From positions 175 to 64,174 of the forward strand of contig JADHLZ010000005.1 of the NCBI GenBank assembly GCA_016780345.1: 64,000 nt of DNA. The letters run 5' to 3'. The DNA is from Flavobacteriaceae bacterium (GTDB lineage Bacteria; Bacteroidota; Bacteroidia; Flavobacteriales; Flavobacteriaceae). The notes beneath the pieces were generated by a model. The model had not been told where the DNA came from, ran no database searches, and saw only the letters and a program-made list of their open reading frames with translations. Made by a program: the position numbers and the translations under genes. Position 1 is the stretch's first letter; the number at the start of each line of letters is the position of its first letter. This document shows positions 1 through 64,000 of this stretch, piece by piece.

Positions 1-92
1 AAGGAGCTATAATTGGATCCGCTTTCATCAAATTTTTAAAAACAAATAAAATTGAAAATATTAAAAGTTTTATCGATCAAATTAGAGGATGA
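1..92 (+). CDS. C-terminal end of an unidentified CDS entering from upstream of the window
   Basis: Frame 3 is open from the window edge (..GAIIGSAFIKFLKTNKIENIKSFIDQIRG) to TGA at 90-92, abutting the convergent yaaA stop at 93-95. Too short to name. Confidence 0.3.
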   Translation, partial: GAIIGSAFIKFLKTNKIENIKSFIDQIRG

Positions 93-854
93 CTATCTTA
101 CAAAAACTAATTCATTTGAGTTAAGACTTTCTTGTTCATTGTAACAATACCCTCCATAATCAAACCCTTTTAAATCATTTTCTGAATTAATTCCATTGTC
201 AAGAATGAACCTTGTCATTAATCCTCTGGCCTTTTTTGCATAAAAAGAAATTATTTTTAATTTTCCGTTTTTATAGTCCTTAAAGATTGGAGATGTCATT
301 TTAACTTTTAAAGATTTTTTATCAATAACTGAAGAATATTCATTACTAGCTAAATTCACAAACATTTCATTTTTTTCTAGTTCATCATTTAGAAAATTGG
401 TTAACTTTTTTTTCCAAAACTCATATAAATTATTTGATTCCTCAATTTTTATTTTTGTACCCATTTCTAGTCTGTAAGGCTGTATAAGATCAAGTGGTTT
501 TAGAATTCCGTATAAACCAGAAAGAATTCTTAGAGATGATTGAGCTTTTTTAATTTTAGAATCATCTAATGAAAAAGCATCTATTCCATTGTAAACATCT
601 CCATCAAATGTAAATAAAGCTGGTCTTGAGTTAATATTAGTAAATGGTGTACTAAACTCAACATTTCTCTTCCAATTTAATTCAGCAATTTTGTCTGAAA
701 TTTTCATTAGTTCTTTTAACTGTAAGGGATTTTTCTTCTTTAGATTTTCGTTAATAATTTTAGAATCTTTCAAAAATACAGGAAATGAAAAAATACTGGT
801 TGGTAAATTCTTGTCAAAATTTAAAGATTTGGCTGGAGAAATAATTATTTTCAT
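93..854 (-). CDS. yaaA: YaaA-family peroxide stress protein (UPF0246/DUF328)
   Basis: 253 aa. N-terminus MKIIISPAKSLNF and the length are typical of the YaaA family. Confidence 0.8.
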   Translation of the reverse strand: MKIIISPAKSLNFDKNLPTSIFSFPVFLKDSKIINENLKKKNPLQLKELMKISDKIAELNWKRNVEFSTPFTNINSRPALFTFDGDVYNGIDAFSLDDSKIKKAQSSLRILSGLYGILKPLDLIQPYRLEMGTKIKIEESNNLYEFWKKKLTNFLNDELEKNEMFVNLASNEYSSVIDKKSLKVKMTSPIFKDYKNGKLKIISFYAKKARGLMTRFILDNGINSENDLKGFDYGGYCYNEQESLNSNELVFVR

Positions 855-896
855 TTATAGCTATTAAAATTTAATGTCAAATTTAAAAAATTAGAA

Positions 897-1907
897 TTAT
901 TTAGAATAATTTCTCCACTTTTCCAAACAACTTTGAAAATCTTGTGGAAGTTCAGATTCAAAATATAGTTCCTTGTTAGTTACTGGATGAATAAATCCAA
1001 GTGACTTTGCATGCAAAGCTTGTCTAGGCATTATATCGAAGCAATTTGAAACAAACTGCTTGTATTTATTAAAAATAGTTCCCTTTAAAATTTTATCACC
1101 TCCATATCTTGAGTCACTGAAAATTGGGTGTCCAATATATTTCATATGAGATCTTATTTGATGAGTTCTTCCTGTTTCCAATTCACATTCTAAAAGAGTT
1201 AAATAATTAAACCTTTCAATTACTCTATAATGTGTAATAGCTTCCTTTCCAAAATTTTCAGCTTCTTTCGTAACACTCATAATTAATCTGTTTTTTGGAT
1301 CTCTTGCCAAATTTGCATTTATTGTTCCTTTTTCATTATTTACAATTCCCCAAACCAGGGCTATATACTTTCTCTTTGATGTTTTTAGATAGAATTGTTT
1401 TGCTAAATCAGTCATTGAAGATTCATCTTTGGCAATCACTAAAAGACCACTTGTATCTTTATCTATCCTATGAACTAAACCAGGCCGTCCTTCACCATTA
1501 AATGGAAGGTTTTTAAAATGATATATTAAACCATTTAGTAATGTACCACTATAGTTTCCATGACCAGGGTGTACAACTAATCCAGCAGGTTTATTTATTA
1601 CTAATAAATTTTCATCTTCGTAAACAATATCTAAATCCATTTTTTCACCAACCAACAAATTATCGTATGGTGGGTGAGAAAACATAACTTTTATAAAATC
1701 GCCAGGCTTAACCTTATAGTTAGATTTTACTATTTTGTTATTAACATAAATAGATCCTTCTTTGACAGCATTTTGAATTTTATTTCTTGTAGCGTTCTCA
1801 ATTCTATTCATCAAATACTTATCTACTCTTAAGGGCTCTTGACCATTATCAGCTTTAAAATGATAATGTTCAAATAAGTCATTTTCAAGACTTTTATCAT
1901 CAATCAT
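897..1907 (-). CDS. rluD: RluA/RluD-family 23S rRNA pseudouridine synthase
   Basis: 336 aa. Catalytic-Asp motif HRIDKDTSGLLV, S4-like N-terminal segment, and GRTHQIR motif. Confidence 0.9.
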   Translation of the reverse strand: MIDDKSLENDLFEHYHFKADNGQEPLRVDKYLMNRIENATRNKIQNAVKEGSIYVNNKIVKSNYKVKPGDFIKVMFSHPPYDNLLVGEKMDLDIVYEDENLLVINKPAGLVVHPGHGNYSGTLLNGLIYHFKNLPFNGEGRPGLVHRIDKDTSGLLVIAKDESSMTDLAKQFYLKTSKRKYIALVWGIVNNEKGTINANLARDPKNRLIMSVTKEAENFGKEAITHYRVIERFNYLTLLECELETGRTHQIRSHMKYIGHPIFSDSRYGGDKILKGTIFNKYKQFVSNCFDIMPRQALHAKSLGFIHPVTNKELYFESELPQDFQSCLEKWRNYSK

Positions 1908-2491
1908 TGATTATTTTCTAAAATTTGACCATTTCCTAAAACTAAATCTATTTTAGATTTTTTTGGTACCAAATCACCCTCATTTAACTCCTTACCACTT
2001 AAAAAAATTTTTAGAACCATATCTTTTCCAATATTATCTTCATAAGTAATTTCTCCAATTTCTAAATTCGAAGCTAATAAAGCAGAAGTCGCACTTCTCT
2101 GAGTAATTTGAATAATTTTTGGAATCGATACTTTTCCATAATTGCTAGGGTTTAATGTCAAATAAATTTTTCTGTTTTTCTTAACCTCAGAATTTGATTT
2201 AGGAATCTGGTCAAGAATGGAAAATTTTGAAAAATTAGGATTGTATAATGCTGAGTCTATGACAACATAATTTAATTTTTTTTCTTCCAAAATTTGTATT
2301 GCATCTTCAAATTTAATTCCTATTAGGTAAGGTACTTTAATGTAATTATTGTGATTAGTTGAAATTTTTAAGTAAAAAAATAAAATAATTAATAAAAAAG
2401 AAACTATTGCAAATGATTTAATCAATTGTTTAAAAAAAAACTTACTTATTAAATACTTTAATAAATTCATATAAGTTACAACAACCATCAA
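1904..2491 (-). CDS. Membrane-anchored PASTA-domain-like protein
   Basis: 195 aa with one N-terminal TM helix. ATGA-type overlap with rluD. This position upstream of rluD is typical of flavobacterial PASTA-domain proteins. The real start may be an internal Met (MNLLKY..). Confidence 0.55.
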   Translation of the reverse strand: MMVVVTYMNLLKYLISKFFFKQLIKSFAIVSFLLIILFFYLKISTNHNNYIKVPYLIGIKFEDAIQILEEKKLNYVVIDSALYNPNFSKFSILDQIPKSNSEVKKNRKIYLTLNPSNYGKVSIPKIIQITQRSATSALLASNLEIGEITYEDNIGKDMVLKIFLSGKELNEGDLVPKKSKIDLVLGNGQILENNQ

Positions 2492-2538
2492 AGATATAAA
2501 ATAAGCTTACTATTATAATTTTTAAAAAAAATAAATGA

Positions 2539-2546
2539 TATTTTTG
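2539..2546 (+). promoter_or_regulatory. Bacteroidota -7 promoter box TATTTTTG (TAnnTTTG), 5 nt upstream of the ddl ATG
   Basis: Exact match to the TAnnTTTG consensus in a spacer, in the correct orientation. The spacing implies a leaderless or near-leaderless mRNA. Confidence 0.35.
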
Positions 2547-2551
2547 TTTTT

Positions 2552-3526
2552 ATGAAAAAGAATGTAGCAGTAATGATGGGTGGATACTCCTCAGAAAAAA
2601 ACATCTCTATTAAAAGTGGTGAAGTTATTTTTAATAATATTGATAAATCTAAATTTAATCCGTTCAAAATAATAGTTGAAAGCAACGGTTGGTTTTGTAT
2701 TGGTGATAATAATTTCAAACACAAAGTATCTCTCGATGATTTTTCTGTTACTATAAGTAATATAAAAATATATTTTGATGTTGCTTTTATTATAATCCAT
2801 GGTTCACCAGGAGAAGATGGCTTAATTCAATCCTATTTTAAAATGAAAAACATTCCATTTACTGGAAGTGATCATCACGCGTCGTCTCTTTCATTTAATA
2901 AAAGAGATTGTATATCTGTCCTAAATAAACATAATATACCATCGGCTAAGTCAGTACATATAAACTCTGATGAAAATTATTCGACAGAAAAAATTATTGA
3001 AAAATTAAATCTTCCATGTTTTGTAAAGGCTAATAGGTCTGGTAGTAGTTTTGGAGTTTTTAAAGCCAAAACAAAAGAAGATCTTGATCAATATATCAAT
3101 GATGCATTTAAATTCGATAGTGAAATTTTAGTTGAATCTTTTTTAGACGGAGTTGAAGTTTCTGTTGGTGTCATGAATTTTAGAAACAAAATTCAGGTTT
3201 TTGGAATAACTGAACTTGTTACTAAAAATGAGTTTTTTGATTATGATGCAAAGTATAATGGAAAATCAGAAGAATTTACTCCTGCCAGGATTTCTGAAAA
3301 TCAAAAAAAATTAGTTTCAGAATTATCATTAAAAGTTTATAAAAAGTTAGGAATGAAAGGATTCACAAGAAGTGAATTTATTTTAATTGATAATAATGCA
3401 TATTTTCTTGAAATTAATTCCATTCCTGGTATGACAAATGAGAGTATTTTTCCAAAACAAGCTAAATTACTTGGAATTTCAATTGAAGAACTTTGCAGTG
3501 ACATGCTAAACAACGCATTAAAATAA
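2552..3526 (+). CDS. ddl: D-alanine--D-alanine ligase
   Basis: 324 aa ATP-grasp protein with MGGYSSE, HGSPGEDG and LEINSIPGMT motifs. Confidence 0.92.
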   Translation: MKKNVAVMMGGYSSEKNISIKSGEVIFNNIDKSKFNPFKIIVESNGWFCIGDNNFKHKVSLDDFSVTISNIKIYFDVAFIIIHGSPGEDGLIQSYFKMKNIPFTGSDHHASSLSFNKRDCISVLNKHNIPSAKSVHINSDENYSTEKIIEKLNLPCFVKANRSGSSFGVFKAKTKEDLDQYINDAFKFDSEILVESFLDGVEVSVGVMNFRNKIQVFGITELVTKNEFFDYDAKYNGKSEEFTPARISENQKKLVSELSLKVYKKLGMKGFTRSEFILIDNNAYFLEINSIPGMTNESIFPKQAKLLGISIEELCSDMLNNALK

Positions 3527-3538
3527 TATATATAATTT

Positions 3539-3994
3539 ATGAGAAAAGCAATTTTTCCTGGCACTTTTGATCCATTAACCTTAGGTCACTTTGATATATT
3601 AAAAAGAAGCCTTCCTCTTTTTGATGAAATTGTTGTTGGAATTGGAAATAATATTGAAAAAAAAACAATGTTTTCAATAGCTGAAAGAATTTCATTTATT
3701 GAAAAGTGTTTTATTGATGAACCAAAAATAAGTGTTAAAAGTTATTATGGTTTAACAATTGACTTTTGCAAAGAAATTAATGCCAATTTCATATTAAGAG
3801 GTATTAGAAATAATGGTGATTTTGAATTTGAAAAAGCTATAGCTAGAACAAACAGGAAACTATCCAAAATTGAAACAGTATTTTTGCTAACCTCAGCTAA
3901 TACATCGTTCATAAGTAGTAGTATTGTTAGAGATTTAATAATAAATAAAGGAGATTATCATTTACTTGTTCCCAATTCTGTTAAAGTAGATTAA
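3539..3994 (+). CDS. coaD: Phosphopantetheine adenylyltransferase
   Basis: 151 aa. N-terminal FPGTFDPLTLGH nucleotidyltransferase motif and ISSSIVR motif. Confidence 0.93.
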   Translation: MRKAIFPGTFDPLTLGHFDILKRSLPLFDEIVVGIGNNIEKKTMFSIAERISFIEKCFIDEPKISVKSYYGLTIDFCKEINANFILRGIRNNGDFEFEKAIARTNRKLSKIETVFLLTSANTSFISSSIVRDLIINKGDYHLLVPNSVKVD

Positions 3995-4569
3995 TTATCA
4001 AACAATAATTTGATATTTTGAAAAGTATTGGTAATATTTTCAATTTTATTTCTTCCTTTCCACTCAACTTTAGAAATTCCCTCACTTAACTCAGGCTTAA
4101 ATTCACCTTCAAAATTTGATCTCATGTTATACCAATGCGTCTCTTTTAGTCTATATTCCTTGTCTTTTTTAAAAATGTGAAAAGTAATTTGCTTAAAATC
4201 TGTAATTTCTAAATTAGAAATCCCTGTTTCTTCCTTAACTTCTCTTAACGCAGTTTGATCAATAGTTTCTCCCTTATCCTTTTTGCCCTTCGGAAGATCC
4301 CATTTATTTCTTCTATAAATAAATAGTACTTCATCTTTATTATTCTTCACTATTCCGCCTCCTGCCTTGACAACTTTAATCTTTTTTTTGAAAGCAGAAA
4401 TTAATTTATCATGATTTTTATGAAATAAGTAAATTTTATGATATTTTTTTAAAAGCTTTAAAATTTTTTCTATTGAAGTTTTTTTTAAATCGTAAATATT
4501 TATTTTATTTCCAAACGGAATTTTACTTGTCAAAATAATTAAATCTTTGTTGACAAAAACTTTATACAT
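3991..4569 (-). CDS. NUDIX hydrolase
   Basis: 192 aa with Nudix box GKKDKGETIDQTALREVKEETG. Confidence 0.85.
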   Translation of the reverse strand: MYKVFVNKDLIILTSKIPFGNKINIYDLKKTSIEKILKLLKKYHKIYLFHKNHDKLISAFKKKIKVVKAGGGIVKNNKDEVLFIYRRNKWDLPKGKKDKGETIDQTALREVKEETGISNLEITDFKQITFHIFKKDKEYRLKETHWYNMRSNFEGEFKPELSEGISKVEWKGRNKIENITNTFQNIKLLFDN

Positions 4570-4572
4570 TTG
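4565..4572 (+). promoter_or_regulatory. -7 promoter box TACATTTG, 4 nt upstream of the pyrE ATG at 4577
   Basis: Exact TAnnTTTG match. It lies inside the longer 4547 ORF extension, which supports 4577 as the true start. Confidence 0.4.
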
Positions 4573-4576
4573 CTTA

Positions 4577-5218
4577 ATGGTTTTAGATAAATATACAGCA
4601 AAAAAAACAGCCGAATTACTTCTACAAATTAAAGCAATAAATTTAAGTCCAAAAAATCCTTTTAAATGGGCTAGTGGATGGAATTCACCTATATATTGTG
4701 ATAATAGGATAATTTTATCTTACCCAAGCATTAGAATTTTTGTTAGAGAACAAATGGTTAAACAAATTGAAGAACTATATGGTAAGCCTGATGTTATTGC
4801 TGGAGTTGCAACTGGTGCTATTGGAATAGGCATGCTGGTTGCTGATCTTATGAATCTTCCTTTCATTTACGTACGACCGAGTTCTAAAAAACATGGAAGA
4901 AAAAATCAGATTGAAGGTCAATTTTCTAAATCTCAAAAAGTTGTAGTTATCGAGGATTTAATAAGTACAGGAAATAGTAGTTTAATGGCAATTGATGCTC
5001 TAAGATCTGAAGAACTTGAAATTAAAGGCATGATAAGTATTTTTACATACGGATTCGATGTTTCTTATAATAATTTTAGAGATAAAAAAGTAGATTTCCA
5101 TTCACTTAGTTCCTATGATTACTTACTAGAACAAGCTCTTGACATTAAATACATTAGTGATGATGAATTTAAAATTTTAAAAAACTGGAAAAAAAATCCA
5201 AATAAATGGTCAATTTAA
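4577..5218 (+). CDS. pyrE: Orotate phosphoribosyltransferase
   Basis: PRPP-binding motif VVVIEDLISTG. MVLDKYTAKKTAELLLQIKAI matches the usual OPRTase N-terminus, so I chose the ATG at 4577 over the 4547 ORF start. Confidence 0.9.
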   Translation: MVLDKYTAKKTAELLLQIKAINLSPKNPFKWASGWNSPIYCDNRIILSYPSIRIFVREQMVKQIEELYGKPDVIAGVATGAIGIGMLVADLMNLPFIYVRPSSKKHGRKNQIEGQFSKSQKVVVIEDLISTGNSSLMAIDALRSEELEIKGMISIFTYGFDVSYNNFRDKKVDFHSLSSYDYLLEQALDIKYISDDEFKILKNWKKNPNKWSI

Positions 5219-5227
5219 ATTCAATAA

Positions 5228-5626
5228 ATGAAACTAAATAGTAATTCTACTCATTTAAATATTTCAGATACAACATTATTTGAAAAGTTATGCGTAATTG
5301 AAAATTTTAAGCTAATCATGCCTGAAAACATTTCAAAATTTGAAATTTTAAATCAAAGTACATTAATTTTTTCTCTGAAAGGAATGCCCTCAATAAAATT
5401 AATTTTTGGAGAAAAACAATCTCCTTCACTAATAACACTAAATTCTAGTGAATCTAAAATTAACTTTTCATTAACTGCACATATTAAAAAAAGTGATGAT
5501 AATAGTTGTGAGTTTTCTCTTGAATTCAACGGTAATTTAAATCCAATGATTCAAATGATGGTTAAAACTCCTCTTCAGTCTTTCATTAATGACTTGTCTA
5601 AAAACACATCAAAATTAACTTTATGA
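5228..5626 (+). CDS. Hypothetical protein, possibly SRPBCC/CoxG-like fold
   Basis: 132 aa with no catalytic motif I recognise. ATGA overlap with the downstream SDR gene. The fold suggestion rests only on size, context and the C-terminal NPMIQMMVKTPLQSFINDL string. Confidence 0.35.
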   Translation: MKLNSNSTHLNISDTTLFEKLCVIENFKLIMPENISKFEILNQSTLIFSLKGMPSIKLIFGEKQSPSLITLNSSESKINFSLTAHIKKSDDNSCEFSLEFNGNLNPMIQMMVKTPLQSFINDLSKNTSKLTL

Positions 5627-6426
5627 GCGGCTTTGCATTGGTTACTGGAGCAAGCTCAGGAATTGGTCTTGAAATATGTAAAAGTTTAGCAAAAAGAGGT
5701 GTTAATATAATTTTAACCTCACGATCCGAAAATAAACTGAAAAGAATATCCGAAGAAATTAACTCAAAATACCAGGTTAAAACCGCATATTATGCCTGTG
5801 ATTTAGCTGACAATAATGGACCGCAAAAAATTTACGATTACTGCGAATCAAAAAATTTTAAAGTTGAAATTTTAGTTAACAACGCAGGATATGCTCTGCC
5901 AAACTCATTTGAAGAAAATTCAGTAGAGGATGAAGAAAAATGTATTAAAGTACTTGGTACATCTGTAATCTCATTGACAAAATTATTTTTAAGAAAAATG
6001 TTAAAAAATGGAGGAGGAAAAATAATGATTGTTTCATCTGTTGCAGCATTCGCTCCTCCTGCTGCTATTCAGGTATTATATGGGCCAGTGAAAACTTTCA
6101 TGAACAGATTTAATGATGCATTAAATATTAACTACAATAAAAAAGGAGTTACTTCTACTGCGTTATGTCCTGGATATACAGTCACTAATTTTCACACAGC
6201 AAGTGGTGTTCAAGATGAAATGGATAGTGTACCTGGATTTTTAAAAAAATCTGCCTCGAGAATTGCTGAGGAAGGAGTCAAAGGAATGTTTAAAGGTAAA
6301 AAAGTAGTTGTTCCTACGATGACTTGGAAAATAATAGTATTTTTGATTAAACTAGTCCCTAAATTTATTTTTGATTTTCTTTCTGGAATATTAGCACCTG
6401 GAAGATATGAAAATTTAAAAAATTGA
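5623..6426 (+). CDS. Short-chain dehydrogenase/reductase (SDR) family oxidoreductase
   Basis: 267 aa with TGASSGIG cofactor motif, NNAG, and catalytic YGPVK (YxxxK). Confidence 0.88.
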   Translation: MSGFALVTGASSGIGLEICKSLAKRGVNIILTSRSENKLKRISEEINSKYQVKTAYYACDLADNNGPQKIYDYCESKNFKVEILVNNAGYALPNSFEENSVEDEEKCIKVLGTSVISLTKLFLRKMLKNGGGKIMIVSSVAAFAPPAAIQVLYGPVKTFMNRFNDALNINYNKKGVTSTALCPGYTVTNFHTASGVQDEMDSVPGFLKKSASRIAEEGVKGMFKGKKVVVPTMTWKIIVFLIKLVPKFIFDFLSGILAPGRYENLKN

Positions 6427-6864
6427 TATTCCCCAAATTGTTAAAATAGCCCATAAAATATACTTTACTAACTTTCCTGAAAGCATCCATACCGACACTT
6501 TAAGGAAATTAACTCTAAAAAATCCCAAACTTATAGCAAGCGGATCGCCTATAATTGGAAGGCTACAAAAAAAGGCGCCAACACTCCCCCATTTATCAAT
6601 TTTTGATTTAAAACTTAGTATTTTTTCTTTTTTAATTCTAAAATATTTTTCTACAAAACTCCACTTTCCTAAAGTGCCTAAAAAATAGCTACTTAATCCT
6701 CCTAGCCAATTTCCAATTGTTGCTATTATAATACTTAAATTAAAGTCGTATCCCTTTAATAAAAGAACACTTAACACTATTTCTGAACTAAGTGGGATAA
6801 TTGTAGCACCCAAGAAACTTGATAAAAACAAACCCAAAAAACCCCAATCTGCAAAAGACTCCAT
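6415..6864 (-). CDS. YqaA/DedA-type small membrane protein
   Basis: 149 aa with about 4 TM segments. The N-terminal GLFLSSFLGATIIPLSSE string is typical of the YqaA family. Confidence 0.65.
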   Translation of the reverse strand: MESFADWGFLGLFLSSFLGATIIPLSSEIVLSVLLLKGYDFNLSIIIATIGNWLGGLSSYFLGTLGKWSFVEKYFRIKKEKILSFKSKIDKWGSVGAFFCSLPIIGDPLAISLGFFRVNFLKVSVWMLSGKLVKYILWAILTIWGISIF

Positions 6865-6866
6865 AT

Positions 6867-7595
6867 TTAATACATCATTTTAATTTCATCAAAATTATAA
6901 TTCTGAACTTTACCATTTTTATTTAAAATGTTTATAGTTCCATCCGAAAAAACAGATTTAATTTTTCCAATAAATTCAGAATTATTGAACCTAAAAAGTG
7001 AATCAAAATTGAATCTATATAAATTTTGATTGAAATATTCAAGAATTTTATCAAAACCTGAATTTAAATTTAATAATTTATTTAAATAGTTGTGTCTTGT
7101 TAAGTTTTGTATAAATAAATTAGAAATTCCATCCAGTTCATAATTTAAATTTGAAATTAATTTTAATGATGATGCATAAGGGAGTCCACTAAATTTTTCT
7201 TGATTTACATTTAATCCAAAACCAATGATAATATTTTCAATTTGATTACCCTTTACTTTAAATTCAATTAAAATTCCACAAATTTTTTTATTTCCTGACA
7301 TAATGTCGTTAGGTAATTTTATTTTGATGTCAGGAATATTTAGTGATTTTAAAGTGTTAAAAATAAAAACTGAAAATATTACATTTACTTTGAATTGATC
7401 TTTTACATTTAAATTTTTTGGAAATATTTTAATGGAAAAAGCCAAATTCTTTCCTGGTTCACTGACCCATTTATTACCACGCTGACCTTTTCCTTTGAGT
7501 TGATTATATGTATATACAACTTGAGTGCTATAGAAATCAGCACTTTTTAAATAATCATTAGTGGATTCAATGGCATCAAGTTTGATTACAATCAT
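6867..7595 (-). CDS. birA: Biotin--[acetyl-CoA-carboxylase] ligase
   Basis: 242 aa with GKGQRGNKW (GRGRxGRxW-type) biotin-binding motif. No N-terminal HTH, so group I. Confidence 0.8.
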   Translation of the reverse strand: MIVIKLDAIESTNDYLKSADFYSTQVVYTYNQLKGKGQRGNKWVSEPGKNLAFSIKIFPKNLNVKDQFKVNVIFSVFIFNTLKSLNIPDIKIKLPNDIMSGNKKICGILIEFKVKGNQIENIIIGFGLNVNQEKFSGLPYASSLKLISNLNYELDGISNLFIQNLTRHNYLNKLLNLNSGFDKILEYFNQNLYRFNFDSLFRFNNSEFIGKIKSVFSDGTINILNKNGKVQNYNFDEIKMMY

Positions 7596-7670
7596 TTATA
7601 AATTTAAATTTTTAATAAAACTAAATTAGTAACATTAATTATCCTAAATTTATATTTAAATAAATAAAAT

Positions 7671-8027
7671 TTGAGTACTGATAATTTAATTTCTAATGTT
7701 ATTGAAGGAATTGAAAATGTTAAAGGAGAAGAAATTAACATTTTAGACTTAAGATCGATTGAGAATGTTGCATGTAAATATTTTATAATATGTTCAGGAA
7801 ACTCTACCACTCAAGTTAATGCCATTACGAGTTCAGTAAGAAAATTTGTAAGTAAAGAATTATCAGAAAAACCATGGCATATTGAAGGACTTGAAAATTG
7901 CAAATGGGTTTTAATTGATTATGTAGATGTTGTGGTACATGTATTCAATAAAGAAACAAGAAAGTTTTATAAATTAGAGGAATTATGGGAAGAAGCAGAG
8001 TCTACCCAAATTGAAACAAAATATTAA
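7671..8027 (+). CDS. rsfS: Ribosome silencing factor RsfS
   Basis: 118 aa with a TTG start. Strings ILDLR..CKYFIICSG.S..Q and WVLIDYVDVVVHVF are typical of RsfS/IojAP. Confidence 0.85.
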   Translation: MSTDNLISNVIEGIENVKGEEINILDLRSIENVACKYFIICSGNSTTQVNAITSSVRKFVSKELSEKPWHIEGLENCKWVLIDYVDVVVHVFNKETRKFYKLEELWEEAESTQIETKY

Positions 8028-8028
8028 A

Positions 8029-9960
8029 ATGAAAGACACAAAACAGCCAAAAAATAAACCCAAATTAAGCTCATATTGGATATATGCGATTGTTATTTTA
8101 TTTTTTGCAAGCACTTATTTTGTTGGAGGAGAAAATAATTCTTCTGCATCAAAAAATATTAATATATCTAGTTTCGAAAGGTTTTTAAATAAGGGTGAAA
8201 TTAAAGAAGTTACTGTAATTAATAAAAATCTTGCCCAGGTTACTTTAAATAGAGATGCTTTAAACAGTCCAGATCATAAAAACGCCAATTCAGTAAATTT
8301 TTTAGGTCAAAAAAACATTAATGGTCCTCATTATATTTTTGAAATTGGAGATTTAGAATTATTTCAAAATAAGCTAGAACAAGCTGAAAAAAAAGGAATC
8401 CAGTTTAGTTATAATTTCAAGACTATTGAAAACAAATGGTTTGATGTTCTTCTTAGTTTTCTTCCTCTTTTAATTTTAGTTGGTCTTTGGATTTTCTTTA
8501 TGAGAAGAATGTCTGGAGGAGGAGCTGGAGGAGGGTCTCAAATTTTTAGCATTGGAAAATCAAAGGCTAAATTATTTGATCAAAACAGTAATGTTAAAAT
8601 AACATTTTCAGACGTAGCTGGGCTTGAGGGAGCAAAAGAAGAAGTTCAAGAAATTGTTGATTTTTTAAAAAATCCAACAAAATACACAAAACTAGGTGGT
8701 AAAATTCCCAAAGGTGCCCTTCTTGTTGGTCTTCCAGGAACAGGAAAAACATTATTAGCTAAAGCTGTTGCTGGTGAAGCTAAAGTTCCTTTTTTCTCAT
8801 TATCTGGTTCTGATTTTGTTGAGATGTTTGTAGGTGTTGGTGCATCAAGAGTTAGAGACTTATTTAAGCAAGCAAAAGAAAAATCACCTGCTATTATATT
8901 CATTGATGAAATTGATGCTATAGGTAGAGCTAGAGGAAAGAGTAACATGACAGGAGGAAATGACGAAAGAGAAAATACTTTGAACCAATTATTAACAGAA
9001 ATGGATGGCTTTGGTACTAACACCAATGTTATTGTTTTAGCAGCTACAAATAGAGCTGATGTATTAGATAAAGCCCTCATGAGAGCAGGAAGATTTGATC
9101 GTCAAATATATGTTGATTTACCGGATGTGAGAGAGAGAAAAGAGATTTTTGCAGTTCATTTAAAACCTATCAAAACAATTAAAACATTAGATACTGACTT
9201 TCTAGCTAAACAAACACCTGGTTTCTCAGGTGCTGATATTGCAAATGTTTGTAATGAAGCAGCATTAATAGCAGCTAGAAAATCAAAAAAATCTGTCAAC
9301 AAACAAGATTTTTTAGATGCAGTAGACAGAATTGTTGGTGGGTTAGAAAAGAAAAATAAAATAATAACTGAAAGTGAAAAGAAAACAATAGCATTCCATG
9401 AAGCTGGACATGCTACAGTGAGCTGGTTTTTAGAACATGCTGCTCCTCTAGTGAAAGTTACGATAGTACCAAGAGGACAATCTCTTGGTGCTGCTTGGTA
9501 TTTACCTGAAGAAAGACAGATAGTAAACCCTGAACAAATTCTCGATGAAATGTGTGCTGCCCTTGGAGGCAGAGCTGCTGAAAAAGTGATGTTTAATAAT
9601 ATTTCTACTGGCGCATTAAGTGATTTAGAAAAAGTTACAAAGCAAGCTAGATCTATGGTTACTGTTTATGGACTTAATGACAAAATAGGAAACCTTACTT
9701 TTTATGATTCTAGTGGCCAAAACGATTACGGTTTTACTAAACCGTACAGTGATGTAACAGCACAAGTTATTGATAAAGAAATATCAAATATTATTGAAAC
9801 TCAATATCAAAGAGCTATTAAGCTTTTAAAAAAACATAAATCTAAACTTATAAAACTAGCTAATTTCTTACTTGAAAAGGAAGTCATCTTCAAAGAAGAT
9901 TTAATCAGAATTTATGGAGAAAGACCATTCGGTCTCAAAGATTTAGTAAAGAAAAAATAA
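8029..9960 (+). CDS. ftsH: ATP-dependent zinc metalloprotease FtsH
   Basis: Walker A GLPGTGKT, Walker B IIFIDEID, SRH region, and HEAGHA zinc motif. I prefer the ATG at 8029, just after the rsfS stop, over the TTG-extended ORF start at 8011. Confidence 0.95.
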   Translation: MKDTKQPKNKPKLSSYWIYAIVILFFASTYFVGGENNSSASKNINISSFERFLNKGEIKEVTVINKNLAQVTLNRDALNSPDHKNANSVNFLGQKNINGPHYIFEIGDLELFQNKLEQAEKKGIQFSYNFKTIENKWFDVLLSFLPLLILVGLWIFFMRRMSGGGAGGGSQIFSIGKSKAKLFDQNSNVKITFSDVAGLEGAKEEVQEIVDFLKNPTKYTKLGGKIPKGALLVGLPGTGKTLLAKAVAGEAKVPFFSLSGSDFVEMFVGVGASRVRDLFKQAKEKSPAIIFIDEIDAIGRARGKSNMTGGNDERENTLNQLLTEMDGFGTNTNVIVLAATNRADVLDKALMRAGRFDRQIYVDLPDVRERKEIFAVHLKPIKTIKTLDTDFLAKQTPGFSGADIANVCNEAALIAARKSKKSVNKQDFLDAVDRIVGGLEKKNKIITESEKKTIAFHEAGHATVSWFLEHAAPLVKVTIVPRGQSLGAAWYLPEERQIVNPEQILDEMCAALGGRAAEKVMFNNISTGALSDLEKVTKQARSMVTVYGLNDKIGNLTFYDSSGQNDYGFTKPYSDVTAQVIDKEISNIIETQYQRAIKLLKKHKSKLIKLANFLLEKEVIFKEDLIRIYGERPFGLKDLVKKK

Positions 9961-10031
9961 TTATTTGTAATTATTAACATTTATTATTTAAGTAGTAAGA
10001 TTTTTTATATTTATTGAGGAAATAAAAAGAT

Positions 10032-10643
10032 TTGAAAAAATTAATTAAATCATTTTTTACTAATCCCTCTAAACAGAATCAGGAGGAAGTTGAAACTAGT
10101 AAATATATGCCCAAAAAAGAAGATCCCATTGAGGAAAGATTTTCTTTTAAATTCACTCAAAACGGAGGTAAATTTTTATACTGTGAAGATAAATCAGAAT
10201 GCGATGATTTTTTTTCTAAAATTCTTGAAGAAAACAACTGGAATGATGTAGAAATTTTATGTTACAATGATTCTCTTTTAGATCTTTTCTCAAATAATTC
10301 AGAGCTAATTGTCTCTAAAACTAATCTAAACTCAAAATTTTTTTTAACTACATGTGAATTTCTTATAGCAAAGGATGGTAGCTTACTAATTTGTGCTGAA
10401 CAAATTAAATCTCACAAGGTTAGTGATCTTCCACAAAACTTTGTAGTATTTGCAAAGACTAGTCAATTCACTGAAACTCTTAGTTTAGGCCTTAATGGAA
10501 TTAAAAGCAAGTATCCCAAAAATTTACCAACTAACATCACCACTATTAAAAATTTTAATAGTGATCTTAGTGAAAATAATAATTTTCTCACATATGGAAG
10601 CTCAGCAAAAAATTTATATTTGTTGCTTTTAGAAGATTTTTAA
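10032..10643 (+). CDS. LUD-domain (LutC/YkgG-like) protein
   Basis: 203 aa with a TTG start. Called from its conserved position after ftsH in Flavobacteriia and its general sequence character. Not verified by any motif. Confidence 0.45.
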   Translation: MKKLIKSFFTNPSKQNQEEVETSKYMPKKEDPIEERFSFKFTQNGGKFLYCEDKSECDDFFSKILEENNWNDVEILCYNDSLLDLFSNNSELIVSKTNLNSKFFLTTCEFLIAKDGSLLICAEQIKSHKVSDLPQNFVVFAKTSQFTETLSLGLNGIKSKYPKNLPTNITTIKNFNSDLSENNNFLTYGSSAKNLYLLLLEDF

Positions 10644-10645
10644 TA

Positions 10646-11485
10646 ATGAAAGAATTCTACACAAGATCATTAACTGCATTGGCATATTCAAGTGTCTTGC
10701 TTCTTTCTTTATTTTATAATGAATATCTTTTTTATGGTGTAGGTTTTATCTGTAGTTTAATTCTAGTTTTTGAATTTATTAAACTCGTTTCAAATTATAA
10801 TCATAAATTTTTTTCGAGGGATAATGGCAAGTCATATTTTATATTGTACATGACTTTTCCTCTATATATTTCATTATTTATTTTATCTGAAAATAAAATT
10901 TTTGAATTATTTTTTTTGTCAATAATTATATCTACAAACATAATTTTAGGGATTTCATTAATTAAAAAAAAGTTATTTTCATTTTCAATTTTGAAAAACA
11001 GATTTATTGGTCATTTTTATTTAGTGGGATCATTAGTTATTTTTTTCTCTTTACCTAAGATTTTTGGCGAATATGACCCTTATATTGTATTAGCATTTTT
11101 GTCGTTAATATGGATTTCAGACTCAGCAGCATATGTTTTTGGAGTTACATTTGGAAGAAGACCACTTTTAAAATCGATATCACCCAAAAAAAGTATAGAG
11201 GGCTTTATTGGAGGATTAATTTTTTCAATTATACTTTCAATTGGATTTTTTAATTATTCAATTCTTGAAATTTCACTAAATCAATGGATTATTTTAGGGA
11301 TTTTAACTAGCTGTTTAGGAACACTTGGTGATCTAGTACAGTCCTTGTTTAAAAGAGAAGCTGGTGTTAAAGATAGTGGAATTTTACTTCCTGGACATGG
11401 AGGTTTATATGACAGAATGGATAGTATTATATTTGCCGCACCAATTATATACCTCACACTAATAATTTTTAATTATGTTTCATAA
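10646..11485 (+). CDS. cdsA: Phosphatidate cytidylyltransferase
   Basis: 279 aa polytopic membrane protein with the C-terminal signature SLFKREAGVKDSGILLPGHGGLYDRMDS. Confidence 0.88.
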   Translation: MKEFYTRSLTALAYSSVLLLSLFYNEYLFYGVGFICSLILVFEFIKLVSNYNHKFFSRDNGKSYFILYMTFPLYISLFILSENKIFELFFLSIIISTNIILGISLIKKKLFSFSILKNRFIGHFYLVGSLVIFFSLPKIFGEYDPYIVLAFLSLIWISDSAAYVFGVTFGRRPLLKSISPKKSIEGFIGGLIFSIILSIGFFNYSILEISLNQWIILGILTSCLGTLGDLVQSLFKREAGVKDSGILLPGHGGLYDRMDSIIFAAPIIYLTLIIFNYVS

Positions 11486-12125
11486 AGAAGGATATAATAT
11501 TATTACAATTTCATTTATTTTAGTTGTTTTTACAAACCTTCTTTCCAGAAATTTTATAAATAATTCAACATTAAATTATGCTGTAGGAATTACAACAATT
11601 ATAATTTTACTTTTAATTCTTCAATTTTTCAGAAATCCGAAAAGGATTGCAATAATTGATGATAATATAATTTTATCACCTGTTGATGGAAAAGTTGTCG
11701 CAATTGAAAAAGTTTTTGAAAAAGAATATTTTAATGATGAAAGAATTCAGATTTCTATTTTTATGTCACCAATAAATGTTCATGTTACAAGATATGCATT
11801 AAGTGGAAAAATTAATTTTAGCAAATATCATCCAGGAAAATACTTAGTTGCTTGGCACCCAAAATCTTCAGAAAAAAATGAAAGAACAACTGTGGTTGTA
11901 GAAAATAAAGTTTTTGGAGAGGTTTTATACAGACAAATAGCTGGAGCTTTAGCAAGACGAATTGTAAATTATGCAAAAGTGGGGGATACAGTATTACAAG
12001 GGACAGATGCGGGATTTATAAAATTTGGATCCAGAGTAGATTTATTTCTTCCTTTAGACTCAAAAATTAAAGTTAAAATTGATCAGGTAGTTAAAGGTGC
12101 AGAGGATATAATTGCTTCAAAATAA
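11475..12125 (+). CDS. psd: Phosphatidylserine decarboxylase proenzyme
   Basis: 216 aa with C-terminal FGSRVD self-processing region. Overlaps cdsA by 11 nt. Confidence 0.85.
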   Translation: MFHKEGYNIITISFILVVFTNLLSRNFINNSTLNYAVGITTIIILLLILQFFRNPKRIAIIDDNIILSPVDGKVVAIEKVFEKEYFNDERIQISIFMSPINVHVTRYALSGKINFSKYHPGKYLVAWHPKSSEKNERTTVVVENKVFGEVLYRQIAGALARRIVNYAKVGDTVLQGTDAGFIKFGSRVDLFLPLDSKIKVKIDQVVKGAEDIIASK

Positions 12126-12128
12126 ATG

Positions 12129-14738
12129 CTATTTTTTTAATTTACTCTTTAAAATTTCAATTTTAGATAGAGTATCTTTCTCCTTGTTAAGTTCATTCTC
12201 TAATACATTCTTTGGAGCATTTTCAACAAAACGCTTATTATTAAGCTTGGACTGAATTGACTTTAAAAAATCTAAATTATAGTTTAAATCATTTTCAATT
12301 TTAGAAAAATCTTCAACAGCATTGGAAAAATTATTTACATGAAATTCATTGCTTCCAATTATAAATGAAATTGAATTTTCTGATTTTTTTGAAAAATCTT
12401 CACTTAACTTAGAGTTCGAAAGTTTTAATATTATAGATGAAGATTTTTTGTTGAATTTAACTTTTGAAAATAAAGTTAGATTTTCTTTAAAAGAAATATT
12501 TTTTTCTTTTCTATATTTTCTAATTCCACTAATAAGCTCTTTAATTTTTTCAAAATTGTTTATTACTTTATCATCTGATTCTCTTCTTTCAGGCCAATTT
12601 GAAATTATTAATGGATCTTCTTTATCAGATTTAATTTTTGACCAAATCTCTTCAGAAATAAATGGTACAAAAGGGTGCATAATAGTAACGCACTTTTTGA
12701 AGAATTCTAAAGTACTTTTGTAAGTATTAAAATCTAAAGGTTGCTCAAATCCAGGCTTAACAATTTCTAAATACCATGAACAAAAATCATCCCAAATAAG
12801 TTTGTAAATTGACATTAAAGCATCAGAAATTCTGTATTTTTTAAAATGATTCTCTATTTCATTTAGGGTAAGATTAAATTTATTATCAAACCATTCAATT
12901 GCTGACTTAGAATATTCCGTTTGATCAATATCATTGGAAACTGACCAAGAACTAATTAATCTAAAAGAATTCCAAACTTTATTACAAAAATTCTTTCCTT
13001 GTTGACATAAAGATTCATCAAATAACAAATCATTTCCTGCTGGCGCACTTAATAGTAGGCCAACTCTTACACTATCAGCTCCATAATCTTCGATTAATTT
13101 TATTGCATCAGGTGAATTCCCAAGCTGTTTTGACATTTTTCTTCCTTGTTTGTCTCTCACAAGTCCTGTAAAGTAAACTGAACTAAAAGGCTTTGAATCT
13201 TTGAATTCATAACCTGAAACTATCATTCTAGCAACCCAAAAAAACAATATATCTGGGCCAGTTACCAGATCATTAGTTGGATAATAGTATCTAAAATCAT
13301 CATTGTTAGGATTTCTTATACCATCTAAAACTGAAATTGGCCAAATCCATGATGAAAACCATGTGTCTAAAACGTCTTCTTCTTGAAATAAATCACTTTC
13401 TTGTAGATCTAAGTTGCCTGATTCAATTTTTGCTTTTTCAAGAGCTGAATTAATATTTTCGGCAACTACATATTTATCTTTTTTAACGCCATAATAGTAA
13501 ACCGGTATCTGATGTCCCCACCATAGTTGTCTAGAAATATTCCAATCTCTAACATTTTCCATCCAGTTCTTATATGTATTTTTAAATTTCTTTGGGTAAA
13601 GTTTTATTTCATCATTCATAACTGCATGTAAAGCCGGCTTAGATATCTCTTTCATTTTAAGAAACCATTGCTCTGATAGTTTTGGCTCTATTATACATTT
13701 TGTTCTTTCAGATTTTCCAATATTATTAACATGATCTTTAGTTGATCTTAAAGCACCAATATTTTTTAATTCTTTAGATATTTTATTTCTTACTTCAAAT
13801 CTATCAAGTCCTTTATAGTGCAGTCCAAGTTCATTTAAAGTTGCATCATCATTAAAAATATCTACTATTTCTAAATTATGTTTATCTCCAATTATTTTAT
13901 CATTCTCACTATGAGCAGGTGTTACCTTTAAGCAACCTGTGCCAAAATTTAAATCAACATATTCATCAAATATTATTGGGATTTCTCTTTCAGCAATTGG
14001 TACTAATACTTTATGATTTTTTAGATGAGAATATCTCTTATCATTAGGATTTATTGCTATGGCTGTATCACCAAATATTGTCTCCGGTCTAGTAGTAGCT
14101 ATTGTAATTGATTGATTTGATCCAATAATTTTGTAGTCAATGTAAAATAATTTACTGTAAACTTCCTCATAAACTACTTCCTCATTAGAAAGGGTAGTTT
14201 TAGCTTCTGGATCCCAATTAACCATTCTAAATCCTTTATAAATTAGGTTTTTATTATATAAATCAATAAAAACTTTAATAACAGATTCAGACATATCATC
14301 ATCTAATGTAAACTTTGTCCTATTCCAGTCACAAGAGCAGCCTAATTTTTTAAGTTGTTGTAATATTAAACCTCCATGCTCTTCTGTCCAATTCCAAGCA
14401 TGTTTTATAAATTCATCTCTTGTAAGATCACTTTTATTTATTCCCTTACCCTTTAGTTTGTTGACGACTTTTGCTTCTGTAGCAATTGATGCATGGTCAG
14501 TACCAGGAATCCAACATGCATTAAAACCTTGTAGTCTTGCTTTTCTAATTAAAATATCTTGAATAGTATTGTTAAGCATATGACCCATATGTAAAATACC
14601 TGTAACATTTGGAGGAGGAATTACAATTGTAAACGGAGGTTTTTCATTTGGAGTTGATGAAAAAAAATTATTGTCCATCCAAAACTTGTACCATTTAGAT
14701 TCTAAAGTTTTTGAATCAAAATTTTTTGAAATTTCCAT
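12129..14738 (-). CDS. valS: Valine--tRNA ligase
   Basis: 869 aa class I synthetase with PPNVTGILHMGH (HIGH), KMSKQLGN (KMSKS) and a C-terminal coiled coil. Confidence 0.97.
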   Translation of the reverse strand: MEISKNFDSKTLESKWYKFWMDNNFFSSTPNEKPPFTIVIPPPNVTGILHMGHMLNNTIQDILIRKARLQGFNACWIPGTDHASIATEAKVVNKLKGKGINKSDLTRDEFIKHAWNWTEEHGGLILQQLKKLGCSCDWNRTKFTLDDDMSESVIKVFIDLYNKNLIYKGFRMVNWDPEAKTTLSNEEVVYEEVYSKLFYIDYKIIGSNQSITIATTRPETIFGDTAIAINPNDKRYSHLKNHKVLVPIAEREIPIIFDEYVDLNFGTGCLKVTPAHSENDKIIGDKHNLEIVDIFNDDATLNELGLHYKGLDRFEVRNKISKELKNIGALRSTKDHVNNIGKSERTKCIIEPKLSEQWFLKMKEISKPALHAVMNDEIKLYPKKFKNTYKNWMENVRDWNISRQLWWGHQIPVYYYGVKKDKYVVAENINSALEKAKIESGNLDLQESDLFQEEDVLDTWFSSWIWPISVLDGIRNPNNDDFRYYYPTNDLVTGPDILFFWVARMIVSGYEFKDSKPFSSVYFTGLVRDKQGRKMSKQLGNSPDAIKLIEDYGADSVRVGLLLSAPAGNDLLFDESLCQQGKNFCNKVWNSFRLISSWSVSNDIDQTEYSKSAIEWFDNKFNLTLNEIENHFKKYRISDALMSIYKLIWDDFCSWYLEIVKPGFEQPLDFNTYKSTLEFFKKCVTIMHPFVPFISEEIWSKIKSDKEDPLIISNWPERRESDDKVINNFEKIKELISGIRKYRKEKNISFKENLTLFSKVKFNKKSSSIILKLSNSKLSEDFSKKSENSISFIIGSNEFHVNNFSNAVEDFSKIENDLNYNLDFLKSIQSKLNNKRFVENAPKNVLENELNKEKDTLSKIEILKSKLKK

Positions 14739-14762
14739 ATAATTTATTGGTTTTCAAGAAAA

Positions 14763-14770
14763 CAAAAGTA
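14763..14770 (-). promoter_or_regulatory. -7 promoter box TACTTTTG (minus strand), 24 nt upstream of the valS ATG
   Basis: Plus strand reads CAAAAGTA, an exact TAnnTTTG on the valS strand within the divergent spacer. Confidence 0.4.
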
Positions 14771-14802
14771 ATTAACTAAAAAGGATTATAAAAGGTAAGT
14801 TG

Positions 14803-14810
14803 TATTTTTG
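14803..14810 (+). promoter_or_regulatory. -7 promoter box TATTTTTG, 35 nt upstream of the DUF1573 gene
   Basis: Exact TAnnTTTG in the 107-bp divergent spacer. Confidence 0.4.
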
Positions 14811-14845
14811 TAATATATTTAAATAAGAATTTTAAAATAATAATT

Positions 14846-15262
14846 ATGATTAATAAAATCAAATTCTCGTTTTTTGTTTTTTTTACTATTAATTTTATCT
14901 TCAGTCAAGATAATTTAGCTGAAATTAATTTTAAAAAAACTGTAATTGATTATGGAATTATTGAATATGATGCCGATGGTAGTAGAATTTTTGAGTTTAC
15001 CAACACCGGAAATGCTCCTTTAATTTTTACAAGAATTTTTTCATCATGCGGGTGTACAATCCCAAAAAAACCTGAAGAACCAATTTTACCAGGTAAATCA
15101 GGTGAAATTCAAGTTAATTATGACACTAAAAGAACTGGAATTTTTCAAAAAGCCATAACTGTTATGTCAAATGCAAAAACACCCAATATAATTTTAAGAA
15201 TTAAAGGTGAAGTTCTTCCTAAACTAGATGAAGTAGAGGAAGATGAAAATAAAGACAAATAA
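14846..15262 (+). CDS. DUF1573 domain-containing secreted protein
   Basis: 138 aa with a signal peptide. FEFTNTGNAPLIFTRIFSSCGCTIP is the characteristic DUF1573 core. Confidence 0.8.
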   Translation: MINKIKFSFFVFFTINFIFSQDNLAEINFKKTVIDYGIIEYDADGSRIFEFTNTGNAPLIFTRIFSSCGCTIPKKPEEPILPGKSGEIQVNYDTKRTGIFQKAITVMSNAKTPNIILRIKGEVLPKLDEVEEDENKDK

Positions 15263-15279
15263 ATCATTAAATCTAGCTT

Positions 15280-16293
15280 TTGAAAAATAAAAACATTTCA
15301 CTCAAACCATATAATTCTTTTGGGTTAGAAGTTTTTTCTAACAATTTTTACAGAGCTTCAACTGAAACTGACATATTAAAATTATTGAATAAATTTTCAA
15401 ACTTTGATCCTTATATTCTGGGTGGTGGGTCAAATATTCTTTTTAAAAACAATATTGATAAACCTATAATAAAAATTGAAATAAAAGGAATTGAAATTGA
15501 AAAAGAGATTGATGACGAAATTTATATTTCGGTAGGAGCTGGCGAAAATTGGAGTAATTTTGTTGATTGGTGTGTAAAGAAAAAATATGGAGGAATTGAA
15601 AATTTAAGTTTAATTCCTGGTAATGTTGGAAGCGCACCTATCCAAAACATTGGTGCATATGGAGTCGAACTTGAGTCAGTATTTTACTCTTGTAAAGCTA
15701 TTTCAATTAAAAAAAAAAAAATAAAAATATTTTCAAAAAAAGATTGTCAATTTTCTTATAGAAATTCAATTTTTAAAGAAAAACTAAAAAACAAATACAT
15801 TATTACAAATGTTATTTTCAAATTGACAAAAGTAAATCACAAATTAAATATTAGCTATAAGCCTTTAAAAGAACTTATTGAAAAAGAAAATATTTCAAAA
15901 CCAACAATAAAAAACATATCTAACTTTATAAAAAAAATAAGACAAACTAAACTACCTGATCCTAAGCTAATAGGAAACTGTGGAAGTTTTTTTAAAAATC
16001 CTATCGTTTCAAAAAAAATGTTTAAATCACTTATATTAAAATACTCATCAATGCCATCTTTTAATATCAGCGATAATGAGTTTAAAATTCCTGCTGCATG
16101 GCTAATTGAAAAAAGTGGTTTCAAAGGAGTTGACGAGGGCGAAACCGGAACATATAAAAAACATGCTCTAGTTATTATAAATCATGGAAAAGCAACTGGA
16201 ACAGAAATTTATAATTTTTCACAAAAAATAAAAAAATCTGTTTTAAAAAAATTTAATATATTGTTAGAAGAAGAAGTTAATATATTTGAATAA
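15280..16293 (+). CDS. murB: UDP-N-acetylmuramate dehydrogenase
   Basis: 337 aa with a TTG start. SLKPYNSFGL N-terminus, GGGSNILF FAD-binding motif, and CGSFFKNP. Confidence 0.9.
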   Translation: MKNKNISLKPYNSFGLEVFSNNFYRASTETDILKLLNKFSNFDPYILGGGSNILFKNNIDKPIIKIEIKGIEIEKEIDDEIYISVGAGENWSNFVDWCVKKKYGGIENLSLIPGNVGSAPIQNIGAYGVELESVFYSCKAISIKKKKIKIFSKKDCQFSYRNSIFKEKLKNKYIITNVIFKLTKVNHKLNISYKPLKELIEKENISKPTIKNISNFIKKIRQTKLPDPKLIGNCGSFFKNPIVSKKMFKSLILKYSSMPSFNISDNEFKIPAAWLIEKSGFKGVDEGETGTYKKHALVIINHGKATGTEIYNFSQKIKKSVLKKFNILLEEEVNIFE

Positions 16294-16298
16294 TTAAA

Positions 16299-16496
16299 AT
16301 GTTATTTATTATCACTTTTATCTTAGTTGGTTTAGCTTTTGCTGGAATAGCTATTAAAATTATTGTAAAAAAAAATGGAAAATTTGTAGGCACTTGTGCT
16401 AGTGCTAGCCCTTTTTTAAATAAAGACAACGAACCTTGCGGTATTTGTGGCAAACTTCCTTCTGAAACAGAATGTAAAAATCCCAATATAAATTAA
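16299..16496 (+). CDS. Small membrane protein with a Cys-rich cytoplasmic tail (NqrM/DUF539-like architecture)
   Basis: 65 aa. One N-terminal TM helix, then KKNGK, then a tail with four Cys (GTCAS...PCGICG...TEC). Spacers to both neighbours are 4-5 nt. Confidence 0.5.
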   Translation: MLFIITFILVGLAFAGIAIKIIVKKNGKFVGTCASASPFLNKDNEPCGICGKLPSETECKNPNIN

Positions 16497-16500
16497 ACTC

Positions 16501-17040
16501 TTGTCTGATAAAAACATCATTAACCAGCAGATAGAACTTGCAAAAAAAAACAATCAAAATGCATTTAGTTATTTAATGAATTGTTTTTGGGACGATGTTT
16601 ATAACTACCAATTAAAACATACAGGAAATGAAATTGATTCAGAAGATATTACAATAGAAAGTTTTGCTAAGGCGTTCAATAAAATAAGTACATATGAGTC
16701 TAAATATGAATTTAAAACATGGTTAATTACAATTTCTAAAAACTTACATATTGACAAGATTAGAAAAAACAAAAACAAAATTGATATTAATAAGTTTAAT
16801 GAAAAAATTTCTGTACACGAAAACTCTCCAAATCCAGAGGACAAACTAATAAATGAACAACAATTAATCTCACTAAAATCTAAAATAAATAAACTTAAAC
16901 CCCACTACAAGGAAGTTGTTGAATTAAAATTTTTTAATGAGTTATCATATAAGGAAATATCATTAAAATTAAATCAGCCAATTAGTACTATTAAAGTTAA
17001 AGTTATTAGAGCAAAAAAAATATTAAATCAATTAATTTAA
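16501..17040 (+). CDS. ECF-type RNA polymerase sigma-70 family factor
   Basis: 179 aa with a TTG start. Region 2 (FKTWLITISKNLHIDKIRK) and region 4 HTH (LSYKEISLKLNQPISTIKVKVIRAK). Confidence 0.8.
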   Translation: MSDKNIINQQIELAKKNNQNAFSYLMNCFWDDVYNYQLKHTGNEIDSEDITIESFAKAFNKISTYESKYEFKTWLITISKNLHIDKIRKNKNKIDINKFNEKISVHENSPNPEDKLINEQQLISLKSKINKLKPHYKEVVELKFFNELSYKEISLKLNQPISTIKVKVIRAKKILNQLI

Positions 17041-17043
17041 AAA

Positions 17044-18255
17044 ATGTTTAAACATTTGAAAAAACTTGGTCCAGGTCTTCTTTTTGCTGGAGCAGCAGTT
17101 GGAGTTTCGCATTTAGTTCAATCAACAAGAGCAGGTGCAGATTTTGGGTTCAGCCTAATTTGGGCTCTAATATTAGCCAATATTATTAAATATCCATTTT
17201 TTTTATACGGACCAAAATATACAATGGCAACAGGTGAAACATTACTACATGGATATAAAAAAATGAATACCAATTTTCTAATTGTTTATTTCGTTTTATC
17301 AATTGTTACAATGTTTACAATTCAAACTGCAGTAACTATTGTAACTGCAGGGTTAGCTATTGAGTTATTTGGGATTTCTAATAATATAACTGTATGGTCA
17401 ATAATTATAACAGTTTCATGTGTCTTGATATTAATTATTGGACGTTATAAATTTTTAGATAAACTCATGAAATTTGTGATTATCCTGTTAACCATAAGCA
17501 CCATTTTTGCTGTTTTTTTTGCTGGATTTGATTCTAATAAATCTTTTGAATTTAGTCAAGTTTTTCCTTCAAATGAAGTTGGAATAATATTTCTGGCTGC
17601 TTTTATGGGATGGATGCCTGCTCCACTAGATGTATCAATATGGCAATCAATTTGGACATTAGAAAAAACTAAAAAAGAAAAAGAATTTAAAGTTAAAAAT
17701 GCTTTATTTGACTTTAACACAGGATACATAACCACAATAGTTTTAGGTATTAGCTTCCTCTGTCTAGGTGCATTCGTTATGTTTGAAAGTGGCGAAACCT
17801 TCTCAAACAACGGAGGAGAATTTGCAAAACAACTTATAAACCTTTATACAAGTTCAATTGGAAACGAAGTATTTCTAATCATTGCTATAGCTTCTTTTAC
17901 TACTATGTTTAGCACTACCATCACTTGTTTAGATGCATCTCCAAGAGCAATGAAAATTACATCTGAACTTTTAAATTTTCCAATATTTAAAAGCTATAAT
18001 TTTTGGATAATCACGCTTACAATGGGAACATTATCAATTTTTATTTTTTTTATATCAGAAATGGGAATTTTGGTAAAAATTGCAACAATTTTATCTTTTA
18101 TTACTGCACCGTTTTATGCATATTTTAATTTCAAATTAATTAATAGTAAACATACTCCCAAAAAATTCAGACCATCAAAAAAACTTTATTTTTTAAGTGT
18201 TATTGGATTAATTTTTCTTACATTTTTTAGTGTTTGGTATATTAGTATTTTATAG
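17044..18255 (+). CDS. NRAMP-family divalent metal cation transporter
   Basis: 403 aa with about 11 TM segments. The N-terminal GPGLLFAGAAVGVSHLVQSTRAGA string is typical of Nramp-like transporters. Confidence 0.75.
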   Translation: MFKHLKKLGPGLLFAGAAVGVSHLVQSTRAGADFGFSLIWALILANIIKYPFFLYGPKYTMATGETLLHGYKKMNTNFLIVYFVLSIVTMFTIQTAVTIVTAGLAIELFGISNNITVWSIIITVSCVLILIIGRYKFLDKLMKFVIILLTISTIFAVFFAGFDSNKSFEFSQVFPSNEVGIIFLAAFMGWMPAPLDVSIWQSIWTLEKTKKEKEFKVKNALFDFNTGYITTIVLGISFLCLGAFVMFESGETFSNNGGEFAKQLINLYTSSIGNEVFLIIAIASFTTMFSTTITCLDASPRAMKITSELLNFPIFKSYNFWIITLTMGTLSIFIFFISEMGILVKIATILSFITAPFYAYFNFKLINSKHTPKKFRPSKKLYFLSVIGLIFLTFFSVWYISIL

Positions 18256-18277
18256 CTAAAATTTGATTTACTGTTTG

Positions 18278-18285
18278 TATATTTG
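18278..18285 (+). promoter_or_regulatory. -7 promoter box TATATTTG, 19 nt upstream of the lipA ATG
   Basis: Exact TAnnTTTG in the 49-bp spacer. Confidence 0.45.
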
Positions 18286-18304
18286 TCAAGTTATCTAATA
18301 TTAA

Positions 18305-19180
18305 ATGATTAACGAATCTTTAGCTACAAAACCAAAAGTTGAAAAGAAACCAAAATGGATTCGCGTTAAACTCCCAACTGGACAAAAATACACTAAACTA
18401 AGATCTTTAGTTGATAAGTATAAACTTAATACTATATGTTCATCAGGAAGCTGTCCAAATATGGGAGAATGTTGGGGTGAAGGAACAGCAACCTTTATGA
18501 TTTTGGGTAACATTTGTACAAGATCTTGTGGTTTTTGTGGTGTTAAAACAGGAAGACCTGAATCTGTGGATTGGGAAGAGCCTGAAAAAGTTGCAAATTC
18601 TATTAAAGTAATGAAAATTAAACATGCTGTTTTAACATCAGTTGACAGAGATGATTTAAGAGATATGGGCACATTAATTTGGACAGAAACAGTTAAAAGC
18701 ATTAGAAGAATAAGTCCAGAAACTACTCTTGAAACTCTTATTCCTGACTTTCAAGGTATTGAAAAACATTTAGATAAAATAGTCGATGTCAATCCTGAAG
18801 TTGTTTCACACAACATGGAAACTGTAAAAAGACTTACTAGAGAAGTTAGAATTCAAGCAAAATACGATAGAAGTTTAAAAGTATTATCCTATTTAAAGGA
18901 AATGGGAATAAATAGAACTAAATCTGGGATCATGTTAGGATTGGGTGAGAAAGAAAGTGAAGTTTATGAGACACTTGAAGATTTGAAAAAGAATAAAGTT
19001 GATATCGTAACACTTGGTCAATATTTACAACCCTCAAAAAAACATCTTCCAGTTAAAGAATTTATATCTCCTGAACAGTTTAAAAAATTTGAGATTTATG
19101 CAAAAAATTTAGGATTTAGACATGTTGAAAGCGGTCCACTTGTAAGGTCTTCATACAAAGCAAAAAAACATATTACATAA
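18305..19180 (+). CDS. lipA: Lipoyl synthase
   Basis: 291 aa. Radical-SAM CTRSCGFCGV plus the N-terminal auxiliary-cluster Cys motif CSSGSCPNMGEC. Confidence 0.96.
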   Translation: MINESLATKPKVEKKPKWIRVKLPTGQKYTKLRSLVDKYKLNTICSSGSCPNMGECWGEGTATFMILGNICTRSCGFCGVKTGRPESVDWEEPEKVANSIKVMKIKHAVLTSVDRDDLRDMGTLIWTETVKSIRRISPETTLETLIPDFQGIEKHLDKIVDVNPEVVSHNMETVKRLTREVRIQAKYDRSLKVLSYLKEMGINRTKSGIMLGLGEKESEVYETLEDLKKNKVDIVTLGQYLQPSKKHLPVKEFISPEQFKKFEIYAKNLGFRHVESGPLVRSSYKAKKHIT

Positions 19181-20183
19181 TAAAACTTTGCTGTAATAAA
19201 GATTCAAACTTTTGTTCACCCCCTATAAATTTAGTTTCAATTTCTAAATAAGACCATTTATTTTTTCTTTCTAAAAATTGTATTTTTTGAAAATCTTTTT
19301 CAGTTGTAATTATTAGATTGTCGTTATCACTTTCAATCTCATTAATATCTTCTTGGGTATAATTGTAATGGTCTGAAAATTTAATATGTTTAAAGTCAAT
19401 ATTATTGCTTGAAAAAAAATCAACAAATGATCGACTATTTGCTATTCCAGAAACAATTAAAATTTTTTCATTTTTTATATCGTTAATTTTATAGCTAGTA
19501 TCTCCTTTTAAAATATTTCCATAATTAATTGAAGTAAAAAAAATGTTTTGATGATCATTTATCTTAAGTTTATTTTGAATTTGAATTTTTTTCTTGTTTT
19601 TTATAGTTGGAGGAGTCTTTGTAACTATGACAATGTCAGCTCGATTTAGTGATTTTTTACTTTCTCGCAAGTTTCCGACTGGGAAAATACAATCATCATA
19701 AATAGGATTATTATAGGTTGTTAAAAGGATGTTTAAATCAGGTTTAACTTTTCGATGTTGAAAGCTGTCATCCAAAATAAAAAGATTGGTTTTTTTTTCT
19801 TCATTTTGTATTCTTGAAATTGCATTAGCTCTATTTTTATCAACAGCAACAATTATATTATTAAATTTTTTAAAAATTTGAAAAGATTCGTCTCCTATCA
19901 AATCAGGTGAAGAATTATTGTCAGCTTTATAAAATCCAGATGTTTTTCTTTTATAACCTCTACTTACTAAAGCAATATTGAATCGTGTTGAGTATTTTTT
20001 AATTAAAAGTTCAACAAATGGAGTTTTGCCAGTTCCACCCATACTTAGATTACCTACTCCTATAATTTTGCGATTAAACGAATAAGATTTTAAAAAATTA
20101 AGATCATATAACAAATTTCTAAAATTTGTGATTACTAAATAAACAAAAGCAAAAGGGAAAAAAACAATTCTAAACTTATTCAT
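19173..20183 (-). CDS. lpxK: Tetraacyldisaccharide 4'-kinase
   Basis: P-loop GNLSMGGTGKTP. I chose the start at Met36 of the ORF (MNKFRIVFFPFAFVYLVITNFRNLLYD), which matches the usual LpxK N-terminus and removes the overlap with nif3. Confidence 0.85.
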   Translation of the reverse strand: MNKFRIVFFPFAFVYLVITNFRNLLYDLNFLKSYSFNRKIIGVGNLSMGGTGKTPFVELLIKKYSTRFNIALVSRGYKRKTSGFYKADNNSSPDLIGDESFQIFKKFNNIIVAVDKNRANAISRIQNEEKKTNLFILDDSFQHRKVKPDLNILLTTYNNPIYDDCIFPVGNLRESKKSLNRADIVIVTKTPPTIKNKKKIQIQNKLKINDHQNIFFTSINYGNILKGDTSYKINDIKNEKILIVSGIANSRSFVDFFSSNNIDFKHIKFSDHYNYTQEDINEIESDNDNLIITTEKDFQKIQFLERKNKWSYLEIETKFIGGEQKFESLLQQSFIM

Positions 20184-20224
20184 TGTCTCTAAATTAAAAT
20201 TTAATTTGATCATATAATAATTTT

Positions 20225-20232
20225 TAACTTTG
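20225..20232 (+). promoter_or_regulatory. -7 promoter box TAACTTTG, 10 nt upstream of the Nif3-like gene ATG
   Basis: Exact TAnnTTTG in the lpxK/nif3 divergent spacer. Confidence 0.4.
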
Positions 20233-20242
20233 TTAAATAAAT

Positions 20243-21022
20243 ATGAAATTAAAAGAATTAACAGATCATTTAGAAAAATGGGCTCCACTAAATTCTGCAG
20301 AAGAATTTGATAACGTAGGACTCCTTGTTGGAGATCATGAGAATATAATTAATAAAGCTTTAATTACTATTGACACCACTGAAGGTATTATAGATGAAGC
20401 CATTGATAACAATTGTGATACTATAATTACATTTCATCCTATTATTTTTAATACTTTAAAGAAAATAGCTAATAAATCATATGTAGAAAGAGTGGTTTCA
20501 AAAGCAATAAAAAATAATATCAATATTTATGCTATTCACACTAACCTAGATAATAATCCAAAAGGAGTAAACTTTAAAATATGTGAAAAATTATCGTTGA
20601 TAAACACTTCTTTTTTAATTCCAAAATCTGAAAAACGTTTTGGAATGGGTATGATTGGTGAGATTGAAGAAGAATTGGATGAAACTAAATTTTTAAATTT
20701 TGTTAAAAAGAGAATGAATATTAAGCAAATTAAACATTCGCCTTTAATTGGAAAAAAAATAAAAAAAGTAGCTGTTTTAGGTGGGTCAGGTAGTTTTGCA
20801 ATTGATGATGCTATTAAATTAAATGCAGATTGCTTTATTACTGCTGACTTAAAATATCATGACTATTTTAAAGCAGATAAAAAAATCTTACTAACTGATA
20901 TAGGTCATTATGAAAGTGAGCAGTATACAAAAGAGCTTATTTTAGAATTTCTTAACAAAAAAATTCCTAAGTTTGCCTGCATTATATCAAAATATAAAAC
21001 AAACCCTGTTAATTATTTTTAA
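20243..21022 (+). CDS. Nif3-like dinuclear metal centre protein (GTP cyclohydrolase 1 type 2 homologue)
   Basis: 259 aa. N-terminal LE.WAP...AE.FDNVGLLVG and C-terminal GHYESE strings are typical of the NIF3/YbgI family. Confidence 0.85.
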   Translation: MKLKELTDHLEKWAPLNSAEEFDNVGLLVGDHENIINKALITIDTTEGIIDEAIDNNCDTIITFHPIIFNTLKKIANKSYVERVVSKAIKNNINIYAIHTNLDNNPKGVNFKICEKLSLINTSFLIPKSEKRFGMGMIGEIEEELDETKFLNFVKKRMNIKQIKHSPLIGKKIKKVAVLGGSGSFAIDDAIKLNADCFITADLKYHDYFKADKKILLTDIGHYESEQYTKELILEFLNKKIPKFACIISKYKTNPVNYF

Positions 21023-21024
21023 TT

Positions 21025-21804
21025 ATGGCAAAAAAAACAGAATTTTCAATCGAAGATAGACTTAGAACTTTGTATGATCTTCAACTTATACATTCAAGAA
21101 TAGATAAAATAAGAAGTGTTAGAGGTGAATTACCTTTAGAAGTTGAGGATTTAGAAGATGAGGTTACTGGACTTGAAGTTAGAATATCAAAATTTGAAAA
21201 AGAAGTAAAGCAGTTAAGTGATGATATAAAATCCAAAGAAATTTCATCTGATCAAGCTAAGGCAATGATAAAAAAATACAATGAACAGCAAAAAAACGTT
21301 AGAAATAACAGAGCTTTTGAATCACTTAGCAAAGAAATTGAATTCCAAGAACTAGAAATTGAACTTTTTACTAAACAAACTAAAGAACTTCAAGCTCAAA
21401 TAGAGTTAATTAAACAATCAATTCAAGAGAATAATGTAAAGCTTATTGAAAGAAAAGAACATCTAAAACATAAAAAAAATGAATTGGGTGATATTCTAAA
21501 AGAAACTGAAAATGAAGAAAATGATTTATTAAAAAAATCAACTGAGTTTGAATCAAAAATTGATGAATCATTATTAATTTCTTATAAAAAAATTAGAACA
21601 AGTGTAAGAAATGGTTTAGCTGTAGTTGCTGTTGAAAGAGGAGCATCTGCAGGATCTTTCTTTACAATTCCACCCCAAGTTCAGTTAGATATTGCATCAA
21701 GAAAAAAAATCATTACCGATGAGCACAGCGGAAGAATACTAGTCGACAAAGAACTTGCTGATGAAGAGAATGAAAAAATGTCAAAATTATTTACTAGCAT
21801 TTAA
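21025..21804 (+). CDS. COG1579/DUF164 coiled-coil protein with a degenerate (Cys-less) C-terminal zinc ribbon
   Basis: 259 aa with a long heptad-rich coiled coil. Its conserved position after nif3 fits the family. The C-terminal IPPQ....GRIL frame of the zf-RING_7 ribbon is present, but S, S, D, S occupy the four Cys positions. Confidence 0.7.
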   Translation: MAKKTEFSIEDRLRTLYDLQLIHSRIDKIRSVRGELPLEVEDLEDEVTGLEVRISKFEKEVKQLSDDIKSKEISSDQAKAMIKKYNEQQKNVRNNRAFESLSKEIEFQELEIELFTKQTKELQAQIELIKQSIQENNVKLIERKEHLKHKKNELGDILKETENEENDLLKKSTEFESKIDESLLISYKKIRTSVRNGLAVVAVERGASAGSFFTIPPQVQLDIASRKKIITDEHSGRILVDKELADEENEKMSKLFTSI

Positions 21805-21820
21805 TTTTAGATTAAAATTT

Positions 21821-21850
21821 AAAAAAAAACCGCTCTTAGCGGTTTTTTTT
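21821..21850 (+). terminator. Rho-independent terminator
   Basis: AAAAAAAAACCGCT-CTT-AGCGGTTTTTTTT. A perfect 6-bp GC-rich stem is extended by A-run/T-run pairing and followed by a T8 tail. Confidence 0.85.
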
Positions 21851-21881
21851 ATGTGTAATTTATATAAAATAATATGGAGAT

Positions 21882-22829
21882 ATGCTTAAAAAAGTTTTTT
21901 TCTTAATTTTTTCTTTATTAATATTTATTATAGCTGTAAGGTTTAGTATTTTTTTTGAGTTTCAACTAAATGGAATTCAATTAGATACCTTTAAAAATTC
22001 TCTTATAATTTACAGTGCTCTAACTTTATTATGTTTTTTTATTGGTGAACTTACAAAAAATTATAGCCAAGTTGATAAAATATGGAGCATAGCTCCAATA
22101 ATTTATGTTTGGTTTTTTACTATTTATTCTGAATTTAATTTTAGAATGGTTCTTATGTCTTTTCTTGTAACAATTTGGGGTATAAGACTAACATATAATT
22201 TTTCAAGAAAAAATGGATACAGTATTTATTTTTGGAAAGGTGAAGAAGATTATAGGTGGAAAATATTAAAACATAGAATTCCAATTTTTAATTCTAAACA
22301 TATCTGGTCACTTTTCAACTTAACATTTATTTGTTTCTATCAAATGGGATTAATCTTTTTGTTTTGTTTACCTATTTTAGTTGCATGGCAAGGAGAAGTA
22401 AATCCTATTTCTATTTACGATTGGATTATTGCTTTTTTAATGATACTATTTATAATAACCGAATCAATAGCAGATAATCAACAATATGATTTTCAATCTT
22501 CTAAGCACAAGAAAATTAAAAACAATAAACCATTAGATGGAGATTTTAAAAAAGGTTTTATATCTACAGGATTATGGAAATTTTCTAGACATCCAAATTT
22601 TTTCTCAGAACAACTTATTTGGGTTACTTTTTACTTATTTTCAATATCTGCTACAGAAAAATTTTTTAATTGGTCAATTATTGGTTGTATTTTATTAATT
22701 ATACTATTCTATAATAGCGCAAAATTTACAGAAAGTATTAGTGAGCAAAAGTATCCTAGTTATAAAACATACAAGGAAAATGTTCCTATGTTCATTGGAT
22801 TTAAAATAAAAAACCCAACTAGAAGTTGA
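21882..22829 (+). CDS. DUF1295 family membrane protein (steroid 5-alpha-reductase/ICMT-like fold)
   Basis: 315 aa polytopic protein with a FSRHPNFFSEQLIW motif. Confidence 0.7.
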   Translation: MLKKVFFLIFSLLIFIIAVRFSIFFEFQLNGIQLDTFKNSLIIYSALTLLCFFIGELTKNYSQVDKIWSIAPIIYVWFFTIYSEFNFRMVLMSFLVTIWGIRLTYNFSRKNGYSIYFWKGEEDYRWKILKHRIPIFNSKHIWSLFNLTFICFYQMGLIFLFCLPILVAWQGEVNPISIYDWIIAFLMILFIITESIADNQQYDFQSSKHKKIKNNKPLDGDFKKGFISTGLWKFSRHPNFFSEQLIWVTFYLFSISATEKFFNWSIIGCILLIILFYNSAKFTESISEQKYPSYKTYKENVPMFIGFKIKNPTRS

Positions 22830-22841
22830 GTTTAAAAAATG

Positions 22842-22916
22842 TGGGCGCTAAGGGATTCGAACCCCTGACCCCTTGGGTGTAAACCAAGTGCTCTGAACCA
22901 ACTGAGCTAAGCGCCC
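22842..22916 (-). tRNA. tRNA-Val (anticodon UAC)
   Basis: Reverse complement folds by hand into a 75-nt cloverleaf: GGGCGCT/AGCGCCC acceptor, GCTC/GAGC D stem, CTTGG-TTTACAC-CCAAG anticodon arm, and GGTTCGAAT T loop. No encoded CCA. Confidence 0.93.
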
Positions 22917-22931
22917 GATTAAATCGAGCGA

Positions 22932-22939
22932 CAAATATA
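22932..22939 (-). promoter_or_regulatory. -7 promoter box TATATTTG (minus strand), 15 nt upstream of tRNA-Val
   Basis: Plus strand reads CAAATATA, an exact TAnnTTTG on the tRNA strand. Confidence 0.45.
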
Positions 22940-22981
22940 TAATAATTTTAAATTAAATCGACTTAAAAATAAAAGTTAAAT

Positions 22982-23869
22982 TTAATCTTTAATTAGACCA
23001 TTTATATCATATTTTGAAACAAAATCCCATATCAATTGACCAGTACTTTTGCCTTCAAAATCATTATTAAACCAAACGTGCTCGCCACCAATAATTTTAT
23101 AATGTTCCACTGAAACATTTTTGTCACCGTTTTCATATTTATAAGTAATTATTGATGTGCCGTTATCATCAATATTATTTATTACTGGATTAATTTCAGT
23201 ATTATTAAATTTTATCCAAAAATTAAGAACAGATTCAACTGAATTGTAAACCCCTCCTCCATCGTAATAATCAGATGTGCCATGTAATTTTATTAATGGG
23301 ACAGGGTGTGAAGGAATACATTCTGATTGAAGCATGTAACCTGAAACGGAACCAATTGCAGATATTAGATTACTTTTATAACAAGCCAAAGCATAGCTCA
23401 TCATTCCTCCATTTGAATATCCAATCGCATAAACTCTTTTTTTATCTATTAAATTTTCTAATGATAGTTTATTAATTAAGGCTTCAATAAAGCCCAAATC
23501 ATCTACATCAGATTTATTATCATCTCCTTTTAATTCTGCATTCCAATGAGAATAACCATTTAAATCTGAGCCTTGAGGATATACCAAAATAAAATTTTCC
23601 GAATCAGCAACAGGCCTCATATTGGTATATGACATATATTCTCCTGCTTTTCCCGAAAATCCATGAAAATTTAGTAAAAGTGGTAATTTTGAAATACCAT
23701 CATATCCAACAGGGATATAAATTATATATTCTCTTAAAGTACCATTGTAATTGATGGTTTGGATCAATTCCTCAAATGATTCAATATCTTTAAAATTTTC
23801 CTTTTTTAATTCATCCTTTGAACATGAAACTATCAAAAATAAAAAAAGTAATTTTATAATTTTTTTCAT
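22982..23869 (-). CDS. Secreted alpha/beta-hydrolase esterase (PHB depolymerase / LpqC-like, CE1-type) lipoprotein
   Basis: 295 aa with lipoprotein signal LIVSC, nucleophile elbow GYSNGG, and LHGTSD. Confidence 0.65.
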   Translation of the reverse strand: MKKIIKLLFLFLIVSCSKDELKKENFKDIESFEELIQTINYNGTLREYIIYIPVGYDGISKLPLLLNFHGFSGKAGEYMSYTNMRPVADSENFILVYPQGSDLNGYSHWNAELKGDDNKSDVDDLGFIEALINKLSLENLIDKKRVYAIGYSNGGMMSYALACYKSNLISAIGSVSGYMLQSECIPSHPVPLIKLHGTSDYYDGGGVYNSVESVLNFWIKFNNTEINPVINNIDDNGTSIITYKYENGDKNVSVEHYKIIGGEHVWFNNDFEGKSTGQLIWDFVSKYDINGLIKD

Positions 23870-23901
23870 ACATATAAAAAAAACAAATAATGTGCCAAAA
23901 A

Positions 23902-25107
23902 CTAAATGATCTCAGCAACAGTAAAATTGCTTCCACCTATAAAAACTAAGTCATCTTTTTTTAAGCCATTCTTAGAAGATATGAATGCTTCTTTAACATT
24001 ATTAAAAAATTTAGAATTTAAATTATTAATTTTTGAATAATTTTTTAGTTCATTTAAATCAAGTGCTCTTTTAACATTTGGAGATGAAAAATAAAATTCT
24101 GTAGATTTTGGAAATAATTTTAAAATATCTTCATAATTTTTACCTTTAACAAACCCCAAAACAACTCTAAATTTACTAAAATTCATCTCTTTTAGTTCTT
24201 TTAAAATTTCCTCAAATGCTTCAAGGTTATGACAGACATCACAAATAATATCAGGTGACTTAGAAATATATTGAAATCTACCTAAAATACCAGTATTTTT
24301 TTTAACATTTGACAAACCTATTTCAATATGTTTTTGTGTAATATCAAATTTTTCTAAGAGCGAAATAACTGTAATTACTCCAGCAATATTTTTTTTTTGA
24401 AATTTTCCTTTTAAGTCTGTTTTATAACTTACATTTTTTTTAGGCGTATAAATTGGTGAGTTTAAACTACACGACTTTTCTTTAAAGACTTTAAATGTTT
24501 CATCATTGTATTCACTTACAACTACAGGAACATTCTTTTTAATAATCCCTGCTTTTTCATTTGCAATTTTATATAATGAATCTCCCAAAAAATCCTGATG
24601 ATCTAGTCCTACATTGGTAATTAAACTAACAAGTGGATTTATAATATTTGTTGAATCTAACCTACCACCAAGACCTGTTTCAATTATAGCTATATCTACT
24701 TTTGATTTAAAAAAATAATCAAAAGCCATAGCAACAGTCATTTCAAAAAATGAAATATTATTTGAATAAAAAAAATCAAAATTGTTTTCCACAAAATCTA
24801 TTACAAATTTTTTTTCAACTAATTTTCCATTAATCTTAATTCTTTCTCTAAAATCTTTTAAATGAGGTGAAGTATACAATCCTACTTTATATCCAGCTTC
24901 TTGTAAAATCGAAGATAGCATGTGAGAAGATGAACCCTTTCCATTTGTACCTGCTACATGGATAGAATTAAAATTTAGTTGAGGATTGTTTAAATGATTG
25001 CAAAGTTTTTTTATAGGATCTAAATTGACCTTATATTTAAAAACACCATCGACTTGATAAACTGGTAATTGGTTAAATAACCAATCTACTGTTTCATCGT
25101 AATTCAT
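23902..25107 (-). CDS. folC: Bifunctional folylpolyglutamate synthase / dihydrofolate synthase
   Basis: 401 aa Mur-ligase family protein with P-loop HVAGTNGKGS. Confidence 0.9.
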   Translation of the reverse strand: MNYDETVDWLFNQLPVYQVDGVFKYKVNLDPIKKLCNHLNNPQLNFNSIHVAGTNGKGSSSHMLSSILQEAGYKVGLYTSPHLKDFRERIKINGKLVEKKFVIDFVENNFDFFYSNNISFFEMTVAMAFDYFFKSKVDIAIIETGLGGRLDSTNIINPLVSLITNVGLDHQDFLGDSLYKIANEKAGIIKKNVPVVVSEYNDETFKVFKEKSCSLNSPIYTPKKNVSYKTDLKGKFQKKNIAGVITVISLLEKFDITQKHIEIGLSNVKKNTGILGRFQYISKSPDIICDVCHNLEAFEEILKELKEMNFSKFRVVLGFVKGKNYEDILKLFPKSTEFYFSSPNVKRALDLNELKNYSKINNLNSKFFNNVKEAFISSKNGLKKDDLVFIGGSNFTVAEII

Positions 25108-25112
25108 ATATT

Positions 25113-26435
25113 TTAAAGAACAAAGTCTCTAAGCAACATAAATGTTCCATAGCCTGAAAGAAATCCAATAAAAGCAAAAATTGTTACCTTTTTTAGATAC
25201 CAGAAAAAATCAATTTTTTCCATTCCCATTGCTACAACACCAGCAGCAGATCCAATAATTAACATACTTCCTCCAGTTCCAGCAGAAAAAGCTAAAGCAT
25301 GCCATAAGGGATCATCTAATAAATTTGGGAACATTCCCATTGAAGCAGCTACTAGTGGAACATTATCAATAATTGCAGAAAGAAATCCAAATAAAATCAT
25401 AAGTATATCGGTATTTGGGAATATTTCGGTAAGGTCACCAGCAAAATTAAATAAAATCCCTAATGACTCAAGAGCACCAACTGCCATTAAAATTCCAAGA
25501 AAAAATAAAATACTAGGTAATTCAATTTTTGAAAGAGATAGATGAACAGGACTATGAAGTGAGGTTAAATCAGTACCAGAATTAACTTTATTTAGATTTA
25601 CCTGTCTATTAAAAATTATTTCAGCAATTGTTGATACAAAAGCTAGAGAAAGCATCATTCCAACATATGGTGGCAAATGTGTAATTACCTTAAAAAAAGG
25701 AACAAATAAAATAGATCCTAGCCCTAAAAATAACATTTTGTTTCCATATGGATTGTGATCATCTTTAATTTTTACAGTATCTAATTCTCCCTTAAAAACA
25801 TTCAATCGAGATGCAATTAAAAAAGGAACAATCATGCATACAAGCGATGGAATTATTAAATATTTAACAAGATTTATCTCGCTAACCTTATTTCCAATCC
25901 ATAACATAGTTGTAGTTATATCTCCAATTGGAGACCATGCCCCTCCAGCATTAGCTGCAATTATAATTAAACCTGCATACCAAAGCTTTAAACTTCTATC
26001 TTTTACTAATTTTTGAAGTAATGTTATAAGTACAATTGTTGCAGTTAAATTATCAATTATTGCTGATAGTAAAAAAGCTAAAAATCCAAAAATCCATAAA
26101 ATATTTACCTTACTTCTTGTTTTAATGACCTGTTTAATACCTGAAAATCCATCAAAATAATCTATAATCTCGACTATAGTCATTGCACCTAAAAGAAATA
26201 TTAGTATTTCTGCAGTCTTTCCTAAATGGTGTAAAAGAACTTCTTCAATATGAGTTGGTTCAAGCTTTAAAAGTTCAAGATTAATATCAAAAACTTCCAT
26301 GTGATTTAAAGCTATAATTGCCCACAATATTCCCATCATACCAAGAGCAGGAATTAATTTGTCTAATTTAATTGTGTGTTCTAGTGTTATTAGAATATAA
26401 CCTAATATAAAAACTGAGATAACTAATATTTCCAT
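25113..26435 (-). CDS. nhaD: NhaD-type sodium:proton antiporter (ArsB/NhaD permease superfamily)
   Basis: 440 aa with 11-13 TM segments and duplicated SAIIDNLTA / SAIIDNVPLVAA motifs. Confidence 0.7.
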   Translation of the reverse strand: MEILVISVFILGYILITLEHTIKLDKLIPALGMMGILWAIIALNHMEVFDINLELLKLEPTHIEEVLLHHLGKTAEILIFLLGAMTIVEIIDYFDGFSGIKQVIKTRSKVNILWIFGFLAFLLSAIIDNLTATIVLITLLQKLVKDRSLKLWYAGLIIIAANAGGAWSPIGDITTTMLWIGNKVSEINLVKYLIIPSLVCMIVPFLIASRLNVFKGELDTVKIKDDHNPYGNKMLFLGLGSILFVPFFKVITHLPPYVGMMLSLAFVSTIAEIIFNRQVNLNKVNSGTDLTSLHSPVHLSLSKIELPSILFFLGILMAVGALESLGILFNFAGDLTEIFPNTDILMILFGFLSAIIDNVPLVAASMGMFPNLLDDPLWHALAFSAGTGGSMLIIGSAAGVVAMGMEKIDFFWYLKKVTIFAFIGFLSGYGTFMLLRDFVL

Positions 26436-26646
26436 CTTAAAAATTTAGAAATTAAAAATATAAAAAAATCATATATTAATTACATTTAAAAATAATTATG
26501 ATATGTTCATTTAATTTTACTTATAATGATAATTTAACAATAATTAAGCTATAGATTATCAAGTTGATATATTTTGAAGCTTTGCATCTAACATTAGTAG
26601 AAAAAAAATTAATATACAGTATATTTACAAGTCCTATTAATACCTT

Positions 26647-29600
26647 ATGTTACCAAAAAAACAAGGTCTATATTCACCTGACTATGAGCATGACAATTGT
26701 GGTGCTGGATTTATATGTAGTCTTAATGGTGAAAAAACTAATGCTATTATTCCAAAGGCGCTAAATATATTAACTTGCCTTGAACATAGAGGGGCGGTTA
26801 GCTCAGATGGTAAAACTGGAGATGGTGCTGGAATTTTAATTGAGATTCCTCATGATTTTTTTGTTACACAATGTGACTTTGATTTGCCAGATGCATATGA
26901 GTATGCTGTAGGGATGGTGTTCCTTCCTCAAAAAATAAATCAACTTAATTATTGTAAAGATATTTTTGAAAGAGAAATAAACAAACAAGGTTTAGAGATA
27001 TTTGGATGGAGAAAAGTACCTATAAATTCAAAAGTAGTTGGTTCAATTGCTGCCAAAACTCAACCTATAATAAATCAGGTTTTTATTGGAAAGGGGGGAA
27101 ACAAACTTTCAGATATTGAATTCAATACTAAATTATTTATTGCAAGAAAAATTACGGAGAATGAAATATACAATAGTGTTTTACTTCAAAAAAACTATTT
27201 CTATTTCTCAAGCTTACACAATAGAACTTTAATCTACAAAGGTTTATTAATTCCTGAAGATATTGATCGTTTCTACTTAGATTTAAGAGATCCTAAACTC
27301 GTTACTAGACTTGCTCTTGTTCATCAAAGATTTTCAACTAATACTTTTCCTACTTGGGATTTGGCTCAACCGTTTAGATACATGTGTCATAATGGTGAAA
27401 TAAACACAATTAAAGGAAATGTTACTAGAATGAACGCTAGAGAAGAACTAATGAAAAGTGATTTCATTGGAGATGATATTAATAAAATTTTTCCAATTAT
27501 AATAAAAGGTAAATCAGATTCTGCCCAAATGGATATGGTTGTAGAACTTCTTCTAACAACTGGAAGATCTCTTCCTGAAATTATGATGATGATGGTCCCT
27601 GAAGCATGGGAAAAGCATAAATCAATGTCTGATGATAAAAAAGCTTTCTACGAGTTTAATTCCTGTATAATGGAACCTTGGGATGGTCCAGCTTCAATTC
27701 CATTTACAGATGGAAAATTTATTGGTGCATTACTAGACAGAAATGGTTTAAGACCATCTAGGTATACCGTTACAAAAGATGGATACGTGATTATGTCCTC
27801 TGAAACTGGAGTTGTTGATATTGATTCTAAAAACATCAAGTCACATGGAAGGTTAGAACCTGGCAAAATGTTTTTAGTTGACATGAATGAAGGGAGAATC
27901 GTTGAAGATGAGGAAATAAAAAATAAAATTGTCAATAAATACCCATACAAAAAATGGGTTGATCAAAACGTTTTACGGCTTAAAGATGTTCCTTACACTG
28001 GAAATAAGACACCCAAAGAAAAAATTGATTTAGAAACACGATTAAGAATTTTTGGATATACACAAGAAGATTTAAAGACTATAATTCTTCCAATGTGTTT
28101 ATCAGGAAAAGAATCAATTGGTTCAATGGGCACTGATACCCCATTAGCTGTATTATCAAATAAACCTCAGTTACTTTTTAATTACTTTAAACAACTATTT
28201 GCTCAGGTTACAAATCCACCACTTGATGGAATCAGAGAAGAAATTGTAACAGACACAAGTCTAGGAATTGGGAGTGATTTTAATATATATGATTTTGTTT
28301 CTGATCATTGTAAAAAATTACACATTAAAAACCCAATAATTTCTAATGAAGATTTAGACAAAATTAAATTTATAAAACACAAGAGTTTTAAAACGGCATC
28401 TGTAAGTGCTCTTTATGATATAATTAAAGGTCACAATGGAATTGAAGAGGCATTAGAAAATATGGTAAGAAATGTTAATAGATATGTTGACGAAGGATGT
28501 AATATTATTATTATTACTGATAGAGGAGTTTCAAAAAAAAAGGGAGCAATTCCTATTTTATTAGCATGCTCTAACGTTCATCATATTTTAATGAAAGCTA
28601 AAAAAAGATCCAAATTTGGTATTGTAATAGAATCCTCTGAACCCAGAGAACCACACCATTTTTCTTTGTTGTTTGGATATGGAGCTAGTGCAATTAACCC
28701 ATACCTTGTAAATGAATTAATTGAATATCATCATTCTAAAGGTGATTTTGGAAAGCAAAGTTTAGATCAATCTATATACAACTACAACAAAGCAATAGAC
28801 AAAGGCATATTAAAAGTGATGAATAAAATAGGAATATCTACTTTACATTCTTATAGAGGTGCACAAATTTTTGAAGCATTAGGCTTAAGAGAAAGTTTTG
28901 TTGAAAAATACTTTTCAAATACGCCAACTCGAATTGAAGGGATTGGACTATATAGTTTAGAAAAAGAATTAGCAAAGAGACATAACAGTGCTTTTGTTAA
29001 TGATAAATTTGTAAGTTTAGAAATAGGTGGTAATTATCGATGGAGAAGGAACGGAGAAGCTCATATGCTTAATCCTGCTACAATTTCCAAGTTACAACAA
29101 GCAGTTAAGGAAGATAAATTTGAAACTTATAAAGTTTATGCTGACTTAATTAATAATCAAAACAAACAACTAATGACTATTCGTGGAATGTTTAAATTAG
29201 TTGATTATGATCCTATTCCTATTGAAGAAGTTGAGCCTTGGACAGAAATAGTTAAAAGATTTAAGACCGGAGCTATGTCTTATGGTTCAATAAGCAAAGA
29301 AGCTCATGAAAATTTAGCAATTGCTATGAACAGAATTGGTGGAAAAAGTAATTCTGGTGAAGGAGGTGAAGATTCAGCAAGGTTTACGAAAGAAAAAGAT
29401 GGAACTTGGAAAAATAGTGCTATAAAACAAGTTGCTTCAGGAAGATTTGGTGTAAGTTCTCATTATTTAAGTAGTGCTAAAGAAATTCAAATAAAAATGG
29501 CTCAAGGAGCCAAACCTGGAGAGGGAGGGCAGTTGCCTGGACCTAAAGTAAACCCAATGATTGCTAAAGTAAGAAATTCAACTCCTTATGTCGGATTAAT

Positions 29601-31146
29601 ATCTCCTCCACCTCATCATGATATTTATTCTATTGAGGACTTGTCTCAGTTGATTTACGATTTAAAAAATGCTAACAGAGAAGCTCGTATCAATGTAAAA
29701 CTTGTTTCAGAAGTGGGTGTTGGAACCATAGCTGCTGGAGTTGCTAAGGCTAAAGCTGATGTTATTTTAATTTCTGGGTTTGATGGAGGAACCGGAGCTT
29801 CTCCACTAACTTCATTAAAACATGCAGGACTTCCTTGGGAGTTAGGTATTGCAGAGACTCAACAAACCCTTGTAATGAACGATTTAAGAGGAAGAGTTGT
29901 TATTGAATGCGATGGTCAAATGAAAACGGGAAGAGATGTAGCCATTGCCTGTTTACTTGGAGCTGAAGAATTTGGTTTTTCAACTGCACCTTTAATTGCA
30001 TCTGGATGCATTATGATGAGAGCATGTCATCTTAATACATGTCCTGTTGGAATTGCAACTCAAGACCCTGAACTAAGGAAAAACTTTAAAGGTAAACCAG
30101 AACACGTAATTAACTTTATGTACTTTGTTGCTGAAGAACTTAGAGAGATTATGGCAAAACTTGGCTATAGAACTGTTGATGAAATGGTTGGACAAAGTCA
30201 AAAAATTAACATGGAAGATGCAATTAAAAACTATAAAACAAAAGGAATTAATTTATCTAAAATTTTATATAAACCGAATGTCTCTGAAAGTACTCCTCTA
30301 AGGAATACTACTAGTCAAGATCATAATTTAGAAAATGTAATTGATTTTAAAATTTTAAAAGAAGCTAAACTTGCAGTTGAGAAAAAAGTAAAAATGAGTT
30401 TGACTTATGATATAAAAAATACTGACAGAACAGTCGGAACAATCATAAGTAATGAAATTTCAAAGCTGTATGGAGCAAAAGGTCTACCAAAAGATACTCT
30501 TGAGCTTAATTTCAATGGTGCAGCAGGTCAAAGTTTTGGTGCTTTCGCATCACATGGATTGTCATTGATTGTAAATGGAAATACAAACGATTACTTTGGA
30601 AAAGGCCTTTCAGGAGCTAAGATAATTGTAAGAGTTCCTAAAGAGGCAGATTTAATTTCTAACGAAAATATAATTACAGGAAATGTTGCACTTTATGGAG
30701 CTACAGCTGGGGAAGCATACATTAATGGTATTGCAGGTGAAAGATTTTGTGTAAGAAATTCAGGAGCATCAGCAGTCGTTGAGGGTGTTGGAGATCATGG
30801 TTGTGAATATATGACTGGAGGTACAGTCATTATTCTTGGTAAGACGGGAAGAAATTTTGCTGCAGGTATGAGTGGCGGAACAGCGTATATTTATAAAACA
30901 GAAAATTTTGATAACAGAAATTTCAATAATGAAATGATTGAATTTGAAAATCCTTCAGTTCAAGATCTTGATTTGGTTAAAAAATTAATTGAAAATCATT
31001 TTACATACACATCTAGTAAAATAGCAGAAAAAATTCTTAATAATTGGACGATAGAATCTTTAAATTTTATTAAAATTATGCCAACAGAATATAAGTTAGC
31101 ACTAGAAAAGATGGCAAAAGAAAAAATTAATGAAATAATAAATTAA
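26647..31146 (+). CDS. gltB: Glutamate synthase large subunit
   Basis: 1499 aa. Ntn amidotransferase Cys in DNCGAGFI, FMN and 3Fe-4S domains, and the C-terminal GXGXG repeat domain. Confidence 0.97.
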   Translation: MLPKKQGLYSPDYEHDNCGAGFICSLNGEKTNAIIPKALNILTCLEHRGAVSSDGKTGDGAGILIEIPHDFFVTQCDFDLPDAYEYAVGMVFLPQKINQLNYCKDIFEREINKQGLEIFGWRKVPINSKVVGSIAAKTQPIINQVFIGKGGNKLSDIEFNTKLFIARKITENEIYNSVLLQKNYFYFSSLHNRTLIYKGLLIPEDIDRFYLDLRDPKLVTRLALVHQRFSTNTFPTWDLAQPFRYMCHNGEINTIKGNVTRMNAREELMKSDFIGDDINKIFPIIIKGKSDSAQMDMVVELLLTTGRSLPEIMMMMVPEAWEKHKSMSDDKKAFYEFNSCIMEPWDGPASIPFTDGKFIGALLDRNGLRPSRYTVTKDGYVIMSSETGVVDIDSKNIKSHGRLEPGKMFLVDMNEGRIVEDEEIKNKIVNKYPYKKWVDQNVLRLKDVPYTGNKTPKEKIDLETRLRIFGYTQEDLKTIILPMCLSGKESIGSMGTDTPLAVLSNKPQLLFNYFKQLFAQVTNPPLDGIREEIVTDTSLGIGSDFNIYDFVSDHCKKLHIKNPIISNEDLDKIKFIKHKSFKTASVSALYDIIKGHNGIEEALENMVRNVNRYVDEGCNIIIITDRGVSKKKGAIPILLACSNVHHILMKAKKRSKFGIVIESSEPREPHHFSLLFGYGASAINPYLVNELIEYHHSKGDFGKQSLDQSIYNYNKAIDKGILKVMNKIGISTLHSYRGAQIFEALGLRESFVEKYFSNTPTRIEGIGLYSLEKELAKRHNSAFVNDKFVSLEIGGNYRWRRNGEAHMLNPATISKLQQAVKEDKFETYKVYADLINNQNKQLMTIRGMFKLVDYDPIPIEEVEPWTEIVKRFKTGAMSYGSISKEAHENLAIAMNRIGGKSNSGEGGEDSARFTKEKDGTWKNSAIKQVASGRFGVSSHYLSSAKEIQIKMAQGAKPGEGGQLPGPKVNPMIAKVRNSTPYVGLISPPPHHDIYSIEDLSQLIYDLKNANREARINVKLVSEVGVGTIAAGVAKAKADVILISGFDGGTGASPLTSLKHAGLPWELGIAETQQTLVMNDLRGRVVIECDGQMKTGRDVAIACLLGAEEFGFSTAPLIASGCIMMRACHLNTCPVGIATQDPELRKNFKGKPEHVINFMYFVAEELREIMAKLGYRTVDEMVGQSQKINMEDAIKNYKTKGINLSKILYKPNVSESTPLRNTTSQDHNLENVIDFKILKEAKLAVEKKVKMSLTYDIKNTDRTVGTIISNEISKLYGAKGLPKDTLELNFNGAAGQSFGAFASHGLSLIVNGNTNDYFGKGLSGAKIIVRVPKEADLISNENIITGNVALYGATAGEAYINGIAGERFCVRNSGASAVVEGVGDHGCEYMTGGTVIILGKTGRNFAAGMSGGTAYIYKTENFDNRNFNNEMIEFENPSVQDLDLVKKLIENHFTYTSSKIAEKILNNWTIESLNFIKIMPTEYKLALEKMAKEKINEIIN

Positions 31147-31149
31147 TTT

Positions 31150-32610
31150 ATGGGAAAATTTAAAGGATTTATTGAATTTGAAAGAACTGATGAAAGGTTA
31201 ATTCCTGTAAAAAAAAGAGTAAAAAATTATAATGAATTTACTATAAAACCCTCAGAAAAAAAATTAAAAGAACAAGGTGGAAGATGTATGGACTGTGGTG
31301 TACCTTTCTGTCATAGTGGATGCCCACTTGGAAATTTAATTCCAGATTTTAATGACGCAGTATATAATAATGAATGGGAAAAAGCATTACATCTTTTACA
31401 TTCAACAAATAATTTTCCTGAATTCACGGGAAGGTTATGTCCTGCTCCATGTGAAGCTGCATGTGTTTTAGGAATTATAAGTCCACCCGTTTCGATTGAA
31501 CTGATTGAAAAATATATTGTTGAAAGAGGGTTCAAGGAAGGATGGATAAAAGCTATTCCTCCTAAAAATAGAACTGGAAAAAAAATAGCAATTGTAGGAT
31601 CTGGCCCTGCTGGTTTAGCTGCAGCTCAACAACTTAACAAGGCTGGTCACTCTATTGATGTATTTGAACGTGATTCAAAAATTGGGGGACTCTTAAGATA
31701 TGGAATACCTGATTTTAAGATGGAAAAGCATGTTATTGACAGAAGATTATCTATACTTGAAGAAGAAGGTATAAAATTTCACACAAATATAGAAGTTGGT
31801 GTTGATTTATCTTGTAATGAACTTAATAATTATGACTCTGTAGTATTGTGTGGAGGAGCTACTATAAAAAGAAATCTTCCAATTAAAGGTTCAGATCTTT
31901 ATGGTGTTAAGCAAGCTATGGAATTTCTAACTCTTCAAAATGAAGTTGTTGATGGAATTAAAAAAACTACTGAATCGTTAAATGCTAAAGGAAAGAATGT
32001 CATAGTAATTGGTGGTGGTGATACGGGATCTGATTGCATTGGAACATCAAATAGACAAGGAGCTAAATCAGTTACAAATTTTGAAATTATGCCAAAACCG
32101 AGTAGTGAAAGATCTGAAGAAAACCCTTGGCCTTATTGGCCATTTAAATTAAAAACCTCATCTTCACATGAAGAAGGAATTCACAGAGAATGGAGTATTT
32201 TAACTAAAGAGTTTATTGGAGATAACAGTGGAAAAGTTAAAAGCTTAAAAACAGTTGAAGTTGAGTGGATAAAAAAAGAAGGTGAAAGACCTATTCTCAA
32301 AGAAATTAAAGGATCTGAAAAATTATGGCCTTGTGATTTGGCATTACTTGCTTTAGGATTTACTGGACATGAGCCTGATTTAGTTGATAAATTAAATTTA
32401 CAAACTGACAATAACAATCAAATAGTTACTAATAACTATCAAACTAGTGTAGCCAACATATTTTCAGCAGGTGATATGAGAAGAGGACAATCCCTAATAG
32501 TTTGGGCAATTTCAGAGGGAAGAGAAGCTGCTTATCAAGTTGATAAATTTTTAATGGGAAGTTCAAAATTAGAGACAAAAGAAAATGGTGATCTCCCACA
32601 AGTGAGATAG
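31150..32610 (+). CDS. gltD: Glutamate synthase small subunit (NADPH)
   Basis: 486 aa with N-terminal Fe-S Cys clusters (CMDCGVPFC, CPAPCEAAC) and dinucleotide fold IAIVGSGPAGLAAA. Confidence 0.96.
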   Translation: MGKFKGFIEFERTDERLIPVKKRVKNYNEFTIKPSEKKLKEQGGRCMDCGVPFCHSGCPLGNLIPDFNDAVYNNEWEKALHLLHSTNNFPEFTGRLCPAPCEAACVLGIISPPVSIELIEKYIVERGFKEGWIKAIPPKNRTGKKIAIVGSGPAGLAAAQQLNKAGHSIDVFERDSKIGGLLRYGIPDFKMEKHVIDRRLSILEEEGIKFHTNIEVGVDLSCNELNNYDSVVLCGGATIKRNLPIKGSDLYGVKQAMEFLTLQNEVVDGIKKTTESLNAKGKNVIVIGGGDTGSDCIGTSNRQGAKSVTNFEIMPKPSSERSEENPWPYWPFKLKTSSSHEEGIHREWSILTKEFIGDNSGKVKSLKTVEVEWIKKEGERPILKEIKGSEKLWPCDLALLALGFTGHEPDLVDKLNLQTDNNNQIVTNNYQTSVANIFSAGDMRRGQSLIVWAISEGREAAYQVDKFLMGSSKLETKENGDLPQVR

Positions 32611-32614
32611 ACTT

Positions 32615-34558
32615 TTAATTAAAGAAATTCCATACTAATCCAAATCTAATAATAAAATCCCTGTAAGGATAAGATGGTGATGAATAGAAATTATTTCCAG
32701 TTAATTTAGAATTGAAATGTTCCGCTTTCAAATAAATTCTCGTCCTTTGAATTCTAGCATTAAGGAATAAATCAATTATTGGGAAATTTCCTATTTTTTT
32801 TTCCGTTTGAATATGAAAAGCACTAATTAAAGGATTGTACTCATTAGAATAGTATTTTGAAAAATATTTAAATGAAATTCCTGTTTGAAGAAACATCGCT
32901 TTCTTAAAAACATCATTGGAATAGTAAAATGTATTTCGAGTTATAAATTCTGGAAGATTTAAAATACTATTAGTTTGGTTAACTTTTTGATAAATTAACG
33001 AATTATCTAAAGCAAATTTTCCAAATTTGAATTCCTTTTGCCATTTGATTTTTAAATGTTTTATAGTTTGTTTACTTTGATTAATCCCAGGAACTAATTT
33101 TAAATCTCTATCATCATTTAAAGGCTGTTTTTCTTTAATTGAGAAAAAAGTAAAATTATCAACTAAGCTAAGTTTGAAATTTATATTACCTATTTCATGA
33201 GAAAAAACACTTAGATTAATATTATTAATTTTAATTTTTTCCAAGCTTTCTCTCCAACCAATTTCATTATAATCACTATCATAGAGCTCAAAATAAAAAC
33301 CAGGATGCTTTTTAAGACTACTAAATTCTAAATAATAATTTAAGTTTTTAAATTCTGAGTCCAATTTAATATATAGTAAATCCCCTAATCTATCTCCAAA
33401 TAAATTTTTTTCTACTTTCCCAGTAAGATTGTTTTTAAAAATATTTTTTTTAAACTCAACTGAAAAAGAATTTTCATTTTGATCAAATCCTTTAGAAGAG
33501 GAACTTAGAGCATTAGTTACATAGTCATAGTTATAATTTAAATATGAAATTTTTAAATCATCCAGAATATTAGATTTTAATGATGTATAAAATTTATTAT
33601 ACATGGTTTTAATTTGAGTCTTATCATTTATTGAATTTTCTGAAGTTCCATAAAAATCAGAAGATTTATCTTGCTCAAAAGAGTAATAAGAAGTCTCGTA
33701 TTTAAAGGTGTGGCCCAAACTTAAAGAATTACTTTTTTTAGATTTCAGCAATACAAATTCATGATCTAGAAAAAAACGCTTGCTTAGAAAATGGCTTGTG
33801 GCATCTTCAAATTTTACAGAAAGTTTTGATCTTTCAGTAAATAAATTATCTTCTGATTCAAAATTAATTATAGAAGCATTAGTCAACCCTCCATTTTCCC
33901 TGTTTTCGAAATTCTGACTCACGTAATGAGTCTTGAATTTATAATTATCTTTCTTTGAATTGTAATTCGATGTGAATCGAAACATTTTTAAGCCAGAAAG
34001 AATATTTTGATAATTCCCTAGCGATCTCATGCCTTTAAATCCGATTGAAAAATTAAATTGTTCTGATGTGTTAGTTGCAAAAAAAACATCTGTAAATTGT
34101 CCTTGTTTCATTACAGATTTAAATAACAATTCCGTTAAAGGTGTTGGAACCTTATAATATTTTACATCTTCAGATTTTAAGTAAGCATATTGCTTTGATG
34201 AGAAACTTTCTTCTGGAAAAATTGAATTTTCATAGGAATAAGTAAGTGTATTATAGGTTTGACCAAAATTTGAAAATTTAAGTATTTCCAAATTATCTTT
34301 TCTTAAATAATTAAATCTGTAATATTTTTTAATCGAAAGTGTTGTATCTATAGTAATTGAATCTCCAGTACTATTAAAAATTAAATACTTATTCTTAATT
34401 TCATTATTATTTTTAATCGAATCGTTTTTTGTTATAGAAATTAGATTAATGTTATCAAGACTTATTGGATCTTGCCCTACAATAAAATTGAATGAAATAA
34501 AAAGAAAAAATAAGAAATTAATGATTTTCATAACTCTATTTAATTCAAAGTTATTCAT
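32615..34558 (-). CDS. Outer-membrane beta-barrel protein (flavobacterial putative-porin type)
   Basis: 647 aa with a signal peptide, alternating aromatic/polar beta-strand pattern throughout, and C-terminal ..RFGLVWNFFN. Confidence 0.5.
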   Translation of the reverse strand: MNNFELNRVMKIINFLFFLFISFNFIVGQDPISLDNINLISITKNDSIKNNNEIKNKYLIFNSTGDSITIDTTLSIKKYYRFNYLRKDNLEILKFSNFGQTYNTLTYSYENSIFPEESFSSKQYAYLKSEDVKYYKVPTPLTELLFKSVMKQGQFTDVFFATNTSEQFNFSIGFKGMRSLGNYQNILSGLKMFRFTSNYNSKKDNYKFKTHYVSQNFENRENGGLTNASIINFESEDNLFTERSKLSVKFEDATSHFLSKRFFLDHEFVLLKSKKSNSLSLGHTFKYETSYYSFEQDKSSDFYGTSENSINDKTQIKTMYNKFYTSLKSNILDDLKISYLNYNYDYVTNALSSSSKGFDQNENSFSVEFKKNIFKNNLTGKVEKNLFGDRLGDLLYIKLDSEFKNLNYYLEFSSLKKHPGFYFELYDSDYNEIGWRESLEKIKINNINLSVFSHEIGNINFKLSLVDNFTFFSIKEKQPLNDDRDLKLVPGINQSKQTIKHLKIKWQKEFKFGKFALDNSLIYQKVNQTNSILNLPEFITRNTFYYSNDVFKKAMFLQTGISFKYFSKYYSNEYNPLISAFHIQTEKKIGNFPIIDLFLNARIQRTRIYLKAEHFNSKLTGNNFYSSPSYPYRDFIIRFGLVWNFFN

Positions 34559-34602
34559 TTCATTTCATTTAATTAAAATGAAAATTTTTAAATTCATTAT
34601 TA

Positions 34603-35175
34603 ATGTTAATTAATTCATATTCGAAACTAGTTGAATGCGGAACTGATGAAGCTGGAAGAGGATCTATTGCCGGTCCAGTAACTGCTGCTGCTGTAATATT
34701 ACCAAGGGATTTTATTAATGTTGAGTTAAACGATTCGAAAAAACTATCAATAAACAAAAGGCTTGAACTAAGAGAAATTATTTTAAAAAAAGCATTAGCC
34801 TATTCTATCGTACATATTCAAACAAACACCATAGAAAAAATCAACATTTTAAATGCATCAATACTGGCAATGAATAAATCAATAGATCAACTTTCTATTA
34901 AACCTGAATTTATTTTAGTTGATGGTAATAGATTTAATTCAAAAAATAATATTCCATTCAAATGCATAGTAAACGGAGATTCAAAATATATGAATATTGC
35001 AGCTGCATCCATTTTAGCTAAGACAAGCAGAGACGAATTAATGGAAAAAATTTCTTTTAAGTTTCCAAATTATAAATGGGAAAAAAATAAAGGATATCCA
35101 ACCAAAGAACATAGGGAAGCTTTGTTAAAATATGGAATTACAGTTCATCACAGAAAAAGCTTTAAGTTACTTTAA
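34603..35175 (+). CDS. rnhB: Ribonuclease HII
   Basis: 190 aa with GTDEAGRGSIAGPV active-site motif, DSKKLS and VDG. Confidence 0.95.
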   Translation: MLINSYSKLVECGTDEAGRGSIAGPVTAAAVILPRDFINVELNDSKKLSINKRLELREIILKKALAYSIVHIQTNTIEKINILNASILAMNKSIDQLSIKPEFILVDGNRFNSKNNIPFKCIVNGDSKYMNIAAASILAKTSRDELMEKISFKFPNYKWEKNKGYPTKEHREALLKYGITVHHRKSFKLL

Positions 35176-35214
35176 ATTCAATAAATAGTTCATTACATTT
35201 ACTTCATAAATTAT

Positions 35215-37581
35215 ATGAAAAAACTATTATTAGTACTATTGTTTTTTGGCGTAAGCTGTCAGCAAAACAACGATGTAAAATCATTTATTGATTTAATTCC
35301 AAGTAATCCATTATTGATTATAAAAAACAGCAAGGATTTTAATAACAGCTTAGTTAATTTTAATAAGAATTTAAATAAACTTCTATTAAAAAAATCAGAC
35401 TCTATTTTAGATTATAAACTCGAATCAGAAAGTTTGATTAGCTATCATAAAATTGGCAAAAATGAAATAAAGCCTATATCATTTAGATATTTTAATGAAG
35501 GGTATTATAAAAACAGAAATATTATTGATTCTGTACTTTATGATGGTTATATTATAAAAAAAATAGGTAATGAAGAGTATTTTTATTTCTCTACTGTAAA
35601 AAATAATATTTTAATTCAATCTGAGAGTAAATTATTAATTGAAAACTCTATCAGAAACTCAAACTTGGTTAGTAAAAAATTAGACCAAGACCTACTTGAT
35701 TTAAACAAAATTTCAAATTCTAATACAGTATTATTTGTTTCAGAAAAATTAAAAAATTTCATAGACAACAAAGACCTTAACTATTTTTTTGAAATTAACA
35801 ATCTTTCAAGCTGGTTTCAATTTGATGTTGATTTAAATAAAAATGGAATCATCTTAAATGGCGTTTCATTTCAAAATGATTCAATTATAAGACCAATAAA
35901 TTACTTAAATGGGATAAATCCATCAGAAAGTGAACTGCTAAACTTAGTCCCAAATAATTTTAACGATTTTAAAAGTTTTGTTTTTGATTTTAAGCAATAC
36001 ATGATAAACATTGAAAAATTTGAATCAATTACAGAAATTGAAAAAATAAAAAACGATTCAATATTATTTGATGTAAAGGAATTTGCAGTTTTAAGTTCAA
36101 TAAAAGATTCATTAATAATGGTAAATTTTAAAAGTTCTGAATCTTTTGAAAACCTTATAAATTTAAATATTACTGATAGCTACAAATACAGAAACTTTAC
36201 TATTAATAAAATTGATAACGATCTATTTAATTTTAATCGAATAAAATTTTACAACTTTAAATCAAATCAAAAGTATTTTACACAAATAGAAAACAACATC
36301 ATCGTTGGAAATTCTAATGAGGGAATTGAAAATCTTCTCAGTAACTTATCCATTACCTCAACACTAAAAAATAACCTAGATTTTGTTCAAATTCAAAATC
36401 AAATTCCTGAAAAAAGTAATTATTTAGGCGTAACGAATATTGAAAAAAGCAAAAGTTCTACATTGAATGAACTGGGATTGTCATCAAAAGATTACCCTTA
36501 CAAAGTAAATTTAATAACTCTTGAAAATAATTTTTTATATAATATACATACAGTTTTAAAAATCACTAAAAATAATAACGTTGATAAAATTAATTTGAAT
36601 GGAAATTTTAAAGCAGAATTCCCTATAAATTTTTCACCAAAATTTGTTACAAACTATATTACAAACAAAAAAGAAATTATTTTTCAAGATCATTTAAATA
36701 ATTTATATCTAATATCGTTGGATGGAGAATTGATTTGGAAAAAAAATATTAAGAATAAAATAATTGGAAACATTCATCAAATTGATTTATATAAAAATGG
36801 TAGGCTACAATTTGCATTTAGTACAACAAAGGATTTCCAAATCTTAGATAAAAATGGAAATATTGTAAAAAAAGTTGAACATAACAATAAAGTTGGTCTT
36901 TCAATATTTGATTATGATAAAGTAAAAAACTATAGATTCTTTTTACTTGGAAACAATTTGAAACTGATCAATTCAAACATGGATAATGTTAAGGGTTTTA
37001 ATAAAAAAACTCTTAAAGGACAATTTGTTAATAGTCCTAAACATTATAGAATAGGTTCAAAAGATTATTTAATCTTTAATGTTGACAATAAGATTATTAT
37101 AACGGATAGAAGAGGTGATATCAGAATAAAAAATAATTTAAATAATATTGAAAATGAAATTTACTTATATCAAAATTATTTTACCACAATCGATACTAAT
37201 AATAATTTAATCAAGTTGGATACAAATGGAAAAGTTAGTAAAAAACCTCTACCACTTGAAAGCATGTATTTAATCAATGCTAATGAGGATAACATAATTT
37301 ATTTAAGTGAAAATATTTTAAATATTAATGACAATATCATTGAATTAAAATTTGGAAATTATTTAAAACCAAAATTATTTAGAACAAAATCAAAAGATTT
37401 AATTTCAGTAATTAACAAAGAAGAAAACAAAGTTTACATGTTTAATTCGTTAGGTGAAGAAATTAAAAACTTCCCAATTTTTGGTTCCAGTTCAATTGAT
37501 TTTTATGAGAATAAAAAATCAAAAAAATACATAACATGTGTGGGAGAATCTAATGAAATTTTAGTTTACTCTTTCAATTAA
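35215..37581 (+). CDS. Large Asn/Lys-rich lipoprotein of unknown function, with a C-terminal repeat region suggesting a beta-propeller
   Basis: 788 aa with lipobox FFGVSC. Five or more repeats of a hydrophobic-x-D/S-x-x-G-x-hydrophobic-x-K pattern in the last ~300 aa (LDGELIWKK, LDKNGNIVKK, TDRRGDIRIK, LDTNGKVSKK, NSLGEEIKNF). Confidence 0.6.
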   Translation: MKKLLLVLLFFGVSCQQNNDVKSFIDLIPSNPLLIIKNSKDFNNSLVNFNKNLNKLLLKKSDSILDYKLESESLISYHKIGKNEIKPISFRYFNEGYYKNRNIIDSVLYDGYIIKKIGNEEYFYFSTVKNNILIQSESKLLIENSIRNSNLVSKKLDQDLLDLNKISNSNTVLFVSEKLKNFIDNKDLNYFFEINNLSSWFQFDVDLNKNGIILNGVSFQNDSIIRPINYLNGINPSESELLNLVPNNFNDFKSFVFDFKQYMINIEKFESITEIEKIKNDSILFDVKEFAVLSSIKDSLIMVNFKSSESFENLINLNITDSYKYRNFTINKIDNDLFNFNRIKFYNFKSNQKYFTQIENNIIVGNSNEGIENLLSNLSITSTLKNNLDFVQIQNQIPEKSNYLGVTNIEKSKSSTLNELGLSSKDYPYKVNLITLENNFLYNIHTVLKITKNNNVDKINLNGNFKAEFPINFSPKFVTNYITNKKEIIFQDHLNNLYLISLDGELIWKKNIKNKIIGNIHQIDLYKNGRLQFAFSTTKDFQILDKNGNIVKKVEHNNKVGLSIFDYDKVKNYRFFLLGNNLKLINSNMDNVKGFNKKTLKGQFVNSPKHYRIGSKDYLIFNVDNKIIITDRRGDIRIKNNLNNIENEIYLYQNYFTTIDTNNNLIKLDTNGKVSKKPLPLESMYLINANEDNIIYLSENILNINDNIIELKFGNYLKPKLFRTKSKDLISVINKEENKVYMFNSLGEEIKNFPIFGSSSIDFYENKKSKKYITCVGESNEILVYSFN

Positions 37582-38283
37582 ACTTGCTGAAAATACATTT
37601 GAGAAATTTTTTTTTAAACTATTAATTATTTCAAATTCATCAATTGATTTTCCTAATTCTTTTGAAACTGAAGTCACAGACTTATTATTAATTCCACAAG
37701 GAATTATATTATCAAAATAACGTAAATCATTATTTACATTAAGAGCAAAACCGTGCATTGTGACCCAACGACTTGCCTTAACTCCTAAAGCACAAATTTT
37801 TCTCGCGTCATTGTATTTGGGATTTATCCAAACACCTGTTTCTTTAAGGCTTCTTTCTCCTTTAATATTAAATTCAATTAAAGTTTTAATAACAACTTCC
37901 TCCAAGAATCTAAGATATTTATGGATGTCATAAAAAAAATTGTCAAGATCCATTATTGGATAGCACACTATTTGTCCTGGGCCGTGGCATGTAATGTCTC
38001 CTCCTCTATTGGTGTTAAAAAACTGAATATCTTTCTTTGCCAAATCCTCTTTACTTAATAATAAATTATTAATATCTCCACTTTTTCCTAATGTGTACAC
38101 ATTTGGATGTTCGACAAATAATAAGTAATTGTTGGTTTTGTGTTCGGTTTTTTCTCTTCTATTTATAAGTTTTTGATCTATAATTTTATTAAAAAGTTCA
38201 GTCTGAATTTTAAGTACTTTTTCATAATCCATTAAACCCAGTTCATAAACTTCAATATTATTATTTTTATTATTTTTTGTCAT
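37561..38283 (-). CDS. lipB: Lipoyl(octanoyl) transferase
   Basis: 240 aa with RGGDITCHGPGQ motif and the KICALGV catalytic Lys/Cys region. Confidence 0.92.
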   Translation of the reverse strand: MTKNNKNNNIEVYELGLMDYEKVLKIQTELFNKIIDQKLINRREKTEHKTNNYLLFVEHPNVYTLGKSGDINNLLLSKEDLAKKDIQFFNTNRGGDITCHGPGQIVCYPIMDLDNFFYDIHKYLRFLEEVVIKTLIEFNIKGERSLKETGVWINPKYNDARKICALGVKASRWVTMHGFALNVNNDLRYFDNIIPCGINNKSVTSVSKELGKSIDEFEIINSLKKNFSNVFSASLIERVN

Positions 38284-38434
38284 TTATATTATTTAAAATA
38301 ACTAAAACAGCAATAACTCCCGTAAGCCATCCGAATAAAGTCAGAATTAAAATAATTAAAATTGATCCACAACCTCTATCCCACACTTAAAGCAGTGGAA
38401 AAATCACTGAAAGAATTACTCTCCAAAAACTCAA
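38270..38434 (-). pseudogene. Pmp3/YqaE-family small membrane protein gene interrupted by an in-frame TAA
   Basis: Hand translation of the minus strand gives (TTG)SFWRVILSVIFPLL*VWDRGCGSILIILILTLFGWLTGVIAVLVILNNINDKK*. It is collinear with E. coli YqaE (MGFWRIVITIILPPLGVLLGKGFG..INILLTLLGYIPGLIHA). The stop is at 38387-38389. Not in the ORF track because it is short. Confidence 0.6.
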
Positions 38435-38515
38435 ATATTTACGATAATAATTATTTGTTAAATATATAAATTAAATGAAGATTGTTTTAAAGAGATTCCT
38501 TTGAAATTGATTGAT

Positions 38516-38523
38516 TATATTTG
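38516..38523 (+). promoter_or_regulatory. -7 promoter box TATATTTG, 15 nt upstream of the lysS ATG
   Basis: Exact TAnnTTTG. Confidence 0.45.
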
Positions 38524-38538
38524 AATAAAATTTAAAAA

Positions 38539-40227
38539 ATGCTATCTGAACAAGAGCAAATTAGGAGAGAAAAATTAATTAAATTAAAATTCCTTGGAAT
38601 TAATCCATTCCCAGCTAACTTATTTCCGATAAACACGAATTCAATTGAGATTATTTCAAATTTTATTGAAAATAAAGCAGTTGTTTTAGCTGGAAGAATT
38701 ATGTCAAGAAGAATTCAGGGTAAAGCTAGCTTTGCTGAAATACAAGATAGTAAAGGAAAAATACAGGTTTATTTTAACAGAGATGAAATATGTGAAGGTG
38801 ACGATAAAACAATGTATAATGAAGTTTATAAAAAATTATTAGACATTGGAGATATAATTGGAATTGAAGGAACTTTATTTAAAACTCAGGTTGGACAGAA
38901 AACAATCCTTGTTAAAAAATTTACACTTTTAAGTAAATCAATAAGACCAATTCCAATAGCTAAAACTGACTCAGAGGGGAAAACTTATGATGAGTTTTCG
39001 GATCCAGAATTAAGATACAGACAGAGATACGTTGATCTTATTGTTAATCCAAATGTTAAAGAAACATTTATTAAGAGAACTAAGATCATCAATAGCATTC
39101 GAAATTTTTTTAATGATAATGATTATTTGGAAGTTGAAACTCCAATTTTACAATCAATTCCTGGTGGAGCTTCAGCGAGACCATTCATAACACATCACAA
39201 TGCATTAAATATCCCCTTATATCTTAGAATTGCTAATGAACTTTATCTAAAAAGATTAATTGTTGGTGGTTTTGACGGAGTCTACGAATTTGCTAAAGCA
39301 TTTCGTAATGAAGGCATGGACAGAACCCATAATCCAGAATTTACAATGGTGGAATTATATGTTGCGTATAAAGATTATTATTGGATGATGGAAATGACAG
39401 AGTCTTTACTTGAAAGAGTAGCAACTGAACTTAGTGGATCTACATTGGTTAATTTAGATGATAAAAAAATTAACTTTAAAGCTCCATTTAAAAGAATTGG
39501 CATTCTTGACTCAATAAAAGAACATACGGGATACGATGTTTCAAATATGGATGAGAATCAACTTTACGATACAGCGAAAAAACTGGATATAGAGGTAGAC
39601 AAGACAATGGGTAAAGGAAAATTGATTGATGAAATTTTCGGAGAAAAATGCGAACATCATTATATACAACCAACATTCATTACTGATTATCCAAAAGAAA
39701 TGAGTCCTCTTACAAAAGAACATAGGGATAATCCTCAATTAACTGAAAGATTTGAATTACTTGTAAATGGAAAAGAACTAGCAAACGCTTATTCAGAGCT
39801 TAATGATCCAATCGATCAATTAGAAAGATTCGAAGAACAATTAAAACTTTCAGAAAAAGGAGACGACGAAGCCATGTTTATAGATAATGATTTTATAAGA
39901 GCTCTTGAATATGGAATGCCTCCAACTTCTGGAATAGGAATAGGAATTGATAGATTAGTGATGCTTTTTACCAATAATATATCAATTCAAGAAGTTTTAT
40001 TTTTCCCTCAAATGAAACCTGAAAGAAAAGTAATTGAACTCAATGAAGAAGAAAAAAGTTTAATTAAGTTCATTAAAAATAGTTCTCCTATTGAATTATC
40101 AGTAGCTCAATCAGAATCAGGCCTCTCTAACAAAAAATGGGACAAAACAATAAAGAGTTTAACAAAAAATAAGCTCGCTTCTGTCAAAAAAATAGATGAC
40201 AAATTATTTATTGAAATTCTTGAATAA
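38539..40227 (+). CDS. lysS: Lysine--tRNA ligase (class II)
   Basis: 562 aa with an OB-fold anticodon-binding domain, class II motifs ([26 protein letters not shown]), and a ~65-aa C-terminal extension. Confidence 0.96.
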
Positions 40228-40236
40228 ATAATAATT

Positions 40237-40262
40237 ACACATCCTTTTCGGTATGTTTTTTT
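40237..40262 (+). terminator. Possible weak intrinsic terminator after lysS
   Basis: ACACATCC-TTTTC-GGTATGT imperfect hairpin followed by a T7 run. The stem is short and bulged. Confidence 0.3.
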
Positions 40263-40350
40263 ATTAATTTGTTAATAGAAATGTCTTTTTTATAAAAACT
40301 TTTTAATATTATTGTTTTTTTAATATATTTTAAATATAATTTTAGAAACT

Positions 40351-42798
40351 ATGAACAATTTATTTTATCTCCCTTTTTTATTTACCCTTATTTTTTCTTT
40401 AGGAATAAATGCACAAAAAAAAGATTCATCTGAAAAAGATAAAAAAGAAAAAAAAGAAAAAACTTATGAGGACATAATAACAAAGGAGGCGATATCCGAT
40501 GAGGGTTTATTTAAAGTTCATAAAGTAAAAGACAAATACTTTTATGAAATTTCAGATTCATTATTAGGTAGAGATATGCTTATGGTGACCAGGATTGTTA
40601 AAATGGCAACTGAACTTCCATTAAGTCGTCATAAAATGAGTGAACAAGTACTTAAATGGGAAAAATTTGATGATAATATTTTTTTAAAGCAAGCATCATA
40701 TTCAAAATTTGCTAACGATTCACTACCAATTAGTATTGCCGTTTCAAATTCTAATTACGAACCAATAATTTCAAGTTTTGATATAGTTGTAAAAAATAAA
40801 GACAATAATTCTTATGTAATTGATGTTACTGATTTGTATAAGAGTGATGTTAAAATGTTTGGATTTCCACAATCTTCTAGAAAAGGGTATAAAATTACAA
40901 GTTTAGATTCTAAACTTTCATTTATTGAATCTATTAGAAGTTTTCCTTTAAATATTGAGACAAAACATATAAAAACTTATAAATCTTCAGATTCAAGAAA
41001 TGGACAAATTTCAATGGTACTAAATAATTCTATGATACTATTGCCAAAAGAGCCGATGAAAAGAAGATATTTTGATCAAAGAGTTGGTTGGTTTACTAGT
41101 GCTCAAACAGATTATGGAATTGACAACCAAGAAGCTGAAACTGTAAGATATTTAGATAGATGGAGATTAGAGGTTAAAGATGAAGATGTCGAAAAATATA
41201 AAAATGGTGAATTAGTAGAGCCAAAAAAACCAATTATATATTATTTAGACCCAGCAACTCCAGAAAAGTGGAGAAAATATTTAAAAGCTGGAATTGAAGA
41301 TTGGAATGTGGCATTTGAAGCCGCTGGATTTAAAAATGCTGTTATCGTCAAGTATCCTCCTGATAATGAAGAAGATCCAGACTGGAGTCCTGAAGATATT
41401 AGATACTCAACAGTAAGATATTTAGCTTCTCCATCACTAAATGCCAATGGACCACATGTAAGTGATCCAAGATCAGGTGAAATCATTGAATCTGACATAA
41501 ATTGGTACCACAACGTAATGAAGCTTTTAAGAAATTGGTATTTTGTTCAAACTGCAGCAGTTAATCCAGATTCTAGAAGTGTGGAGTTTAAAAACGAAGT
41601 TATGGGTGAACTAATTAGATTTGTTTCGTCCCATGAATTTGGTCATACAATAGGTCTTCCACACAATATGGGTAGTAGTAGTGCTTATCCTGTTGATTCA
41701 CTAAGATCTTCAACATTTACTAAAAAATTTGGAACTGCTCCCTCAATTATGGACTACGCTAGATTTAACTATGTAGCTCAGCCTGAAGATGAAGGTGTTG
41801 CTTTGATGCCTTCCCAATGGGATACTCCTAATGTTGGAATATACGATATATATGCAGTAAAGTGGGGATATAAGCCAATTTTAGGCGTTTCTGAAGAAGA
41901 AGAAAAGTCTATACTTAGAAGTTGGATTAGTGAGAAAGCGGATGATTTAAAATATAGATTTGGTAGTGCTGGTATAGACCCAAGTTCACAAACAGAGGAT
42001 TTAGGAGATAATGCTGTAAAAGCTAGTGAATATGGAATAAAAAATTTAAAAAGAATAATGCCCAAACTAATTGATTGGACTACTGAGGATGGAGAAACAT
42101 ACTCTGAATTGGAATACATGTATGGTCAAGTTTTAGGTCAATTTGGAAGATATATGGGGCATGTTTCAAATAACATAGGTGGAATTTATCAATATTATAA
42201 AACTTCAGATCAAAATGGCGCTGTCTACACTCACGTTAAAAAATCACATCAGCAAAATTGTATGAATTTTATTAATAATCAACTTTTTGAAACACCAACA
42301 TGGATCATTAATAAGGAAATTTTAAATAAAATTGAGTTTGCTGGAATAACAAACAGAATAAGAAGTACTCAGTCTAGAACTTTAAATAGTTTGTTAGATT
42401 TTAGCAAAATGGCTAGATTAATTGAAAATGAAGCTATTAATGGGCGAAATGCTTATTCTTTAATTGAAATGATGAAAGATTTGAGAAAAGGGATTTTTAA
42501 AGAAATTTATAAAAACGGAACAATTGATGTATATAGACGAAACCTTCAACTTGCCTACTTAGACAGAATAAGTTATTTGATGAGTAATGAACAAGAATCA
42601 ACACCCTCTTGGGCTAGAACTTATATAACAAGTGTAAAAGTTAGTCAATCTGATATTAGAACTGTAGCTGCTAATGAACTTATTGAATTGAGAAAAGACT
42701 TGAAAAAGCATAAAAGTAAATCTGATAAAATGACTTCAATGCATATTGAAATGTTGAAAAATAAGATAGCTAGTATTTTAAGTGGTAAACCTATTTAA
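40351..42798 (+). CDS. Secreted zinc-dependent metalloprotease (met-zincin, flavobacterial DUF5117/DUF4953 type)
   Basis: 815 aa with a signal peptide and [12 protein letters not shown] zinc-binding motif. Confidence 0.75.
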
Positions 42799-44081
42799 AT
42801 CAACTTTATCACTTTCTTGAAAGCATTTAATGTAAAATCGATATCATCATAAGTTAAAGCATCGTTTAAAAAATAACTTTCAAATGCACTTGGTGGTAAA
42901 TAAACACCTTCACTTAGCATCCCATGAAAATATTTTTTAAACTTTTCGTTATTACCTTTTTGAGCCGATTTAAAATCAACTACATCCTCTGATGTAAAAT
43001 GAAGAGAAATCATTGAGCCTAATTTATTTATTCTATAATCAATTGAAGTTTCGTTCAAAATTGCTCTCATACCCTGTTCCAAATAGGATGTTTTATTTTC
43101 TAAACTATCGTAAATACAAGGATTATGTTTTAGTTCAAATAAAGTTGCTAATCCTGCAGACATTGCAAGAGGATTCCCACTTAATGTACCGGCTTGATAT
43201 ACAGATCCCTCAGGAGATAATTCTTTCATAATTTCATTTCTAGATGCAAAAGCACCAACAGGTAAACCTCCACCAATTACTTTTCCGTATGTTACAATAT
43301 CAGCATTGACACCCAATATTTCTTGAGCACCTCCATTAGCTAATCTATACCCGGTCATGACCTCGTCAAATATTAATAAAATATCATTTTTATCACATAA
43401 AACTCTCAACCCTTCAATAAATCCATCTTTTGGAATTACACAACCCATGTTTCCAGCCACAGGCTCAATAATTATAGATGCTATTTCTCCACTATTATTT
43501 TTTATAAGTTTTTTAACATATTTTAAATCATTAAATGGAGCTATTAGGGTATCTTTTGCAGTACCTTGTGTTACTCCAGGACTGTTTGGAGTGCCAAATG
43601 TAACGACTCCGCTGCCAGCTTGAATTAAAAATGAATCCGAGTGACCATGATAACAACCTGAAAATTTGATTATTTTATCTTTTTTTGTAAATCCTCTAGC
43701 TAATCGAATAGCACTCATACATGCTTCTGTTCCAGAATTTACAAATCTTATTTTGTCCATACCATTTACCATTGACAATGCTAACTGTGCAAGTTCTGTT
43801 TCCATTGTAGTAGGCATTCCAAAAGAAGTGCCATTTTCCGCAGTTTTCAAAATAGCTTTAATAACATTATCATGAGCGTGACCCAGTATCATTGGCCCCC
43901 AAGATGAAATATAATCTATAAACTTATTACCATCCTCATCAAATACATAAGCTCCTTTTGCTTTGGATGCAAAAACTGGATTTCCCCCTACCGATTTGAA
44001 TGCTCTAACCGGTGAATTAACTCCACCAGGAATATAATTTTTTGCAATTTTAAATAGTTCACTACTTCTTTTATAAATCAT
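42795..44081 (-). CDS. hemL: Glutamate-1-semialdehyde 2,1-aminomutase
   Basis: 428 aa class III aminotransferase with [19 protein letters not shown] and a [11 protein letters not shown]-Lys region. Confidence 0.96.
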
Positions 44082-44088
44082 TTCTTAT

Positions 44089-44910
44089 TTAAATTTTTAA
44101 GGTTTGCCCTATTTTAATATTGTTGTTTTTAATATTATTATTTTTAACAAGATCTGAAACCGAAATATTATATTTTTTTGAGATAGAGTATAAAGTATCC
44201 CCCTTTTTTACAACGTGAATTGATTCAGAAACATAATTGATCTTTGAAGACTGATTAGAAATTTGTTCTTCTTGATTTTTTGATAATTTCCTTTCTCTTG
44301 ATTTATTTAATGGTTTTTTTGATCCATCTAATTTCCAAAGTTCATATCTCTCAATTATTGAAATTAATTTTTCAGGATATTTTGGATCTGTAGCATATCC
44401 TGCTTTACTCAACCCTTCTGCCCACTTTATATAGTTTTGTTTATTGTATTTAAATAAAAAATTATATCTATCTCTAGACTCTAAAAAAACAGAATGGTCT
44501 CTATAAGATTTTTCTGGATTTTTATATTTTCTAAAACATTCCCCCTTAGCATCATCATCATGATAAACTTTTTTTCCATTCCATCCTTTATGACATTTTA
44601 TTCCAAAATGATTGTTAGATTTTAATGCTAGAACTCCTTTTCCTGAATCAGATTCTAAAATACCCTGAGCCATTGTTATACTAGCCGGTATTCCATATTT
44701 TTTCATTTCATTGATTGCAATTTTTGAATACGTATTAACATACCAATGAGTTCTTTCTTCATTTGACATAGAATTAAAAAATCTGTTAACAGCTTTATTG
44801 GAAATATTTTTAATTTTTTTGGGATTCTTATCAATGTAAGAAACCTTTTTAACTCCACAAGAACAAACAAGTAATAAAAGTATTATGTAGTAAAACTTAT
44901 TGTTTCGCAT
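44089..44910 (-). CDS. Peptidoglycan hydrolase: glucosaminidase (FlgJ-like) domain plus C-terminal LysM, lipoprotein
   Basis: 273 aa with lipobox LLVCSC, MAQGILESDSGKG..NNHFGIK glucosaminidase core, and LysM HVVKKGDTLYSISKKYNISVSDL. Confidence 0.85.
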   Translation of the reverse strand: MRNNKFYYIILLLLVCSCGVKKVSYIDKNPKKIKNISNKAVNRFFNSMSNEERTHWYVNTYSKIAINEMKKYGIPASITMAQGILESDSGKGVLALKSNNHFGIKCHKGWNGKKVYHDDDAKGECFRKYKNPEKSYRDHSVFLESRDRYNFLFKYNKQNYIKWAEGLSKAGYATDPKYPEKLISIIERYELWKLDGSKKPLNKSRERKLSKNQEEQISNQSSKINYVSESIHVVKKGDTLYSISKKYNISVSDLVKNNNIKNNNIKIGQTLKI

Positions 44911-45806
44911 TTTTTGTTTTTAAGTAGATTATTGAAACTCTCTATTGATTGTAATCCCCCAGTATTTATAATTAATATTCTTTTTCCAAATCTCCATTTC
45001 TTTTTTTTTATCGTATCAATTATTCTGAAAATCATTTTAGAATTATATATTGGATCTAATTTAATTTTGGTAATATTATAAAAGTTGTTAATAAAAGAAA
45101 TTAATTCTTGATTAAATTTGGCATAGCCTCCAAAAACGTCATCTTCTATTAATTCCCAATTTTTTTTATTAACAAATTTAATAATATCATTTTTCAAATT
45201 ACTATTATTTAATGAGGAAAATCCAATTACTAATTGTTTTTTAGAACTTGAATTTATTAATCCTGAAAAAGTTCCACCGCTTCCAACAGGAACACAAATT
45301 ACATCAAAAAAAACTCTATCATCATCACTTAAAATTTCTTCACATCCCTTAATTCCTTTATCATTTGTTCCTCCTTCTGGAATGATTAATGAATTCATGT
45401 ATGTCTTCTTTAATTTTTTAATGTAAACTTTGTTATTTCTTAATCTATACTCATTTCTATCTACAAACTTTAATTTCATTCCATTTTCAATGCATCTTTT
45501 TAGAGTTGGATTAAGTTCAAGATTTTTTAATTCTTCTCCTCTTACTATTCCAACAGTATTTAAATTTTCATACTTTCCAATGTACGATAGGGCTAATAAA
45601 TGATTTGAATAAGCTCCGCCAAAAGAAATAAGTTGTTTTTTTTTATCAATTGATTGAATATTATATTTTAATTTTCTAAACTTATTCCCAGAAATTACAG
45701 GATGAATTAGATCCTCCCTCTTCATATAAAGCTCAAAATCTTTTTCATTAATAAAAGGAATAATTAATTTTTGATTTTTAGTTTGAATGTTTTTAAAAAA
45801 AGACAT
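44883..45806 (-). CDS. ACC deaminase / D-cysteine desulfhydrase family PLP-dependent enzyme
   Basis: 307 aa with PLP-Lys motif SGNKFRKLKYN and fold-type II features. Confidence 0.75.
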   Translation of the reverse strand: MSFFKNIQTKNQKLIIPFINEKDFELYMKREDLIHPVISGNKFRKLKYNIQSIDKKKQLISFGGAYSNHLLALSYIGKYENLNTVGIVRGEELKNLELNPTLKRCIENGMKLKFVDRNEYRLRNNKVYIKKLKKTYMNSLIIPEGGTNDKGIKGCEEILSDDDRVFFDVICVPVGSGGTFSGLINSSSKKQLVIGFSSLNNSNLKNDIIKFVNKKNWELIEDDVFGGYAKFNQELISFINNFYNITKIKLDPIYNSKMIFRIIDTIKKKKWRFGKRILIINTGGLQSIESFNNLLKNKKCETISFTT

Positions 45807-45885
45807 TTAATATTAAAAAAACTTAAAGTGATAAATTTAAGTATTAACCGGCATAATTTTTGAAATAAATTTTAAAATATTTATC

Positions 45886-46425
45886 ATGAAAAATATTGTT
45901 TTAAAATCTGTCATAATTTTAATTTTCATTAGTCTTTTAAGTTGTGGAACAATAAGAGTATCGTCTGACTATGACTCTGAAGCCGATTTTTCTAATTACA
46001 AAACTTTCGCATTTTACAAATCTGGAATAGATAATGTTGAAATTTCAGACATTGATAAAAAAAGAATTTTAAAATCTATTCAAAACACTTTATTTAATAA
46101 AGGTTTAACTATTGACGAAAACCCTGATATACTGATTAACATTGCAACTAAATCAGTTGAAAACATATATATTGATAATAATTTTTACAGCCCATATTAC
46201 ATAGGTTGGTATCCCCACTATGGTAGAAGTTATAATAGAGTAGCTTATTCTTCATCTGAAGGGGTTTTGTATATAGATGTTATTGATACAAATTCAAAAC
46301 AACTTATATGGCAAGGAAAAGGAATTGGAGCATTGTCATCAAACAAATCAAACAGAGATGAATTGCTTAATAATCTTGTGACAAAAATATTAGATGTTTA
46401 TCCTCCAGAAAAAGAAACTAAATAA
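45886..46425 (+). CDS. DUF4136 domain-containing lipoprotein
   Basis: 179 aa with lipobox SLLSCG and YDSEADFSNYKTFAF, a typical start of DUF4136. Confidence 0.7.
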   Translation: MKNIVLKSVIILIFISLLSCGTIRVSSDYDSEADFSNYKTFAFYKSGIDNVEISDIDKKRILKSIQNTLFNKGLTIDENPDILINIATKSVENIYIDNNFYSPYYIGWYPHYGRSYNRVAYSSSEGVLYIDVIDTNSKQLIWQGKGIGALSSNKSNRDELLNNLVTKILDVYPPEKETK

Positions 46426-49024
46426 TTTTTAATGCTTCCTCAAGAAGTTTACTTAAAGAATTTAACTTATTTCCTGTTGCATTAGCAAAAAATGCTTGCC
46501 CACCACCAGATCCGTTAATATATATAGATAGCTTCTTTACAATATTATTGGCATTAAGCTTATCATTAACCAAACTTTTAGAAATGTAACATGTTAAATA
46601 TGAATTACCTTCACTTTTAGATACAAGGACAAGAAAAAGTTTATCAAAATTTTTAGCTGCCCTAAAAGCTAGACTTTTTAACATATCTGGATCACAATCT
46701 AGTTCCATACAACCTACAGTGATATTATTTTTTTTAAATGAATTTGATGAAAATATACTTAAATAATGTTCTAGTAATTTTTTATTTAGCCTTTCTAATT
46801 TTTTATTCAAAAGGTTGTTTTGAGTTTTAATTTTATGTAATGCTGAAACCAAATCTTTATCATTATTTAATAAAGATGATATCTCATTTAATGAATCCAA
46901 CTTGTCGTTAACATATTTTTTTGCTTCTCTACCGCTTATAGCTTCTATTCTTCTTATTCCGCTTGAAATTGAAGATTCTGATTTTATTATAAAATTTTTA
47001 ATAAGACCAGTATTTGAAACATGAGTTCCTCCACATAACTCGTATGATGAACCAAATTTAACTGACCTTACCTTTTCACCATATTTTTCTCCAAATAAAG
47101 CTATGACTCCATCATTTATACAATCTTGGTAATTAGCCTCTCTATTTTCTTCAAGAGTTAATTGTTCATCAATTTTTTTATTTACAAAACTTTGGATTTC
47201 TAAAATTTGATTATCATTTATTTTATCAAAATGAGAAAAATCAAATCTTAAATATTTATCTGAAACCATTGAACCTTTTTGTTGAACATGAACTCCAAGA
47301 ATTGATCTTAATGCTTGATGAAGTAAATGAGTTGATGTATGGTTACAAGAAATTTCAAATCTTTTTTCTTTATCAATTTGAATATCATAAACTAAACTTA
47401 GATCATTAGGCAAATGAAAACATTCATGTATTATTGAATCATTTTCTTTAAATGTGTTTAGTATTTCGATTTTTTCACCATCTTTATTAGTTAAATAACC
47501 TTTATCTCCTAACTGTCCTCCACCCTCAGGATAAAAAGGAGTTGATTCAAAAACTAAGTGATATCTAATTTCTCCTTTTTTATTAATAGACTTTCTATAC
47601 CTCAATATTTTTGTTTTAACTGAAGATTTATCATATCCAATAAATTCAGTATTAATTGAATTTGATATCTGCACCCATTCTTCGTTTGAAGTTGAAATTG
47701 CAGTTTTTGATCTATTTTTTTGTGCATTTAATAAGTTGATGTATTCCTCTTCATCATAATTAAGATTGTTCTCTCTCAAAATTAAAGCTGTCAAATCTAC
47801 AGGAAATCCAAACGTGTCGTATAATTCAAAAACATCTGATCCAGAGATTGTTTTAGATGAGTTTTTGGAAATTATATCATCTAACTTAATAATTCCTTTT
47901 TCTAAAGTTCTTAAAAATGAACTTTCTTCACTTTCAATAACATTTTCAATAATTTGAAGTTGAGCTTTAACCTCAGGGAAAACCGAGCTATATTGTTTAG
48001 AAAAAGTCTGAACTAGTTTAAAAATAAATGGAGTTTTTAAATTCAAAAATGTGTAACCATACCTTACAGCTCTTCTTAAAATTCTTCTAATTACATAACC
48101 TGCGCCATTATTTGACGGAAGTTGGCCATCACTTATAGAAAATACTACAGCTCTTAAATGATCAACAATAACTCTAAACGCAACATCAATTTCTTTTCGC
48201 TGTCCATATTTAAAATTACTTATGGATTCCAGTTGATTAATAATAGGAATAAAAATATCCGTTTCGTAGTTTGATTTAACATTTTGAAGAACCATACATA
48301 ATCTTTCAAACCCCATTCCAGTGTCAACGTGTTTGTTTGGGAGACTTTCTAATGTTCCTTTTTTGTTTCTGTTAAATTGAATAAAAACTAAATTCCATAT
48401 TTCAATAACTTCAGGATGATCTTTATTGACCAAGTTTATCCCAGAAATTTTTAATTTTTCTTCTTTTGACCTAATATCAACATGGATTTCTGAACATGGG
48501 CCGCATGGGCCAAAATCACCCATTTCCCAAAAATTATCCTTTTTATTACCCAAAATAATTTTTGATTTATCAACTATTTTAGACCATATTTCAAATGCTT
48601 CTTGGTCTAGTTCTGTTTTATCATCTTTTGAACCTTCAAAAACAGTAACATACAAAGAGTCCTTATCTATTTTGTAAACTTCAGTCAAAAGTTCCCATGC
48701 CCATTCTATAGCCTCTTTTTTAAAATAATCACCAAAACTCCAATTTCCTAACATTTCAAACATAGTGTGATGATAAGTATCCAAACCAACTTCTTCCAAA
48801 TCATTATGCTTTCCTGATACTCTTAAACATTTTTGAGTATCTGCAATTCTAGGAATTTGAATTGGAAGGTTTCCTAAAAAATAATCCTTAAATTGATTCA
48901 TTCCCGCATTAGTAAACATTAGAGTTGGGTCATTTTTAACAACCATAGATGCAGAATTTACTATTTTGTGATTTTTATTCTTAAAAAAATTAAGAAATGT
49001 AGATCTTACTTTACTGGACTTCAT
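46418..49024 (-). CDS. alaS: Alanine--tRNA ligase
   Basis: 868 aa with class II core, editing-domain HTSTHLLH and CGGTHV, and a C-terminal DHHA1-like domain. Confidence 0.97.
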   Translation of the reverse strand: MKSSKVRSTFLNFFKNKNHKIVNSASMVVKNDPTLMFTNAGMNQFKDYFLGNLPIQIPRIADTQKCLRVSGKHNDLEEVGLDTYHHTMFEMLGNWSFGDYFKKEAIEWAWELLTEVYKIDKDSLYVTVFEGSKDDKTELDQEAFEIWSKIVDKSKIILGNKKDNFWEMGDFGPCGPCSEIHVDIRSKEEKLKISGINLVNKDHPEVIEIWNLVFIQFNRNKKGTLESLPNKHVDTGMGFERLCMVLQNVKSNYETDIFIPIINQLESISNFKYGQRKEIDVAFRVIVDHLRAVVFSISDGQLPSNNGAGYVIRRILRRAVRYGYTFLNLKTPFIFKLVQTFSKQYSSVFPEVKAQLQIIENVIESEESSFLRTLEKGIIKLDDIISKNSSKTISGSDVFELYDTFGFPVDLTALILRENNLNYDEEEYINLLNAQKNRSKTAISTSNEEWVQISNSINTEFIGYDKSSVKTKILRYRKSINKKGEIRYHLVFESTPFYPEGGGQLGDKGYLTNKDGEKIEILNTFKENDSIIHECFHLPNDLSLVYDIQIDKEKRFEISCNHTSTHLLHQALRSILGVHVQQKGSMVSDKYLRFDFSHFDKINDNQILEIQSFVNKKIDEQLTLEENREANYQDCINDGVIALFGEKYGEKVRSVKFGSSYELCGGTHVSNTGLIKNFIIKSESSISSGIRRIEAISGREAKKYVNDKLDSLNEISSLLNNDKDLVSALHKIKTQNNLLNKKLERLNKKLLEHYLSIFSSNSFKKNNITVGCMELDCDPDMLKSLAFRAAKNFDKLFLVLVSKSEGNSYLTCYISKSLVNDKLNANNIVKKLSIYINGSGGGQAFFANATGNKLNSLSKLLEEALKII

Positions 49025-49030
49025 TAAATA

Positions 49031-49038
49031 TAGATTTG
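49031..49038 (+). promoter_or_regulatory. -7 promoter box TAGATTTG, 86 nt upstream of the M23 peptidase gene
   Basis: Exact TAnnTTTG in the 100-bp divergent spacer. Confidence 0.35.
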
Positions 49039-49124
49039 CAAGTTTATCATTAAAATAAACTATTTTATATCTTTACTAATTATTTTTAGTTTAAAACTTA
49101 GGTAAAAATACTATAATTTAATCA

Positions 49125-50102
49125 ATGTTTAAGACCAAGTATTATTACGATTCAAAAACGTTATCATATAGAAAGATAAAAGTCAGCAAAGGAGTTCACT
49201 TTAGAAACATTTTGGCTTTTATTGTAGCTTCGGTTTTTTTTGGGGTTTTAACACTGTTTTTACTATTACAATCTCCTATTTTAAATACACCAACTGAACT
49301 TTCACAAGCCAGGGAAATTTCCAATTATAAATTTCAATTTGAACTCATAAACAAAAAACTTGATCAATTAAATTTAGTTCTTGAAGAAATTGAACAAAGA
49401 GACAACAATATTTACAGAGTATTGTTTGAAACAAATCCTATACCAAGTGAGGTAAGAAAAGCTGGTTTTGGTGGTGTTAACAGATACAAAAACCTTGAAG
49501 GATTCGATAACTCAAAGTTAATTACTGAAACAACTAATAGAATTGAAATTCTAACAAAACAAATAGTTATTCAATCCAAATCATTAGATGAAATAGAAAG
49601 ATTAGCAATTGAAAAAGAAAAACTTTTATCTGCAATTCCTTCAATTCAACCAATCAAAAGAGGAGATCTTACTCGAATGGCTTCTGGCTACGGATACAGA
49701 ACTGACCCATTTAATAAAACTAGAAAAATGCATTACGGAATGGATTTTACAGCTCCAAGAAATACACCTGTTTATGCAGCTAGTGATGGAATGGTAATTA
49801 GAGCTGACTCAAGATCTACAGGATATGGTAAACATATAAGAATTGATCATGGATTTGGATATATGACATTATATGCTCATTTAGATAAATATAATGTCAT
49901 CAGAAATCAAAAGGTAAAAAAAGGAGATATTATTGGATATGTTGGAAATACAGGAAGATCACAAGCCCCTCACCTACATTATGAAGTTTGGAAGGATAAA
50001 AAAAGAGTTAATCCTATCAATTATTATTTAGGAAACTTAAGCCCTGAAGAATTTGATGATTTAATAAAATTGGCAAATCAAGAAAATCAATCTTTAGACT
50101 AA
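49125..50102 (+). CDS. M23 family metallopeptidase (membrane-anchored, coiled-coil linker)
   Basis: 325 aa with HYGMDF, GNTGRSQAPHLHYEV (HxH) and one N-terminal TM segment. Confidence 0.9.
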   Translation: MFKTKYYYDSKTLSYRKIKVSKGVHFRNILAFIVASVFFGVLTLFLLLQSPILNTPTELSQAREISNYKFQFELINKKLDQLNLVLEEIEQRDNNIYRVLFETNPIPSEVRKAGFGGVNRYKNLEGFDNSKLITETTNRIEILTKQIVIQSKSLDEIERLAIEKEKLLSAIPSIQPIKRGDLTRMASGYGYRTDPFNKTRKMHYGMDFTAPRNTPVYAASDGMVIRADSRSTGYGKHIRIDHGFGYMTLYAHLDKYNVIRNQKVKKGDIIGYVGNTGRSQAPHLHYEVWKDKKRVNPINYYLGNLSPEEFDDLIKLANQENQSLD

Positions 50103-50419
50103 TGCATTTAGATCTTCCACCAAAACTATACTACAGTATAGGTGAAGTTTCTAAAGCGTTTAAAGTAAATGCTTCCTTAATTAGATTTTGGGAAAAAGAA
50201 TTTACAGATTTAAACCCAAAAAAAAATAATAAAGGAACACGAAGATATTCATCAGTTGATATTGAAAAACTTCAAATTATACATCACTTAGTTAAAGAAA
50301 AAGGATACACTTTAGATGGAGCTAAGGAACAAATAAAAGTTTTAAATAAAAACTTTGAAATAATAAAAAAGCTTGAAAAAATTAAATCTACCCTAATTAA
50401 CATTAAAAAGGAACTTTAA
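50102..50419 (+). CDS. MerR family transcriptional regulator
   Basis: 105 aa with HTH YSIGEVSKAFKVNASLIRFWEKEF. TAATG overlap with the M23 gene. Confidence 0.8.
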   Translation: MHLDLPPKLYYSIGEVSKAFKVNASLIRFWEKEFTDLNPKKNNKGTRRYSSVDIEKLQIIHHLVKEKGYTLDGAKEQIKVLNKNFEIIKKLEKIKSTLINIKKEL

Positions 50420-50420
50420 T

Positions 50421-51725
50421 TTATTTTTTTCTAAAAAAGATTCTTATAGGCACTCCATTAAAATCATATATATCTCTTATCTTATTTTCAATAAATCTTT
50501 TGTAGGGATCTTTTATATATTGAGGGAGATTACAAAAAAAAGCAAACTGAGGAAATAATGAAGGCAGCTGGGTACAAAATTTAATTTTGACATATTTTCC
50601 TTTGTATGCTGGAGGTGGATTATTTTGAATAATTGGCAACATAGATTCGTTAAATTTTCTAGTTACAATTTTTTTAGATCTGTTTTTATAAACAGTCATA
50701 GCTGAATCAATAGCCTTAAATATTCTTTGTTTAGTAATACTGGAAATAAAAACAATTGGAACATCTGTAAACGGCTCTATTTCCTTTCTAATTTCTTGTT
50801 CAATAATTTTAATTGTATTGGTTTTTTTATCAACCAAATCCCATTTATTTACTAGAATTACTATTCCTTTATTATTTCTTGCAGCCAACCAAAAAATATT
50901 TTTTACTTGAGAATCGAAAGAACGTGACGCATCAAATATTATTAAACAAACATCAGAGTTTTCAATCGTTCTTATTGATCTAACAACTGAATAAAACTCA
51001 ACATCATCATTGATTTTTGATTTTTTTCTAATTCCAGCTGTATCAATTAATTTAAAATCGAATCCAAATCTTTTGAAATGAGTATCAATACTATCTCTAG
51101 TCGTTCCAGCTAAATCTTTAACAACATATCTTTCTTCACCCAGTAAAGCATTTATAAATGAAGATTTTCCTGCATTTGGTCTTCCAACAACAGCAAAACA
51201 AGGAATTTCATCTTTTTCTACTAAGGAATTGATAGGCATAAAGTTAACGAGACAATCTAACAATTCTCCTGTACCAGAGCCATTAATAGCACTGAAGTTA
51301 AAAACAAACTCAAATCCAAGCGAATAAAATTCATTGGATTCTAATTGTCTTTTGGAATTATCAACTTTATTAACTGCTAGTATAACTTTTTTATTAGATT
51401 TGTGAAGAAGTTTTGAAATTTCATAATCCATTGAGTTAATTCCACTTTCAACATCAACTAAAAAAATAATTATATCGGATTCTTCAATAGCAATCAACAC
51501 TTGAGAATTGATTTCTTTTTCAAAGTTATCTTCTCCACCAAGCATGAATCCTCCAGTATCTATTACTGTAAATTCTTTTCCGTTCCAAAATGAATAACCG
51601 TAATGGCGATCTCTAGTGACTCCACTTTGAGAATCAACAATAGCATCTCTTTTTTGAATTAATCTGTTAAAGAAAGTTGATTTACCAACATTTGGTCTTC
51701 CAACTATGGCAACTATTGATCCCAT
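50421..51725 (-). CDS. der: Ribosome biogenesis GTPase Der (EngA)
   Basis: 434 aa with two tandem G domains (GRPNVGKST and GRPNAGKSS, DTGG/DTAG, NKVD/NKWD) plus a KH-like C-terminus. Confidence 0.96.
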   Translation of the reverse strand: MGSIVAIVGRPNVGKSTFFNRLIQKRDAIVDSQSGVTRDRHYGYSFWNGKEFTVIDTGGFMLGGEDNFEKEINSQVLIAIEESDIIIFLVDVESGINSMDYEISKLLHKSNKKVILAVNKVDNSKRQLESNEFYSLGFEFVFNFSAINGSGTGELLDCLVNFMPINSLVEKDEIPCFAVVGRPNAGKSSFINALLGEERYVVKDLAGTTRDSIDTHFKRFGFDFKLIDTAGIRKKSKINDDVEFYSVVRSIRTIENSDVCLIIFDASRSFDSQVKNIFWLAARNNKGIVILVNKWDLVDKKTNTIKIIEQEIRKEIEPFTDVPIVFISSITKQRIFKAIDSAMTVYKNRSKKIVTRKFNESMLPIIQNNPPPAYKGKYVKIKFCTQLPSLFPQFAFFCNLPQYIKDPYKRFIENKIRDIYDFNGVPIRIFFRKK

Positions 51726-51744
51726 TTTGTTTTTTAAAGGATTA

Positions 51745-51752
51745 CAAAACTA
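51745..51752 (-). promoter_or_regulatory. -7 promoter box TAGTTTTG (minus strand), 19 nt upstream of the der ATG
   Basis: Plus strand reads CAAAACTA, an exact TAnnTTTG on the der strand in the 48-bp era-der spacer. Confidence 0.4.
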
Positions 51753-51773
51753 ATCTTTTATTTCAACAATAAA

Positions 51774-52655
51774 TCAATTGTTTAGGTAACCAAACTTTTT
51801 AAGTTTGTTTTCGTCTGATCTCCAATTTTTATTGACTTTTACATTTAAATCAATATATATATGTTTTTTAAAGAATTCTTCCAATTCTAGCCTTGAATCT
51901 GTACCTAATTTTTTTATAGCTGCTCCTTTATGACCAATTAGTATTCCTTTTTGTGATGGTCTTTCAACAAAAATTAATGAGCGGATTCTTATAATATTAT
52001 CTTCTTCTTTGAACTCTTCAGTAACTATTTCAACAGAATAAGGAATTTCTTTGCTATAATTTACTAATATTTTTTCTCTAATAATTTCATTCACAAAAAA
52101 TCTTTCATTTTTATCTGTTAATTGATCTTTTGGAAAAAAAGGAGGGTGATTAGGGCTTAGTTCAACTAACCTCTCTAATAATTTATCAATGTTAAAAGAT
52201 TCCTTTACAGAAATTGGCCATATTTCAGCATTAGGCAACTTTTTAGTCCAAAAAGAAATTTCATCATCTAATTTTTCTTGGTTAATTAAATCAATTTTAT
52301 TAATAACCAAAATTAAAGGAGTTTTAATATTTTCAATTTTTGAAAAAAATTTTTCATCTTTAAGAATATGGTCTTTATGTTCTACTACATATAATAGGAT
52401 ATCAGCATCCTCTGTTGTTTGAGAAACTGAACCCATCATAAGTTCATGTAACTTATGTAAAGGTTTAATTATTCCAGGAGTATCAGAAATTACTAATTGA
52501 TAATTTTTATTATTTAAAATAGCTAATATTCTATGTCTAGTAGTCTGAGCTTTTGAAGTAATTATTGAAAGTTTGTGTCCAATTAAGGAATTAGTTAATG
52601 AAGATTTTCCAACGTTAGGATTGCCAATAATATTTACAAAACTTGATTTATGCAT
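51774..52655 (-). CDS. era: GTPase Era
   Basis: 293 aa with GNPNVGKSS, DTPG, NKID and a C-terminal KH domain (GILIGHKGAAIKKLG). Confidence 0.96.
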   Translation of the reverse strand: MHKSSFVNIIGNPNVGKSSLTNSLIGHKLSIITSKAQTTRHRILAILNNKNYQLVISDTPGIIKPLHKLHELMMGSVSQTTEDADILLYVVEHKDHILKDEKFFSKIENIKTPLILVINKIDLINQEKLDDEISFWTKKLPNAEIWPISVKESFNIDKLLERLVELSPNHPPFFPKDQLTDKNERFFVNEIIREKILVNYSKEIPYSVEIVTEEFKEEDNIIRIRSLIFVERPSQKGILIGHKGAAIKKLGTDSRLELEEFFKKHIYIDLNVKVNKNWRSDENKLKKFGYLNN

Positions 52656-52662
52656 ACAAATG

Positions 52663-52670
52663 CAAAGTTA
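52663..52670 (-). promoter_or_regulatory. -7 promoter box TAACTTTG (minus strand), 7 nt upstream of the era ATG
   Basis: Plus strand reads CAAAGTTA. The spacing implies a leaderless or near-leaderless era mRNA. Confidence 0.4.
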
Positions 52671-52840
52671 GTGTTGATAATTTACTTTATGGCAATTTTT
52701 AGTTAATTTATAAAAAAGTAATGTTTTTTAGAGTAAATATTCAATTATTAATATCAATTAATGCGCATATTTAAAATATGAGGTTATTTTATATAAAAAA
52801 TATGTTTAAAAATTAAAAAAAAAAAATTAATTATGGTACT

Positions 52841-52848
52841 TATTTTTG
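52841..52848 (+). promoter_or_regulatory. Only exact -7 box (TATTTTTG) on the plus strand of the 445-bp spacer, 252 nt upstream of the glucan operon ATG
   Basis: Exact TAnnTTTG. If used, it gives an unusually long ~245-nt leader. Confidence 0.3.
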
Positions 52849-53100
52849 AAAAACACCTATACAATACTTAAACATTTTATAGTTTAAAACTCAACATTAT
52901 TAAAATAAAAAAGTTATGTCTGATTACAGATTGTTTTATCTCACTAAACAATTTTATAAAATAGTTGTAAAGGTTTTATCAGAAAAACATATGGATATAA
53001 GGTATATTTTTAAATGTGTGTAAATTGAGATTCAAAATCTATTATTCACTCATACAAAACAACATCAAAACCGAAGAAAAATATTAAAATTAAATTATAG

Positions 53101-56100
53101 ATGGCAGAAAAGATTCATATTGGAAACTTAGAATCATTTGATGATGTAAAAAAAGTTGAAGGAAAACAAATCAAAATTAATAACGAAAATTTTTATAAAA
53201 TATCCAACGTAGACAGAATGCGTCCATTTTTTATGAGTATAGTTAGTAACTCAAATCATTGGATGTTTATTTCTAGCACAGGAAGTCTTACAGCTGGAAG
53301 AAAAAATAGTGAATATGCACTATTTCCATATTATACGGACGATAAAATTACTGAATCCAACGAAACAACAGGAAGTAAGACAATTCTGATTGTTAAAATA
53401 AATGAGAAAAGATTTCTCTGGGAACCCTTTTCTGAAAGATATGCTAGAATCTACAAAACTGAAAGAAATATTTACAAAAACACAATTGGTAATAAAGTAA
53501 TTTTTCAAGAAATAAATCATGACTTAAATGTAGAATTTAGCTATCAATGGAATTCTAGTAATAAATATGGGTTTGTTAGAAAATCTATAATAAAAAATGT
53601 TTCAAGCAATAGTGTAGAAATTGATATTCTAGATGGAATTCAAAACATCTTACCATACGGAGTTGGAGAAGGTCTTCAAAATGCTCAAAGCAATCTTGTT
53701 GATGCTTACAAAAAATGCGAATTGGAACAAAAAAGCAAATTAGGTATTTATTCACTTAGTGCAATCATTGTTGATAAAGCAGAGCCTAGCGAAGCTTTAA
53801 AAGCAAATACTGCTTGGTCTTGTGACTTAAAAAATGCAAAATATCTTTTGTCCTCTTTGCAAATAGATAATTTTAGAAAGGGAATTAATCTTGTCAATGA
53901 AACGGAAATTAAAGCTGAAAAAGGAGCTTATTTTGTTAACCAGTCAATAAAACTTGAGGACAAATCCAGTGAAGAATGGATGATTGTTTGTAACGTCAAC
54001 CAAACTATTTCTGATGTAGTAAGATTAAAAGAAGCTATAATTCACGACAAAGAATTAAAACAAAAAGTTTCAGATGATGTAATACTTGGATCATCAAACT
54101 TAAGAGAATTAGTAGGTAATGCTGACGGATTACAGTTAACAAATGACAAACTCAGGATGATTAGACATTTTTCAAATACAATGTTTAACATCATGAGAGG
54201 AGGTATTTTTGATGATAATTACCAAATTGAAAAAAATGATTTTGTTCCTTACATTAAAAAAGCGAACATTTTAATTTATCAATCATTCTCTGATACTTTG
54301 GGTAATCTTCCAGAAACATTTACTCTTCATGAACTAAAATCAATTTCTGTAAATATATCTAACCATGATTTTAAGAGGTTATGTACTGAGTATCTTCCTT
54401 TAAAATTTAGTAGAAGACACGGAGATCCAAGTAGACCTTGGAATAAATTCTCTATCAACACAAGAAGCGAAGTAGATGGATCAAAAATCCTAGATTATCA
54501 AGGGAACTGGAGAGATATTTTCCAAAACTGGGAGGCTTTAGCTTACTCCTATCCTCAATTTATAGAGGGTATGATTCATAAATTTTTAAATTCATCAACT
54601 TTTGATGGATACAACCCATACAGAGTTACTAAGGATGGTTTTGATTGGGAAACTATTGAACCTGATAATCCTTGGTCATATATTGGTTATTGGGGCGATC
54701 ACCAAATAATTTATTTATTAAAATTTTTAGAATTTATTGAAGATCATTTTCCTGGAAAACTATATAAATATTTCTCAAAAAGTTTATTTGTGTATGCGAA
54801 CGTTCCTTACAAAATAAAATCGTATGAGGATATTTTAAAGGACTCTAAAAACACTATCGATTACGATCACGAAAATGAAATAATCATTGAAAAACGAAGA
54901 AAAGAAATTGGAATTGATGGATCATTATTATACAATAATAAATCTGAAATACACAGAGTAAATTTCATTGAAAAAATATTAGCTACTCTACTTGCTAAAG
55001 TTTCAAATTTTGTTCCTGAGGGTGGAATTTGGATGAACACACAAAGACCTGAATGGAACGATGCCAACAATGCTTTGGTAGGAAATGGAATTTCCATGGT
55101 CACCCTATATTACTTAAGAAGATTTGTAAATTTCTTTAATTCAGTCTTGGAAAATACTGAATACATTTCAGTTGAAATATCATCAGAATTATTTAAGTTT
55201 TTCAATGATATTTACAATAGTTTAAATGATAATAAAACCGTTTTAAACTCATCTGTTTCCGATCAAGATAGAAAAAAAATAGTTGATTTACTTGGTAAAG
55301 CAGGCTCTAATTATAGAAACATAATTTACGACAATAGTTTCTCCGGATTAAAATCTGCTATTGGCATAAAAGAAATTAAGGACTTAACCAAACTCCTTCT
55401 AAAGTACATTGACCATTCAATTAACTCAAATAAAAGAAAAGATAAACTCTATCATGCATATAATCTGTTAACTATTGAAAAAGATAAACTATCAGTTTCT
55501 TATTTACCTGAAATGCTTGAAGGACAAGTTGCTGTTTTAAGTTCTGGTTATTTAAATTCAAAAGAGAATTTAGAAGTACTTGATGCTTTAAAAGCTAGTA
55601 AGTTGTTCAGAGACGACCAGTACAGCTATATACTATACCCTGATAAAGATTTAGGTCTGTTTTTGGATAAAAACAATATTCCAAATTCAAAAATAAATGA
55701 ATCTAATCTACTAAAACAGCTATTAAAAGATGGAAATCAACAAATAGTTTCAAAAGATTGTATGGGAGATTACCATTTTAATTGTGATTTTAACAATGCG
55801 AATGGGTTGATTGATGAATTAAATTCTCTTCCTGACAAATACTCTGATTTAGTTGGAAAAGATTATAACACTGTTCTTCAAATATTTGAAGATGTGTTTA
55901 ATCATAAAGAATTTACAGGAAGATCCGGAACATTTTTTGGTTACGAAGGCCTAGGGTCAATATATTGGCACATGGTTTCTAAACTTTCTTTAGCTGTTTT
56001 AGAGACTACAAAAAAAGCAATCGATGAAGATGATCAAGCTATCATTGGAAAATTCTTTGATCATTATTTTGAAATACTTGAAGGAATTGGAGTCAATAAA

Positions 56101-56550
56101 TCTCCAATGCTTTATGGAGCATTTCCTACAGACCCATATTCACATACTCCTGCTGGAAAAGGTGCTCAACAACCTGGAATGACTGGCCAAGTTAAAGAAG
56201 ATATAATTTCAAGATTTGGAGAACTTGGTGTTGAAGTTAAAAATGGTGTTATAAGCTTTAACCCTGAGATGCTAAGAAATGAAGAGTTTTTGAAAGAAAA
56301 TGAAACTTTCAAATATGTGAACCTTTCAAAAGAAAAATGTCTTCTTGATGTTGAAAAAGGGTCTTTATGTTTTACATACTGTCAAGTCCCAATTATTTAT
56401 TCAAAATCATCAGAAAATAAAATTAAAGTTGATTTCATAAATGGAAAATCTGTTAGTATTCAGGGTAACGAATTAGATACTGAATCTAGCAAATCATTAT
56501 TCAACAGAGAAAACATAATTAAACAAATAAACGTAAGTGTTGTAAAATGA
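53101..56550 (+). CDS. Large cytoplasmic GH94-like glycoside phosphorylase, most likely GH149 beta-1,3-glucan phosphorylase
   Basis: 1149 aa with no signal peptide. Strings match the (alpha/alpha)6 phosphorylase catalytic module: GNWRDIFQNW (RDxxQ), WGDHQIIYLL, RPEWNDANNAL (the DWND-type catalytic Asp, codon 654 at 55060-55062), and GYEGLGSIYWHM. The size and beta-1,3-glucanase neighbourhood fit GH149. Confidence 0.6.
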   Translation: MAEKIHIGNLESFDDVKKVEGKQIKINNENFYKISNVDRMRPFFMSIVSNSNHWMFISSTGSLTAGRKNSEYALFPYYTDDKITESNETTGSKTILIVKINEKRFLWEPFSERYARIYKTERNIYKNTIGNKVIFQEINHDLNVEFSYQWNSSNKYGFVRKSIIKNVSSNSVEIDILDGIQNILPYGVGEGLQNAQSNLVDAYKKCELEQKSKLGIYSLSAIIVDKAEPSEALKANTAWSCDLKNAKYLLSSLQIDNFRKGINLVNETEIKAEKGAYFVNQSIKLEDKSSEEWMIVCNVNQTISDVVRLKEAIIHDKELKQKVSDDVILGSSNLRELVGNADGLQLTNDKLRMIRHFSNTMFNIMRGGIFDDNYQIEKNDFVPYIKKANILIYQSFSDTLGNLPETFTLHELKSISVNISNHDFKRLCTEYLPLKFSRRHGDPSRPWNKFSINTRSEVDGSKILDYQGNWRDIFQNWEALAYSYPQFIEGMIHKFLNSSTFDGYNPYRVTKDGFDWETIEPDNPWSYIGYWGDHQIIYLLKFLEFIEDHFPGKLYKYFSKSLFVYANVPYKIKSYEDILKDSKNTIDYDHENEIIIEKRRKEIGIDGSLLYNNKSEIHRVNFIEKILATLLAKVSNFVPEGGIWMNTQRPEWNDANNALVGNGISMVTLYYLRRFVNFFNSVLENTEYISVEISSELFKFFNDIYNSLNDNKTVLNSSVSDQDRKKIVDLLGKAGSNYRNIIYDNSFSGLKSAIGIKEIKDLTKLLLKYIDHSINSNKRKDKLYHAYNLLTIEKDKLSVSYLPEMLEGQVAVLSSGYLNSKENLEVLDALKASKLFRDDQYSYILYPDKDLGLFLDKNNIPNSKINESNLLKQLLKDGNQQIVSKDCMGDYHFNCDFNNANGLIDELNSLPDKYSDLVGKDYNTVLQIFEDVFNHKEFTGRSGTFFGYEGLGSIYWHMVSKLSLAVLETTKKAIDEDDQAIIGKFFDHYFEILEGIGVNKSPMLYGAFPTDPYSHTPAGKGAQQPGMTGQVKEDIISRFGELGVEVKNGVISFNPEMLRNEEFLKENETFKYVNLSKEKCLLDVEKGSLCFTYCQVPIIYSKSSENKIKVDFINGKSVSIQGNELDTESSKSLFNRENIIKQINVSVVK

Positions 56551-57842
56551 ATATGATATATATAAATAACTCAAAACTTAACGATTTAATCAGAATCTCA
56601 CTGCTTACCATGTTGGTTAGTAGCTTATTTATATCATGTGAATTTTCAGAAAATAAAATGAAAGAGAAAAAAGAAATTACAGCTCAAGAAATTTTAAATG
56701 ATCCAAGTTATTTAGCTATTTCTTATGGTGGATATAGACATAGAACTAGAGATATTCAGCCTACTATGGATGAATTAAAAGATGATTTAAAAATACTTTC
56801 ATCTTTAGGAATTAAAATTTTAAGGACCTATAATTTACAACTTCCGCAAGCACCTAATATAATAAAAGCAATTAAAGAAATTAAAGAATCAGATCCTGAC
56901 TTTGAAATGTATGTTATGCTTGGAGCTTGGATTGACTGTGAAAATGCTTGGACTGACAGCCCAAATCATGAAAAAGAGGATGAATCTGCCAATGCAATAG
57001 AAATTCAAAAGGCAATAAATCTTGCAAATATGTATCCTGAAATAGTTAAAATCATAGCTGTAGGAAATGAGGCAATGGTTAATTGGGCATGGAGTTACTA
57101 TGTTAAACCAGGTGTAATTTTAAAATGGGTTAATCATTTACAAGATTTAAAGAAGCAGAAAAAATTACCAGAAAATTTATGGATTACAAGTTCTGATAAT
57201 TTTGCGTCATGGGGAGGTGGTGATGAATCGTACCACACAAGCGATTTAAACTCATTGATTAAGTCAGTAGATTTTATATCCATGCATACTTATGCATTTC
57301 ACGATACTCATTATAATCCCTCTTTTTGGAATTTTAACAAAGATTTAAAAAATGAGTTTTCAGATTTAGAAATAATAAATAAATCAATGGAAAATGTTCA
57401 ACAGTATACTATTTCACAATACAACAGTGTAAAAGATTATCTAAAGAAAATTGGAGTTGAAAAAGAAGTTCACATTGGTGAATTAGGCTGGTCAACCGTT
57501 TCAAATGAACTATATGGTGATAAGGGAACACATGCTGCAGATGAATATAAACAAGCTCTATTCTTTGATAAAATAAGAGAATGGACTACTAAAGAAAAAA
57601 TTAGCTGCTTTTATTTTGAGGCATTTGATGAACCATGGAAAGATGCTCAAAATATTAATGGTTCAGAAAACCACTTTGGATTATTTACTGTTGATGGTAA
57701 AGCAAAATTTGCGTTGTGGAAAAATGTTGATGAAGGGAACTTTAAAGGACTTACAAGAAATGGAAATTCTATAATCAAAACATTTGATGGAAATAGTGAA
57801 ATTTTATTCAATAGTATTCTAACTCCACCTTTAATCGATTAA
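56547..57842 (+). CDS. GH17 family beta-1,3-glucanase/transglycosylase, lipoprotein
   Basis: 431 aa with lipobox SLFISC, acid/base AVGNEAM, nucleophile IGELGWST, and the FYFEAFDEPWK GH17 signature. ATGA overlap with the upstream gene. Confidence 0.8.
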   Translation: MNMIYINNSKLNDLIRISLLTMLVSSLFISCEFSENKMKEKKEITAQEILNDPSYLAISYGGYRHRTRDIQPTMDELKDDLKILSSLGIKILRTYNLQLPQAPNIIKAIKEIKESDPDFEMYVMLGAWIDCENAWTDSPNHEKEDESANAIEIQKAINLANMYPEIVKIIAVGNEAMVNWAWSYYVKPGVILKWVNHLQDLKKQKKLPENLWITSSDNFASWGGGDESYHTSDLNSLIKSVDFISMHTYAFHDTHYNPSFWNFNKDLKNEFSDLEIINKSMENVQQYTISQYNSVKDYLKKIGVEKEVHIGELGWSTVSNELYGDKGTHAADEYKQALFFDKIREWTTKEKISCFYFEAFDEPWKDAQNINGSENHFGLFTVDGKAKFALWKNVDEGNFKGLTRNGNSIIKTFDGNSEILFNSILTPPLID

Positions 57843-57845
57843 ATT

Positions 57846-58856
57846 ATGAAATTAAAATATTCTCTTATCTTAATTCTTTTAATTTCGATACTAAGTTGGA
57901 ATTTTTACTATTGTTGTGAAGAAAATAATGTAGAAATTGAAGAAAGGAATTTTTTAGTTAATAATCAAAGATATTTCATTAAAGGAGTTTGCTACGACCC
58001 TGTTCCATTAGGTTCTAAAAAAAGAAGTTTCGACAAAATTGATGAAGATTTGAAGTTAATGGTTGAAGCTGGGATTAACACTATAAGAGTGTATTCACCA
58101 ATTGATGATATCTCAATTCTTAATAAAATTGATAATGCTGGTCTTAAAATAATAATGGGATTTGGATATAATCAAGAAGGTTATTACGATATTCTTTCAG
58201 GATCCTTTGAAAACTACATTAAAAAGTATAAAAACCATAATGCTATATTGTTTTGGGAGCTTGGTAATGAATATAATTATCATTCAGAATGGTTTGAAGG
58301 AGATATTAATAATTGGTACGAAGAATTAAATGAAGCTGCGTATAAAATAAAACAAGTAGATAGTTCCAGACCAGTAACCACTGCTCATGGTGAAATTCCA
58401 GAAAAAATTCTTATTGAAAAACTTAATAATATTGACGCATGGGGAATTAATGTTTATAGATGGGATGACCCAAGTGATTTGCTTCAGGATTGGGTAAAAA
58501 TTAGTAAAAAACCATTATACCTTTCTGAAGCGGGAAGTGATAGTTACATGACCATTGAAAATTATGGTTATTCAAAAGGGGAAAACCAACTTGCTCAGGC
58601 CGAAGCAAACGCAAAAATTTTAGATGCTGTATTTAATAATTCAGATAAAGTTTCAGGTGTTTTAATATTTCAATTTGTGGATGGATTATGGAAAGCTGGA
58701 AATCCTTACAAACAAGACATTGGTGGATGGGCTCCAAATAGCATTGGAGTTCCATATGATGGAGCTCCCAACGAGGAATTCTGGGGCATTGTAGATATTG
58801 AAAGAAATAAAAAGAAAACTTTTGAAGTGATTAAAAACAAGTACAACAACAATTAA
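57846..58856 (+). CDS. Exported clan GH-A (beta/alpha)8 glycoside hydrolase or transglycosylase, family not assignable by eye (GH72-like strings; GH5/GH2-barrel/GH128/GH158 also possible)
   Basis: 336 aa with a signal peptide ending ..FYYCC. FWELGNEYN (acid/base NE) and LYLSEAGSD (nucleophile E). FLVNNQRYFIKGVCY, INTIRVY and AWGINVYRW are collinear with Gas1-type GH72 strings. Confidence 0.55.
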   Translation: MKLKYSLILILLISILSWNFYYCCEENNVEIEERNFLVNNQRYFIKGVCYDPVPLGSKKRSFDKIDEDLKLMVEAGINTIRVYSPIDDISILNKIDNAGLKIIMGFGYNQEGYYDILSGSFENYIKKYKNHNAILFWELGNEYNYHSEWFEGDINNWYEELNEAAYKIKQVDSSRPVTTAHGEIPEKILIEKLNNIDAWGINVYRWDDPSDLLQDWVKISKKPLYLSEAGSDSYMTIENYGYSKGENQLAQAEANAKILDAVFNNSDKVSGVLIFQFVDGLWKAGNPYKQDIGGWAPNSIGVPYDGAPNEEFWGIVDIERNKKKTFEVIKNKYNNN

Positions 58857-58862
58857 ATCAAC

Positions 58863-60344
58863 ATGAACGACCTTTTTAAATCTGTAATAATTACTCTAGC
58901 ATTTTGTTCGTGCCAAAATAATTCTGAAATGGAAATTAAAATTTTTGAAACATCTAGAAATGGAAATAAATTAAAAGAATTAAAAGAATTTAATATCTCA
59001 GAAAAAATCTCTGAAATTAATTTAAAAACTTATAAAAAATATCAGACTATTACAGGTTTTGGTGGGGCATTCACGGAATCATCTGCTTATTTACTAAATC
59101 AAATGAGTAAAGAAAAAAGAAAAGAAATTTTAAATGCCTATTTTTCCGAGAAAGGTTCAAATTATTCTCTTACTAGAACTCACATGAATTCATGTGATTT
59201 TTCCATTTCAAATTATTCTTATAGCCCCGTTGAAGGGGATATAAATCTTGAACATTTTTCAGTTAAAGAAGACATGGATGATATAATTCCCATGATAAAA
59301 GAAGCTATGGAAGTCTCTCAAGATGGATTTAAAATTTTTGCTTCTCCTTGGACAGCAGCTCCATGGATGAAAGACAATAATGAATGGAAAGGAGGAAAAT
59401 TACTGCCAAAATACTACGATACTTGGGCCCTGTTTTTCTCAAAATATGTTGATGCTTACAAGGAACAAGGTATAAACATATGGGGTTTTACAGTTGAAAA
59501 TGAACCTCACGGAAATAATTCAAGCTGGGAGAGCATGCATTATACACCTGAAGAAATGACACATTTTGTAAAAGAATACTTAGGACCTCAACTGGAAAAA
59601 GACGGTAAAGGAGATCTCGTAATTCTTGGTTACGACCAAAATAGAGCAGATCTAAAAAAATGGGTTGACTCAATGTTTGAAAACGAAGAATCATCTAAAT
59701 ATTTTGATGGAACTGCTGTTCATTGGTACGATAGTACATATGAATTTTATCCTGACGAACTTCAATATGCTCATAACAAAGCACCAAATAAATATTTAAT
59801 TCAAACTGAAGCATGTGTTGATTCAGAAATTCCTCATTGGAATGATGATGATTGGTATTTTAGAAAAGAGGCAACTGATTGGGGATACGATTGGAGAGAA
59901 GATGAAAAAAAATATTTACATCCAAAATATGCACCGTTCAACAGATACTCAAGAGATATAATCGGATCTTTAAATAACTGGGTTGATGGATGGGTAGACT
60001 GGAATATGGTATTAGATACGCAAGGAGGTCCAAATTGGGCTAATAATTGGTGCGTAGCTCCAATTATCGTTGATCCTACAATTGATGAAATATACTACAC
60101 CCCACTTTATTATGTGATGACCCATTTTAGCAAGTACATAAGACCTGGTGCAGAAGTTATCGAAGCAGAAAATTCCGATCCGGAATTAATGGTTACTGCA
60201 GCACTCAATCCTGATAAAAGTATTGCTATTGTTTTATTTAATGAAGGTTTTGAAGAAAAAAGCTTCAATCTAAATTTAAATGGATTTTCTAAATCTGTAT
60301 CTATTAGTCCTCAAGCAATTCAAACCATAACATTAGAAAACTAA
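58863..60344 (+). CDS. GH30 family glycoside hydrolase (glucosylceramidase-like; likely beta-1,6-glucosidase/glucanase debranching laminarin), lipoprotein
   Basis: 493 aa with lipobox LAFCSC, GFGGAFTES, acid/base TVENEPH, and nucleophile IQTEACV. Confidence 0.85.
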   Translation: MNDLFKSVIITLAFCSCQNNSEMEIKIFETSRNGNKLKELKEFNISEKISEINLKTYKKYQTITGFGGAFTESSAYLLNQMSKEKRKEILNAYFSEKGSNYSLTRTHMNSCDFSISNYSYSPVEGDINLEHFSVKEDMDDIIPMIKEAMEVSQDGFKIFASPWTAAPWMKDNNEWKGGKLLPKYYDTWALFFSKYVDAYKEQGINIWGFTVENEPHGNNSSWESMHYTPEEMTHFVKEYLGPQLEKDGKGDLVILGYDQNRADLKKWVDSMFENEESSKYFDGTAVHWYDSTYEFYPDELQYAHNKAPNKYLIQTEACVDSEIPHWNDDDWYFRKEATDWGYDWREDEKKYLHPKYAPFNRYSRDIIGSLNNWVDGWVDWNMVLDTQGGPNWANNWCVAPIIVDPTIDEIYYTPLYYVMTHFSKYIRPGAEVIEAENSDPELMVTAALNPDKSIAIVLFNEGFEEKSFNLNLNGFSKSVSISPQAIQTITLEN

Positions 60345-60348
60345 AACT

Positions 60349-61767
60349 ATGGAAAATAATTCTTTAAAAAGTTTGGAAGGAATGGGCCAAAAGATAGCTT
60401 TTGGATTTGGAATGTTAGCGAATCAAATGTTTCCTGCAGCTTTAGGAGTTTTTATTATTGTTCTAGTTCAGGATTTAGGTTTCGCTGCACTTTTATGGGG
60501 AATAATACAATTTGCACCAAGAATTTTTGATGCTATAACAGACCCTCTAATGGGATTTATTTCGGACAATACTAAGTCTAGGTGGGGAAGAAGAAGACAG
60601 TACGTTTTTATTGGTGGAATTTTAATGGGGTTAGCTTACATAGCTATGTGGCAATTACATAAAGATGATGGTATTGTTTACAATTTTATTTACTTCTTTT
60701 CTTGGTCATTAGTCTTCTATTTAGGATTAACCATTTTTAGCGTTCCATATGTAGCAATGGGCTATGAAATAAGTGATGATTTTCACGAGCGAACTCAAAT
60801 TATGGCTATAGCTCAATTTATTGGTCAATGGGCATGGGTAATTGCTCCTTGGTTTTGGGTTGTTTTATATGATCCAACATGGTTTCCTGAAGGGGCTGGT
60901 CAAGGCGTAAGAGATTTGTCTATTTGGGTGGCAATCCCATGTACTATTTTTGCAATTATACCTGCAATATTTATAAAAAGTGAATCGACTCTAAATAGAA
61001 AAGATTTTTTACCTGTAAATGCAGGTTATATTAGAAAAAGTATTAAAGGAATCTTTATTTCAGCTTTTGAAGCTTTCAAAATAAAGCAATTTAAAAAAAT
61101 TGCATTTGCAACATTTTTAATTTTTAACTCATTCCAAGTTATTGCTGCATTTACGTTTTTAATAATAGTCCACTACTTATTCAAAAGTGATCCTGCAAGT
61201 GCTGGAAGCTGGCCTGCCTTACATGGTTCTGTTGGAGCTCTAATTACTTCATTTTTAGTTATTCCACTAATTACTTTAATTTCTAAAAAAATTGGAAAAA
61301 AGAAAGCATTTATTTTATCACAATTAATTTCAATTATTGGATATATTTTGTTTTGGTTTCTATTTATTCCTGGTAAACCTTATATGTTTTTATTTGCACT
61401 ACCGTTTCATTCGTTTGGTATAGGTAGTTTATTTACGATAATGATGTCCATGACTGCGGATGTATGTGATTTAGATGAACTTGAAAATGGAACGCGAAGA
61501 GAAGGTGTTCTTGGGGCTGTGTACTGGTGGATGGTAAAACTTGGTTTTGGTGTAGCCGCCCTATTCAGTGGATTCATCCTGTGGTTAGTAGGATTTGACC
61601 CAAATCAAGTCAAAGAAACTGCTCTTACAGGAATGAGGTTGTTTTATACATTTCTTCCAATAACTGGTGTGATTCTGGCAATATTAATAATGAAAGATTA
61701 TGATATTAGTGAGGAAAGAGCAAATGAGATTAAAGAACAATTGAAGTTAAAAAAGAACAATAAATAA
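60349..61767 (+). CDS. GPH-family (MelB-like) MFS glycoside:cation symporter
   Basis: 472 aa with about 12 TM segments and the GPH signature DAITDPLMGFISDNTKSRWGRRRQY. Confidence 0.85.
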   Translation: MENNSLKSLEGMGQKIAFGFGMLANQMFPAALGVFIIVLVQDLGFAALLWGIIQFAPRIFDAITDPLMGFISDNTKSRWGRRRQYVFIGGILMGLAYIAMWQLHKDDGIVYNFIYFFSWSLVFYLGLTIFSVPYVAMGYEISDDFHERTQIMAIAQFIGQWAWVIAPWFWVVLYDPTWFPEGAGQGVRDLSIWVAIPCTIFAIIPAIFIKSESTLNRKDFLPVNAGYIRKSIKGIFISAFEAFKIKQFKKIAFATFLIFNSFQVIAAFTFLIIVHYLFKSDPASAGSWPALHGSVGALITSFLVIPLITLISKKIGKKKAFILSQLISIIGYILFWFLFIPGKPYMFLFALPFHSFGIGSLFTIMMSMTADVCDLDELENGTRREGVLGAVYWWMVKLGFGVAALFSGFILWLVGFDPNQVKETALTGMRLFYTFLPITGVILAILIMKDYDISEERANEIKEQLKLKKNNK

Positions 61768-61770
61768 AAT

Positions 61771-62655
61771 ATGTCTTACAGAAAGGAAAAGTTACATTCA
61801 TTAACAGGAATTGATTTAAATACTGTCTCTGAATCAGAATTAAAAAAGCTTTGTAATAAATTTTTAAAACAAGGAATTCATGGATTGTGTTTTAGTGCTT
61901 ATGATGAAGGACAAGAACCAGGTGATAATATTTCCGACAAGCAAATTTTAAGAAAATTAAATATTATCAAACCTTATATTAAATGGATTAGAACATTTTC
62001 TTGTATGGAGGGAAATGAAAGAATTCCAATTCTTGCTAAACAATTAGGTTTAAAAACACTCGTTGGTGCTTGGCTCAGTGATAATGAGCTAAAAAATGAA
62101 AAAGAAATCAATGGATTAATTTCTTTATGTAAATCTGGATATGTTGATGTTGCAGGAGTTGGAAATGAAGTTTTATATAGAAAAGAAATGTCTGAAACTG
62201 AACTTATCGACTACATTAATTTAGTCAAAAAAGAAATCGGAAATATTCCTGTTGGTTATGTTGATGCTTATTATGAATTTTCTTCAAGACCTGATCTTTC
62301 AGATTCTTGTGATGTTATCTTAGCTAATTGCTATCCTTATTGGGAAGGATGCAGCTTAGAATACTCCTTAATGTATATGAAACAAATGTATTTTGAGGCT
62401 AAGTCAGCTGGAAAAGGAAAAAAAGTAATCATTACTGAAACTGGTTGGCCAAGCCAAGGTGCTAGTTTAAGAGGAGCTCACCCTTCAAAGGAGAATGCTC
62501 TAAAATACTTTGTAAATGCACAAAACTGGTCATTTGAAGATGACATTGAAATGTTTTATTTTTCTGCTTTTGATGAATCTTGGAAAGTTGGTGTTGAAGG
62601 AGATGTAGGAGCATACTGGGGATTATGGGATAAAGATGAAAAATTAAAATTTTAA
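61771..62655 (+). CDS. GH17 family enzyme without signal peptide (predicted cytoplasmic)
   Basis: 294 aa with GVGNEVLY, canonical nucleophile motif ITETGWPSQG, and FYFSAFDESWK. The N-terminus MSYRKEKLHSLTGIDLN is hydrophilic. Confidence 0.8.
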   Translation: MSYRKEKLHSLTGIDLNTVSESELKKLCNKFLKQGIHGLCFSAYDEGQEPGDNISDKQILRKLNIIKPYIKWIRTFSCMEGNERIPILAKQLGLKTLVGAWLSDNELKNEKEINGLISLCKSGYVDVAGVGNEVLYRKEMSETELIDYINLVKKEIGNIPVGYVDAYYEFSSRPDLSDSCDVILANCYPYWEGCSLEYSLMYMKQMYFEAKSAGKGKKVIITETGWPSQGASLRGAHPSKENALKYFVNAQNWSFEDDIEMFYFSAFDESWKVGVEGDVGAYWGLWDKDEKLKF

Positions 62656-62657
62656 TA

Positions 62658-63590
62658 TTGGATTACTCTAAAGCACTTAATATAGATCTTGGTAAAGCAA
62701 TTTGCTACTCTGGATATAGAAAAGGTCAAACACCCGGAGAAATTTTTCCAACTTACAATCAGGTAAAAGAAGATCTTTTAATTATTAGTAAAACATGGAA
62801 ATACATTAGATTGTATAGTTGTGATTTTCATTCTAAAACTGTTTTAGAGGTCATAAAAAATGAAAAACTTTCCCTAAGAGTCATGCTTGGTTGCTATATT
62901 GAAGCAGAAATTAATAATTACTCTTGTCCATGGGGAGGTGAATATTCTGACGAACAATTAGAAATTAATAAAAAAAGAAATCTTCAAAGAATAGATTTGT
63001 TAGCAAAATTCGGTAATGAATACACTGACATTATTTTTTCTCTTTCTATTGGAAATGAAGCTTGTGTTAGTTGGACTGATCATATGGTTCCTGTTGAAAG
63101 CGTTGTCAAGTATGCAAAAATTATCAAAAATAAAGCCAATCAACCTGTAACCTTCTGTGAAAATTACGTTACATGGGTTAAAAAATTAGAAAAACTAGTA
63201 GAAGTAATTGATTTTATTTCTATTCATAGCTATCCTCAATGGGAAAATGTGTATATAAACAATGCCTTAAATTATACAATTGACAATTTTAATTTGGTTC
63301 GTTCTAAATACCCTGATAAATTAATTGTCATAACTGAAGCAGGTTGGACTACTTCAACCAATGATAAAGAAATTAAAAAACACAATACAAGCGAGCATTT
63401 TCAAAAAGTATATTATAAACAATTGTCCAAGTGGAGTGAAGATGAAAAGGTTCTAACTTTTATATTTGAAGCATTTGACGAACCCTGGAAAGGATCAAAT
63501 GACCCATTTGAGCCTGAAAAACATTGGGGTTTATTTTATGAAAACAGAACTCCTAAAATTGTAATGAATAAAGAATTATATAAAAAGTAA
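62658..63590 (+). CDS. GH17 family enzyme without signal peptide (predicted cytoplasmic), paralog of the preceding gene
   Basis: 310 aa with a TTG start. SIGNEACV, ITEAGWTTS and FIFEAFDEPWK. The N-terminus MDYSKALNIDLGKA is hydrophilic. Confidence 0.75.
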   Translation: MDYSKALNIDLGKAICYSGYRKGQTPGEIFPTYNQVKEDLLIISKTWKYIRLYSCDFHSKTVLEVIKNEKLSLRVMLGCYIEAEINNYSCPWGGEYSDEQLEINKKRNLQRIDLLAKFGNEYTDIIFSLSIGNEACVSWTDHMVPVESVVKYAKIIKNKANQPVTFCENYVTWVKKLEKLVEVIDFISIHSYPQWENVYINNALNYTIDNFNLVRSKYPDKLIVITEAGWTTSTNDKEIKKHNTSEHFQKVYYKQLSKWSEDEKVLTFIFEAFDEPWKGSNDPFEPEKHWGLFYENRTPKIVMNKELYKK

Positions 63591-63626
63591 TTATAGATAT
63601 TTCTTCTCAATAAAATTAATTTATTA

Positions 63627-63634
63627 TATATTTG
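63627..63634 (+). promoter_or_regulatory. -7 promoter box TATATTTG, 11 nt upstream of tRNA-Met
   Basis: Exact TAnnTTTG. The spacing fits a short leader that RNase P would remove. Confidence 0.5.
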
Positions 63635-63645
63635 GGATTCAAAAT

Positions 63646-63718
<73 letters not shown>

Positions 63719-63726
63719 CTAAACAA

Positions 63727-63757
63727 GACGGATCGGTATTTCTACCGGTCCGTTTTT
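63727..63757 (+). terminator. Rho-independent terminator after tRNA-Met (and the glucan operon)
   Basis: ACGGATCGGTA-TTTC-TACCGGTCCGT. An 11-bp stem with one G:U pair and a 4-nt loop, followed by TTTT. Confidence 0.85.
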
Positions 63758-63904
63758 CATTTATACCCCCGTCATCCCCTGTAAATGAATGGATTAACCT
63801 AAAAATCGGGTTGAGATCGGAGGTTCGATATTTGAATGAAGTTGTCTACTAAAACAATAAAATGGTTAAAATATTAAAAAGTTTAATTTTTTTTATATTT
63901 AAGT

Positions 63905-64000
63905 ATGTCAAAAAAAATTTTTTATCCTCTTTTTTTGTTAGTGATTCCTTTAATTGGAATGGTTATCAATGATGAAATTAACTGGAGTGCATTTGATTTC
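63905..64000 (+). CDS. N-terminal fragment of a membrane protein running out of the window
   Basis: ATG at 63905, open to the window end (MSKKIFYPLFLLVIPLIGMVINDEINWSAFDF), with a hydrophobic N-terminal helix. Too short to name. Confidence 0.35.
   Translation, partial: MSKKIFYPLFLLVIPLIGMVINDEINWSAFDF

Follow-up and report, generated by a model that had tools for sequence, protein, structure and literature searches.

Does the operon at positions 53101 to 63590 of the window, by which we mean the whole 64,000-nt stretch of DNA analyzed here, from a marine flavobacterium with an apparently small genome, encode a new way of consuming laminarin, or is it a detached piece of a familiar one? The earlier note on this DNA opted for the former, and described a non-canonical pathway that dispenses with SusC and SusD. 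The reading that we favor, at a probability of about 0.68, is that the operon is a free-standing copy of the periplasm-to-cytoplasm module of the GH149/GH17/GH30-type laminarin locus of Bacteroidota, and that this module either parted from the bguR-susC-susD-PKD-GH16 surface module or was never attached to it.

Table 1. Coordinates of the operon and of the features on either side of it.
Feature	Positions	Strand	Remarks
Non-coding spacer, control region	52656-53100		445 nt, between era (- strand) and ORF1
Tandem direct-repeat cis-element, CACCTATACAATACTTAAACAT	52854-52875	+	247 nt upstream of the GH149 ATG
Second, weaker element match	53047-53068	+	15.5 bits; 54 nt upstream of the ATG
ORF1, GH149 beta-1,3-(oligo)glucan phosphorylase	53101-56550	+	1149 aa; no signal peptide; predicted cytoplasmic
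ORF2, GH17A, endo-beta-1,3-glucanase GH17 lipoprotein	56547-57842	+	Hydrophobic N-terminal segment, then Cys31
ORF3, small clan GH-A glycosidase, distantly GH158-like	57846-58856	+	336 aa; signal peptide; Cys23/24
ORF4, GH30 (GH30_1-like) lipoprotein	58863-60344	+	
ORF5, GPH/MFS_2 cation symporter	60349-61767	+	Predicted inner-membrane oligosaccharide import
ORF6, GH17B, cytoplasmic GH17	61771-62655	+	Position of MlGH17B
ORF7, GH17C, third GH17 paralogue	62658-63590	+	TTG start; no signal peptide
TAtaTTTG box	63627-63634		Belongs to tRNA-Met
tRNA-Met (CAT)	63646-63719	+	Border of the operon
Intrinsic terminator	63725-63756	+	14-bp hairpin and T-run; first convincing one 3' of the operon

The ORF list of the window places seven tightly packed ORFs on the + strand (Table 1), and the recomputed coordinates bear out the short junctions first reported for them: −4, 3, 6, 4, 3, and 2 nt from ORF1 to ORF7, the −4 becoming +2 if ORF2 starts two codons later, as it does for some gene callers. 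The spacer in front of them was rightly called the largest in the window, since the sole larger gap between ORFs of at least 150 aa (14739-15279) contains a 138-aa ORF, and three further inter-ORF gaps nearly match it at 404 to 440 nt. The claim that no hairpin precedes the terminator of tRNA-Met also stands: the six terminator-like sites within the operon (4.1 ± 2.2 expected by chance) are weak and all lie in coding sequence. Other contigs share conserved sequence from 63627 onward. A comparison of era/tRNA-Met synteny recovered the operon-free site in a relative (locus L096), where era adjoins tRNA-Met directly. The large or unassigned ORFs of the window are all housekeeping genes, and a Porin_10 gene is present.

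Matches to HMMs and solved structures confirmed all of the family calls made earlier (GH149, three GH17, GH30, GPH/MFS, and GH-A), and the pattern of signal peptides and localization, gene by gene, is as it was described. A Pfam search gave no match for ORF1, which scores 1771.8 bits against the NCBIfam equivalog NF058639 (cutoff 1150) and aligns over residues 12 to 1148 with Pro_7066 (PDB 6HQ6/6HQ8; E = 0, 1561 bits). Pro_7066 degrades G3 and G2 to glucose in the presence of phosphate (PMC6484121), and the proposal that breakdown finishes by cytoplasmic phosphorolysis fits this characterized activity (PMC5827456, PMC6484121). ORF2 is the orthologue of FbGH17A and MlGH17A; it matches the crystallized endo-laminarinase FbGH17A (PDB 6FCG) at 5e-165 over residues 20 to 429, shares 57% identity with its Formosa Hel1_33_131 counterpart, and shows the catalytic motifs GNE and GELGW in its translation. 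MlGH17A-type enzymes yield products of DP2-4 (PMC13188888). ORF4 (Pfam GH30, 2e-80, plus GH30C) has glucosylceramidases as its nearest solved structures and is 66% identical to its Formosa Hel1_33_131 orthologue, FbGH30; it probably acts as a beta-1,6-glucosidase or debranching enzyme. ORF3 matches the Pfam GH2_C TIM barrel at 1.4e-13, and a profile of 14 orthologues, in which E142 (GNE) and E228 (SEAG) are invariant, retrieves the GH158 structures 9ORO (9e-12) and 6PAL (1e-5) and then GH2 enzymes, so that its sequence resembles GH158 only distantly.

The symporter, ORF5, matches Pfam MFS_2 at 7.7e-57 and TIGR00792 at 175 bits, under the cutoff of the latter; an MFS-GH17 fusion occurs in 20 of 60 related loci, and the MFS gene of the window is unfused. 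ORF6 (Pfam GH17, 4e-11) is orthologous to the second, unfused GH17 encoded by laminarin PULs, is 62-64% identical to its Flagellimonas/Muricauda counterparts (L035, L075), and has as its nearest solved structure the glucanosyltransferase RmBgt17A (4WTP, 1.6e-31). The Muricauda orthologue, MlGH17B, is a transglycosylase rather than a simple hydrolase and makes beta-1,6-branched oligosaccharides; Y136, W191, and E192 were named as crucial for its transglycosylation (PMC13188888). All three residues are present in ORF6, which is probably a beta-1,3-glucanosyltransglycosylase. ORF7 falls just short of the Pfam GH17 gathering threshold (28.1 bits versus 28.2) and matches PDB 6FCG at 3.4e-24, with its catalytic Glu columns conserved and a dN/dS of 0.06; just 7 of the 60 related loci contain it.

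How unusual is this arrangement? From 599 GH149 loci in GTDB species representatives we kept the best 80, of which 60 had at least 9 kb of sequence downstream and 65 at least 8 kb upstream. Downstream of GH149 lay GH17A in 56/60, MFS in 57/60, GH30 in 47/60, and GH17B in 51/60; the gene order of the window recurs in about 50 to 57 of 60 Bacteroidota loci. Upstream lay SusC/D in 21/65, GH16, PKD, or large-GH surface genes in 36/65, and nothing PUL-like in 8/65; housekeeping genes also flank stand-alone copies at loci L007 and L011. In one locus (L012), Pfam confirmed SusC, SusD, PKD, and GH16, and a gene of BguR architecture (Y_Y_Y plus GerE) lies immediately 5' of susC. In most related loci, then, the module is the downstream half of a bguR-susC-susD-PKD-GH16 laminarin locus.

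That surface half is missing here. Searches with phmmer found no SusC, SusD, PKD, or GH16 homologue in the window, in agreement with the earlier report that it contains no SusC/D, GH16, or GH3, and no BguR homologue either. Four sister genomes (L124-L127; 92% nucleotide identity, contigs of up to 1.69 Mb, e.g., ERZ28548085) extend the view, and within 10 kb on either side of their operons there is likewise no SusC/SusD, TonB receptor, GH16, GH3, or BguR. Among the best 120 of 2497 BguR homologues, none lies on a sister contig and none carries the MAG's ISP56 locus tag. The window does hold a 105-aa MerR-family gene at 50102-50419 (Pfam match in the identical loci L117-L120), so the statement that it contains no regulator is not strictly true; nothing connects MerR to the operon.

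The spacer is 92% conserved in the sister genomes. Its tandem-repeat element scores 22.1 bits against our position weight matrix, and 20 Mb of random Markov-1 sequence yielded no hit of at least 22 bits and one of at least 20 bits; the chance expectation for the element is below 2e-5. The window contains a single copy of its 10-mer core, versus 0.15 expected. Canonical laminarin PULs have the element 183 to 370 nt upstream of susC, large-GH, PKD, GH16, or GH149 transcription units, and the copy in the window agrees in sequence, strand, and distance with those that precede the susC, large-GH, PKD, and GH149 genes of other loci. The weaker match is kept in a sister genome; by chance, the spacer should hold about 3e-4 matches of at least 16 bits. 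A further motif conserved in bguR-susC regions, TGTATGTTTTTTGTTGAGG, was not found in the spacer (best match 2.4 bits). BguR is needed for the entire F. agariphila PUL (bioRxiv 10.64898/2026.01.10.698779). The shared element suggests that the operon is part of a laminarin regulon, and that its outer-membrane and regulatory components are encoded elsewhere rather than absent.

The laminarin PUL of Formosa sp. Hel1_33_131 (L016), with FbGH30, FbGH17A, MFS-FbGH17B, and GH149 (Unfried et al. 2018, PMC6246565), shares the order GH149, GH17A, GH30, MFS, GH17 with proteins 57-66% identical to those of the window, and its debranching, endo-cleaving, and exo-cleaving activities are characterized; it differs in its MFS-GH17 fusion and in lying 3' of large-GH, GH16, and PKD/CBM genes, whereas the window has an unfused MFS, an extra small GH-A and GH17C, and no adjacent surface module. 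The "variant 1" (Sidhu 2023, PMC10108472) or "variant B" (Krueger 2019, PMC6794258) PULs, highly expressed in bloom flavobacteria including the small-genome Cd. Prosiliicoccus, combine GH149, GH17, and GH30_1, often with an unclassified GH, and share the series GH149-GH0-GH30_1-GH17, but are defined around SusC/SusD and GH16, neither of which is near our operon. The Muricauda lutaonensis PUL (MlGH17A endo-laminarinase and MlGH17B transglycosylase; PMC13188888) has the same GH17A-GH30-MFS-GH17B core, with a LuxR-type regulator, GH2, and GH16 upstream and a GH30 reported to lack a signal peptide, unlike the GH30 of the window with its lipoprotein signal. In Alteromonadales, type II GH149 clusters (PMC5827456) also combine the phosphorylase with an MFS importer (pfam13347) and a cytoplasmic GH17; these proteobacterial clusters, however, contain a TonB-dependent receptor and a two-component regulator as well as an extracellular GH16. 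Bacteroidetes GH149 genes were mapped both to PULs and to CAZyme clusters lacking susCD (Kuhaudomlarp et al. 2018, PMC5827456, Fig. 7C), the latter with GH149, GH17, GH30, and a sugar transporter: exactly the category of the window, though no mechanism or regulation was offered for it. The term "non-canonical" is therefore too strong, given a precedent from 2018, a module that ordinary SusCD laminarin PULs carry as their conserved downstream half, and a spacer bearing the element typical of bguR/susC-led units.

On the reading that we favor, laminarin or laminari-oligosaccharides would pass the outer membrane by way of a transporter whose genes lie elsewhere, most probably the SusCD pair of a second beta-glucan locus. 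Close homology to characterized enzymes suggests that the GH30 lipoprotein would then strip off the beta-1,6-linked glucose branches, and that the GH17A lipoprotein would cleave the beta-1,3 backbone into pieces of about DP2-4; the GH158-like enzyme may, more tentatively, add endo-beta-1,3 activity. The GPH symporter would import the oligosaccharides, GH149 would phosphorolyze them in the cytoplasm to glucose-1-phosphate and glucose, and GH17B, an orthologue of the laminaribiose-releasing transglycosylase, would reshape or cleave them together with GH17C. Transcription would start within the spacer, probably under the control of the tandem-repeat element and a regulator encoded elsewhere.

A SusCD-independent route, in which GH17A, GH-A, and GH30 are surface exposed or secreted, or in which oligosaccharides released by other bacteria are scavenged, with small beta-1,3-oligosaccharides then diffusing through a porin on their way to the symporter and GH149, would give a streamlined genome a laminarin system pared to the minimum. 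We consider it unlikely, for all that the window and the sister flanks lack SusC/D, TonB-dependent transporters, and GH16, that the genome may be small, judging by sister contigs as long as 1.69 Mb, and that stand-alone copies in about 12% of loci indicate a viable architecture. The acidic residues directly after the Cys of the GH-A lipoprotein (CCEENN) presumably resemble Bacteroidota surface-export signals. The DP2-4 products of MlGH17A-type enzymes are porin sized (PMC13188888), and the Porin_10 gene is at hand. Yet most relatives use the same enzymes in steps that follow SusCD, the cis-element links this operon with a regulon type headed by bguR-susCD, and the homologous exported enzymes of Formosa have been placed in the periplasm, where they would work on what SusCD has imported (PMC6246565). 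About 95% of the genome, moreover, lies outside our view, and streamlined bloom flavobacteria such as Cd. Prosiliicoccus have several separate laminarin loci (PMC10108472).

Much less probable still is a role in cytoplasmic beta-1,3-glucan turnover, with GH149 synthesizing from glucose-1-phosphate and GH17B building branched storage oligosaccharides: GH149 is reversible in vitro, with products up to DP 11 (PMC5827456), and a storage role has been discussed for the branched products of MlGH17B (PMC13188888), whose key residues GH17B retains, but the same operon encodes three exported hydrolases and an importer, the homologous module sits inside uptake loci in most genomes, and homologues are laminarin induced and required for growth on laminarin (PMC6246565; bioRxiv 10.64898/2026.01.10.698779). 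That the operon is what remains, decaying and no longer functional, of a PUL whose SusCD half was lost, as the missing surface module and the empty site in L096 might suggest, is already largely refuted: all seven ORFs are intact with their catalytic motifs, the operon and its cis-element are kept in four sister genomes, and dN/dS values of 0.06 to 0.18 for six genes at about 8% nucleotide divergence indicate that purifying selection maintains them.

The inner half of a known laminarin cluster, standing as an operon of its own, would therefore be an ordinary variant rather than a new pathway. To the susCD-less form described previously (PMC5827456), these data add a shared cis-element, an empty site in a relative, and evidence of selection.

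We propose, at a probability of about 0.68, that the operon is a stand-alone laminarin module operating from periplasm to cytoplasm, for which outer-membrane uptake and regulation are supplied in trans. In this scheme, the GH30 enzyme would remove branches, GH17A and probably also the small GH-A enzyme would cleave the backbone, the symporter would bring oligosaccharides in, GH149 would give glucose-1-phosphate, GH17B and GH17C would act on cytoplasmic oligosaccharides, and outer-membrane uptake and the regulator would come from genes elsewhere. The enzyme steps are proposed from 57-66% sequence identity with enzymes already characterised and from solved structures that match over the full length; the proposed uptake and regulation in trans derive from a cis-element and from comparative context.

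The enzyme families named in the earlier note, GH149 for ORF1, GH17 for ORF2, ORF6, and ORF7, and GH30 for ORF4, as well as its GPH/MFS symporter (ORF5), were all borne out by profile and structure searches. ORF1 is predicted to be a GH149 beta-1,3-glucan phosphorylase by both family model and structural homology: it passes the NCBIfam GH149 equivalog NF058639 (1771.8 bits, cutoff 1150, model positions 3-1133 of 1134) and aligns end to end with Pro_7066, a crystallised beta-1,3-oligosaccharide phosphorylase (structure 6HQ6; E = 0, 1561 bits, residues 12-1148 on 32-1170). Pfam gives no match for ORF1, and its translation has no hydrophobic N-terminal segment. ORF4 matches both the GH30 TIM barrel (PF02055, 2e-80) and the C-terminal beta-sandwich (PF17189, 9.7e-11), and its nearest structures are glucosylceramidase-type GH30 enzymes; it shares 66% of its residues with the Formosa orthologue of FbGH30, a debranching enzyme, and this identity is the sole basis for a GH30_1-like label. 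A full-length match to MFS_2 (PF13347, 7.7e-57, positions 2-426 of 427) marks ORF5 as a predicted GPH/MFS_2 sugar:cation symporter, which scores 175 bits against TIGR00792, under the cutoff of 231. The symporter is 79-80% identical to its counterparts in three comparison loci (L017, L060, and L063) from genomes of 41-61% GC; the neighboring enzymes are 47-62% identical to those of the same loci and 65-71% identical to those of L007 and L008. Either this symporter subtype is unusually constrained or its history differs from that of the rest of the operon.

For the three GH17 proteins, we considered both fold homology and the two catalytic glutamates (the GNE acid/base and the TE/GE-GW nucleophile), and both were present in each. 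ORF2 (GH17A) matches the crystal structure of the Formosa endo-laminarinase FbGH17A (6FCG) at 5e-165, its GH17 catalytic motifs are visible in translation, and it carries a hydrophobic leader with Cys31 at the leader end. ORF6 (GH17B) and ORF7 (GH17C) have no signal peptides, and E133 and E223 are invariant across an alignment of both proteins and their orthologues. ORF6 matches Pfam GH17 at 4e-11, has the fungal glucanosyltransferase RmBgt17A as its nearest structure (4WTP, 1.6e-31), and is 62-64% identical to Flagellimonas/Muricauda orthologues (L035 and L075). It has GNEVLY136 and YPYW191E192, that is, the residues Tyr136, Trp191, and Glu192 that are reported to be crucial for the transglycosylase activity of the Muricauda enzyme MlGH17B (PMC13188888); position 136 is Val in ORF7 and Met in the Formosa fused domain FbGH17B. 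By these residues, ORF6 is a predicted member of the MlGH17B-like transglycosylase subgroup. ORF7, at 28.1 bits, falls 0.1 under the Pfam GH17 gathering score and matches 6FCG at 3.4e-24; it is a separate paralogue, with an insertion of ~25 residues, and is closer to FbGH17A.

ORF3, a clan GH-A protein of 336 aa with a signal peptide, is recognized in Pfam only as a GH2-type TIM barrel. The single sequence reached 3.7e-5 against GH158, and a profile of 14 orthologues found GH158 structures best (9ORO, 9e-12; 6PAL, 1e-5), with GH2 barrels scoring nearly as well and the GH158 match spanning only ~140 of 335 positions. Both catalytic Glu, one in the GNE motif and one in SEAG, are invariant. The match to GH158 is partial and weak, and our assignment stops at clan GH-A with both catalytic Glu. 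For loci of this kind, published descriptions give either "GH0" or GH158 (PMC10108472; bioRxiv 10.64898/2026.01.10.698779).

As the earlier note described, the seven ORFs lie on the plus strand with junctions of −4, 3, 6, 4, 3, and 2 nt and are preceded by a noncoding spacer of 445 nt (52656-53100) that is effectively the longest in the window: one larger gap contains a 138-aa ORF, and three further gaps (404-440 nt) nearly match it. Terminator-like sites within the operon are weak and occur at chance frequency. A sigma-70 promoter scan was uninformative (65 sites versus 67.7 expected), and Rfam matched two tRNAs and nothing else in the whole window, so that no regulatory RNA was found, the spacer included. 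The sequence TAtaTTTG at 63627-63634, 12 nt before the tRNA-Met, matches the Bacteroidetes −7 promoter box TAnnTTTG, and conservation with many unrelated contigs begins exactly at 63627; the tRNA-Met probably has its own promoter, although no terminator parts it from the operon. The composition of the operon (30.4% GC versus 27.5% for the remaining window; the window as a whole averages 28%) does not point to recent horizontal transfer. The source contig is 64,228 nt long, so the window is almost all of it, and ends 228 nt past the window; the GH149 gene is recorded in the NCBI metagenome-assembled genome "Flavobacteriaceae bacterium" as MBL6649017.1 (locus tag ISP56_01980).

Features flanking the coding part of the operon
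Feature	Position	Strand or location	Detail
Tandem-repeat element CACCTATACAATACTTAAACAT	52854-52875	coding strand	22.1 bits, 247 nt before GH149 ATG
tRNA-Met	63646-63719	after operon	
Strong hairpin + T-run (terminator)	63725-63756	3' of tRNA-Met	

A scan of GTDB species representatives found at least 599 GH149 loci, and the closest GH149 match among the loci listed is 65% identical to ORF1. The best 80 loci were fetched, and the seven window proteins, together with the SusC, SusD, PKD, and GH16 proteins of one locus, were mapped onto them, the latter four being checked with Pfam. Downstream of GH149, in the 60 of these best 80 loci with at least 9 kb of sequence, GH17A was present in 56, the MFS symporter in 57, GH30 in 47, and GH17B in 51, of which 20 have it fused to the MFS; the small GH-A enzyme was found in 11/60 and GH17C in 7/60. 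Upstream, among 65 loci with at least 8 kb, 21 had same-strand SusC/SusD, a further 36 had surface genes (GH16, PKD, or large GH), their SusCD presumably lying further out, and 8 had nothing PUL-like. The full order in L012 (Pontimicrobium) is Y_Y_Y/GerE regulator-SusC-SusD-PKD-GH16-GH149-GH17A-GH-A-GH30-MFS-GH17B. The counts and this order indicate that the window block is the standard downstream half of a GH149/GH17/GH30 laminarin locus, and L007 and L011 also hold stand-alone copies amid housekeeping genes. The earlier note's view of a noncanonical pathway is thus not sustained, since the module has been described before, and so has its susCD-less form. Bacteroidetes GH149 genes have been described in PULs and in "CAZyme clusters lacking susCD-like gene pairs," with GH3/GH30_1 and GH17/GH16 (Kuhaudomlarp et al., PMC5827456), and a "GH149-GH0-GH30_1-GH17" laminarin PUL was described by Sidhu et al. 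(PMC10108472). Unfried et al. characterised FbGH30, FbGH17A, and the MFS-FbGH17B fusion and put FbGH30 and FbGH17A in the periplasm, after SusCD-dependent uptake (PMC6246565).

The control region suggests membership of a laminarin regulon. Two motifs are common to intergenic regions in which a BguR-type gene, encoding the laminarin PUL regulator, precedes susC. The first is a tandem direct repeat with the consensus yACCyATACA-N1-3-CCACAACAT, for which a weight matrix was built from nine instances; it lies 183-370 nt upstream of the start codon (433 nt in one case), without exception on the coding strand. It precedes susC in L012, L029, L043, and L053, a large multimodular GH gene in more than 20 loci, PKD-protein genes, the GH16 gene in L039, and GH149 itself in L010, L045, and L078. 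The copy before the window's GH149 gene is the sole match of at least 16 bits on either strand of the 64 kb. In 20 Mb of first-order Markov sequence of window composition, there were 0 matches of at least 22 bits and 1 of at least 20, giving a chance expectation below 2e-5, and the 10-mer core, expected 0.15 times in the window, is present once. The sister genome keeps this element at 22.3 bits and also keeps the weaker copy that the window has at −54. In canonical laminarin transcription units of several genera (L012 1342-1573, the equivalent bguR-susC regions, and large-GH/PKD genes), a second motif, TGTATGTTTTTTGTTGAGG, sits ~90-130 nt downstream of the tandem repeat and 70-200 nt ahead of the start codon and is very strongly conserved; it is absent from the window spacer, where the best match scores 2.4 bits. 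The entire laminarin PUL of F. agariphila depends on BguR for its transcription, and a conserved motif in the intergenic regions between bguR and the first gene is published as a figure only (bioRxiv 10.64898/2026.01.10.698779). By its cis-element, possibly the same as that published motif, the operon is a putative member of the BguR-type laminarin regulon. We infer that it is a separately promoted member whose regulator would be encoded elsewhere. To our knowledge, BguR genes have been reported only beside beta-glucan SusCD loci, and for this reason an outer-membrane module probably also lies elsewhere in the genome.

Neither SusC, SusD, PKD, nor GH16 genes were found within the 64-kb window, in agreement with the earlier note as regards SusC/SusD and GH16, and no BguR homologue occurs in the window or the sister flanks. 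The other large ORFs of the window encode glutamate synthase, tRNA synthetases, FtsH, a porin, a Met-zincin, and similar housekeeping proteins. In the sister contigs L123 to L127, there is no SusC/SusD within 10 kb upstream or downstream of the operon. Four of these, long-read contigs of one sister species (0.78-1.69 Mb), share the der-era/operon/tRNA-Met layout and are 92.4% identical in nucleotides to the window across 52663-63723. The 1.69-Mb contig is masthead_4__contig_33648_pilon of ENA ERZ28548085; further sister contigs are in ERZ28548058, ERZ28548087, and ERZ28548088. Over the following 10 kb, the four carry genes for hypothetical proteins, a YHYH protein, DUF6796, an acyl-CoA dehydrogenase, an ankyrin protein, an AraC-type regulator, DoxX, and aconitase, with no Sus gene, TonB receptor, or GH16. 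A SusC/SusD pair just beyond the window, as part of the same locus, is therefore not what the sister contigs show, and the tRNA and terminator would intervene anyway. Lacking the adjacent susC/susD-like pair of the strict PUL definition, the operon is classed as a "CAZyme cluster." A search of 5.8 billion proteins for homologues of BguR (Y_Y_Y, TM, GerE, ~940 aa) returned 2497 matches, and among the best 120 none is on a sister contig or ISP56-tagged.

Elsewhere in the window (26647-34558), the genes for both glutamate synthase subunits, large and small, precede a Porin_10 gene in convergent orientation (32615-34558). Formosa Hel1_33_131 has two glutamate synthase genes clustered with a porin gene, whose product reached extreme abundance on laminarin and glucose (PMC6246565). 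The porin of the window may be a candidate path for small solutes across the outer membrane. A 788-aa ORF nearby (35215-37581, plus strand) matches no Pfam family significantly and gives just a faint beta-propeller hit, and its homologue adjoins der in the Schleiferiaceae locus L011 (4.8e-26).

Era follows the cluster on the same strand in L011, L013 (Cryomorphaceae), and L012, as does der in L011 and L013; in the window, der and era lie upstream of the operon on the opposite strand, which indicates that the linkage is old and that its orientation differs. The earlier note had suggested comparing synteny between era and the tRNA for signs of an insertion, and among relatives the block is indeed present, absent, or relocated. 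L096, whose era is ~80% identical in nucleotides, is an "empty site" (era start, 128 nt, and tRNA-Met, without the operon; L096 1-445 compared with window 52540-52652 and 63627-63831). In L089, at a similar distance (79%), the operon adjoins the tRNA; in L108 and L112 (68% nucleotide identity), it lies ~4 kb downstream of the tRNA-Met terminator, not upstream. The control region and the seven genes thus behave as an indel or relocatable block between close lineages. The minus strand at 63678-63830 holds a remnant of a large serine recombinase, its final 50 codons (...YRTSDLNPIFRLIHSFTGDDGGINEKRTGRNTDPSCLVAGTGLEPVTFGL*), which overlaps the 3' part of the tRNA-Met and the terminator; an intact 549-aa recombinase (Resolvase + Recombinase + Zn_ribbon) occupies the same place in L087, L094, and L096, and L094 has an apparent integrated element of ~11 kb between repeats of the tRNA 3' end and terminator. 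These observations mark the tRNA-Met as an integration hotspot, which explains why assemblies break there and why the downstream DNA of strains differs. All short-read contigs of the population break inside the tRNA-Met, homology between window and sisters ends at the tRNA end (63723), so that the strain's own downstream DNA differs from that of its sisters, and a metagenome scan with the terminator sequence returned 30 contigs with unrelated and variable downstream genes.

The most interesting alternative is the Sus-independent route of the earlier note, which we consider possible but doubtful. Spelled out, it would have a planktonic flavobacterium with a streamlined genome (sister contig of at least 1.69 Mb) living on laminarin without any SusC/SusD: surface-acting lipoprotein GH17, GH158-like, and GH30 enzymes, or the oligosaccharides that other bacteria release, would provide fragments that enter through a porin and the GPH symporter and yield glucose-1-phosphate through GH149. 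In this full form we think it unlikely. If true, it would be a natural, minimal, Sus-independent mode of glycan foraging in Bacteroidota, and the retained cis-element would answer to a regulator uncoupled from SusCD.

Remodeling of a storage glucan is quite improbable, and a decaying remnant is the least credible reading of all. Against the sister genomes, dN/dS is 0.12-0.13 for GH149, 0.17 for GH17A, 0.12 for the GH-A enzyme, 0.08 for GH30, 0.16-0.18 for GH17B, and 0.06 for GH17C, and these low values (0.06-0.18) argue that the operon is maintained by selection. Apparent frameshifts in the long-read sister contigs vary between samples and are probably sequencing errors. Against the sister species, dS has a roughly five-fold spread (GH149, 0.10; GH17A and GH17B, 0.13-0.14; GH30, 0.22; small GH-A enzyme and GH17C, 0.45-0.55), which suggests recombination within the operon between populations.

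Laminarin is among the largest carbon fluxes in the ocean, and its uptake by Bacteroidota is thought to be SusCD dependent and "selfish." The operon shows the inner half of that pathway (debranching, endo-cleavage, symport, and phosphorolysis) to be a portable unit with its own control region, one that sits alone amid the housekeeping genes of a small-genome planktonic lineage, under purifying selection and present or absent between close relatives. The tandem-repeat element offers a concrete query for dispersed members of the laminarin regulon in genomes. If the outer-membrane half lies elsewhere in the genome, the arrangement would be a matter of routine regulon organization; if there is none, Sus-independent scavenging of laminarin fragments would have a natural test case in this lineage.

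Follow-up and report, generated by a model that had tools for sequence, protein, structure and literature searches.

The window analysed here, a 64,000-nucleotide stretch of DNA from a Flavobacteriaceae bacterium (GCA_016780345.1, JADHLZ010000005.1:175-64174), carries seven genes on its plus strand that are separated, by their ORF coordinates, by gaps of -4 to 6 nt. The first gene of this operon (53101..56550) encodes a GH149 beta-1,3-(oligo)glucan phosphorylase that carries no signal peptide and is predicted to be cytoplasmic. It scores 1771.8 bits against the NCBIfam equivalog NF058639 (cut-off 1150), and by far its best PDB match is 6HQ6 (Pro_7066), at 1561 bits. The phosphorylase stop codon overlaps, in an ATGA, the start of the second gene (56547..57842), which is missed by Pfam but matches PDB entry 6FCG (FbGH17A) with an E value of 5e-165 and encodes a GH17A-type endo-beta-1,3-glucanase. 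This product is a predicted exported lipoprotein with the N-terminus ...LTMLVSSLFISC, and the lipobox that the initial annotation had read in the operon's first GH17 is indeed there, as a signal peptide with a lipobox-like ...SLFISC. The third gene (57846..58856) encodes a predicted exported clan GH-A TIM-barrel enzyme with the signal peptide MKLKYSLILILLISIL; it is Glyco_hydro_2_C-like (PF02836, 1.4e-13) and possibly belongs to GH158, the match to the GH158 entry 9ORO being a weak one (3.7e-5). It is followed by a GH30 gene (58863..60344; PF02055, 2e-80) for a presumed beta-1,6-glucosidase, predicted to be exported from its signal or lipoprotein N-terminus, MNDLFKSVIITLAFCSC. The fifth gene (60349..61767) encodes a cation symporter of the GPH family (MFS_2, MelB-like; PF13347, 7.7e-57; TIGR00792 (gph), 1.8e-51), the presumed importer of laminari-oligosaccharides.

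Directly downstream of this MFS importer lie two further GH17 genes, at the place where they had been annotated, which we call ORF6 (61771..62655) and ORF7 (62658..63590). ORF6 begins with ATG 3 nt after the MFS stop and encodes 294 aa, while ORF7 begins with TTG 2 nt after the ORF6 stop and encodes 310 aa; both are intact, and products of 294 and 310 aa have also been called independently in metagenome gene predictions. Downstream, the operon is bounded by a tRNA-Met gene found with ARAGORN (63646..63719), and 3' of it on the same strand a consensus scan picked out, by pattern alone, a terminator-like hairpin (63725..63756) of a 14-pair stem and a T run. When the window's larger genes were searched for SusC/SusD and for a glucan synthase, only housekeeping genes turned up.

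The same order of genes is found in 80 related loci, which represent several Bacteroidota families. The loci are the best matches to ORF7, and the set is therefore silent on ORF6-type genes that have no ORF7 partner. Within it, an ORF6-type gene stands directly upstream of the ORF7-type gene in 74/74 loci, the MFS gene is present in 62 of 67, and GH149 is found in 47 of the 52 loci with enough upstream sequence, which bears out the proposal that the GH17 pair is genomically tied to a phosphorylase. A pair such as ORF6 and ORF7 usually closes the laminarin-utilisation clusters that occur across marine Bacteroidota.

GH17 membership and cellular location

Both proteins contain the GH17 catalytic strings that had been claimed for them. 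In ORF6 these are GNE at residues 131-133 with the acid/base Glu133, ITETGWPS with the nucleophile Glu223, and FSAFDESWK; in ORF7 they are GNE at 132-134 with Glu134, ITEAGWTT with Glu227, and FEAFDEPWK. GH17 enzymes carry the acid/base in GNE after beta4 and the nucleophile in (T/I)E(T/A)GW after beta7; both catalytic glutamates are invariant in the alignments of each family. Against Pfam PF00332, which has a cut-off of 28.2 bits, ORF6 scores above the threshold with 43.5 bits and ORF7 falls marginally under it with 28.1 bits, and NCBIfam holds no model for ORF6, ORF7 or GH17A. The best PDB sequence matches are GH17 enzymes in both cases (4WTP at 1.6e-31 for ORF6 and 6FCG at 3.4e-24 for ORF7), and membership of the family lies well outside what chance would give. 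AlphaFold models of the two proteins are (beta/alpha)8 barrels whose nearest structures are those of GH17 enzymes, the top Foldseek matches being 4WTR, 4WTP and 8AKP for the ORF6 model, which is of moderate confidence (pLDDT 71.7), and 6FCG followed by 4WTR for the ORF7 model (pLDDT 84.3). The description of the two genes as tandem GH17 paralogs holds in that they are adjacent members of one family. We rejected a recent tandem duplication, since the pair is only 25% identical and each protein has its own conserved orthologues, about 60% identical across the phylum.

Upstream of ORF6 the reading frame ends one codon ahead of the ATG, at the MFS stop (61765-61767). The frame of ORF7 ends six codons ahead of its start, at a TGA (62637-62639), with no ATG, GTG or TTG between this stop and 62658. 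There is therefore no room for a signal peptide on either protein, and a signal peptide from an earlier start is ruled out. The N-termini are hydrophilic, as first noted: over the first 40 residues, the maximum Kyte-Doolittle hydropathy in a 10-residue window is 0.67 for ORF6, 0.96 for ORF7 and 0.20 for GH149, compared with 2.25-3.62 for the operon's three exported enzymes. The related loci show the same division, and the exported and cytoplasmic enzyme sets separate cleanly across them. A hydrophobic N-terminal segment is absent from 77/79 free ORF6-type and 79/81 ORF7-type genes, which have a median of 4 and 5 open codons, respectively, upstream of the start, and it is present in none of 39 GH149 relatives; it occurs in GH17A (39/44), GH30 (39/41) and the GH2_C-like enzyme (26/26).

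The symporter gene offers a separate line of evidence. Of 65 loci, 23 encode an MFS protein that has a paralogous GH17 domain of the FbGH17B type, 45-57% identical to ORF6, fused in frame to its C-terminus, and the loci with a fusion also hold a free ORF6-type gene. The MFS tail and the ORF6 N-terminus of the window are colinear with the fusion linker, with no extra hydrophobic segment between them, and the split between the two genes (TAA at 61765-61767, ORF6 start at 61771) is also present in independent contigs. By a crude hydropathy count the window symporter has six hydrophobic segments after a K/R-rich central loop, followed by a K/R-rich tail. Because the total of 10-11 segments falls short of the expected 12, its topology was taken from the assignment to the GPH/MelB family and from FORMB_24740, for which PMC6246565 (Table S3) gives 12 membrane-spanning segments, together with the six segments and the basic tail. 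Fusions in relatives that add no membrane segment support a location on the cytoplasmic side.

From these sequence features ORF6 and ORF7 are almost certainly cytoplasmic, as had been suggested. Characterised plant and fungal GH17 enzymes are mostly extracellular, and on this ground the two proteins might be exported after all, by a signal-independent route or from a start that has been called wrongly. We consider this extremely improbable, given the in-frame stops just upstream, the conserved and hydrophilic N-termini of hundreds of homologues, the fusion of paralogues to the cytoplasmic C-terminus of the symporter, and the clear signals on all exported enzymes that the operon encodes. For this bacterial subgroup the premise of a generally extracytoplasmic GH17 family does not hold, and a cytoplasmic location is already in print (PMC5827456; PMC11005184; PMC13188888).

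Relationship of ORF6 and ORF7 to characterised enzymes

[quoted passage not shown] The likeness was drawn from residue numbering, length (294 versus 295 aa) and gene position, not from a sequence alignment. Eighteen of the 19 numbered active-site residues of MlGH17B are kept at the same positions in ORF6, namely Glu133, Tyr136, Trp191, Glu192 and 14 further named substrate-contact residues, and so is the nucleophile Glu223. The acceptor platform of Tyr136, Trp191 and Glu192 is thus complete, at equal numbers; MlGH17B has Ser at position 275, where Val is found in ORF6 and in RmBgt17A. The latter, a fungal beta-1,3-glucanosyltransferase (4WTP/4WTR), is the top PDB match of ORF6 by sequence and by fold and shares the Tyr/Trp/Glu platform at an identity of about 28-29%; its Tyr102 is needed for transfer (Y102A), as cited in PMC11005184. 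In agreement with the MlGH17B type, in which an N-terminal helix precedes beta1, ORF6 is a single domain that starts with a hydrophilic stretch and has a modelled helix over residues 21-33, and the gene directly follows the MFS gene of a GH17A-GH30-MFS cluster. Together these features support the assignment of ORF6, by its match to a known enzyme, as a putative cytoplasmic beta-1,3-glucan transglycosylase of the MlGH17B type, in line with the initial expectation that the pair might include such an enzyme. MlGH17B itself takes laminaribiose off donors of DP 4 or more, acting poorly below DP5, and forms beta-1,6 links (PMC11005184; PMC13188888); its products reach DP26 and are multiply branched (PMC11005184).

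A second relative in the subfamily of ORF6 is FbGH17B (FORMB_24740), the MFS-GH17 fusion of Formosa sp. Hel1_33_131, which occupies the same slot after GH30 and MFS and whose linker is colinear with the MFS tail and ORF6 N-terminus of the window (PMC6246565). It differs in that ORF6 is a separate gene, with a TAA and 3 nt between it and the MFS gene, and in that Tyr136 is replaced by Met in FbGH17B, which is reported to be an exo-glucosidase (PMC6246565). A difference at position 136 is seen for most copies. Of the 81 genes in the free ORF6 clade, 78 have the signature E-Y-W-E-E, whereas fused domains from 20 loci have Leu (11), Phe (4), Met, His or Gln (one each) and Tyr in only two. In a neighbour-joining tree, which was built without support values, ORF6 of the window groups within the free Tyr clade, and the fused domains lie outside it. 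A direct orthology of ORF6 to FbGH17B was rejected on these grounds, the fusion loci carrying a free Tyr-type copy as well. The free GH17 gene of Formosa B, FORMB_24750 (AOR29492), which was compared by its description, has the slot after the MFS-GH17 gene; its product has no signal peptide, is predicted to be cytoplasmic and is induced by laminarin (PMC6246565 Table S3).

ORF7 belongs to a separate clade. Its type has the signature E-V-W-E-E in 81 of 82 genes, with Val137 after the acid/base glutamate in the same proportion (81/82). The best match by sequence and structure is to the endo-laminarinases FbGH17A and MlGH17A (6FCG), with which ORF7 shares Val at the position of Tyr136 and a long beta3-alpha3 loop, a laminarinase feature (PMC13188888). 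ORF7 aligns through this loop of GH17A, and ORF6 has a 15-residue gap there. Identity to GH17A is only 27%, however, and ORF7 lacks the signal peptide or lipobox as well as roughly 100 extra residues of GH17A (insertions and a C-terminal extension). It also has Trp195-Glu196 where GH17A has His-Asp, and does not show the replacement of the Trp-Glu aglycone pair by His-Asp/Asn that goes with the GH17A type. The sequences here are YPQWE in ORF7, YPMHD in 6FCG and YAFHD in GH17A of the window, as read from pairwise alignments, which were used for GH17A because large insertions appear to have misaligned the Trp191 column of this group in MAFFT. Muricauda clusters are described with two GH17 genes only, compared with three in the window, and would therefore be without an ORF7-type partner. 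We found no characterised member of the ORF7 clade in the GH17 literature, although the clade is widespread, with at least 596 related stretches in a genome scan. ORF7 resembles endo-laminarinases, and most likely hydrolyses oligosaccharides that are imported or generated by transfer.

A proposed pathway and its alternatives

ORF6 and ORF7 probably make up, inside the cell, the end of a laminarin-utilisation operon that is conserved in Bacteroidota. In the pathway proposed for it, the activities of GH149, GH17A, GH30, MlGH17B and FbGH17B are those of published homologues. Outside the cytoplasm, the exported lipoprotein GH17A, the GH2_C/GH158-like enzyme and GH30 would cut and debranch laminarin, and we infer that the GPH/MFS symporter imports the resulting laminari-oligosaccharides. 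Three enzymes without signals, GH149, ORF6 and ORF7, would then finish the degradation inside the cell, and may share the work as follows. Working from the non-reducing end, GH149 would break beta-1,3 chains down by phosphorolysis into alpha-glucose-1-phosphate and glucose. ORF6, as a retaining enzyme, would bind the reducing end in subsites +1/+2, take laminaribiose off chains of DP 4-5 or more, and pass the remaining chain to water or, via a beta-1,6 link, to another oligosaccharide. The substrates of ORF7 may be either imported oligosaccharides or those that arise from such transfer. GPH symporters typically carry small glycosides. This counts against the pathway by analogy with the homologues, MlGH17B being weak below DP5 and GH17A-type enzymes releasing mainly DP2-4 (PMC13188888). 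The authors of the FbGH17B study discussed hydrolysis coupled to uptake by an enzyme that yields glucose (PMC6246565), and the symporter may therefore carry glucose.

Transfer by ORF6 could also be no part of its function in vivo. Retaining glycosidases commonly transglycosylate at millimolar substrate, and levels of oligosaccharide in the cytoplasm are likely to be low, so that transfer could be an in vitro artefact of high substrate and ORF6 a plain hydrolase that either releases laminaribiose or resembles FbGH17B as an exo-glucosidase. FbGH17B is 53% identical to MlGH17B and is reported to produce glucose only (PMC6246565; PMC11005184). We nevertheless regard this as unlikely, as Tyr136 is kept in 78/81 free copies and mostly lost from fused ones, which argues for selection on the acceptor platform. 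The reading put forward in the initial annotation is a beta-1,3 counterpart of the MalQ/MalP logic of E. coli, with the cytoplasmic GH17 enzymes disproportionating short imported laminari-oligosaccharides into chains that GH149 can use. MalP is unable to use short chains and depends on MalQ. The layout is alike, in that a cytoplasmic transglycosylase and a phosphorylase are encoded together and meet an imported oligosaccharide; a sugar symporter is in the same operon, GH149 accompanies most of the related loci, ORF6 has the full transfer signature, and MlGH17B does build larger products. The likeness ends with layout, and the protein families are unrelated. According to the literature on the closest characterised GH149, Pro_7066 phosphorolyses G2 and G3 to glucose and uses acceptors from Glc to G6 with equal efficiency, with a flat kcat/Km (PMC5827456; PMC6484121), so that there would be no minimum-length problem and no need for lengthening. 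MalQ re-forms the alpha-1,4 bond that MalP cleaves, but MlGH17B forms beta-1,6 links, its donors must be at least DP 4-5, and the DP2-4 products of the endo-glucanase that is its partner are not usable (PMC13188888). An enzyme with these properties would therefore neither reshuffle short oligomers nor make better substrates for a beta-1,3 phosphorylase, and in the literature on these enzymes we found no report on whether a GH149 enzyme phosphorolyses or passes beta-1,6 branches or kinks. The part of the original proposal that places a transglycosylase beside a phosphorylase stands, then, and the rebuilding of short chains for the phosphorylase is improbable.

The initial annotation also raised turnover of an intracellular beta-glucan reserve, in which GH149 in reverse or a GT2 synthase would make chains, ORF6 would branch them, and ORF7 and GH149 would mobilise them. 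The GH149 reaction is freely reversible and gives chains up to DP 11-12 in vitro (PMC5827456), the products of MlGH17B are multiply branched, and a storage role has been put forward by the authors of the MlGH17B work, as a suggestion only (PMC11005184; PMC13188888). The genes are part of a laminarin-induced catabolic operon, however, which also encodes exported degradative enzymes and an importer (PMC6246565), the neighbouring genes in the window are housekeeping genes with no synthase among them, and in the literature on these enzymes we found no beta-glucan store of these bacteria. The title of PMC11093988 names an alpha-glucan storage polysaccharide in bloom-associated bacteria. A reserve function for ORF6 and ORF7 seems to us highly improbable.

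Implications for laminarin use

While a catabolic role at the end of the operon is the explanation that we prefer, a larger one is conceivable, if distinctly unlikely, in which the MFS-fused Leu/Phe/Met type, the free Tyr type and the Val type form, with GH149, a conserved cytoplasmic machine for remodelling beta-1,3/1,6-glucan. If this were true, branched or kinked limit oligosaccharides could be resolved by transfer, as in glycogen debranching, or a transient laminarin-like reserve could be made without nucleotide sugars by reversed GH149 and branching by ORF6, and a new specificity might be expected of the ORF7 clade, such as one for beta-1,6-kinked oligosaccharides.

The catabolic explanation does not fundamentally change the known picture of laminarin use, and only ORF7 falls in a clade for which we found no studied member. 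It does expose two gaps, the purpose of a beta-1,6-forming transglycosylase in a catabolic operon and the activity of the ORF7 clade. The residue at a single position, which is Tyr, Leu/Phe/Met or Val, may also serve as a simple annotation rule for three classes of GH17 enzyme without signals. Few carbon fluxes in the ocean are as large as that of laminarin, and for bloom-associated Flavobacteriia this cluster is a main route of its use. The arrangement described here supports a model in which oligosaccharides, and not only glucose, cross the inner membrane of these bacteria and are finished in the cytoplasm, in part by energy-saving phosphorolysis.

The laminarin operon and its relatives

The window closes with an operon of seven genes on the + strand, whose genes overlap by at most 4 nt or lie up to 6 nt apart. 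The first gene (53101-56550) encodes a 1149-aa GH149 beta-1,3-glucan phosphorylase, which scores 1771.8 bits with the NCBIfam equivalog model (cut-off 1150) and 1561 bits against PDB 6HQ6, the structure of Pro_7066. It is followed by GH17A (56547-57842), a 431-aa lipoprotein corresponding to the endo-laminarinase FbGH17A (PDB 6FCG, 5e-165), and by a 336-aa secreted clan GH-A barrel (57846-58856), which has a Glyco_hydro_2_C match and a weak match to the GH158 structure 9ORO (3.7e-5) and is probably a GH158-type beta-1,3-glucanase; this GH2_C-like gene is found in just 22/52 related loci. A 493-aa GH30 enzyme (58863-60344), a 472-aa MFS protein of the GPH/MelB transporter family (60349-61767), ORF6 (294 aa, 61771-62655) and ORF7 (310 aa, 62658-63590) complete the operon, and downstream lie a tRNA-Met (63646-63719) and a terminator-like hairpin (63725-63756). 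ORF7 begins with a TTG codon 2 nt past the ORF6 stop (62653-62660); its relatives have ATG (69), TTG (3) or ATT (2) at this position. Together with the ATGA overlap of the GH149 and GH17A genes at 56547-56550, this spacing suggests translational coupling along the operon.

The GH30 enzyme of the window has a signal or lipoprotein-like N-terminus (MNDLFKSVIITLAFCSC). Published predictions assign GH30 of Formosa B and of Muricauda to the cytoplasm. In part of the metagenome gene calls the GH30 gene begins 22 codons later and so loses the signal. No SusC/SusD pair, GH16 or regulator is found near the cluster (window 1-53000), and the gene set is a CAZyme cluster, not a canonical PUL. The genes next to it have housekeeping functions (FtsH, ValRS, glutamate synthase, a Porin_10 protein, Lys/Asn-type and Ala tRNA synthetases), among them two GTPases that resemble Der and Era, named from their translations only. 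A 788-aa ORF (35215-37581) has no Pfam match at 1e-5.

A genome scan with the ORF7 family alignment returned at least 596 related stretches, the best 80 of which were examined by tblastn with the seven operon proteins of the window. These 80 come from Flavobacteriaceae, Saprospiraceae/Lewinellaceae, Chitinophagaceae, Bacteroidales, Cyclobacteriaceae and Balneolaceae, and gene order among them is the same almost everywhere: an ORF6-type gene lies immediately upstream of the ORF7 type in 74/74 loci, the MFS gene is present in 62/67 and GH149 in 47/52. As the loci were chosen for carrying the ORF7 type, these counts are uninformative on ORF6-type genes that have no ORF7 partner. Just two GH17 genes have been described in the Muricauda clusters (PMC13188888).

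Two GH17 enzymes that lack signal peptides

ORF6 and ORF7 are GH17 enzymes. The catalytic strings reported in the initial annotation are present in both translations: GNE with Glu133, ITETGWPS with Glu223 and FSAFDESWK in ORF6, and GNE with Glu134, ITEAGWTT with Glu227 and FEAFDEPWK in ORF7. Pfam PF00332 (cut-off 28.2 bits) scores 43.5 for ORF6 and 28.1 for ORF7, and the top PDB sequence match of each is a GH17 structure (4WTP, 1.6e-31, and 6FCG, 3.4e-24, respectively). AlphaFold models (pLDDT 71.7 for ORF6 and 84.3 for ORF7) gave the same proteins as top Foldseek matches.

The earlier observation that both proteins lack a signal peptide is confirmed by several lines of evidence. Because of in-frame stops, no start further upstream could supply a signal peptide: the MFS stop codon lies one codon ahead of the ORF6 ATG, and a TGA at 62637 leaves TTG 62658 as the earliest possible start of ORF7. 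The N-terminal hydropathy values of ORF6 (0.67) and ORF7 (0.96) are well below those of the operon's three exported enzymes (2.25-3.62); lengths and N-termini are alike across thousands of homologues, and independent metagenome gene calls also give products of 294 and 310 aa. When hydrophobic N-terminal segments were counted in the 80 related loci, they were present in GH17A (39/44), GH30 (39/41) and GH2_C-like proteins (26/26), in none of the GH149 proteins (0/39), in 2/79 of the free ORF6 type, both resembling frame-broken fusions, and in 2/81 of the ORF7 type. A cytoplasmic location of such GH17 enzymes has already been noted in the literature (PMC5827456; PMC11005184; PMC13188888). Locus L080 (Carboxylicivirga) carries a second ORF7-like gene (11088-12014; 40% identity) that has a hydrophobic segment and whose frame stays open for 63 codons upstream; it may encode an ORF7-clade enzyme that is exported.

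The ORF6 type and its fusions to the transporter

MlGH17B of Muricauda lutaonensis is a signal-less GH17 enzyme of 295 aa, whose gene immediately follows that of the MFS protein in the laminarin cluster; it acts on donors of at least DP 4, poorly below DP5, releases laminaribiose from the reducing end and joins the rest of the donor to an acceptor by a beta-1,6 bond, giving products up to DP26 (PMC11005184; PMC13188888). Eighteen of the 19 residues numbered by its authors are identical in ORF6 and carry the same numbers (including Glu133, Tyr136, Trp191 and Glu192), the nucleophile Glu223 is common to both, and the sole difference is Val275 in ORF6, where MlGH17B has Ser and RmBgt17A also has Val. 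Tyr136 is conserved in 78/81 free ORF6-type genes among the related loci, while in 18/20 fused domains Leu, Phe, Met, His or Gln takes its place; the fused FbGH17B of Formosa, reported as an exo-glucosidase (PMC6246565), has Met. In a neighbour-joining tree the window ORF6 falls inside the clade of free Tyr-type enzymes and is separate from the fused domains. On these residues and this clade, ORF6 is best described as a further MlGH17B-type enzyme and is not the counterpart of FbGH17B. Hundreds of its relatives at 40-45% identity (representative-protein matches P0250-P0390) carry the GH17 domain within proteins of 400-1800 aa.

In-frame MFS-GH17 fusions occur in 23/65 loci (L019, 1712-4078, and 22 others). 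Their GH17 domains are 45-57% identical to ORF6, and each locus with a fusion additionally carries a free ORF6-type gene (58-67% identical) followed by the ORF7 type. In the window the MFS protein ends ...DYDISEERANEIKEQLKLKKNNK-stop and ORF6 starts MSYRKEKLHSLTG; this stretch (61740-61810) is colinear with the fusion linker (...DYDLTEERANEISRELIRRKNAIKPKLTSYHQTEKLLSLG), the split consisting of TAA plus 3 nt. Both termini of GPH/MelB-type transporters are cytoplasmic. Since Table S3 of PMC6246565 gives 12 membrane segments for the Formosa fusion and the fusion junction contains no extra hydrophobic segment between MFS and GH17, the fused domain must lie in the cytoplasm, and homology extends this location to the subfamily. 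The N-terminal motif SY+xEKLxSLxG is conserved in free enzymes, which could, judging from this motif, still dock on the transporter.

ORF7 and a proposed cytoplasmic pathway

ORF7 shares 25% identity with ORF6 and 27% with GH17A. Its orthologues across the phylum are ~60% identical; they conserve the N-terminus, and neither catalytic glutamate varies among them. Its active site blends endo-laminarinase and transferase features: it shares with endo-laminarinases Val at the Tyr136 position (81/82 ORF7-type genes) and a long beta3-alpha3 loop (loop comparison, PMC13188888), and with transferases a Trp-Glu aglycone pair, which is His-Asp in GH17A enzymes. FORMB_24750, a free GH17 of Formosa B, is laminarin-induced and predicted to be cytoplasmic (PMC6246565 Table S3). 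We infer that ORF7 hydrolyses laminari-oligosaccharides in the cytoplasm. For the ORF7 clade we found neither a characterised member nor a curated family model in NCBIfam.

By analogy with E. coli MalQ/MalP, it had been proposed that the GH17 pair may cleave or disproportionate imported laminari-oligosaccharides so that the phosphorylase can work on them. The layout of importer, transglycosylase-type enzyme and phosphorylase was correctly recognized, but the rationale is contradicted by what is known of the nearest characterised enzymes. Pro_7066 breaks G2 and G3 down to glucose by phosphorolysis, with a catalytic efficiency that is flat from Glc to G6 (PMC5827456; PMC6484121), and therefore has no need of longer chains, while MlGH17B does not use DP2-3 donors and forms beta-1,6 links, not longer beta-1,3 chains (PMC13188888; PMC11005184). 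A storage role for such GH17 enzymes has been put forward as a suggestion (PMC13188888). There would appear to be a mismatch between a transferase that forms beta-1,6 bonds and prefers DP 5 or more and an importer ahead of it that would be fed mostly DP2-4 products. In the pathway that we propose, the exported enzymes would cut and debranch laminarin, the symporter would import the oligosaccharides, and GH149, ORF6 and ORF7 would finish them in the cytoplasm.
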